32,000 nt of DNA from an uncultured Chloroflexia bacterium (GTDB lineage: Bacteria; Chloroflexota; Anaerolineae; Anaerolineales; Anaerolineaceae), in NCBI GenBank assembly GCA_963704755.1, contig OY969938.1, positions 2,880,001 through 2,912,000 on the forward strand. The letters are read 5' to 3'. The translations under genes were made by a program, and so were the position numbers. The notes under the pieces were generated by a model, which did not search any database, had not been told where the DNA came from, and saw nothing but the letters and a program-made list of their open reading frames with translations. This document shows positions 1 through 32,000 of the stretch, in pieces (the stretch's first letter is position 1; every line of letters begins with the position of its first letter).

Positions 1-372
1 TATCGTTGGTGTCTTGGTGGGTGTCACCGGGGTTGGCGTCTTGGAAGGCGTCACCGGTGTCGGCGACTTGGTATTGGTGGGTGTCACGGGTGTAGGAGTT
101 CTTGGAAGGCGTCACCGGGGTAGGCGTCTTGGAAGGCGTGACCGGTGTATGGGTTTTGGTCGGTGTCACCGGCGTGGGCGTCTTGGATGGGGTTACCGGC
201 GTCTTGGTAGGCGTCTTGGAGGGCGTGAATGTATGCGATGGGATCGGTGTTTTGGATGGTGTAAAGGACGGCGTCACCGGGGTCGGTGTCTTGGAGGGAG
301 TCACCGGAGTCTTGGTAGGGGTGTTGGAGGGTGTGAGTGTGATCGTAGGCGTCGAGGTCGCTTCAGGTGTCA
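1..372 (-). repeat. Coding tandem repeat, Pro/Thr/Ser/Lys-rich linker (TPSKTPTPV-like units)
   Basis: Recurrent cttgga[ag]gg[cg]gt[cg]accgg units on the + strand (e.g. 35-60, 101-120, 123-148, 178-230). On the - strand they read ...TPTKTPVTPSKTPTPVTPSFTPSKTPIPSHTFTPSKTPTKTPVTPSKTPTPVTPTKTHTPVTPSKTPTPVTPSK... Confidence 0.8.
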
Positions 373-2422
373 ATGGAACGAGATAGCGCCCGTCGATCAC
401 GACCGGTTCGCTATCGATACTGCCGGTGATCGTGTCTCCGGCCCAGCCGACCGCCAGGTTATCGTCGCCGGTATTTTCCTTCATCAGGGCTTCCATGTAA
501 TACAACTGGCCGGCTTGCAAATGAATGACCGCGGATTTTTGAGAACTGTATTTGTCCCATTCCTCTGAACCGGTATAGCCGCCGACCGAGCCGATCAACA
601 CCTTTTGGCTTGCACTCTGCCCGGCAGTATTCATATAGAGCGCCCCGTTGTCGTCGGAGGACACATAGAAGACGTAGTCTCCATCGTAGGGCGCGCACAG
701 GTAAGCGCGCATCCGGGTACCGTAATTGTCGTAATTTACATTTCTTCTGCCGCTGCGATAGGTCCAATTGATTGGGGCTTCGAAGGTGGTGGGGTAATTA
801 TTCCCATCCGGGTCGTTTGGATAACGCGGATTGGACGTCAAATCACTGACGGCGCCGCCGGAGATATTCAGCCACCACTGGCGTAACACTGACCCGGCTC
901 CGGTACAATAAGTGGCCGGCGGCGTTGCGGTGGGGGTTGGCTCGGGGGAAAGCGGTACCAGGTAGCGACCATCGATCACCACCGGGGTACTGTCCAGGCT
1001 GTCGGTAATGCCGGGGCCGGCCCAACCGATCGCCAGGTTATCGCCTCCGCCGCCCTCTTTGCTAAATGCTTCGATATAGTACAGGTGGCCGCGCTGTAGA
1101 TGCACCACCCCAGACTCCTGGGAAGCTTCCTTGCCCCACTGCTCCGAGTCAGTCCAATCGGGGACATAGGCGATCTGGCTGGCCCCACTGACGTTCTGGT
1201 CTGCGCTCATCAACAAAGAACCGTTGTCGTCCGAGGCGATATAGAAATGATAATCTCCGTCGTAAGGCGCACACAGGTATGCCTGCATCCGGGTACCATA
1301 CATATCGGCCCAATTGGTTGGGCCTTCGAAGCTGGGCAGGTAATCGGTGATATCCGGGTTATAGGGATAATTCGGGTCGCTGGTCAAATCGCTGATCGAT
1401 GTGCCGCCGATGTTTTCCCATACCTGATGCAAAACCGTTCCGGCGCCGTCACAGTAATAGGGTTCGGGTGTATTAGAAGGCAGAGGTGTATCCGAGGGTG
1501 GAGGCGGAGAAAGCGTCCAGAATGCCGCCTGGCCGATGGCGCCCGTCAGGCCGGTAACGCGTGAGGTACGGAATTTTTCGACCAGGCCTTCGCGCTGGGC
1601 GGTGATGCGCAGGGTTTGCCATTGGGCGCTCAGGAAGGGGGTAATCAAGGGGTGGCGATAGGTCAGCACAACCCGCACCCGGTCGCCTGGACCGCCGGCG
1701 TCATCCACGTAATGTTCGATGCCGGTCTGGGTAAACACGTTACCATCCACCGAGCCGATGGCCTGTTCGCAGTAATCGGGGAACTGGTAATCGTTCAGCT
1801 TGTCGGGGTCGTTGGGCGTGTAATAGAGCGGGTTGGGATCGAACTGGAAAACCTTATATTGATTCGAAGATCCCTCGACCGGCTCGACCCGGTTAGAGCA
1901 AACGGTCACATTGAAATAGCCGGGCAGGGCAGGGTCGCCGCGGTCCGTCTGGCTCAGGTCGCTGGTGGCGTAAGCGTTGGCCAGGTAAGCCTGGTAATCG
2001 CCGGATACATCCGATGCGTCGTCCCAGGCGATGCCGGTGGCGCCGGCCAGGGCCGCATCGCGGATCGACGGCAGGCGCGCCCAGTCCATCAGCGCATTGG
2101 TTTCGTCTTCCCAATTGGTAACCGATTGCGGCACCTGGCAATCGTAAGAGCCGTCCAGGATGTCATCACTTCCCAACCCCAGGGCTTCACCGGCGGCCTG
2201 GCAATAATCCGGGTTGTAGTTGCCGGTGATGGCGTAGCGGACGCCGAAGCGGGCGCCGTTTTCTAGCGCCAGCCAGGCTTGCAGGAAACGCCCAAATTCG
2301 ATGATGCCAAAGACCAGCATCAGCAAGAAAGGCAGTGCGATGGCAAATTCCACCAGGCTTTGAGCGCGCAGGCGGTTCCAGTTACGGATGATTTTGGGGG
2401 TGGTTGAATTCGGTTGGACCAT
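1..2422 (-). CDS. TadE-like N-terminal domain protein with two tandem PA14 domains and a Pro/Thr-rich repeat tail (3' end off-window)
   Basis: Not in the ORF track because it has no stop inside the window. Reverse-strand ATG at 2422-2420 with AAGGGAAAAG just upstream. My translation starts MVQPNSTTPKIIRNWNRLRAQSLVEFAIALPFLLMLVFGIIEFGRF (TadE-type hydrophobic N-terminus). Two modules of about 170 aa follow (approx 1465-965 and 915-380), each with YGTRM.AYLCAPYDGDY.FY..SDDNG ... DNLA.GWAG ... VVIDGRYLVPL (PA14-like). TPSKTPTPV-type repeats then run to position 1. The + strand ORFs listed here are antisense shadows. Confidence 0.8.
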   Translation of the reverse strand, partial: MVQPNSTTPKIIRNWNRLRAQSLVEFAIALPFLLMLVFGIIEFGRFLQAWLALENGARFGVRYAITGNYNPDYCQAAGEALGLGSDDILDGSYDCQVPQSVTNWEDETNALMDWARLPSIRDAALAGATGIAWDDASDVSGDYQAYLANAYATSDLSQTDRGDPALPGYFNVTVCSNRVEPVEGSSNQYKVFQFDPNPLYYTPNDPDKLNDYQFPDYCEQAIGSVDGNVFTQTGIEHYVDDAGGPGDRVRVVLTYRHPLITPFLSAQWQTLRITAQREGLVEKFRTSRVTGLTGAIGQAAFWTLSPPPPSDTPLPSNTPEPYYCDGAGTVLHQVWENIGGTSISDLTSDPNYPYNPDITDYLPSFEGPTNWADMYGTRMQAYLCAPYDGDYHFYIASDDNGSLLMSADQNVSGASQIAYVPDWTDSEQWGKEASQESGVVHLQRGHLYYIEAFSKEGGGGDNLAIGWAGPGITDSLDSTPVVIDGRYLVPLSPEPTPTATPPATYCTGAGSVLRQWWLNISGGAVSDLTSNPRYPNDPDGNNYPTTFEAPINWTYRSGRRNVNYDNYGTRMRAYLCAPYDGDYVFYVSSDDNGALYMNTAGQSASQKVLIGSVGGYTGSEEWDKYSSQKSAVIHLQAGQLYYMEALMKENTGDDNLAVGWAGDTITGSIDSEPVVIDGRYLVPLTPEATSTPTITLTPSNTPTKTPVTPSKTPTPVTPSFTPSKTPIPSHTFTPSKTPTKTPVTPSKTPTPVTPTKTHTPVTPSKTPTPVTPSKNSYTRDTHQYQVADTGDAFQDANPGDTHQDTND

Positions 2423-2448
2423 GTTCTTTTCCCTTTCGGCCCAGGCGG

Positions 2449-4374
2449 TTATTCGGTAATCCGGGTATAGATACGTGAGGCAATATCGTCGAAAATCTTG
2501 GCCAGGTCGCTCGAATTGGAAGTGTAATAATACTGTCCGCAGTTACGGCCGGCGGCAATACCGCTGCAAGGATCGGTGGTGCGGTCGCCGTCATCGCCGA
2601 CGGCGGCCATATAGCGCAGCAAAGGTTCAGCCGCGCTGTTTTCGAGTGGGACGTTTAACCCAATCGAATAGATCGCCAGGTCATTCCCCAATGGTTCGTT
2701 CGGGTTGGCCGATTTGGTCAAGGCGGCTTCATCGGTCATATCCATGGCGTAATCCACCGGAGTATACAGGCGGATTTGGTTCAGATTACCGGACGACACG
2801 TCGATTTTATCGGCGTTCGAGACATCGGCCGCACATTCTTCGATGTGGCGGTATTGGTGGGTCGGGTCGTCCGCCGGCGTATCGTAAAGGCAGTAGCGCG
2901 GCGATATTTCACGATCCATACAAAAAGTGTATGCCAGGTTACTTTCAAAAGCACCGCCGCAAAAGCCATCCGGCAGGGTAGGTGAGATCAGCCCGCCGGT
3001 ATCCGGGGTGTCTCCCATCCCTGTGCCACCGGAACCGGGGGTATCGCTCAGGTTAGCGGCGCCATCCGAGAGGAAGACCATCACCCAGACCGAACCCGGC
3101 CGTCCGTCCGCCTTGAACTGGTTGGAGGCTTCGCGCAACCCACAGCCGGTGCAGGTAGAAACCGGCGAGAAGGAGACCCCGCGGGTAGTTCCGCCACTTG
3201 GATTGTAATAAGGCTGGTAGTAATCGAAATACGCCTGGGTAGCGTTCGCGTCGGTTTGATCGTAGATGCCATCCTGGTTCCAGTCGTAGGCATCTTCCAC
3301 GTTTGGATCGTCGCAGGGTACCCCCCCCCAACCATACACGTCTGGTGCGCCTTCATCTACCGACCACCAGCGGTCGGCCAAAATCGTAGCATTAGCAGGA
3401 TTACTGAAATCCGGGCAAGTGTAGCCCAGCTTACCGGGGTCATCGTAATCGCGGCCATCCCCGTCCATATCATCCGGGTTGACCATGTTGATGGCGCCAT
3501 GGTCTTTCCAGTTTTCCCAAATGTAGTCGTAAGGTGGGTCATAGTGGACGGCAACCTGTTTCCACAGCTTCTCTTTAGCGGTCCCCAGATCTTCGGTCAG
3601 GCCGGTGATGACCCGTGATTGGGAATCAAACGTGACAATACCCACCCGGTCGTAGCCCTGGTACAGGGTGTCGATCAAACGTGAGGCCGCGTTTTTTGCG
3701 TCCCACATGGGCTGGCAAGCCGCGGAATTATCGGTCTGGCTCTGGGTCTGGTCGTTACAGCCAGCGGAAGGGTCGTTTGGGTTGTAGTTTTGCGGCACGT
3801 AGTTTCCGGTCTTGGCGCTCATCGACTCGGACACGTCGATGACCAGGATCAAATCTATCGGGGCGGCCTCGGCGATGGCGTTGGTGGAAAGGTTGACCGA
3901 GTGAAAGCCCAACAGGGAGAGAAAATAGAAAGGCGCCTTTTGGGTGGCCTGTACCCACACCAGCTTGCGCGGCGACTGTTCCGCGTTGGGGCAGCGCTCG
4001 TAAAATTGGGGAGCTTCGGTTTGCAGGGCAGCATCGCGAATCCCGTCGCCGTTTTCGTCGCAGATATAAACCTGTAAATCCACCGTGGTCAGGTCCACGT
4101 TTTGCAAGCGCAAGACTTCCTCGGCAGCCGCAGTCATCGAATTGACCGATTCGCCGCGCTTGAAGGTGTTGGCGGCCGCGACCGAGGCCGCATCCACCGC
4201 ACGCTTAAGCTGGCCGTAGGTGACGTACAACGAGCCGGCATCGATGGCCAGGCCGACGAAAAAGATCAGGACCAGCAGAGAAACGCCGAAGATGACCAGC
4301 ACCTGGCCACGGGTTTCAGGGGCGGAAACCTGGCCGGAAAACAATCGTTTTAAGGGGTTACGTTTAAGGGACAT
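2449..4374 (-). CDS. TadG-like (Tad/Flp pilus-assembly N-terminal domain) protein with von Willebrand factor A domain
   Basis: ORF 2449..4446. N-terminus ETRGQVLVIFGVSLLVLIFFVGLAIDAGSLYVTYGQLKRAVDAASVAAAN matches the TadG/Tad-domain pattern. LILVIDVSESMS is a DxSxS MIDAS motif, and the C-terminal end ...SSDLAKIFDDIASRI is typical of vWA. I prefer the ATG at 4374 (MSLKRNPLKRL...), which overlaps the upstream stop by 11 nt. TTG at 4446 and ATG at 4422 are alternatives, and none has a clear SD. Confidence 0.8.
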   Translation of the reverse strand: MSLKRNPLKRLFSGQVSAPETRGQVLVIFGVSLLVLIFFVGLAIDAGSLYVTYGQLKRAVDAASVAAANTFKRGESVNSMTAAAEEVLRLQNVDLTTVDLQVYICDENGDGIRDAALQTEAPQFYERCPNAEQSPRKLVWVQATQKAPFYFLSLLGFHSVNLSTNAIAEAAPIDLILVIDVSESMSAKTGNYVPQNYNPNDPSAGCNDQTQSQTDNSAACQPMWDAKNAASRLIDTLYQGYDRVGIVTFDSQSRVITGLTEDLGTAKEKLWKQVAVHYDPPYDYIWENWKDHGAINMVNPDDMDGDGRDYDDPGKLGYTCPDFSNPANATILADRWWSVDEGAPDVYGWGGVPCDDPNVEDAYDWNQDGIYDQTDANATQAYFDYYQPYYNPSGGTTRGVSFSPVSTCTGCGLREASNQFKADGRPGSVWVMVFLSDGAANLSDTPGSGGTGMGDTPDTGGLISPTLPDGFCGGAFESNLAYTFCMDREISPRYCLYDTPADDPTHQYRHIEECAADVSNADKIDVSSGNLNQIRLYTPVDYAMDMTDEAALTKSANPNEPLGNDLAIYSIGLNVPLENSAAEPLLRYMAAVGDDGDRTTDPCSGIAAGRNCGQYYYTSNSSDLAKIFDDIASRIYTRITE

Positions 4375-5242
4375 TTGTCGGAGTCGGTTGGGCCGCAGGG
4401 AGGGGCATGATGGTGTACGCATGAATTTGAAGGGGGTTAGGAACAAACTGGGTAAAGATGGGGATATTCAATACCTGGTGATAGCAGTAATACACTTCGA
4501 CGGCCACGAAACCACGGCCGGGAAGCAGATTGTCCTGGGTGAGTAGCTCGTTAACTTTCTCTTCGGTATAGTAAGGCTGGGTGCGGACGACTTCGCCGTC
4601 GCAATTTCTGGTCCAGTTGTCATTATTGGTTGAGTTGGCGTCGTTGTCTGAAAGGGCCCAGGGGCCTCCCGCGGGCTGAGAGCCGGTGACACATTGGTCT
4701 TGCCCCTCCGGGCAGGTCTTGTTTGTCCCAGCATAGCGGTCACTGGTAACGGTGAAGACGCTGATGACCACATCATCGGTGGCCGGGTTGATATACACAT
4801 AGGGATTTAGACCGTTACAAAAGCTGCTGGCTTCATTCCCCGCAGCATTGCGGTCGGCATTTAAATCCAGGGGGCACAGGCTGGTATTGTACGTCTCGGG
4901 GCTTTTGCCCTTGTCGTTAGTATCCGGTGGAGAAAGCACGCAGGCCGCGCTGAAGTAGAAGTTGTAATATTGGGGGTTGCCGCAATCAGGAATTAACCCA
5001 TTCGTAAATGTGGTTGGGTCTGGGTCACGCACCGAAGCAAACCGGGCCGCCTCGCGGGTCAGGTCCAGCAGGTCCAGGTAGCGACCGATAAAGATGACTA
5101 CTTCCACCAGGCCGAGCAGCAAGATCAATAGAATCGGTAAGACCAGGGCCAGCTCCAGAAAAGACTGCCCACGCTGGCCCGCCCTGGATGACCGGTTGTT
5201 AAATTTTCGAAAAATATGGCTGATTTTGAGTGGGTTGCCCAT
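4364..5242 (-). CDS. TadE-like protein with Cys-rich extracellular part
   Basis: ORF track 292 aa. N-terminus RGQSFLELALVLPILLILLLGLVEVVIFIGRY is a TadE-type segment with a G-x4-E arrangement. GGAG lies 4 nt upstream of the ATG at 5242. First gene of the minus-strand operon. Confidence 0.8.
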   Translation of the reverse strand: MGNPLKISHIFRKFNNRSSRAGQRGQSFLELALVLPILLILLLGLVEVVIFIGRYLDLLDLTREAARFASVRDPDPTTFTNGLIPDCGNPQYYNFYFSAACVLSPPDTNDKGKSPETYNTSLCPLDLNADRNAAGNEASSFCNGLNPYVYINPATDDVVISVFTVTSDRYAGTNKTCPEGQDQCVTGSQPAGGPWALSDNDANSTNNDNWTRNCDGEVVRTQPYYTEEKVNELLTQDNLLPGRGFVAVEVYYCYHQVLNIPIFTQFVPNPLQIHAYTIMPLPAAQPTPTNVP

Positions 5243-5281
5243 GCTACTCCATAAAGGGATGGGGAAAACGTGCAGATTTCA

Positions 5282-5310
5282 CACCAGATTTACATTAAAT
5301 GAAAATGAAC
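5282..5310 (-). promoter_or_regulatory. Candidate sigma70-type promoter for the TadE/TadG operon
   Basis: On the minus strand: TTGACT (5310-5305), 17-nt spacer, TAATGT (5287-5282). This is about 40 nt upstream of the ATG at 5242. Confidence 0.35.
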
Positions 5311-5557
5311 GACGAGTCAATGCCTTTGGTTAGTTTTTGGTTATTTGTACCTGGATTCGGACGGGTTTGTAACCGTTTTTAGACAATTCACCCAACCGCC
5401 GAATAGGTTTCCCGGTTTAAGTATAGGTCAGGATCGCCTGCCTGAAAACTGCTAAACAGGGGTTGTAAACCAATTGTAACCGGACTGATTTTGTCCGGAT
5501 AAATCCCTCCTCCCTTATCATAATTGTAAAGATTTCATTAATATTCTTCTTTAGCCC

Positions 5558-5586
5558 TTGACAGTTTGTAAAGCCGGCTATATATT
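5558..5586 (+). promoter_or_regulatory. Candidate sigma70-type promoter for the MarR gene
   Basis: TTGACA (5558-5563), 17-nt spacer gtttgtaaagccggcta, TATATT (5581-5586). This is about 34 nt upstream of the ATG at 5620. Confidence 0.5.
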
Positions 5587-5619
5587 TAAGCGCGTTTAAC
5601 GATTTAGAAAGGTTAAGGT

Positions 5620-6087
5620 ATGCAATCAAAAACTGAGGTGACTGAAATCTATAGTAAATGGATGCATATCTTTATGCACCAGTCCATGCGCAGTTTTATT
5701 CAGTACACCAAAGAAAGCGGGTTGACCATGTCGCAGGTCGGCGCCCTATTTCGAATCAACCAGGGAACCCCTTGCGGGATCAATGACATCGGCGATGAGT
5801 TAGGCGTGACCAGTGCGGCCGCCAGCCAGTTGGTCGACCGCCTGGTCCAGCAGGACCTGGTCATGCGCAATGAAGATCCGCACGACCGGCGGCTGAAGCA
5901 AATTGCCTTGACGGACAAGGGCCGTCAGGTGCTCAAGGGAACAATTCGGGCCCGCCAACTCTGGATGGAAGACCTGGTGGCTACAATGTCGGAACCAGAA
6001 CAAGCCGAAGTGGGCAGGACCTTTAACTTTCTGATTGAAAAATCTCGCCAGATGGATCCGATGGCTGAGCCAGAACCTGAACTTTAA
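5620..6087 (+). CDS. MarR family transcriptional regulator
   Basis: 155 aa. The winged-helix region MSQVGALFRINQGTPCGINDIGDELGVTSAAASQLVDRLVQQDLVMRNEDPHDRRLKQIALTDKGRQV has the typical MarR pattern (D.R...l.LT..G). It lies upstream of ABC exporter genes. Confidence 0.9.
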   Translation: MQSKTEVTEIYSKWMHIFMHQSMRSFIQYTKESGLTMSQVGALFRINQGTPCGINDIGDELGVTSAAASQLVDRLVQQDLVMRNEDPHDRRLKQIALTDKGRQVLKGTIRARQLWMEDLVATMSEPEQAEVGRTFNFLIEKSRQMDPMAEPEPEL

Positions 6088-6112
6088 GGATTGTCGGATA
6101 TACTGCTTTCTC

Positions 6113-6138
6113 CCGCTGCATTCACAGCGGCTTTATTC
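6113..6138 (+). terminator. Weak intrinsic terminator candidate after the MarR gene
   Basis: ccgctg (6113-6118), loop cattca, cagcgg (6125-6130), followed by ctttattc. The stem is only 6 bp. Confidence 0.3.
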
Positions 6139-6327
6139 AGGCTGCAATATTTCGTTTCGAGGGTAAACAACTCGAAGCAGAAATTATGCTGTACGAATTT
6201 TCAGGAGAACGATGACCGGGTTGAATTTTTAAACTAAACAATTTATCCGTTTTCGCTTCACAATTCCTACACATTTCCTTCTTATGATCTAAAATACCTG
6301 GTCTTGAAAAGAAATGGGTAAGAACAG

Positions 6328-6377
6328 CGAATTTGAGGTGTTTGCAGAGCTTCGCCTCCGCAAACACCTCAAATTCG
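6328..6377. repeat. Palindromic repeat element, copy 1 (18-bp arms)
   Basis: cgaatttgaggtgtttgc (6328-6345), 14-nt loop, gcaaacacctcaaattcg (6360-6377). The same arm sequence recurs at 26172-26228. Confidence 0.85.
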
Positions 6378-6542
6378 TGAACTGGTTACATGTATTTACA
6401 AATCTATTCTTGGAGTTTTTATGCAAAGGTGCTTATTAGGACCTCAAAATTACAATGACCGGCTCTGCCATAACGATCCACTGGACGGTATGTTGAAACG
6501 AGCCGCTACATCCAGCTTCAATCTCGAGGAGATCGTTAGGCC

Positions 6543-7721
6543 ATGCTAAGACTGGTCAAATATTTAAAACCTTACATCCTGCTGATCCTGCTCTCAATTG
6601 CCTTGCTGTTCGTCCAGGCCAATTGTGACCTGGCTTTGCCGGATTACATGTCCAACATTGTCAACAACGGCATCCAGCAGGGTGGCGTCGTGGATGCCGT
6701 CCCGAGCGCCATCCGACAGAGCGAAATGAACCGGCTGACCCTGTTCATGAGCGCCGATCAAAAAGCCGAGGTATTGGGCAACTATACCCTGGTGGACCAG
6801 AACTCGGCTGATTACAGCACTTATCTCAAAGATTACCCGGACCTGGCCAATGAACCGGTTTATGTCTTGAACCAGATCGACCAGGCTAAAAGAGATGTGC
6901 TGAATCCGGTATTGGGGAAATCGTTTCTGATCGTTTCTACCATCCAACAGGTGGTGGCGGACCCATCCAAAGCCTCTGAATTGGGAAGCGGTCTCAACTT
7001 TAACCTTTCCCAAATCCCGGCGGGAATGGACGTGTTCACCCTGTTGAGCCAGCTCCCGGCGGCGCAATTTTCCCAGATGACCGCGGCCATTGACCAGAAG
7101 TTCGGTTCGATGGATAACAGCCTGATCATCCAATCGGCCGTTGGGGCAGTCAAAGACGAATACAACGCGTTGGGTGTCGATACCGGCAAGATGCAGACCA
7201 ATTACATCATCCAGACCGGCGTCATTATGCTGCTGCTTTCGCTCTTGTCGGCTGCCTGTACGGTTTCGGTCGGCCTTTTGGCGGCGCGGACGGCTGCCGG
7301 TGTTTCCCGCGATTTGCGCAAGGGTGTGTTCGAACAGGTAGAGAGTTTCTCCAATACCGAGTTCGATCATTTCTCAACCGCATCGCTGATCACCCGAACG
7401 ACCAACGACATCACTCAGATCCAAATGGTGATCGTCCTGATGGTCCGCATGGTCTTCTATGCCCCTATCATGGGCGTAGGCGGAATCATCCGCGCCCTGG
7501 GCAAAGACTCCTCCATGTGGTGGATCATCGCCGTGGCCGTTTTGGTGTTGATCAGCCTGGTGATAGTGGTCTTCTCGCTCTCGTTACCGAAATTCCGCAT
7601 CATTCAGAAATTGATCGACCGGCTGAACCTGGTCACCCGCGAGAACCTGTCCGGTATGATGGTCATCCGGGCGTTCAACACCCAGAAATTTGAAGAAGAA
7701 TCGTTTCGACGTAGCCAATAA
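6543..7721 (+). CDS. ABC exporter (type IV fold TMD+NBD), N-terminal fragment with TM1-TM4 and a large extracytoplasmic insert; frameshifted
   Basis: ORF track 392 aa. It starts MLRLVKYLKPYILLILLSIALLF...ALPDYMSNIVNNGIQQGG, typical of ABC exporter TMDs. It ends ...MMVIRAFNTQKFEEESFRRSQ*, in the middle of the conserved RAFn..kfEe.rFd.aN.dL motif, which continues in the +1 frame. Confidence 0.85.
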   Translation: MLRLVKYLKPYILLILLSIALLFVQANCDLALPDYMSNIVNNGIQQGGVVDAVPSAIRQSEMNRLTLFMSADQKAEVLGNYTLVDQNSADYSTYLKDYPDLANEPVYVLNQIDQAKRDVLNPVLGKSFLIVSTIQQVVADPSKASELGSGLNFNLSQIPAGMDVFTLLSQLPAAQFSQMTAAIDQKFGSMDNSLIIQSAVGAVKDEYNALGVDTGKMQTNYIIQTGVIMLLLSLLSAACTVSVGLLAARTAAGVSRDLRKGVFEQVESFSNTEFDHFSTASLITRTTNDITQIQMVIVLMVRMVFYAPIMGVGGIIRALGKDSSMWWIIAVAVLVLISLVIVVFSLSLPKFRIIQKLIDRLNLVTRENLSGMMVIRAFNTQKFEEESFRRSQ

Positions 7722-8784
7722 AGACCTGACCAGTACCAACCTGTTCGTCAACCGGGTGATGGTAGTGATGATGCCGATGATGATGCTCATCATGAACGGG
7801 TTGTCGGTGCTGATTATCTGGATCGGCGCGCACCAGGTGGCCCAATCGGCCATGCAGGTTGGCGACATGATCGCCTTCTTGCAGTACACCATGCAGATCG
7901 TGATGGCCTTCCTGATGCTCTCGCTGATGTTCATCATCTTGCCGCGTGCTTCGGTTTCGGGCGGCCGTATTGCCGATGTGCTCGAGACCAAGCCGACCAT
8001 CCTCGACCCGGAGAAACCCCGCCTGCTCAACGGCCCTGCCAAAGGAGCAGTCGAGTTCCGCAACGTTTCCTTCCGTTACCCTGGCGCTGAAGAGGACGTC
8101 TTGCACGACATCAACTTCACCGCTTTACCGGGCCAGACCACGGCCATCATCGGCTCGACCGGCTCCGGAAAATCGACCATCATCAACCTGATCCCACGCT
8201 TTTATGACGTGACCGGCGGTTCCATCAATGTCGATGGGATCGATATCCGCGAATTGACCCAACACGATCTGCGTGACCAGATTGGCTACGTACCGCAAAA
8301 GAGCCCGTTGTTTACCGGTACGATCGATAGCAACCTGCGCTATGCCGACGAAAACGCCAGCGATGTTGCCATACAAGACGCGGTAGAAATTGCCCAGGCG
8401 GCCGAGTTTATTTACAGCAAACCGGAAGGCCTGGAGACCGAGATTTCACAAGGCGGCAAGAATGTATCCGGCGGCCAGAAACAGCGGCTTTCCATCGCCC
8501 GCGCACTGGTCAAAAAGCCACCCATCTATATCTTCGATGACAGTTTTTCTGCCCTGGACTTTAAGACCAATTCTGCTTTGCGAAAAGCGCTTAAAGATAA
8601 AACCGCTGCCAGCACTGTGCTGATCGTAACCCAACGTGTTTCTACGATCAAAAATGCCGAGCAAATCATCGTGCTCGACGAAGGCAAAATTGTAGGAAAA
8701 GGCACGCACCACGAATTAATGGACTCCTGCGAACCTTATCGGGAAATTGCCTTATCGCAGCTCCGCATGGAGGAATTGGGATGA
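7690..8784 (+). CDS. ABC exporter, C-terminal fragment (TM5-TM6 + nucleotide-binding domain); continuation of 6543..7721 in the +1 frame
   Basis: Begins (TTG)KKNRFDVANKDLTSTNLFVNRVMVVMMPMMMLIM. Walker A is GSTGSGKST and the signature is VSGGQKQRLSIARA. Walker B is IYIFDDSFSALD (Asp in place of the catalytic Glu), and the switch region is LIVTQRVS (Gln in place of His). This frame is open from 7660. Confidence 0.85.
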   Translation: MKKNRFDVANKDLTSTNLFVNRVMVVMMPMMMLIMNGLSVLIIWIGAHQVAQSAMQVGDMIAFLQYTMQIVMAFLMLSLMFIILPRASVSGGRIADVLETKPTILDPEKPRLLNGPAKGAVEFRNVSFRYPGAEEDVLHDINFTALPGQTTAIIGSTGSGKSTIINLIPRFYDVTGGSINVDGIDIRELTQHDLRDQIGYVPQKSPLFTGTIDSNLRYADENASDVAIQDAVEIAQAAEFIYSKPEGLETEISQGGKNVSGGQKQRLSIARALVKKPPIYIFDDSFSALDFKTNSALRKALKDKTAASTVLIVTQRVSTIKNAEQIIVLDEGKIVGKGTHHELMDSCEPYREIALSQLRMEELG

Positions 8785-10667
8785 GTATGCCATCGAGTAA
8801 CAACAATAATCGCCCCCCAGTGCGGCGTGGACCCATGGGCGGCTTTGGCGGCCATGGCCCGATGATGGGCGGAGGAGAAAAAGCCCGCGACTTTAAAGGT
8901 ACGATGGGTAAATTGATCCAGTACCTGAGCGCTTATCGCCTTTCCATTGCCGTCGTCTTATTTTTTGCAATTGGCTCTACGGTATTTGGCATTGTTGGCC
9001 CTAAGATTCTGGGTAAAGCCACGACCAAGCTATTCGAGGGCGTGCTGGGCCAGATCGCCGGCACCGGAACGGGCATCGACTTTGCCTATATCGGCAATAT
9101 CCTGCTCACCGTGGCCGGGCTATACCTGTTCTCATCGGTATTCAGCTATATCCAGGGTTGGGTCATGTCGTCGGTTTCGATGGATATCACCTACCGGATG
9201 CGCAAGGATATCTCCGAGAAGATCAACCGCATGCCGCTGAAGTATTTCGACCGCACCAGCCAGGGTGAAGTACTTTCGCGCATCACCAACGATGTGGATA
9301 CGGTCAGCCAGACCTTGAACCAGAGCATGACCCAGATGATCACTTCGGTGATCACCGTAATCGGCGTGTTGGTGATGATGTTCTCGATCAGCTGGATGAT
9401 GACCCTGGTGGCTTTGGTGATCGTGCCGCTCTCCATGCTGGTCACCAGTTTTGTGATCAAAAAGTCGCAAATTTACTTCAAACAACAGCAGGACTTCCTG
9501 GGGCATGTCAACGGCCACGTGGAAGAAATGTACGGCGGCCACACGGTCATGAAAGCCTTCAACGGCGAAGAGAAGAGCGTCGAGCAATTCGATGTGTATA
9601 ACAATACCCTCTTCGATGTAGCCTGGAAGTCACAATTCCTGTCCGGCATGATGATGCCGATCATGAACTTCATCGGTAACCTGGGCTACGTGGCCGTATC
9701 CATCCTGGGCGGATGGCTGGCCATCCGCAACGCCATCACCGTTGGCGATATCCAGGCCTTCATTCAATATGTGCGCTCGTTCACTCAGCCGATCGGCCAG
9801 TTGGCCAACATTTCCAACATCTTGCAGCAGACGGCTGCCGCGGCCGAGCGGGTGTTCGAGTTCCTGGCCGAAGAAGATGAAATCCTCGAGACGACCAGCC
9901 CGGTGAAACTCACTCATGTGGTCGGCGAGGTTGAGTTCCAGCACGTCCATTTCGGCTATAACCCGGAAAAAACGATCATTAACGATTTTTCAGCCGTGGC
10001 AAAACCTGGCCAAAAGATCGCCATCGTTGGCCCGACCGGGGCCGGTAAGACCACCATGGTCAAGCTGCTAATGCGTTTCTACGATGTCAACAGCGGCGCT
10101 ATCCTGGTGGATGGCCACAACATCCAGGATTTCACCCGCCAGGACTTACGCAAGATCTTCGGCATGGTGCTGCAGGATACCTGGTTGTTCAACGGGACCA
10201 TTATGGAAAATATCCGCTATGGCCGCCCGGATGCGACCGATGCTGAGGTTATCGCGGCCGCCAAGGCTGCCCACGTGCACCACTTCGTGCGCACGCTGCC
10301 GGAAGGGTACCAGATGGTGCTCAATGAAGAAGCCAGCAACGTCTCGCAAGGGCAAATGCAGCTTCTGACCATCGCGCGAGCCGTGCTGGCCGATCCGAAA
10401 GTGCTTATTCTGGACGAGGCCACCAGTTCGGTCGATACACGGACCGAGGTGCTCATTCAGAAAGCAATGGATGCGCTGATGCAAAACCGCACCAGCTTCA
10501 TCATCGCCCACCGCCTGTCCACCATCCGCAACGCCGACCTGATCCTGGTGATGCGCGACGGCGACATCGTCGAGCAGGGCAATCACGAGGAACTGCTGGC
10601 GCAGGGCGGCTTCTACGCCGAACTGTACAACAGCCAGTTCGATAAAGTGCCGGTATTAGAGGCATAG
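8781..10667 (+). CDS. ABC exporter permease/ATP-binding protein (partner subunit with consensus ATPase site)
   Basis: 628 aa, with an ATGA start/stop overlap with the previous gene. Gly-rich N-terminus. Walker A is GPTGAGKTT and Walker B is ILILDEATSSVD. The H-loop is FIIAHRLST. The signature is non-canonical (VSQGQMQLLTIARA). Confidence 0.95.
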   Translation: MSMPSSNNNNRPPVRRGPMGGFGGHGPMMGGGEKARDFKGTMGKLIQYLSAYRLSIAVVLFFAIGSTVFGIVGPKILGKATTKLFEGVLGQIAGTGTGIDFAYIGNILLTVAGLYLFSSVFSYIQGWVMSSVSMDITYRMRKDISEKINRMPLKYFDRTSQGEVLSRITNDVDTVSQTLNQSMTQMITSVITVIGVLVMMFSISWMMTLVALVIVPLSMLVTSFVIKKSQIYFKQQQDFLGHVNGHVEEMYGGHTVMKAFNGEEKSVEQFDVYNNTLFDVAWKSQFLSGMMMPIMNFIGNLGYVAVSILGGWLAIRNAITVGDIQAFIQYVRSFTQPIGQLANISNILQQTAAAAERVFEFLAEEDEILETTSPVKLTHVVGEVEFQHVHFGYNPEKTIINDFSAVAKPGQKIAIVGPTGAGKTTMVKLLMRFYDVNSGAILVDGHNIQDFTRQDLRKIFGMVLQDTWLFNGTIMENIRYGRPDATDAEVIAAAKAAHVHHFVRTLPEGYQMVLNEEASNVSQGQMQLLTIARAVLADPKVLILDEATSSVDTRTEVLIQKAMDALMQNRTSFIIAHRLSTIRNADLILVMRDGDIVEQGNHEELLAQGGFYAELYNSQFDKVPVLEA

Positions 10668-10680
10668 CGATTAATAAAAA

Positions 10681-10721
10681 AGCGGGTCGCGGTATTCACC
10701 GCGACCCGCTTTTTTTATTTT
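10681..10721. terminator. Bidirectional intrinsic terminator between convergent genes
   Basis: agcgggtcgcgg (10681-10692), loop tattca, ccgcgacccgct (10699-10710). It is flanked by aaaaa upstream and ttttttatttt downstream. Confidence 0.8.
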
Positions 10722-10729
10722 AACTGGAA

Positions 10730-13700
10730 CTAATGCCCTTTGTGTGATTGGTTCTTGGGCACGGTAACTTCGGCCGACTTGACCGTGACGTTGCCGGCGG
10801 CGTCGCTGACGCTGTAGGTGATGGTATAAACCCGCCCATTTCCATTGCCGAGCCGTTCGGCCCGTAACTGGAAGTGGAAATCGTCCAGGATGACGATGTC
10901 GTTGGGCTTGTCGCCCGGTTCAGCCTGATCCGGTTCGTTGGAGGTGACCGAAACGAGCTGGATGGTGGGGGAGGGATCGGTATCGTCTGTGGCCGTGACG
11001 CTGGCGGTTACGTTGACGTATTTATGGTTCGGAGGCCAGAGCTCATCCGGCGTGACGTGGATGTTGACGGTGGGCGCCTGGCTGTCCAGGTTGATGTCCA
11101 CCAGCACCGGGTCGTGGTCCGAGGCGCGGAATTCATCCGGACTGTACATCGAAACCAGTTGGCCGGCGGACTTGAAGTCGGTGTTGTAGTCCAGTTCGGT
11201 CGGCTCGTCCGAATTGATGTGCCAGTCGGCGACGTTGACTACCTCCGGCGTCATCCCGGCCGTGCCCAGGGCGTGGTCCAGGTAGCCCCATTCGCCGTCG
11301 AACACGTAGGAGTAGGCCTGGTCGCCTTCAAAGGCAGCCACCAGGTTGGTGTAACCGGCCGATTGGATGGCCGTGATCGGGTCTTCTTTGGCGTAGGAGT
11401 TCAGGTCCCCGACGATGAGCACGTCCGGTTGGCCGGTGCCGGTCGGGTCGCCGGCCAGCCAGGTTGTTAACAGGTTGGCCGCGTTGGTGCGCACTGTGTT
11501 GCAATTGGCCTGGCCGTCCAGGGCATCCGGCGCGTCGCAGGCGCTGCCCTTACTCTTGAGGTGGTTGACATCCACCACAAAGCTGGCCCCGCTGGACACT
11601 TCCTGGAAAGCCTGTGCCAGGGAGGGGCGGTTGCGGTCGGCCGAATCGCCGCCGGTGACGAATTCGGGGCTGTTCAACACCGCCGTGGTTCCCACCGGGG
11701 TGACTTTGGCGGGCTTGTAGATCAGCCCAACCTTGATGGCGTCGGTGCCCAGGGCGTTGACCTGCCCGGTGGCGGCATCGGCATCGATGAAGGCGTACGT
11801 GCCCGGCGCAGTGGCGTCGTTGAGCCTGTCCACCAGGAACTGGATGGCGCTGTCCGGCCCGTAACCGTTATTTTCCATCTCGGTCACGCCGATAATATCA
11901 GCCTGGGTGCCGGTGACGGCGGCCACGGTTTTAGCCCACTGGCGGTCGAATTCGGTGGAGTTATCGGCCCCACGGCAGTCGGTGGGATCGCCGCCGACGC
12001 CCAGGGTGCAGTCGCTGCCGAACGTATTGAAGAAGTTGAGCAGGTTCATCCCGGCCACGCGAAGCCGGCCGGCCGGCGCGGGTGAGCTATTTGGGCGCGG
12101 GTTGGCGGCCTGGAAATCGGGCACACCGCCCCCCAGGGCGTCGATTGGCCGCACGCGGTAAGCGTTCCCGCTGGCCGAATTGCCTGCCCAGGTGTAGGTC
12201 ATTACCCCCACGATACCGGTGGCGCTGTCGCCGCCGCGCAGGGTGTTACTGGCAGAAAGCGGGTTGCCGCCCCGGCCGAACAGGACCGGGTCGGGATCCT
12301 GGTTATTCAGGTTGTCGTCGAGCAAAATGCTATTGAGGTTGTTGGCGGCCTGGAGCGCATTGGCGTCCGTGCCCGGCGAGACCAGGTTGGTTGGCTCCTG
12401 CAGCCGGTCTCCGGAGGAGAGGGTCACCTGCCCAAAGCGGCCAAGCTGGTAGATTTCGGTCACGTAGAGCGTTTGCGGCAGGCGCACCAGCATGCCTTCG
12501 TAGCGCTCGGGATAGTCGGCGGAGGGGAAGGGCAGGGTCACGTCGGTGGGCTCGACCGAGCCGGTGCCGCAGGGGGTGATCGACGAGAGCGTATCGATCT
12601 CGGTCTGGTCCTGGTAGTCGCTGGCCGAACCGGAGACGCGCACCACATCGCCCAGGCTGACGCTGTCGTTGTTGCCGTTGAACACGAAAATCCCGTCCGA
12701 AGTGGCCGGGTCGCCGTCGCCGGTCAGGTCTTGCAGGTAAAAGCCGCGCAGGGCCGGCGAAGGTCCTTCATAGTCGCCCACCACCACGCCTTCGGTGGTG
12801 ACCGGCCCGGTGATGGCGGCCGTAAGCCCGCTGCCCTGGATATCATAGATGGGGGTATAGCTCAGGGAGCACACATTCTGGGTAGAAAACGTAGACGAGA
12901 AGTCCGCGTTCATGTTGTCGGGCGGGTCGATGGTGTCCTGGTCGGTCACGTCGGCTGCGAACACGGTCAGCGTGCACGATTCGTTCGCGTCGAAGTCGCT
13001 GTTGGGGTCGATGGTGAACTCGGTCGGGCCGCCGGAAACGGTCGCGTCGGCCACGCCGCGCGTACCGGTCACCGAGCAGTCCAGGCTGAACCAGTCGCCG
13101 CTGAGGTCCACCGGCTCACTGAAGGTGACCACGATGTTATCCGAGGGGCTTACACCAGAGGCGCCATCGGCGGGTGAAGTGCCGGTTACACTGGGGGCCG
13201 TATCCACTGCGGTGCCGCAGGTGGCGGTATGTGATCCCAGGCCATCGAAGGTATTATTTGCGTAACCATCCCACTCCACGCTCGGATCGAAAGCGTCCGA
13301 TCCGTTCGGGTCGCCGGAGCAAATGGTGCTCTTGCGCCGCAGGGTATTATCCGCTGTGCTGGTCAGCCCGCTGCCCCATTCGCTGCCCGGGTCGGTACCG
13401 ATCTGGCCGATCACGTCCAGGGTGGTGGAGCCCTCGACCAGGGCCACGGCATCGTCGCCGTTGAACCAGCCTGAGCCGTTGGTCTGGTCGGCCACGGCCA
13501 GGATGGCCGGGTCAGCCGAGGATTGGGCGATCACGTACACGTCCCCCGCGGCTACCGTGCCGGTCAGGGAGATGGTCAGACCGGCAGAGCTGCTGCCGTT
13601 GAAGTACATCTGAATGGCGTAGCCGCCGGCAGCCAGGTCCACGGCCGCGGCGGTGCCATTGTAGATTTCCAGGGCCTTGTTATTGCTCGAGCCCTCGACA

Positions 13701-13822
13701 TATTCGGAAAAGAAGAGGTCAGTGGTGTCTGCACGAACCTGGACCTGCGGAAAAGATAGCAGGCCCAATATCATCGACAGGGTCAGCACAAGCGGCATGA
13801 CCATAAACCTTGGTTTAAACAT
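10730..13822 (-). CDS. ExeM/NucH-family secreted endonuclease (LTD domain + Ig-like domains + endonuclease/exonuclease/phosphatase domain)
   Basis: 1030 aa. Signal peptide MFKPRFMVMPLVLTLSMILGLLSFPQVQVRA. LTD-like segment DLFFSEYVEGSSNNKALEIYNGT...GDDAVALV. Ig-like segment APSVTGTSPADGASGVSPSDNIVVTFSEPV. EEP motifs LRVAGMNLLNFF, DIIGVTEMENN and SDHDPVLVDI. C-terminal WPPNHKYV Ig-like module. AGGAG RBS before the ATG at 13822. Confidence 0.9.
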   Translation of the reverse strand: MFKPRFMVMPLVLTLSMILGLLSFPQVQVRADTTDLFFSEYVEGSSNNKALEIYNGTAAAVDLAAGGYAIQMYFNGSSSAGLTISLTGTVAAGDVYVIAQSSADPAILAVADQTNGSGWFNGDDAVALVEGSTTLDVIGQIGTDPGSEWGSGLTSTADNTLRRKSTICSGDPNGSDAFDPSVEWDGYANNTFDGLGSHTATCGTAVDTAPSVTGTSPADGASGVSPSDNIVVTFSEPVDLSGDWFSLDCSVTGTRGVADATVSGGPTEFTIDPNSDFDANESCTLTVFAADVTDQDTIDPPDNMNADFSSTFSTQNVCSLSYTPIYDIQGSGLTAAITGPVTTEGVVVGDYEGPSPALRGFYLQDLTGDGDPATSDGIFVFNGNNDSVSLGDVVRVSGSASDYQDQTEIDTLSSITPCGTGSVEPTDVTLPFPSADYPERYEGMLVRLPQTLYVTEIYQLGRFGQVTLSSGDRLQEPTNLVSPGTDANALQAANNLNSILLDDNLNNQDPDPVLFGRGGNPLSASNTLRGGDSATGIVGVMTYTWAGNSASGNAYRVRPIDALGGGVPDFQAANPRPNSSPAPAGRLRVAGMNLLNFFNTFGSDCTLGVGGDPTDCRGADNSTEFDRQWAKTVAAVTGTQADIIGVTEMENNGYGPDSAIQFLVDRLNDATAPGTYAFIDADAATGQVNALGTDAIKVGLIYKPAKVTPVGTTAVLNSPEFVTGGDSADRNRPSLAQAFQEVSSGASFVVDVNHLKSKGSACDAPDALDGQANCNTVRTNAANLLTTWLAGDPTGTGQPDVLIVGDLNSYAKEDPITAIQSAGYTNLVAAFEGDQAYSYVFDGEWGYLDHALGTAGMTPEVVNVADWHINSDEPTELDYNTDFKSAGQLVSMYSPDEFRASDHDPVLVDINLDSQAPTVNIHVTPDELWPPNHKYVNVTASVTATDDTDPSPTIQLVSVTSNEPDQAEPGDKPNDIVILDDFHFQLRAERLGNGNGRVYTITYSVSDAAGNVTVKSAEVTVPKNQSHKGH

Positions 13823-13857
13823 GAGCTTCTCCTTTGTGAAATTTTGTCCCCATTCGA

Positions 13858-13890
13858 GGAGTTTGCAGGTTCAACACACCTGCAAACTCC
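13858..13890 (-). terminator. Hairpin downstream of the MFS gene (possible terminator, no U-tract)
   Basis: ggagtttgcaggt (13858-13870), loop tcaacac, acctgcaaactcc (13878-13890). It sits between the MFS stop (13902) and the nuclease start (13822). Confidence 0.35.
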
Positions 13891-13901
13891 TTAAACCAGG
13901 A

Positions 13902-15470
13902 CTATTCCCCGCTGGATTGAAGTTGTTCATTGGTTTTCTTGCGAATCAGCCAGACGCTGACCAGGGCGCTCAGCCAGGCCAGGCCGGCATCGATCAGCAA
14001 TACGGTATTGACCGTCTTGACAAAGGCCCGGTCGATGGCCTGATTTACGGCAGAAGTGACCGCTGGCGACAAACCTGCCGGCGCCTGGAGTGCCCCTAAT
14101 TGGGCTGCGCCGGATCGAAGGGCGCTGGCAGCCTGGTCCGAGAGGCCCAGGGTAGCGGTTTGTTGGGCAAGCTGGGCCTGGAAGTGGAACAACGCGACGG
14201 CACCCAGGATCGCGATGGCTAAAACACCGGCCGTGCGGGCGACGGCGTTGTTGATCCCCGAGGCGGTGCCGGAATACTGGCTATCTACTGCGCCTAATAC
14301 TGTGGCAGTCAGAGGCGAGACGGTCAGCCCCATACCGACGCCGAAGATCAGGATGCCTGGGAAAAAGGTAGTCCAGTAAGCGGACGGGCCGGCCGTCAAC
14401 CCGGCCAGGCTGAGGACGAAAAACCCGACCCCAACCAGGGCCGGGCCCAGAATCAATAAACGCCGCGGGCCGAGCAGGTCGGCCTGGCGGCCGGCCCAGC
14501 GCGAAAGCGCTGCCAGGGTCAGGGCAAAGGGCAGAAAGGATAACCCGGCCAGGCTTTCGGGATAGCCCTGGGTCTGGATCAGGTCGAGGGAGAGGAAAAA
14601 CGAGTTGGCGTTCAAAGCGCCGTACAGAAACAAGGTCAGCAGGTTGGCCCCGCTGAAAGTCGTCGAGCGGAAGAGGGGCAGCGGCATCATCGGGCTGGGG
14701 CTGAGGCGCTCGACGACCAGGAACAGGACCAGAAAAAGCAAGCCGACTCCCAGCGGCAGGAACACACTTGGGTTGGCGAAACCCAGGCCGGGGGCGGAGA
14801 TGAAGCCGTAAGTTAACCCGGCCAGGGCCAGGGCGATCAGCGCTGCGCCGGGCCAGTCGATGTGGCCACCCTCGTTGCCGCGTGTTTCGGGCACCCGTGT
14901 CGTCAAGATCGCCAGCGAGACCACGCCCAGGGGAATGTTGATCAGGAAGACCCAGCGCCACAGACCGGCCCCGGCCAGCAGACCGCCCAGGGCCGGGCCG
15001 ATGATGGTGACCAGGGTGGTGACCGACGACCAGGTGCCGATGGCGCGCCCACGGCGGTTTTCGACTACCGTGGCGTTGATGATGGCCAGGCTGCCGGGGA
15101 TCATCAACGCGCCGCCCAGGCCCTCCAGCACCCGGGCCGCAATCAGAAAAACGATCGAAGGGGCCAGGCCGCAGGCCAGCGAGCCGGCCATAAAGATAGC
15201 GATGCCGGCGGCAAAAACCTTCTTGCGCCCCAGGCGGTCACCCAGCGACCCACCGACCAAAATCAATGCAGCCAGGATGAGCAGATAGGAGTTGATAATC
15301 CACAGAAGCTGCGGCCCGGTGGCAGCCAGGCCGGTCTGAATGGCCGGCAAGGCCACGTTAAGAGCCGTGGTATCGATAAAGGCCATCGAAGTGGCCAGGA
15401 TTGTCGCAACAAGTACCCAGCGCTCGGCGTCAGCGGACCGGCCGGCCGTCCCGTTCAGGGTTGCGTCCAT
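13902..15470 (-). CDS. MFS transporter, DHA2 (EmrB/QacA-like, 14-TMS) drug:H+ antiporter family
   Basis: ORF 13902..15503. The N-terminus ...WVLVATILATSMAFIDTTALNVALPAIQ and GSLGDRLGRKKVF are typical DHA2 motifs. About 14 hydrophobic segments. I prefer the ATG at 15470 (MDATLNG) because GGGGA lies 5 nt upstream. ATG at 15503 is the alternative. Confidence 0.9.
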   Translation of the reverse strand: MDATLNGTAGRSADAERWVLVATILATSMAFIDTTALNVALPAIQTGLAATGPQLLWIINSYLLILAALILVGGSLGDRLGRKKVFAAGIAIFMAGSLACGLAPSIVFLIAARVLEGLGGALMIPGSLAIINATVVENRRGRAIGTWSSVTTLVTIIGPALGGLLAGAGLWRWVFLINIPLGVVSLAILTTRVPETRGNEGGHIDWPGAALIALALAGLTYGFISAPGLGFANPSVFLPLGVGLLFLVLFLVVERLSPSPMMPLPLFRSTTFSGANLLTLFLYGALNANSFFLSLDLIQTQGYPESLAGLSFLPFALTLAALSRWAGRQADLLGPRRLLILGPALVGVGFFVLSLAGLTAGPSAYWTTFFPGILIFGVGMGLTVSPLTATVLGAVDSQYSGTASGINNAVARTAGVLAIAILGAVALFHFQAQLAQQTATLGLSDQAASALRSGAAQLGALQAPAGLSPAVTSAVNQAIDRAFVKTVNTVLLIDAGLAWLSALVSVWLIRKKTNEQLQSSGE

Positions 15471-15831
15471 AAGTTCCCCATTAAACAAGCTGTCGCAGAT
15501 CACAGCAGGAATTCAATTATTATGTTTATCTATAATACCCGATTAATGGCGCTAAGCCTAGCAGGAAAATAAGGGCTAACAGACGGTTTACAGGCGGTTT
15601 GCATCGGGCTGGGAGGAGCGATTGCCTTAACCTTCGAATGGTGTCAACAGCACTTTGCCGGCAAACTGCCGGTTTATTGGATAGATTAAGAAGGGCAGGT
15701 TGGCTTGCATTATGATGGAAGTTATACAATACTTATAATAAGAGTTGTGCAAATCGTTGATCTTTACACGAATAGATAATTCGCAAGTTGGATTCAGGTG
15801 ATATTCAACGGAACTCAAATTGAGGGGGCTG

Positions 15832-16200
15832 GTGAAGACAAAGAGTAGTGTTTCACAAGAAAATCCATTTGCAGAAATAATCGATGAAGAATTAAGTTCA
15901 ATCGAGTTTGTTAGAGACTAGATTCAATTCCGTTTTGATGGTCCTACGTTAACGGCCTTTACCGATCCTGAAATTATTGTAAATGGAATACCTCATAAAC
16001 GCGCATCTGAGGATTTCTGCAACCTGGTTTTAAAGTGTATCGGGCAAGCGGTAATTTCAGCTATGGTGGAAGAAGGAAAAGTAATAACCATCTTGTTTGA
16101 GAATGGATTTACTCTGTCGATATCCTTAAAGCCTGAAGATTATGTGACGGCGGAGGCTGCAATTTTTGATGGTAGACAAATAGGATGGTGGGTCTGGTAG
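15832..16200 (+). pseudogene. Small immunity-like protein gene interrupted by an in-frame TAG
   Basis: GTG at 15832 after GAGGGGG. My translation is VKTKSSVSQENPFAEIIDEELSSIEFVRD*IQFRFDGPTLTAFTDPEIIVNGIPHKRASEDFCNLVLKCIGQAVISAMVEEGKVITILFENGFTLSISLKPEDYVTAEAAIFDGRQIGWWVW. The TAG at 15919-15921 falls where a Tyr would be expected (FV.DY.Q..FDG pattern). Not in the ORF track. Confidence 0.5.
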
Positions 16201-16302
16201 TAAAAAGTAACCTGTTCTAAAGAAGAAATGGACCATTTTCATTTTCGGAAAAAATGAATAAACCGTAAGTTTGCCACTTTATGTTCTGTTAGGAGGGAAA
16301 GA

Positions 16303-16587
16303 ATGGACGTAATTATCCCAGTTTTTAATATGTTTTGCTTAATATTGGTCATTGTGGGTATTCGGCGGTGGCAAAAAAGACATGGCAAATTGAGTGAAAA
16401 GTCAATGGCATTGATTTTGTGTGGGTATGGAAGTTTATTCACGATAACCACCTTTGTTGCAATTTACTTTGACACCGACCACGCGCCTCTCTCATTATTA
16501 CTTGGTCTCCTTTTCTTAGTAATGGTTTGGAGCCTCGGGTATTTCTTTGCCCGGTGGTTATATCGCCAGATCTATGCACAACGATAG
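16303..16587 (+). CDS. Small 3-TM membrane protein (paralog 1), possible immunity protein
   Basis: 94 aa. AGGAGGG RBS before the ATG. Three hydrophobic segments. Ends FFARWLYRQIYAQR and contains RRWQKRHGKLSEK. Paralogous to 16636..16905. Confidence 0.6.
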   Translation: MDVIIPVFNMFCLILVIVGIRRWQKRHGKLSEKSMALILCGYGSLFTITTFVAIYFDTDHAPLSLLLGLLFLVMVWSLGYFFARWLYRQIYAQR

Positions 16588-16635
16588 TGACCCGACAGGG
16601 GTTCCACGTTTCAGCACAGAAAGGGGACTGATAGT

Positions 16636-16905
16636 ATGGTTTTTCTTTTGATTTGCGCAATCCTTGCCTTTCTAGGGATGACCCACATGCAAGCAAGATG
16701 GTATCGACAGGGAAAGCTAACCGAAAACAATTTCGTGCCATTTCAGGCATTTATCTGGAGCTTTCTCATTCTGGCGATCTGTCTGTCTTTTTCATCGACC
16801 CTTACAGGGATATATATCGGTGGAGCACTCTTTTTTCTAATTTTTTTCGGTGGGTTCCCGGTCGCTCGATGGTTTTATAGGAAATTCATCGTGCAGAAAC
16901 CATAA
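16636..16905 (+). CDS. Small 3-TM membrane protein (paralog 2), possible immunity protein
   Basis: 89 aa. AGGGGA RBS. Contains ARWYRQGKLTEN and the C-terminal PVARWFYRKFIVQKP, mirroring the upstream ORF. Confidence 0.6.
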   Translation: MVFLLICAILAFLGMTHMQARWYRQGKLTENNFVPFQAFIWSFLILAICLSFSSTLTGIYIGGALFFLIFFGGFPVARWFYRKFIVQKP

Positions 16906-17043
16906 GATGAGCCACATTACCACTTCGCCAGGTACAACGAAGATGGTAGTTCAGACATCGAGTTCGGTCATCCGTTTTGTTGGAGGAGCTTTGTAGGAAC
17001 CATAGTGCTACAAATTTTTGTATGGTCTGTGTTTGTGCCCTAG

Positions 17044-17919
17044 AAAGGGAATGGCTTATGGAATAAGCCCTGGGGTGAGGCACGCTACACCAGCGGTACT
17101 CTGCCCACCGACTACCAGTTCACCGGGCAAAGGAACGAGGACTCGATTGGGCTGTATTACTATGGCGCTAGATGGTATGACCCCTATCTTAGTCGCTGGA
17201 TCCAGCCTGATGCCATCGTACCCGATCCTTACAATCCAATTGATTGGGATCGATATTCCTATGTGAACAACAATCCAGTTATCTATATCGACCCCACGGG
17301 TCATTGGAGATGTGGAGATCAATATGACTTGGCTTGTGCCGAAAACAGTAATGAAAAACTCGCATGGTCGAAAGCAACTTTTGATGTAAGAATCAGAGAA
17401 TACTCCAAAGAAAACTCACTAATCCAAATTCCAGATTCTGCTTTTGCATATGGGGCTGTTAGTTCTGGCATACTTTATACTGGTTTCTGGACCGACGAGT
17501 TAAGCAGAGGAGGAACATGGGCAGAGCAAGCTATTTATGATGGAATTCTTGCAATCGCCCACAACCTTGATACCGGGATCCTGGCCCTGGGAATGGGTGG
17601 GGATATAGCTCCAATTGGAGGAGTTTACACATTAACAAATTCTGATGGAGTTGTTGTTAGAGTGGGACAAACGAAAGATTTCAACATGAGGGAAAGATCT
17701 TATAAAAGTAAAAGCGACTACTTTGACTTGGATTTCAATCCAATGTATTATACAGACGAATATGCCGAAAGGCGTGGCCTAGAACAGTATCTGTTTGATA
17801 ATTTTCAGTCCCCACCCTTAAATAAGTACAGACCAATTAGTCCTAAAAATGGGAAATTAGATACATATATTTCTGCTGCATCTAAATTCTTGGAAAAATT
17901 TGGCATATATTGGCCTTAG
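17044..17919 (+). CDS. Orphan (5'-truncated) Rhs/YD-repeat core tip fused to a GIY-YIG (URI)-type nuclease toxin domain
   Basis: The frame is open from 17044 (preceded by TAG at 17041): KGNGLWNKPWGEARYTSGTLPTDYQFTGQRNEDSIGLYYYGARWYDPYLSRWIQPDAIVPDPYNPIDWDRYSYVNNNPVIYIDPTGHW. This is the conserved end of the Rhs core. The C-terminal part GGVYTLTNSDGVVVRVGQTKDFNMRERSY...RRGLEQYLFDNF...LNKY fits GIY-x10-YIG, KDF..R..R, Glu and Asn, as in GIY-YIG nucleases. The first in-frame start is GTG at 17263, which is where the ORF track begins. Confidence 0.75.
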   Translation, partial: KGNGLWNKPWGEARYTSGTLPTDYQFTGQRNEDSIGLYYYGARWYDPYLSRWIQPDAIVPDPYNPIDWDRYSYVNNNPVIYIDPTGHWRCGDQYDLACAENSNEKLAWSKATFDVRIREYSKENSLIQIPDSAFAYGAVSSGILYTGFWTDELSRGGTWAEQAIYDGILAIAHNLDTGILALGMGGDIAPIGGVYTLTNSDGVVVRVGQTKDFNMRERSYKSKSDYFDLDFNPMYYTDEYAERRGLEQYLFDNFQSPPLNKYRPISPKNGKLDTYISAASKFLEKFGIYWP

Positions 17920-17931
17920 GAGAGAAACTAG

Positions 17932-18411
17932 ATGGTAAGGAAAAAGATCTATGTCAATGAAGGACAATGGTTTGCGGTTCCTCTTAGGAATGGGGGATAC
18001 GCTTTAGGTGTTATTGTAAGAGGAGATAATAAATCAGTCTGCCTTGGATATTTCTTTGGGCCGAAGTACGAAAAACCCCCAGTGGATGAGGATGTTTTGA
18101 AAAAAAAACCTGAAGATGCAATCTTAATTACTCGATTTGGTGACCAGGGTCTTAAGAATAGTAGTTGGCCGCTTATCCAAACGCCTCGTCCATTTTCAAG
18201 AGAAGAATGGCCAATACCAAAATTTTGCGTTGAAGTTCCATTCTCTCCCGATAAAGCCTTTGTTCGCGAGTATGAATTTCGAGATTCCGGCGAATGGCGC
18301 CTCATCCGTGAATACCTGGTTGATGCCAAGACCGTAATGGGTATGCCAAGTGATAGTTTAAAAGGAGGGGGTTCGGTTGAGGTAACACTGACCAAACTGC
18401 TCGAAAAATAA
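17932..18411 (+). CDS. Hypothetical protein, candidate cognate immunity protein for the upstream toxin domain
   Basis: 159 aa, 12 nt after the toxin stop. GGAGAG RBS. Same AT-rich composition. The position is typical of polymorphic-toxin immunity genes. I did not recognise a family with confidence. Confidence 0.7.
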   Translation: MVRKKIYVNEGQWFAVPLRNGGYALGVIVRGDNKSVCLGYFFGPKYEKPPVDEDVLKKKPEDAILITRFGDQGLKNSSWPLIQTPRPFSREEWPIPKFCVEVPFSPDKAFVREYEFRDSGEWRLIREYLVDAKTVMGMPSDSLKGGGSVEVTLTKLLEK

Positions 18412-18591
18412 TGGAATGTTTTTTCTGCAGCCTGAAATTAAAGACAAGATAATTCGAGGAAAAATATCAATCGCTACTCGTCTACTTTAGGCGTTGTCAA
18501 TATTGCATCAGTCTCTCCATTACCGCGCGTCTCGCCCGGATCTGGCTGAATGGGTTGTTCCTTGGTCAAGAGAATGAGGTGGTCAAACTGA

Positions 18592-18792
18592 CAATACAAG
18601 CCGCCCGCACCGGCCGGGCAGGTGTACCGCAATTATATTTATTCTGGCGGGTAGCGCGTGGCCATGCGGGAATACACCTCAACGACCAGTACGGTGGATT
18701 ACCTGCTGGGCGATCACCTGGGCTGGACCCGGTTTACCGGTGCTATTCTCCTCACCGGCCAATTTTGTCTTCTCCGCCGCTTTCATTTATAA
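18592..18792 (+). pseudogene. Rhs core-domain remnant with an in-frame TAG
   Basis: My translation is QYKPPAPAGQVYRNYIYSGG*RVAMREYTSTTSTVDYLLGDHLGWTRFTGA... (TAG at 18652-18654). It resembles the yYy.gGqRVAMR....YLlgDHLGSt block of Rhs-associated core domains. It has no start and is flanked by stops. Confidence 0.4.
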
Positions 18793-18849
18793 TTCGGGGA
18801 CCATTGGCGCATACCCTATCGACAGCCCTGCCAATCCCTGACTTGCCAG

Positions 18850-20565
18850 ATGTATAGAAAACATTTAATAGGTTCTGTCTTCGTCAGAATCATTCTCATT
18901 TTTATTGGGATGATGGTGCCGCTTTATATCCTGGGGGCGGCGTTATATTCGTTGAGCGCGGCGACCCTGCGTAAAGAGATTTCGGGCAACATGTCCACCC
19001 AGATGGACTTTTACCTGAACAACATGGAAAGCGAGATCGCCCGCATCCGCACGATGCAGGTTGAGTTTATGAACGACGAGGACCTCAATTACCTCGCCAA
19101 CGCCAACACCATTATGTGGACGTACGAAAAGACCATGACCGAGCAGCGCGCCGAGCGCCGGCTGGTGTTGTTTAAATACAGCAGCAATTACATCCAAAGC
19201 GTGGACGTCCACATCCCGGGCATGGGCAATACCATCTCGTCTGAAGAGGGCATGACCGACCTCTCGCCCGATTATGCCAGCAGCCTGGAAATTATCCAAC
19301 AGTCCGGCGGACAAACGCTGCAAATGCGTTCGGATGGCTGGTTCCTCTATTCGGCTTACCCGCTGCGGATTTCATACGATCAACCCCCGCTCTACATCGT
19401 GGTGACCGAGCTCTCGCGCAAGGCCATCGACGAGGCCTTCTCCAACTCGGTCTCGGTCTTCGGCGGCGCGTTTGCCTACTACCCGGCCGGAGACGTGCTC
19501 TACGGGGTGCAGGACAAGAACGTCGATAGCCAGGTCATCGACGCCTTCAACGCCAATGATGCGCTGTCGCAGTCGATCACCGTGCCCGGGCAGGGCACTT
19601 ACCTGGTCCTGCGCAAACATTCCGACTACCTCGGCATCGATTACTACGCCTATATTTCCGAGGACCAGGCCTATGCGCCGGCCAAGAAGATCGCGATCCT
19701 GTTCTTCGCCTTTTCCATCGCCGCGATCTCGACCGTGGTGGCCTTCTCGCTCTTTTCCCGCAAGGTGGTCCACCAGCCGGTTTCCCGCCTGGTGGCGGCC
19801 TTCAAACGCCTGGAAAACGGCGACCTGGACATCCGCATCGAGCCCGACACCCGCGACGAGTTTCGCTATCTGTACGAGGCTTTCAATACCATGGTGGCGA
19901 GCCTGAAGAGCTTGTTTACCCAGGTATCTAATTACGAGGTGTTGACCCGCGAAGCCCAGTTGAAGCAGCTCCAGGCGCAGATCTCACCGCACTTCTTGTA
20001 TAACTGCCTCTATATTATTTATCGCATGGCCCAGATGGGCGATATGGATAACGTGGTGGTGTTTACCAACCACCTGAACACCTATTACCGCTACATCACC
20101 CGCGACGCCCAGAACGAAGTGCCCCTGTTCAAAGAAGTAGAGCACGCCAAAAACTATACCGCCATCCAGTACATCCGCTTTTCCAACCGCATCGACATCC
20201 TTTGGGGCGAACTGCCCGAGAAATACAAGGACCTGCTGGTGCCCCGGCTGATCTTGCAGCCCTTGATCGAGAACGCCTTTCAACACGGCCTGAAAGACGT
20301 GGATTCGGACGGTCGGCTGGAAATCCGCATGATCGAGGACGGCGACTGCCTGCACATCACTGTCGAGAATAACGGCCCCGTCCCCTCGCAGCAGGAGATC
20401 GACGAGCTGAAGACCCGCATCCTGAGCGACGACTATAAAGGCGAAACCACTGCCCTGCGCAACATTCACCGCCGCGTGTCCACCCTGTTTGGCAGCGGCA
20501 GCGGCCTGTACCCTTCGGTCACCGCCGAAGGGCATTTTAGTATTTGCCTGACGATTAAAAGGTAG
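18850..20565 (+). CDS. Sensor histidine kinase, YesM-like (two TM segments + HAMP + His_kinase/HATPase)
   Basis: 571 aa. It has an N-terminal TM, a periplasmic region and a second TM. HAMP region VSRLVAAFKRLENGDLDIRIE. LytS/YesM-type H-box QISPHFLYNCLYIIYRM. ATPase region LILQPLIENAFQHG. Confidence 0.92.
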   Translation: MYRKHLIGSVFVRIILIFIGMMVPLYILGAALYSLSAATLRKEISGNMSTQMDFYLNNMESEIARIRTMQVEFMNDEDLNYLANANTIMWTYEKTMTEQRAERRLVLFKYSSNYIQSVDVHIPGMGNTISSEEGMTDLSPDYASSLEIIQQSGGQTLQMRSDGWFLYSAYPLRISYDQPPLYIVVTELSRKAIDEAFSNSVSVFGGAFAYYPAGDVLYGVQDKNVDSQVIDAFNANDALSQSITVPGQGTYLVLRKHSDYLGIDYYAYISEDQAYAPAKKIAILFFAFSIAAISTVVAFSLFSRKVVHQPVSRLVAAFKRLENGDLDIRIEPDTRDEFRYLYEAFNTMVASLKSLFTQVSNYEVLTREAQLKQLQAQISPHFLYNCLYIIYRMAQMGDMDNVVVFTNHLNTYYRYITRDAQNEVPLFKEVEHAKNYTAIQYIRFSNRIDILWGELPEKYKDLLVPRLILQPLIENAFQHGLKDVDSDGRLEIRMIEDGDCLHITVENNGPVPSQQEIDELKTRILSDDYKGETTALRNIHRRVSTLFGSGSGLYPSVTAEGHFSICLTIKR

Positions 20566-20570
20566 AACCT

Positions 20571-22190
20571 ATGCTGAGATTGTTGATTGTCGATGACGAG
20601 CCGATTATCGCGGATGGATTGCACGACCTGTTCAGCAGCCGCTACCCCGAGGAGCTGGAGGTGCTGCGGGTCTATTCTGCTCAGGAGGCCATCCAGATCT
20701 TCACCCAGGCGCGTGTCGATATCATCATCTCAGACATCGAAATGCCCAAGATGGACGGCATCACCCTGATGAACGAAGTGCGGGCGCGCTGGTCGTACTG
20801 CCGGGTGATCTTTCTGACCGGGCACGACCGTTTTAACTACGCCTACGAGGCCATCTCGGGGGGAGTGTCCGCCTTTATACTGAAGACCGAAGCCGACGAC
20901 AAGATCCTGGCCGCCGTGGACCGCTGCATCGAGGAGATCGTCCGCGAAAACGACAACGACGAGTTCATCCAGCGCCTGCAGGCCGAGCTGGACGAGAGCC
21001 ACATTTTGATGCAGCGCGAGATCCTGTTGAACCTGCTGCGGGGCAAACTGCCGGTGGAGGTCTGCACTGCCAAGTTCGAGAGCCACAGCATCCAGCTCCA
21101 GGCCGGCCGGCCATGCGTGCTGGTCTGCGGCCGGGCGGATGACATGCCTTACGCGGAAGATATGGCCGAAAAGCAGGCCAAGATCAAGACGCTGTTTTAC
21201 CAGTACACCCGCGCCATCGGCAGCAGCTTTCTGTTCTTCGAAAATAACGATCGCTACCTGCACGGTATCATCCAGCCGGAGGCGCCCAGGCAGGGGGCGG
21301 CGGTGCTGATCAGCGAGGCGCTCGAGCACATGCAGGACGCCTGCATCTCGATCACCGGCCTGAAGGTTTCCTTCATCGTCGATGACCAGGAAGTGGCTCT
21401 CAATAAACTGCCCGAGCGTTTTAGCGAGCTTTCCCATTTCGTACGCTACTGGCTGAACGGCAAGCTGAGCCCGCAGCTCTTCCAGGCCAGCTATTTTACC
21501 CAGCGCATCGACGCCGGCGAGCTGGCGGACATGCGCAGCCGCACCGCGCGGGCCGAGATCATCAACCGTCTGCGCGCCGCGGTGGAAAACGCCGACCAGG
21601 CCGGCTTCGAGGAGTGCCTTGGGCAGGTCAAGAAGATGCTGGCCGGCATGGACGAGCAGTCGCTGCTACGCATGGAGATCCTTTCCTCGATCATCGTCTG
21701 CCTGGCCAGCTTCATCAACCGCCACCGTCTGACCGGTAAGCTGCCGCGGGCCACCTACCCGGCGCTGCAATCGGTCCTGTACGAGACGCCGGAGACAATT
21801 TTCGAGAGCCTGGACTCGCTCAGCCAGACCATTTTTTCGGCGGCCGCCGGCGCCGAGTACAGCAAGGACGAGGCTCTGGTGCGCAACATTCACCAATATA
21901 TTGCGGACCACATGTCGCAGAGCATCACCCTGCTGGAACTGGCCGAGTACATGCACTTCAATTCGGCCTACATGGCCCGCTTGTACAAGCAGATCACCGG
22001 CCACAACCTCACCGACGTCATCCTCGAGATCAAGATGATGCAGGCCCAGGAGCTGATCCACCAGTCGCCGCATTTGAAGATCAATGAGATCGCCGAGAAG
22101 ACCGGGTTCCAGTACCCGGCCTACTTCGCCCGCGTGTTCAAGAAGCGTTTCGGTATCTCTCCGCAGGAATACCGCGAGAAGCAGTCCTGA
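20571..22190 (+). CDS. Response regulator with AraC-type HTH output (YesN-like)
   Basis: 539 aa. Receiver domain MLRLLIVDDEPIIADGL...IIISDIEMPKMDGI. C-terminal AraC HTH ...INEIAEKTGFQYPAYFARVFKKRFGISPQEYR. Confidence 0.95.
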   Translation: MLRLLIVDDEPIIADGLHDLFSSRYPEELEVLRVYSAQEAIQIFTQARVDIIISDIEMPKMDGITLMNEVRARWSYCRVIFLTGHDRFNYAYEAISGGVSAFILKTEADDKILAAVDRCIEEIVRENDNDEFIQRLQAELDESHILMQREILLNLLRGKLPVEVCTAKFESHSIQLQAGRPCVLVCGRADDMPYAEDMAEKQAKIKTLFYQYTRAIGSSFLFFENNDRYLHGIIQPEAPRQGAAVLISEALEHMQDACISITGLKVSFIVDDQEVALNKLPERFSELSHFVRYWLNGKLSPQLFQASYFTQRIDAGELADMRSRTARAEIINRLRAAVENADQAGFEECLGQVKKMLAGMDEQSLLRMEILSSIIVCLASFINRHRLTGKLPRATYPALQSVLYETPETIFESLDSLSQTIFSAAAGAEYSKDEALVRNIHQYIADHMSQSITLLELAEYMHFNSAYMARLYKQITGHNLTDVILEIKMMQAQELIHQSPHLKINEIAEKTGFQYPAYFARVFKKRFGISPQEYREKQS

Positions 22191-22248
22191 TTTGGGATTC
22201 CTTTTGGCCCGGCCGGGCCGGTACAAAAAGGTTCTTTTCGGAAGAATT

Positions 22249-22301
22249 GGGAGTTTTTTATTTTTTTGTGTGCCTCGCACACAAAAAAATAAAAAACTCC
22301 C
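22249..22301. repeat. Perfect AT-rich palindrome (25-bp arms, 3-nt loop)
   Basis: gggagttttttatttttttgtgtgc (22249-22273), ctc, gcacacaaaaaaataaaaaactccc (22277-22301). The arms extend imperfectly outward (tcggaagaatt / gattcctcga). Confidence 0.85.
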
Positions 22302-22471
22302 GATTCCTCGACAGCGGCGAACAGAACTGCTTTCAGGCGCCCGGCCAGACTCGTTAAGCCGGGCGGGGCTTAAATGGTTCCTTTTGTATTCTAAAAGTAC
22401 GGCGATTATTCTTGTACCCCCCCTGCGCGAACCCTAAACTGAATATACCCCATTTTGTCAGGAGAGGAAAA

Positions 22472-24211
22472 GTGAAAGCCCCAATTTCAAGACTTGCAAT
22501 GTTGTGTTTGGTCTTCGCGATGCTGTTTGCCCTGATGGGCTGCAGCGCAACCCCAACTGCTACTCAAGCAAACGTCGCTGTTGAGGACACCTCCACTTCA
22601 GAAGCGGCAACTGCTCCGGCGGCTTCTGAACCAACCAGCGCACCTGCCGTGGATGAAGCCACCACGCAGGCACCTGAAGCGACCGCAGATCCGCTGGGCA
22701 AATACGACCCGCCGATCACGGTGACCGCAGCACGACCACTCGACGATAATGTGACCTTTAAAGAAGGGGAATCGCTCGAAAAGAATATCTGGATCAGCAC
22801 CTATGCGGACGACCTGGGCATCAACCTTTCCTACACCTGGATTGCGCCCAAGGCCCAGTACGAAGAACGCGCCAACGTCAGCATCATGAGCAACCAGCTT
22901 CCGGATATCATCCAGGTTAATGCTACCCAGTTGCAGCGCATGGCCGAAAACGACCAGATTGCCGATTTGACCGGTGTGTACAACCAGTACGCTTCCGATC
23001 TGACCAAATCGATCATCTCCGCAGAAGGCGACACCGTAATGGAAAGCTCCAGCTACAACGGTAAGATTGTAGCCCTGCCCAAGACCGGTTCATCTTTGGG
23101 CTCGACCCAGGTGTTGTGGGTGCGGTCGGATTGGCTGGATAAATTGGGCCTCTCGGCGCCGAAAACGATGGACGACGTGCTGGCCATTGCAAAAGCCTTC
23201 ACCGAAAACGACCCGGATGGGGATGGCAAGAACGACACTTACGGTCTGGGAATCAACAAAGACCTGTACGGATATTTCGCCGGTCTGGAAGGCTTCTTTA
23301 ACGGTTACCACGCCTATCCCAAACAGTGGGTCGAAAAAGACGGCCAGCTCGTATACGGCAGCGTCCAGCCCGAAGCCAAAGCTGCTTTGCAGGCCCTGCA
23401 GGATATGTTCAACAACGGCGAGATCGACCCCGAATTCGGCACTAAAGATGCCAGCAAACTGGCCCAGGACGCCAACGCGGGTAAAGTCGGCATGTTCTAC
23501 GGCTTCTTCTGGAACGCCGGCAGCGGTTGGCTGCAAGACGGTAAAGTGGCCAACCCCGACCTGGAATGGACGCCTTACGCCATCGTTTCGGCCGACGACC
23601 AGCCCGCATTGGTCCAGGTTCCGTTCGCGGTGGATACCTACTGGGTCGTTTCCAAAGACGCCCAGCACCCCGAAGCCGCCATCAAGATGATGAACCTGAT
23701 GTACGAGAAGATCTTCGGCGCGACGGCCGAGCCGAGCGTGTACAGCGTGGACGCCGATAACAACACCATCTTCGAGTACCCGCTGATCTACGGCGAGCCC
23801 CCAGACAAGAACATGGTCGCCCAGCAAAAGGTGGTCGCAGCGCTGGACAGCAGCGATCCCTCGCAGCTCAACAACGAAGAGAAGGGCTACTACGACAACA
23901 TCCTGCTCTTCCAGGGCGGCGACCTCAACCAGTGGGGCACCAACAAGATGTTCGGCAAGGATGGCTCGCTGAGCGTCATTAACGGCTACGAGGAAAGCAA
24001 GAACTACCTGGAGAACGCCTTCTTCGGGGCAGTGACACCGACCATGGCCGAAAAGAACGTGACCCTCGACAAACTCCAACTCGAAACATTCACCGAGATC
24101 ATCATGGGTGGGGATATTTCCAAGTTCGATGATTTCACCCAGAGCTGGGGCACACTGGGTGGTGACCAGATCACCCAAGAAGTAAACGACTGGTACGCTT
24201 CTCATCAGTAA
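22472..24211 (+). CDS. Extracellular solute-binding lipoprotein of a carbohydrate ABC importer (large LplA-like SBP)
   Basis: ORF 22412..24211. I prefer the GTG at 22472, preceded by AGGAGAGG. Lipoprotein signal VKAPISRLAMLCLVFAMLFALMGC (lipobox LMGC), followed by an Ala/Thr/Glu-rich linker. It precedes two permease genes. Confidence 0.9.
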   Translation: MKAPISRLAMLCLVFAMLFALMGCSATPTATQANVAVEDTSTSEAATAPAASEPTSAPAVDEATTQAPEATADPLGKYDPPITVTAARPLDDNVTFKEGESLEKNIWISTYADDLGINLSYTWIAPKAQYEERANVSIMSNQLPDIIQVNATQLQRMAENDQIADLTGVYNQYASDLTKSIISAEGDTVMESSSYNGKIVALPKTGSSLGSTQVLWVRSDWLDKLGLSAPKTMDDVLAIAKAFTENDPDGDGKNDTYGLGINKDLYGYFAGLEGFFNGYHAYPKQWVEKDGQLVYGSVQPEAKAALQALQDMFNNGEIDPEFGTKDASKLAQDANAGKVGMFYGFFWNAGSGWLQDGKVANPDLEWTPYAIVSADDQPALVQVPFAVDTYWVVSKDAQHPEAAIKMMNLMYEKIFGATAEPSVYSVDADNNTIFEYPLIYGEPPDKNMVAQQKVVAALDSSDPSQLNNEEKGYYDNILLFQGGDLNQWGTNKMFGKDGSLSVINGYEESKNYLENAFFGAVTPTMAEKNVTLDKLQLETFTEIIMGGDISKFDDFTQSWGTLGGDQITQEVNDWYASHQ

Positions 24212-24220
24212 ATCAAAACA

Positions 24221-24246
24221 GAAGGGAGGCCGTAAGGCCTCCCTTC
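24221..24246 (+). terminator. Intercistronic GC-rich hairpin after the SBP gene (attenuator or mRNA-stabiliser candidate)
   Basis: gaagggaggcc (24221-24231), gtaa, ggcctcccttc (24236-24246). No U-tract follows. Confidence 0.4.
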
Positions 24247-24277
24247 GCTAAAATACCGGTTTAGAAGAGAAACACGC

Positions 24278-25195
24278 ATGAAAAATCTGAAGCGGATCAA
24301 CTTCGGGAGGTTCAGGCAAGAAATTCCTTTTCACTTAATGCTGCTCCCGGCTGTGGCATTGCTCTTTGTGTTCAGCTACATCCCCATGGTCGGGAATTTG
24401 ATGGCATTCCAGAATTTCAACCCCACCAAGGGCATCTTTCACTCCACCTGGGTGGGCCTGCAAAATTTCAAATATATCTTTGCCCTGCCCGATACCTTTC
24501 CGGCCATCCGCAACACGCTGATCATCGCCTCGGCCAAGATGGTGCTGGGCATCGTCGTGCCGCTCCTCTTTGCGCTGATGCTCAACGAGATCCGCAGCAA
24601 AGTGTTCCAGGGTTCCATCCAAACGATCGTCAATTTTCCCCATTTTTTGTCCTGGGTCATCCTGAGCGGGATTTTGTTGGACATCCTCTCGCCCTCGGAG
24701 GGGATCGTCAACATGGTTATCAAGCTGGTGGGCGGCACGCCGATTTACTTTTTGGGCGATAAAGGCTGGTTCCCGGTCACCTTGATCCTTTCGGATACCT
24801 GGAAGGAGTTCGGCTACGGCGCCATTATCTACCTGGCCGCGCTGACCGCCATCGACCCGGGCCTTTACGATGCGGCCGCCGTGGATGGGGCCAACCGCTG
24901 GCAGCAGACTCTGCACGTCACTCTGCCGGGCATCAGCACGACCATTGTGCTGATGATGGTGCTCAGCCTGGGCAACATCCTCAACGCCGGCTTCGAGCAG
25001 GTGTTCAACCTGTACAGCCCGCAGGTATACGCCACCGGCGACATCATCGATACGCTGGTGTACCGCATTGGGGTGGTACAGGCCCAATATTCTATCGCAA
25101 CGGCCGTGGGACTATTCAAATCGGTGGTGTCGTTTGTATTGCTCAGCGTCTCCTACTGGCTGGCTTATAAGTTCACGAATTACCGGCTCTTCTAG
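24278..25195 (+). CDS. Carbohydrate ABC transporter permease (MalF/LplB-like)
   Basis: 305 aa, multi-TM. The EAA-loop region AALTAIDPGLYDAAAVDGANRWQQTLHVTLPGI is typical of binding-protein-dependent permeases. Confidence 0.92.
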   Translation: MKNLKRINFGRFRQEIPFHLMLLPAVALLFVFSYIPMVGNLMAFQNFNPTKGIFHSTWVGLQNFKYIFALPDTFPAIRNTLIIASAKMVLGIVVPLLFALMLNEIRSKVFQGSIQTIVNFPHFLSWVILSGILLDILSPSEGIVNMVIKLVGGTPIYFLGDKGWFPVTLILSDTWKEFGYGAIIYLAALTAIDPGLYDAAAVDGANRWQQTLHVTLPGISTTIVLMMVLSLGNILNAGFEQVFNLYSPQVYATGDIIDTLVYRIGVVQAQYSIATAVGLFKSVVSFVLLSVSYWLAYKFTNYRLF

Positions 25196-25255
25196 CCGGA
25201 ACCCTGCAAGGCGGTTGAGCAGTGGTCCGTTCACAAATAAAACCGTGGTGAAAAT

Positions 25256-26137
25256 GTGAGAAATCTAAAGTTCAGTGGCAAATTCTTTTCCACCCTCAAC
25301 ATCGTTATGCTGATCGTCATTGCGGTGGTTTGCCTGTTCCCGTTGATCAACGTCCTTGCGATCTCGCTCAGTTCCAAGGCGGCGGTCGGCTCCGGGCAGG
25401 TCAGCCTGTGGCCGGTTGACTTCACCCTGGCCTCGTACCAGTACGTGCTGCAAAAGGCCGAGTTCTTCGCCGCTTTCTTGGTCTCGATCAAACGCGTGTT
25501 GATCGGCGTGCCGGTCAACATGCTGCTGACCATCCTGGCTGCTTATCCCCTTTCGAAGGAGACCCGCGCCTTCCGTAGCCGCAATTTCTACTCCTGGTAT
25601 TTTATGCTCACCCTACTCTTCAGCGGCGGCCTGATCGCCTGGTACATGACCATCGTCAAGACGGGCATTATCGACAGCCTGGCCGCCCTGATCCTGCCGG
25701 GCGCGGTGCCGGTGTTCAACGTGCTCATTTTGATGAACTTCTTCCGCGGCATCCCCAAGGAGATCGAAGAGGCGGCCGTCATCGACGGCGCCAGCCAGTG
25801 GCGCATCCTGTTTCAGATTTTCGTGCCCCTGGCGCTGCCCTGCATCGCCACCCTGACCCTGTTTTGCTTCGTCAACCATTGGAACCAGTGGTTCGACGGC
25901 ATCATGTTGATGAATAACCCCTCGCATTACCCGTTGCAGAGCTACCTGCAAACCCTCATCGCCAATCCGGATGCCACCATGCTCAGCAGCAACCAGGCCC
26001 TGCTCATGACCCAGGTCAGCGACCGCACCAACCGGGCCGCCCAGGTGGTAGTGGCGGCGCTGCCGGTGCTGCTGCTGTACCCTTTCGTGCAGCGCTTCTT
26101 TGTCAAAGGCATCGTGATCGGCAGCGTCAAGGGCTGA
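25256..26137 (+). CDS. Carbohydrate ABC transporter permease (MalG/LplC-like)
   Basis: 293 aa, GTG start. EAA-loop region FFRGIPKEIEEAAVIDGASQWRILFQIFVPLALP. Confidence 0.92.
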   Translation: MRNLKFSGKFFSTLNIVMLIVIAVVCLFPLINVLAISLSSKAAVGSGQVSLWPVDFTLASYQYVLQKAEFFAAFLVSIKRVLIGVPVNMLLTILAAYPLSKETRAFRSRNFYSWYFMLTLLFSGGLIAWYMTIVKTGIIDSLAALILPGAVPVFNVLILMNFFRGIPKEIEEAAVIDGASQWRILFQIFVPLALPCIATLTLFCFVNHWNQWFDGIMLMNNPSHYPLQSYLQTLIANPDATMLSSNQALLMTQVSDRTNRAAQVVVAALPVLLLYPFVQRFFVKGIVIGSVKG

Positions 26138-26171
26138 CCCATTTGCAACTCCTCGGGCTTGTGCGAAAAGT

Positions 26172-26228
26172 CCCCGAATTTGAGGTGTTTGCGCTGGCGA
26201 AGCCAGCGCAAACACCTCAAATTCGGGG
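26172..26228. repeat. Palindromic repeat element, copy 2 (perfect 27-bp arms, 3-nt loop)
   Basis: ccccgaatttgaggtgtttgcgctggc (26172-26198), gaa, gccagcgcaaacacctcaaattcgggg (26202-26228). It shares cgaatttgaggtgtttgc with the element at 6328-6377. Confidence 0.9.
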
Positions 26229-26312
26229 TTCTTGCCGGTTGAGTTAAGGATTTGCATTCATTTCTAAAGAATCCGGGCGTTGCAAAACGCCCGCAACGAA
26301 CTGGAGTACGCT

Positions 26313-27605
26313 ATGACCAAAATTGTATTTATTGGATCGGGCAGCATCATTTTTGCCAAAAACCTGATCGGCGACTGTTTTTTGACCGAATGCCTGCGCG
26401 ACAGCGAGATTGCGCTGGTGGATATCGACCAGAATCGCCTGGACCTCTCCTGCCAGATGATTTCGAACCTCAACCGCTCAATCAACGCCGGGCGGGCCAA
26501 GATCAGCGCGCACCTCGACCGGCGCGAGGCGCTGGGCGGGGCCGACTTCGTGATCACCGCCATCCACGTGGGCGGCTACAACCGCGCTCTGCCGGATTAC
26601 GAGCTTCCGCTGAAATACGGCCTGCGCCAGACCTACGCCGATACCCTCGGCATCGGCGGACTGTTCCGCGGGCTGCGGGTGGCGCCGGTGATCCTGGGCA
26701 TCGCCCGCGACATGGAAGAGCTGTGCCCGCAGGCCTGGCTGCTCAATTACGTCAACCCCATGGCCATGATTACCGGCACTGTGTTGAAAGCCAGCCAGAT
26801 CCACGCCGTGGGCCTGTGTCACAGCGTGCAGGTGTGCGCGAGCACCCTGCTGGAAGAGCTGGGCCTGGATTACCCAGAGGTGGAATATTCGATCGCGGGG
26901 GTCAACCACCAGGCCTGGCTGCTGAAGATCACCAGCCAGGGGCGGGACCTGTACCCCGAGATCAAGGCCGCGGCGGCGCAGCAGAGCCACCACCCCGACC
27001 AGGTCCGCCTGGAGATCATGAAGAAGTTTGGCTATTGCGTGACCGAATCGAGCATCCACACGGCTGAGTACACCCCTTATTTCATTAAAAAGGCCTATCC
27101 CGGCCTGGCCGAATCCTTTGGCCTGAACACCGAGATGTTCCGCGAGTGGAAGAACGACCAGAACAACTTCTACGCCGGCCCGGTGCAGGCTATGATCGAG
27201 GACGAGCACCTGAGCCACACCCGCACGGTAGAGTATTCCTCTCACATTATGGAGGCCATGCTGACCAACGAGCCGATCACGATCAACGGCAACGTGCTCA
27301 ACCAGGGCTACATCGATAACCTGCCCCAAAATAGCTGCGTGGAGGTGCCCTGTGTGGTGGATGGCCGCGGGATTACGCCCCAGCACTTCGGCGCACTGCC
27401 GCCGCAATGCGCCGGGCTGAACCGCACCTACCTCAACCCGGTCGATCTGGCCAGCGAGGCCATCCTGACCGGCAAGAAAGAGCACGTCTATCACGCCGCC
27501 CTGCTGGACCCGCACACCTCGGCCGAGTTGACCGCCGACGAGATCATCGCCCTGTGCGACGATATGCTGGAATCGAATCGAGGCTGGATTCCGGAGTTTG
27601 AATAG
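26313..27605 (+). CDS. Glycoside hydrolase family 4 enzyme (NAD+/Mn2+-dependent alpha-galactosidase/alpha-glucosidase type)
   Basis: ORF 26280..27605. I prefer the ATG at 26313 (MTKIVFIGSGSIIFAKNLIGD, a Rossmann GxGS motif at the N-terminus) with GGAG upstream. The GH4 hallmark is ...NYVNPMAMITG...AVGLCHSVQ. Confidence 0.9.
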   Translation: MTKIVFIGSGSIIFAKNLIGDCFLTECLRDSEIALVDIDQNRLDLSCQMISNLNRSINAGRAKISAHLDRREALGGADFVITAIHVGGYNRALPDYELPLKYGLRQTYADTLGIGGLFRGLRVAPVILGIARDMEELCPQAWLLNYVNPMAMITGTVLKASQIHAVGLCHSVQVCASTLLEELGLDYPEVEYSIAGVNHQAWLLKITSQGRDLYPEIKAAAAQQSHHPDQVRLEIMKKFGYCVTESSIHTAEYTPYFIKKAYPGLAESFGLNTEMFREWKNDQNNFYAGPVQAMIEDEHLSHTRTVEYSSHIMEAMLTNEPITINGNVLNQGYIDNLPQNSCVEVPCVVDGRGITPQHFGALPPQCAGLNRTYLNPVDLASEAILTGKKEHVYHAALLDPHTSAELTADEIIALCDDMLESNRGWIPEFE

Positions 27606-27606
27606 G

Positions 27607-27747
27607 GCAGACCCTCATCCCGGCCTTCTCCCTGAGAGGGGGAAGGAGCAAGAATCGTGCGGGGGCACTGCGGGCCTGCCGATGCTTAGGCCGGCCGGCG
27701 CAGACCCTCATCCCGGCCTTCTCCCAATATGGGGGAAGGAGCAGGAA
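27607..27747. repeat. Two direct copies (period about 93 nt) of a hairpin-containing intergenic repeat
   Basis: gcagaccctcatcccggccttctccc[tgaga/aatat]gggggaaggagca[a/g]gaa occurs at 27607-27654 and 27700-27747. Each copy is followed by a related actgcgggc..ccgatgc segment. A third G/C-tract hairpin, ccccccttcccaagggggg, lies near 27806-27824. Confidence 0.75.
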
Positions 27748-27947
27748 ACTGCGGGCAGACCGATGCCCCGGCTGAGCAAGATTCAGGTGCGCAGCGCATC
27801 TTTTCCCCCCTTCCCAAGGGGGGCCAGGGGGGATTCTTCGCGACTTGCCTGGGTGCTACCCGAGAAGCGCATTACAATACTTTTTGTATTCAGCCGCCCG
27901 GCGACTGAGCCGTTAGAACCCCCCATCCCTCTTAGCGGAGTACTGAA

Positions 27948-30041
27948 TTGCCCATATACATGTCATCCACGCGCTGGATCCTGGAAACCGCAACGACCGG
28001 TTACGCCTTCGAGTTGAGCGACGAGGGCCTGCTCGTCCACAATTATTGGGGACCGCGGCTGTTGAAATCGGAAGATTATCCACACACGCCCGTGCCGGAG
28101 AGATGGGGACCCGACGGGCCGGCTCACCTGGTTCCCGAGGAATACCCGGCGTACGGCGGGCTGAAGTACAGCGAGCCCTGCCTGAAAGCCAGCTTCTGCG
28201 ACGGGGTCCGCGACCTGGTGCTGGCCTACAAAGGCTGCAATTTGGTCGATGGCAGGAACCCCGAGCTGGTCATCCACCTGACCGATGCATATTACCCCCT
28301 CAAGGTCGAGCTGCACTACCGTGTGATCGAGGCCTTCGACCTGATCGAGCGCTGGGTGACCCTGGCCAATGTGGGCGACGAAGCCATCACCCTCGAACGC
28401 GTTTTCTCGGCCCAATGGCATTTCCCGGCCGGGCGCGAGTATTTCCTCACCCACCTGTACGGGCGCTGGATCGACGAGTTCCACGTCCAGCGCGAAGCGC
28501 TCACCCCGGGCTGCAAGGTGCTGGAAAGCCGGCGGATCACCTCCAGCCACCAGCACAACCCCTGGTTCGCCGTCGACGACGGCGCCTGCGACGAGGACCG
28601 GGGCCGGGTCTGGTTTGGCGCCCTGGCCTGGAGCGGCAACTGGAAGCTGGCGGCCGAGGTGACCGAGCGGCGCACCTTGCAGCTCAACCTGGGCCTGAAC
28701 GACTGGGATTTCGCCTGGAAGCTGGCGCCGGGCACGCAGTTTGCCACCCCTTCCAGCCTGGCCGGCTTTACCGACGCCGGCTTTGGCGCCGCCAAACGCC
28801 GCATGCACACCTACATCCGCGACGCGGTGCTGCCCCACGGCCACGAGCTGCACAAGGTGCTCTATAATTCCTGGGAGGCGACCTACTTCGACGTGGACGA
28901 GGGATCGCAGGCCAAACTGGCCGAGATCGCTGCCCGGATTGGGGTGGAGCTGTTCGTCATGGACGACGGCTGGTTCCACGGCCGCAAAAGCGATAACGCC
29001 GGCCTGGGGGATTGGTGGCCGGACGAAGCCAAATTCCCTCACGGGCTGGGCGGGCTGATCCGCAAGGTCAATGACCTTGGCATGGATTTTGGGCTGTGGA
29101 TCGAGCCCGAAATGGTCAACCCGGATAGCGAGCTCTACCGTGCTCACCCCGATTGGGTCATCCACTTTCCCACCCGCGAACGCTCGCAGGCGCGCAACCA
29201 GTTGATCCTCAATTTTGGCCGCGAGGACGTGCGCACTTACATCATCGACGTGATCGGCAAGCTGCTGGCCGAGAACGACATCTGCTTCATCAAATGGGAC
29301 ATGAACCGCAACGTCAGCGAGCCGGGCTGGCCGGGCGCGCCCGGCGACCCGCGCGAGCTGTGGGTGCGCTACGTGTACGGGCTGTACCAGGTGTGGGGCG
29401 AACTGCGCCGGCGCTTCCCCAAGGTGATCTGGCAGAGCTGTTCCAGCGGCGGCGGGCGGGCCGACCTGGGCATTTTACGCCTGGCCGACCAGGTTTGGGT
29501 GAGCGACAACACCGAGGCCACCGCCCGGTTGGCCATCCAGGAGGGCTACTCGTGGGCCTACCCGGCCAATACCATGGAAGCCTGGGTGACCGACGCCGGC
29601 CGGGACCAGGTGCCGTTGGAATTTCGCTTTCACACCAGCATGTGCGGCAGCCTGGGCGTGGGCGCTAACCTGATCCGCTGGGACGAGGCGGATGCGAAAC
29701 TGGCCGGCGCGTGCATCGACCTGTACAAAGCCATCCGCCCCATCGTCCAGCAGGGCGAGCAGTACTGGCTGCGCTCGCCAAGCCAATCGCCATTTTCGGC
29801 CGTGCAGTACATGGATTCGTCCCAGGAGGAAGGGGTGCTGTTCGCCTTCCGCGTGCACATCCCCGAGCCGTACAGCCTGCCGCGGCTGTACCTGCGCGGC
29901 CTGGACCCCCTGGGCGAATATGAGGTCGAAGGCGAGCCCGAGTCCCGCTCCGGCCAGGCCTGGATGCAGGACGGCCTGCAGGTGGAGTTGAAAAATATGC
30001 ACAGCCTGGTGAAACGAATCAAAAAGGTTGGCAGCTCCTAG
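27948..30041 (+). CDS. Glycoside hydrolase family 36 alpha-galactosidase
   Basis: 697 aa. FVMDDGWF. FIKWDMNRN (nucleophile Asp motif). SCSSGGGRADLG (acid/base Asp motif). TTG at 27948 lies 7 nt after GGAG, and ATG at 27960 is the alternative start. Confidence 0.92.
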   Translation: MPIYMSSTRWILETATTGYAFELSDEGLLVHNYWGPRLLKSEDYPHTPVPERWGPDGPAHLVPEEYPAYGGLKYSEPCLKASFCDGVRDLVLAYKGCNLVDGRNPELVIHLTDAYYPLKVELHYRVIEAFDLIERWVTLANVGDEAITLERVFSAQWHFPAGREYFLTHLYGRWIDEFHVQREALTPGCKVLESRRITSSHQHNPWFAVDDGACDEDRGRVWFGALAWSGNWKLAAEVTERRTLQLNLGLNDWDFAWKLAPGTQFATPSSLAGFTDAGFGAAKRRMHTYIRDAVLPHGHELHKVLYNSWEATYFDVDEGSQAKLAEIAARIGVELFVMDDGWFHGRKSDNAGLGDWWPDEAKFPHGLGGLIRKVNDLGMDFGLWIEPEMVNPDSELYRAHPDWVIHFPTRERSQARNQLILNFGREDVRTYIIDVIGKLLAENDICFIKWDMNRNVSEPGWPGAPGDPRELWVRYVYGLYQVWGELRRRFPKVIWQSCSSGGGRADLGILRLADQVWVSDNTEATARLAIQEGYSWAYPANTMEAWVTDAGRDQVPLEFRFHTSMCGSLGVGANLIRWDEADAKLAGACIDLYKAIRPIVQQGEQYWLRSPSQSPFSAVQYMDSSQEEGVLFAFRVHIPEPYSLPRLYLRGLDPLGEYEVEGEPESRSGQAWMQDGLQVELKNMHSLVKRIKKVGSS

Positions 30042-30060
30042 GGGGCTGCCAACCCGTTTT
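30026..30060. terminator. Bidirectional intrinsic terminator between the GH36 gene and the convergent YbjQ-family gene
   Basis: ggttggcagc (30026-30035), 9-nt loop, gctgccaacc (30045-30054). It is followed by cgtttt on the + strand and preceded by aaaaa (a T-run for the - strand). Confidence 0.6.
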
Positions 30061-30111
30061 CATCTTTCAGGTTGGAATGGAAACGATAGCGGGCTTATTG
30101 GGGGAGCAGGC

Positions 30112-30444
30112 TCAGGCAGCCTTCTCGAGCAGCACGGCCGTTCCGTAGCACAGCACTTCGGTGACGCCGTCCATGACGTCATTGGCATCATAACGTACAC
30201 CCACGATGCCTTGAGCCCCCATCTGGGTGGCGTGCTGGAGCATGATGTCGTAGGCTTCCTGGCGGGCGTGTTCGCACAATTCGGTGAAGACGGTAATGTT
30301 GCCGCCTACCAGCGTCTGCAAGCCGCCCACAAAATTGCCGACCACGCTCCGGGAGCGGACCGTGACCCCGCGCACCATGCCCAGGTTGCGGACGGTGCGA
30401 TAGCCGGGGATATCGAAAGTTGTCGAGACGAATTCCGGATTCAT
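30112..30444 (-). CDS. YbjQ/UPF0145 family protein
   Basis: ORF 30112..30474. I prefer the ATG at 30444 (MNPEFVSTTFDIPGYRTVRNLGMVRGVTVRSRSVVGNF.GGLQ...GG), preceded by AAGGA. The sequence pattern and length of about 110 aa are typical of UPF0145. Confidence 0.85.
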   Translation of the reverse strand: MNPEFVSTTFDIPGYRTVRNLGMVRGVTVRSRSVVGNFVGGLQTLVGGNITVFTELCEHARQEAYDIMLQHATQMGAQGIVGVRYDANDVMDGVTEVLCYGTAVLLEKAA

Positions 30445-30483
30445 TAAATATCCTTTCTTATTGGGAGTACTCAAAGTTTGTTA

Positions 30484-30526
30484 TTTTGTATACGGAAACG
30501 GGCGAAACCCGTTTCCGTATACAAAA
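30484..30526. repeat. Perfect 19-bp-arm palindrome between two minus-strand genes
   Basis: ttttgtatacggaaacggg (30484-30502), cgaaa, cccgtttccgtatacaaaa (30508-30526). Confidence 0.8.
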
Positions 30527-30627
30527 ACCGGACGGCTTTTTCGTACATCCTTCTCATTCAAGCGCATGATTTCTGTGAAAACAGGAAACAGAGAAGCGGA
30601 CATTCCCCCGCACCCCGCCTGGGGACG

Positions 30628-31248
30628 CTAACGCTGCGAGGGGATCAGGAAGCGGGCCGGGAAGACGTAAGGCGTGTTCTCGTCTTTCAGCCAATCGATC
30701 ATCTTGAGGATGCCGGCGACGTTCAGCGCCACCCCCAGGAGGATACCCACCAGCCAGTCCAGCGGCGTGGCGGCCTGCTGCCGGATCAGCGTGGTGAAGA
30801 AGATCCCCACCAGGGGCAGGAACAGGACGATGGCCGTGAGCATACCCGGGTTGTAGCGGGTTTTGCCTTTGATGTTGAACAGGAAGGTGTGGGCGATAAA
30901 GTTACCCAACGAGACCAGCAGCGTGGCGATGCCCAGCCACATGGCGCGCCCGGCCAGGATTGCCGCCAGGAAATAGGCCAGCCAGCCGACCCCCAGGTTG
31001 ACGACCAGGGCGATCTGCGGGTTGAGCGGGTAACGGTCCGGCCGGCGGCTGTGGAACATGACCACGTTCATCATGCCGGGGAAGTAACCCGGGTAGCGGT
31101 ATTCCTCGGCCTGGTGCAGAAAGAGCGTGATGAGACTTAGCCAGAGCAGCAAAGCCAGTCCGCCGGGACGGAAAAGCAGCACCCCGCCGGCGGTCAGGAG
31201 CGCCAGCCCCAGGCCAAGGTCGAACCAGTGGAATCGTAGGAAGGTCAT
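30628..31248 (-). CDS. HXXEE domain-containing membrane protein
   Basis: 206 aa, about six hydrophobic segments. The motif FLHQAEEYRYPGYF contains H-x-x-E-E. Confidence 0.8.
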   Translation of the reverse strand: MTFLRFHWFDLGLGLALLTAGGVLLFRPGGLALLLWLSLITLFLHQAEEYRYPGYFPGMMNVVMFHSRRPDRYPLNPQIALVVNLGVGWLAYFLAAILAGRAMWLGIATLLVSLGNFIAHTFLFNIKGKTRYNPGMLTAIVLFLPLVGIFFTTLIRQQAATPLDWLVGILLGVALNVAGILKMIDWLKDENTPYVFPARFLIPSQR

Positions 31249-31540
31249 ATGGGGATATTATACTTGGGGAAGAGGGGGTGGTGGGGAATGGGGAAAGGAA
31301 GAAATTGTGATATATGTGATAATTGAGGAATAACATGGTTTTTGTGCCTATTCAATTAATATTGGCTTGACGGTTAGAAAAATATATTTTATTTTGTGGG
31401 CAATTTATTCACTCGATTTAATCACCTGGAGAAAGTATGTTTCTTTGCGGTTTATATTATTTAGGCTTGTTATCGTTACAATAATAAAAGCTGATTTGAA
31501 ATATACAGAAGAAAAATATAATTGGGTAATAGGGGAATAA

Positions 31541-32000
31541 ATGGATTCGCAAATTACGCATAAATTGATCATTCTTTTTGATAGAAATCAAATAGACATA
31601 AGTCAACTAGATGATTTTGCCAGGAAAACTTTTAAAAATGAAGTGACTACACATGTTGGCCTTACAGGGGACAATAACGTTGAGATCACCATTGAAGGAT
31701 CTCTAGAGGCTGTTGATGAAAGCCACAATAGAATTTCGAAAGATTTTATTGAAAGGAAACATTTAAGTTCGTTTCGACTGAAAGATACGGCCGGAGATGA
31801 AATTCGTTTTAAGGCATATCCTATCCTCTCCACAATTGAACAAGAATTAAGATCTTTTATTAATCATTGTTTGATTGACGCACTAGGGTTTACTTGGTGG
31901 GCTTCATTGGGGGAAATCACTTTACCCGGAGTCATAACGCCTCTTCCACAAAGAAGCTATCACCCATTGGAGTTTATGTCCATTGAGCAACTTATCGACT
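31541..32000 (+). CDS. Hypothetical protein, 5' part only (runs off window); possible Swt1-like HEPN-type segment
   Basis: Not in the ORF track because it has no stop in the window. ATG at 31541 after AGGGGA. My translation is MDSQITHKLIILFDRNQIDISQLDDFARKTFKNEVTTHVGLTGDNNVEITIEGSLEAVDESHNRISKDFIERKHLSSFRLKDTAGDEIRFKAYPILSTIEQELRSFINHCLIDALGFTWWASLGEITLPGVITPLPQRSYHPLEFMSIEQLID. AT-rich composition. Confidence 0.6.
   Translation, partial: MDSQITHKLIILFDRNQIDISQLDDFARKTFKNEVTTHVGLTGDNNVEITIEGSLEAVDESHNRISKDFIERKHLSSFRLKDTAGDEIRFKAYPILSTIEQELRSFINHCLIDALGFTWWASLGEITLPGVITPLPQRSYHPLEFMSIEQLID

Follow-up and report, generated by a model that had tools for sequence, protein, structure and literature searches.

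A start-less orphan Rhs toxin domain and its Imm26 immunity gene in a probably foreign, partly decayed island of an uncultured Chloroflexota bacterium

Introduction

How does an open reading frame (ORF) without a start codon come to hold the end of an Rhs protein and an intact toxin domain, and what could it still be worth to its host? We address this question for a frame located within a 32 kb stretch of DNA (hereafter the window) from an uncultured Chloroflexota bacterium. The tip of the Rhs core is a handle for homologous recombination and, in a complete Rhs protein, is also the region of self-cleavage. An initial annotation of the window gave the frame the layout of an orphan toxin cassette, one whose activation has to await recombination onto a complete rhs gene. 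Our analysis indicates that the locus is probably an orphan module made up of an Rhs C-terminal toxin and its immunity gene. It probably lies in a small remnant of an Rhs toxin/immunity array that was gained by horizontal transfer and has since decayed in part.

Results

A start-less ORF with a truncated Rhs core

The ORF (17044-17919, plus strand) comprises 291 codons and opens right behind an in-frame TAG (17041-17043, plus strand). Translation confirmed two features given by the initial annotation, namely that this TAG ends the frame 8 codons ahead of the onset of Rhs similarity (at ~17062-17065) and that there is no ATG, GTG or TTG in the frame ahead of GTG 17263. The codons following the TAG read KGNGLWNK and then PWGEARY, and the only potential starts ahead of GTG 17263 are the rare codons CTG, ATT and ATC. 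The 45-codon open stretch that precedes the TAG has no Pfam match. Over the length of the ORF, its own frame contains no stop in 291 codons, while the other five frames contain 8-25 each; from base composition, the probability of such a stop-free frame is ~9e-9.

The first part of the ORF encodes a 5'-truncated tip of the Rhs-associated core (17065-17304, plus strand; PWGEARY...YYYGARWYDP...DPTGH), which was recognized with TIGR03696 and by tblastn with RHS proteins. The earlier reading of this segment as an Rhs core end is upheld by the TIGR03696 profile (Rhs_assc_core), which aligns over model positions 2-76 of 76 with ORF residues 8-87 (E=1.2e-20), at a score of 73.7 bits that lies above the curated NCBIfam cut-off of 32.5. 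The tip closes with YIDPTGH (17284-17304), the terminal DPxG[LH] motif at the boundary between core and toxin, which is also present in the homologues P0002, P0007 and P0009. Among the matches listed, the nearest relatives of the core tip are from Chloroflexota, with identities of at most 68%.

In the 32 kb window we found no YD/RHS repeat shell ahead of the core, nor any N-terminal delivery domain. A tblastn comparison of six RHS proteins with the window gave matches only at 17047-17904 and 18685-18723, and no rhs body was detected there. A protein search with the 87-aa tip returned 33 candidates, which were only short proteins and none of which came from the window's 4.87 Mb contig; the 29 nearest tips, again all short proteins, likewise include none on that contig.

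A GIY-YIG fold with a variant second motif

Between DPTGH and the nuclease domain lies a variable linker, or pre-toxin region, of 104 aa (17305-17616, plus strand), which includes TTG 17329. The linker is kept only partly, in P0003, and its counterparts in other family members are mutually unrelated. Hydropathy gives no support for a transmembrane segment in it (maximum 1.16). The initial annotation had proposed a C-terminal domain of about 200 aa after DPTGH; the length is right (204 residues), but relatives conserve only the last ~100 of these (17617-17916). This conserved part, identified from its family, from profiles and from an AlphaFold model, is the toxin domain (17617-17919 including the stop, plus strand; GGVYTL...RVG...MRERSY...RRGLEQ...PLN...).

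The toxin domain belongs to a family of at least 907 representative clusters at 50% identity, in which it is always C-terminal (median number of residues to the C terminus, 0). RHS-repeat proteins that carry the domain are P0069, P0169, P0061, P0156, P0170 and P0041, and a 3382-aa YD-repeat protein from a Sphingomonas metagenome-assembled genome terminates in it. Full-length RHS proteins elsewhere thus end in the same toxin domain in several cases.

The Pfam GIY-YIG profile (PF01541) scores 16.5 bits with the domain alone and 13.5 with the whole ORF, below its gathering score of 22.6. All five close members examined match the profile as well, each below the cut-off (best E=7.8e-5). The profile check that had been suggested for this domain is therefore passed narrowly, with matches throughout but the gathering score missed. 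Tox-URI2 from Pfam gave no match to the toxin domain at E up to 10. Because the Pfam score falls below the gathering cut-off, assignment to GIY-YIG required fold evidence. A family profile searched against 177,635 PDB sequences placed UvrC (E=0.006) and I-TevI (E=0.064) as its top two matches, and hhalign comparisons with the GIY-YIG domains of UvrC and I-TevI gave probabilities of 83% and 81%, respectively. HMMER and hhalign thereby recovered the alignment to I-TevI that had originally been made by eye. The AlphaFold2 model of the toxin domain (pLDDT 95, pTM 0.85) has the order beta-beta-alpha-beta-alpha-alpha (E9-14, E20-26, H29-38, E46-52, H56-69 and H88-100; here and below, toxin residue numbers count from the start of a 107-residue segment, 17596-17916). 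Foldseek hits 1-9 with this model are all UvrC GIY-YIG domains (probability 1.00), and I-TevI is within the top 12 (probability 0.99; TM-scores 0.56 and 0.63). Profiles, hhalign and the predicted structure therefore support a GIY-YIG/URI fold despite the sub-threshold Pfam score, in line with the toxin type first proposed.

The first motif tyrosine (Y11, in GVY) is found in 96% of the family and aligns with 'GCY' of UvrC and 'GIY' of I-TevI. The second motif reads RVG; 91% of the family has arginine at R22, and 99% keeps G24. R22 is aligned opposite the tyrosine of 'YVG' in UvrC and I-TevI. R32 (99%), E63 (98%) and N76 (83%) are also conserved and correspond to R, E and N of UvrC in the profile alignment. 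All family residues with at least 95% conservation are retained in this ORF. Since the 'YIG' tyrosine is an arginine in this protein and in most of its family, the chemistry of the domain may differ from that of UvrC and I-TevI.

An intact ORF could also mean that the toxin is expressed alone. The genome's own gene call (P0001, 196 aa) begins at TTG 17329, which has GGAGA 10 nt before it. Initiation there or at GTG 17263 would yield a cytoplasmic 196-218-aa nuclease restrained by the product of the adjoining Imm26 gene. The two would then serve either for toxin-antitoxin-like addiction that stabilizes the island or for intracellular defense. We consider this unlikely, if conceivable. TTG 17329 is a poor start with a weak and distant Shine-Dalgarno sequence, GTG 17263 lacks one entirely, and an internal start would sit in a region that lacks a domain boundary. 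Furthermore, the toxin family otherwise always forms the C terminus of larger delivery proteins, and shuffled sequence yields promoter matches, and likewise terminator matches, at least as often as the region does. The preserved state of the ORF, with every conserved residue kept, is consistent with such independent expression, as is the orphan at locus L001, where the gene before it ends and an ATG comes immediately after that stop codon.

An Imm26 gene adjoins the toxin

An intact immunity gene of the Imm26 family (17932-18411, plus strand; 159 aa) begins 12 nt past the toxin stop and has a ribosome-binding site (AGGAG, 9 nt before its ATG), from which we infer that it is expressed. This is the ORF that the initial annotation had singled out as a possible neutralizer, and its family is clear from PF15428 (E=3.8e-15; 56.5 bits, above the gathering score of 23.3). 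Its product shares 65% identity with Imm26 of the L001 cassette. We found that the toxin domain is directly followed by Imm26 in four further loci from different phyla (L001, L005, L007 and L008); the pair occurs in Alphaproteobacteria, Myxococcota, Acidobacteriota and the GC-rich host of this window. Because Imm26 follows the same toxin domain in such distant phyla, gene order identifies the two as a cognate pair.

The pair resembles a system that is already described. Zhang et al. 2012 (PMC3482391) tabulated Imm26 as a partner of Tox-URI1, a toxin linked to RHS repeats as well as to Imm26, Imm14, Imm44 or Imm51; here, RHS-repeat proteins bear the toxin domain and Imm26 follows it. As in Tox-URI1, a URI (GIY-YIG) toxin is located at the C terminus of RHS proteins, Imm26 adjoins it, and stand-alone cassettes occur. 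In a comparison of motif sets, four of the five Tox-URI1 motifs (Y, YxG, R, [RK]xxE and N) are present as Y11, R32, R60xxE63 and N76; at the position of the published YxG, this protein and 91% of its family have RxG.

This substitution raises the alternative that the C-terminal domain is GIY-YIG-folded but is not a DNase, having been retargeted (e.g., to RNA) through the tyrosine-to-arginine change or being catalytically dead in this copy. The Pfam score under the cut-off and R22 in place of the motif tyrosine both fit this idea, and one paper calls Imm26 partners RNases (PMC11669294). However, the arginine is the family consensus and no lesion of this copy, and Tyr11, Gly24, Arg32, Tyr/His36, Glu63 and Asn76 align with conserved residues of UvrC and I-TevI. 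Tox-URI was classed among metal-dependent nuclease toxins by Zhang et al. (PMC3482391). In addition, the sole tested partner of an Imm26 protein is the Mg-dependent DNase TepC of Yersinia pseudotuberculosis, which is tightly bound and neutralized by the Imm26-domain protein TipC (PMC10833071). We regard this alternative as distinctly unlikely. The likeness to TepC-TipC lies in the Imm26 domain of the immunity protein, the toxins being likened by description; unlike the toxin studied here, TepC is a free T6SS effector that has no recognized domain and has an iron-binding role (PMC10833071).

A low-GC island with signs of decay

The module is located within a low-GC island of ~3.2 kb (15504-18726; ~40-50% GC in composition profiles). 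Its left neighbor is a host MFS transporter gene identified with Pfam (13902-15503, minus strand; 64% GC), and its right neighbor is a host histidine-kinase gene, also identified with Pfam (18850 onward). The payload has a GC3 of 0.30-0.35, compared with 0.79-0.86 for the neighboring host genes, which argues for a foreign origin of the island. GC content also declines within the ORF: it is 0.62 at 17065-17154, where GC3 (0.80) is host-like, then 0.43-0.47 over the remaining tip, and 0.44 and 0.35 for the linker and the nuclease domain, respectively. Composition profiles thus reproduce the fall from a GC-richer handle to an AT-rich payload that had been noted by the initial annotation. GC3 of the bulk of the tip (17155-17304) is 0.43, far off host values. 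No meaningful direct or inverted repeats and no recombinase genes flank the island, and neither a tRNA nor an Rfam family was found in the region searched. The operon running from the kinase to GH36 is syntenic in L010-L014, where the region upstream is unrelated.

Six window proteins were checked at 90% identity, and all six are singletons. The nearest relatives of the response regulator are metagenome proteins (57-71%), with Paenibacillus and Clostridia at ~30% identity.

Three further ORFs precede the toxin within the island. The first is a pseudogene (15832-16200, plus strand) with a TAG at 15919-15921, reading FVRD*IQFRFDG in translation where the intact homologue in L015 reads FVRDYIQFRFDG; relatives have a tyrosine in place of the stop. 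It has no Pfam family but has eight metagenome relatives with 35-48% identity, and in L018 its homologue and the gene for a 1975-aa RHS protein (RHS_repeat E=1e-126) overlap at the stop codon of the latter. This position suggests that the pseudogene is probably a former immunity gene. The other two, both from the ORF list, are small hydrophobic ORFs of 94 aa (16303-16587, plus strand; AGGAGGG ahead) and 89 aa (16636-16905, plus strand), neither of which has a family or Pfam match. They are alike over their full length, though weakly (25% identity, E=6e-4). The first may encode a candidate immunity protein, and their similarity indicates that the second is likely its tandem paralogue.

Downstream of Imm26, tblastn with P0010 and translation revealed a second Rhs core fragment (18628-18723, plus strand; RNYIYSGG*RVAMREYTSTTSTVDYLLGDHLG), which is interrupted by an in-frame TAG (18652-18654). 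Its counterpart in intact Rhs proteins precedes the PWGE tip by ~22 residues. A 31-position HMM run against the six-frame translation of the window matched solely at 18628-18723 (28 bits, E=7e-10; runner-up -2.5 bits). The fragment has a GC3 of 0.69-0.74 and no Pfam match. Since the homologue of an RHS-adjacent gene carries a nonsense mutation and the second core fragment contains a stop codon, the surroundings of the module look like a decaying array remnant more than a poised cassette.

The two core fragments stand in swapped order, [PWGE...DPTGH-toxin-Imm26]-216 nt-[...RVAMR...DHLG]. Such an order would arise if exactly one unit of an orphan array had looped out as a circle, by recombination between neighboring handles, and then been inserted via a handle break between DHLG and PWGE. 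The locus would then be a circularly permuted, integron-like mobile cassette and not what separate deletions had left behind. The fragments are indeed complementary and non-overlapping, as 18628-18723 ends with DHLG and the tip begins with PWGE ~22 residues on. Joining them head to tail would restore one handle of ~135 codons, although ~66 nt (~22 codons) would be absent from it. Both ends are GC-rich (GC3 0.69-0.80) with the AT-rich payload between them, and the repeated handles of L001 begin directly after DHLGS, which makes this a recurrent boundary. Nevertheless, any stretch of a tandem array that starts in one handle and ends in the next looks identical, and endpoints that fall within ~60 nt of each other are only a mild coincidence. 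Three more island ORFs (15832-16905) lie upstream, outside such a unit, and the island flanks have no direct repeats or recombinase genes. We therefore regard insertion as a circle as very unlikely. If it were true, array cassettes would leave as circles and re-insert elsewhere in the manner of integron cassettes, and the island would be a scar of this process.

Finally, the initial annotation had raised the possibility that 17044 is in truth preceded by a full rhs gene, which an assembly or sequencing error would conceal. Nothing we observed speaks directly for this, and it is hardly credible, since the locus is on a 4.87 Mb contig, the upstream region holds coherent small ORFs with ribosome-binding sites, RHS similarity is absent upstream in every frame, and the closest homologue is truncated alike on independent contigs from three samples.

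Discussion

The reading we prefer, and consider probable, is that of a remnant array with an orphan module, namely an Rhs C-terminal toxin and its immunity gene. In the ORF, the final ~80 residues of an Rhs core, without shell or start, are fused by a linker to a toxin domain of ~100 residues. Its truncated, start-less core is in frame with an intact toxin, and Imm26 adjoins it; the layout of an orphan toxin cassette that had first been proposed is thereby borne out. The closest homologue, P0002, is likewise an orphan tip-toxin-Imm26 unit and is followed in tandem by the next Rhs tip.

If fused to a complete Rhs protein, the core tip would self-cleave after DPTGH. The freed C-terminal piece would be delivered to a rival and act on the DNA there as a metal-dependent endonuclease, with Tyr11, Arg22 (where the second motif would have tyrosine), Arg32, Tyr36, Glu63 and Asn76 as putative catalytic residues. 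The producer would be protected by Imm26, which would bind and block the nuclease. For the toxin to be deployed, the ~240-nt core handle would first have to recombine with a full-length rhs gene resident in the genome. That activation would require such recombination is suggested by the known behavior of orphan cassettes.

With no start codon and neither a shell nor a domain for secretion, the toxin part is in all likelihood silent in this genome. The present-day value of the module probably rests in its immunity gene, which would guard against neighbors that deploy the same toxin family. It may even be that the DNA identity of the tip with a host-adapted rhs core is too low for recombination, given that GC3 of 17155-17304 is so far from that of the host. 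The long intact ORF could alternatively reflect expression by another route.

Orphan rhs-CT/rhsI modules of Salmonella Typhimurium offer a parallel in organization, as far as they are described in bioRxiv 10.64898/2026.07.13.738213, which credits Koskiniemi et al. 2014 with showing recombination between orphans and the resident rhs. According to that account, the Salmonella orphans also comprise a start-less 3' core fragment, a toxin and an immunity gene, and they are silent until homologous recombination onto the main rhs gene. Against the same account, the locus studied here differs in that no main rhs lies upstream in the window and the handle is short (~240 nt). It differs further in the stops within a neighboring inferred immunity gene and the second core fragment, which suggest decay.

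Candidate T6SS effectors of the PAAR-RhsA-GIY-YIG type in Salmonella (PMC11669294) similarly join Rhs to a GIY-YIG C-terminal toxin. Unlike the ORF described here, these are complete PAAR-Rhs effectors within T6SS clusters, their Pfam GIY-YIG match is above threshold, and Imm26 is not reported for them. The closest solved folds are those of UvrC (1yd6 and 1ycz) and I-TevI (1ln0 and 1mk0), with both of which the Tyr, Arg and Glu residues align; for UvrC the conserved Asn aligns as well. In contrast to these enzymes, to which its identity is ~14-25%, the toxin domain has Arg for the second Tyr and no DNA-binding or repair partner domains, and its role would be that of a delivered toxin.

Cassettes of this type are well known as modules of bacterial warfare, and this one adds little in principle. 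It does document how a cassette survives as an intact yet start-less ORF within an otherwise decaying island. Bacteria draw on orphan Rhs toxin/immunity cassettes when they swap the warheads of contact-dependent toxins, and the immunity genes that are retained influence which bacteria can live side by side. We also show that a large URI-fold family (at least 907 clusters), with Arg for the second motif Tyr, evades the Pfam GIY-YIG threshold. We found no report of an experimental test of the RxG toxin family in the literature searched. The family would be a reasonable candidate for the first biochemistry on a GIY-YIG nuclease with an 'RxG' motif and on the mode by which Imm26 would block it.

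Results

The cassette's open reading frame (ORF) has no canonical start codon ahead of its Rhs core. The in-frame TAG at 17041-17043 is followed by KGNGLWNK and then by PWGEARYTSGTLPTDYQFTGQRNEDSIGLYYYGARWYDPYLSRWIQPD...YVNNNPVIYIDPTGH, and the earliest canonical start is GTG 17263, upstream of which only CTG, ATT and ATC occur. The start-less frame described in the initial annotation is thus borne out. From 17044, no stop interrupts the frame for 291 codons, until TAG 17917-17919, while each of the five alternative frames across this stretch contains 8-25 stops (probability of no stop ~9e-9 from base composition alone). These intact codons argue for either recent arrival or some ongoing selection. 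An internal start at TTG 17329 or GTG 17263 would yield a cytoplasmic nuclease that forms an addiction-like pair with the downstream immunity protein, Imm26. The genome's own gene call (P0001, 196 aa) does begin at TTG 17329, and this reading is possible but weakly supported.

The 5' part of the cassette is the end of an Rhs core. Residues 8-87 match the NCBIfam Rhs-associated core profile TIGR03696 end to end at 73.7 bits (E=1.2e-20; cut-off 32.5 bits), in agreement with the core end first recognized by eye. Compared with the closest tips (RYKPWGEKRY and RYYPWGTERY), Rhs similarity sets in at ~17062-17065. A perfect 7-bp hairpin, GGCTTAT-GGA-ATAAGCC, lies at this junction (17053-17069), possibly by chance. 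No Rhs shell was found in the 32 kb window using tblastn with six RHS proteins.

The cassette sits within a compositionally foreign island. A low-GC block (40-50%), flanked on one side by an MFS transporter gene (64% GC) and on the other by a gene for a YesM-like histidine kinase, extends from ~15504 to ~18726. The GC content at third codon positions is host-like over the opening 90 nt of the tip (0.80 for 17065-17154) and falls to 0.43 in the rest of the tip and 0.30 in the nuclease domain, confirming the drop from core to toxin that had been noticed earlier. Imm26 has a value of 0.35, while the host kinase and regulator genes have 0.79 and 0.86.

A second Rhs core fragment, absent from the initial annotation, was detected by tblastn at 18628-18723 (+), 216 nt 3' of Imm26. 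It reads RNYIYSGG*RVAMREYTSTTSTVDYLLGDHLG, with an in-frame TAG at 18652-18654, and matches the YYYxGGxRVAMR...LLGDHLGS segment. A 31-position HMM of this segment found the fragment as its sole match in the six-frame translation of the window (28 bits, E=7e-10; runner-up -2.5 bits). Since this segment lies ~22 residues upstream of PWGE in intact Rhs proteins, the fragment and the tip are complementary and stand in swapped order around the payload. Such an arrangement could have arisen by circular permutation, with insertion of a circularized array unit; however, a simple array remnant explains the swapped order nearly as well and also covers the extra genes upstream.

Those upstream genes include a further remnant. 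The ORF at 15832-16200 (+), from a family without a Pfam model, is interrupted by TAG 15919-15921 exactly where its relatives carry a Tyr (FVRDYIQFRFDG). Its homologue in another locus (L018) overlaps the stop of an RHS protein 1975 aa long (RHS_repeat E=1e-126), which makes the window copy a probable dead immunity gene of the Rhs type. Between this pseudogene and the tip lie two hydrophobic ORFs, each with a good ribosome-binding site, at 16303-16587 (+, 94 aa) and 16636-16905 (+, 89 aa). They are weak tandem paralogues (25% identity, E=6e-4) that matched no known family and may be immunity proteins of the island. No empty-site relative of the island was found in the collections searched.

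The toxin domain belongs to a large family. With the 204 residues that follow DPTGH as query, a word-indexed search returned only four relatives, which share just the last ~100 residues with the cassette. When a profile of this region was scored against 1.84 billion representative proteins, it recovered 907 clusters at E<=1e-3 and 611 at E<=1e-10. Across the 150 top-scoring hits, the median distance from the end of the domain to the C-terminus is 0 residues. Of the 150 domain stretches retrieved, at least 37 are closely preceded by an Rhs tip motif. Six long members (P0069, P0169, P0061, P0156, P0170, and P0041) are RHS-repeat proteins, some also carrying SpvB, FG-GAP or DUF6531, and in a Sphingomonas metagenome-assembled genome (MAG; locus L005) the domain terminates a 3382-aa YD-repeat protein. 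The family thus behaves as a polymorphic-toxin warhead does. The window copy agrees with the family at all positions that are at least 95% conserved (consensus GGVYxL..G.V.RTGRT.DL.RR..EH...F....TD.YAEQRGLEQ.L.D.Y.PPLNKIRPISP.NPN..Y..AA.).

The GIY-YIG assignment made from sequence inspection holds for the fold, as judged by profiles and a structure model, but not for the Pfam score. Against PF01541 the domain reaches 16.5 bits (whole ORF, 13.5), below the gathering score of 22.6. All five close members tested match PF01541 (best E=7.8e-5), and the only other Pfam matches that recur among them are T5orf172 and MUG113, which belong to the same Pfam clan. A profile built from 56 sequences and run against 177,635 PDB sequences ranked UvrC's GIY-YIG domain (E=0.006) first and I-TevI's catalytic domain (E=0.064) second; hhalign gave these two probabilities of 83% and 81%, respectively. 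An AlphaFold2 model on the 56-sequence alignment (pLDDT 95, pTM 0.85) has the order beta-beta-alpha-beta-alpha-alpha. When the model was compared with the PDB by Foldseek, UvrC GIY-YIG domains took the first nine ranks (probability 1.00, TM-scores ~0.5-0.6), with I-TevI appearing by rank 12 (probability 0.99, TM-scores 0.56 and 0.63); nothing else rose above noise save a weaker plant glutaredoxin domain at rank 10. Fold-level membership in the GIY-YIG/URI superfamily is therefore well supported by profile and modeling evidence.

The alignments also pair individual residues. Numbered within the 107-residue segment at 17596-17916, Y11 aligns with the 'GIY' Tyr, R22-x-G24 with 'YIG' (Arg replacing Tyr), and R32 with the conserved Arg of UvrC and I-TevI. 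Y36 corresponds to the Tyr of UvrC 'RSY' and the His of I-TevI 'KRH', the toxin family consensus being His. E63 aligns with the Glu of both enzymes, the metal-binding Glu of GIY-YIG enzymes, and N76 with the conserved Asn of UvrC. The earlier by-eye alignment to I-TevI was therefore correct. The second Tyr is the only defining residue missing. Strict Pfam GIY-YIG membership fails on the score and on this one motif residue. Arg occupies that position in 91% of the family and is thus a family trait rather than a lesion of the window copy. Given the Tyr-to-Arg change, an activity other than that of a DNase is conceivable.

The closest homologue, at 1440-3237 of metagenome contig L001, is likewise an orphan. 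Its unit of Rhs tip, toxin and Imm26 is opened by an ATG directly after the stop of an unrelated hydrolase gene and starts in the core right after DHLGS. A hairpin and then a second Rhs tip follow 3' of the unit, and the inter-tip DNA repeat begins at the same point as the unit, just after the DHLGS-coding sequence. A misassembly hiding an upstream rhs gene is unlikely, as the contig is 4.87 Mb long and this homologue is equally truncated on contigs from three independent samples.

The toxin is paired with an immunity gene. This gene's ORF (17932-18411) begins 12 nt past the toxin stop, with AGGAG 9 nt 5' of its ATG, and matches Pfam Imm26 (E=3.8e-15). Four further loci carry a Pfam-confirmed Imm26 after the toxin domain: L001 (65% identical to the window Imm26), the Sphingomonas locus, a Polyangia MAG (L007), in which the domain is carried by a protein of 816 aa with no Rhs tip seen, and an Acidobacteriaceae MAG (L008, 481-1505), which has two tandem Imm26 paralogues. 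The pairing is thus conserved across loci. In locus L006, the ORF after the toxin retains only a short Imm26-like stretch and appears to be a degraded immunity gene. A promoter-like TTGACT-17-TATTAT at 17723-17751 (+), within the nuclease-coding part and ~180 nt 5' of Imm26, could drive Imm26 alone; shuffled sequence gives no fewer promoter-like matches than this region does.

Elsewhere in the window, an ABC exporter (membrane domain plus ATPase) is apparently split between overlapping ORFs at 6543-7721 and 7690-8784 (+). The ABC_membrane profile runs to position 207 in the first and covers positions 204-274 in the second, which suggests a frameshift or sequencing error. Further low-GC stretches occur at 5000-7000 (46-49%) and 31300-32000 (42%, with no long ORF), the rest of the window having 55-65% GC. 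The operon at 18850-30041 (YesM-like kinase, YesN-like regulator, sugar ABC transporter, GH4, and GH36) is syntenic in AT-rich metagenome relatives (L010-L014; 57-71% identity). At the 90% identity level, every window protein tested is a singleton, and the host lineage is thus poorly sampled.

Discussion

The cassette resembles Tox-URI1, likewise a nuclease-type domain that ends an Rhs core and has Imm26 as its partner; by layout, it is an orphan module of that kind. Tox-URI1 is a listed partner of Imm26 (Zhang et al.; PMC3482391), and the window's R60-G-L-E63 fits its [RK]xxE motif. TipC, an Imm26-domain protein, binds and neutralizes the Mg-dependent DNase effector TepC (Kd ~12 nM; PMC10833071), and GIY-YIG ends on Rhs proteins have been catalogued in Salmonella (PMC11669294). 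All concepts behind the cassette were already published in 2012-2014. Of modest interest are the large family outside the Pfam GIY-YIG model, the 'RxG' motif of that family, and the two core fragments in permuted order.

From established knowledge of Rhs proteins, the tip of a full-length protein would plug the shell and self-cleave after DPxG, and the C-terminal fragment would pass to a rival cell. There, the predicted GIY-YIG domain would cleave nucleic acid with a divalent metal unless bound and blocked by the immunity protein. What is directly demonstrated is the set of parts with their homologies, the C-terminal placement of the toxin family on RHS proteins, its conserved adjacency to Imm26 and, in the window, a missing start codon, a missing Rhs shell, foreign base composition, and two nonsense codons in neighboring elements. 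The toxin could be revived only by recombination of its ~240-nt handle with a resident rhs gene. Such revival of an orphan was shown in Salmonella by Koskiniemi et al. 2014, as cited in a preprint (bioRxiv 10.64898/2026.07.13.738213). Here, the odds are lowered by the lack of a nearby rhs gene and by a handle that, over most of its length, differs in composition from host DNA. Most likely, the window toxin is silent and Imm26 is possibly expressed, in which case Imm26 may serve as orphan immunity against neighbors that deploy the same toxin family.
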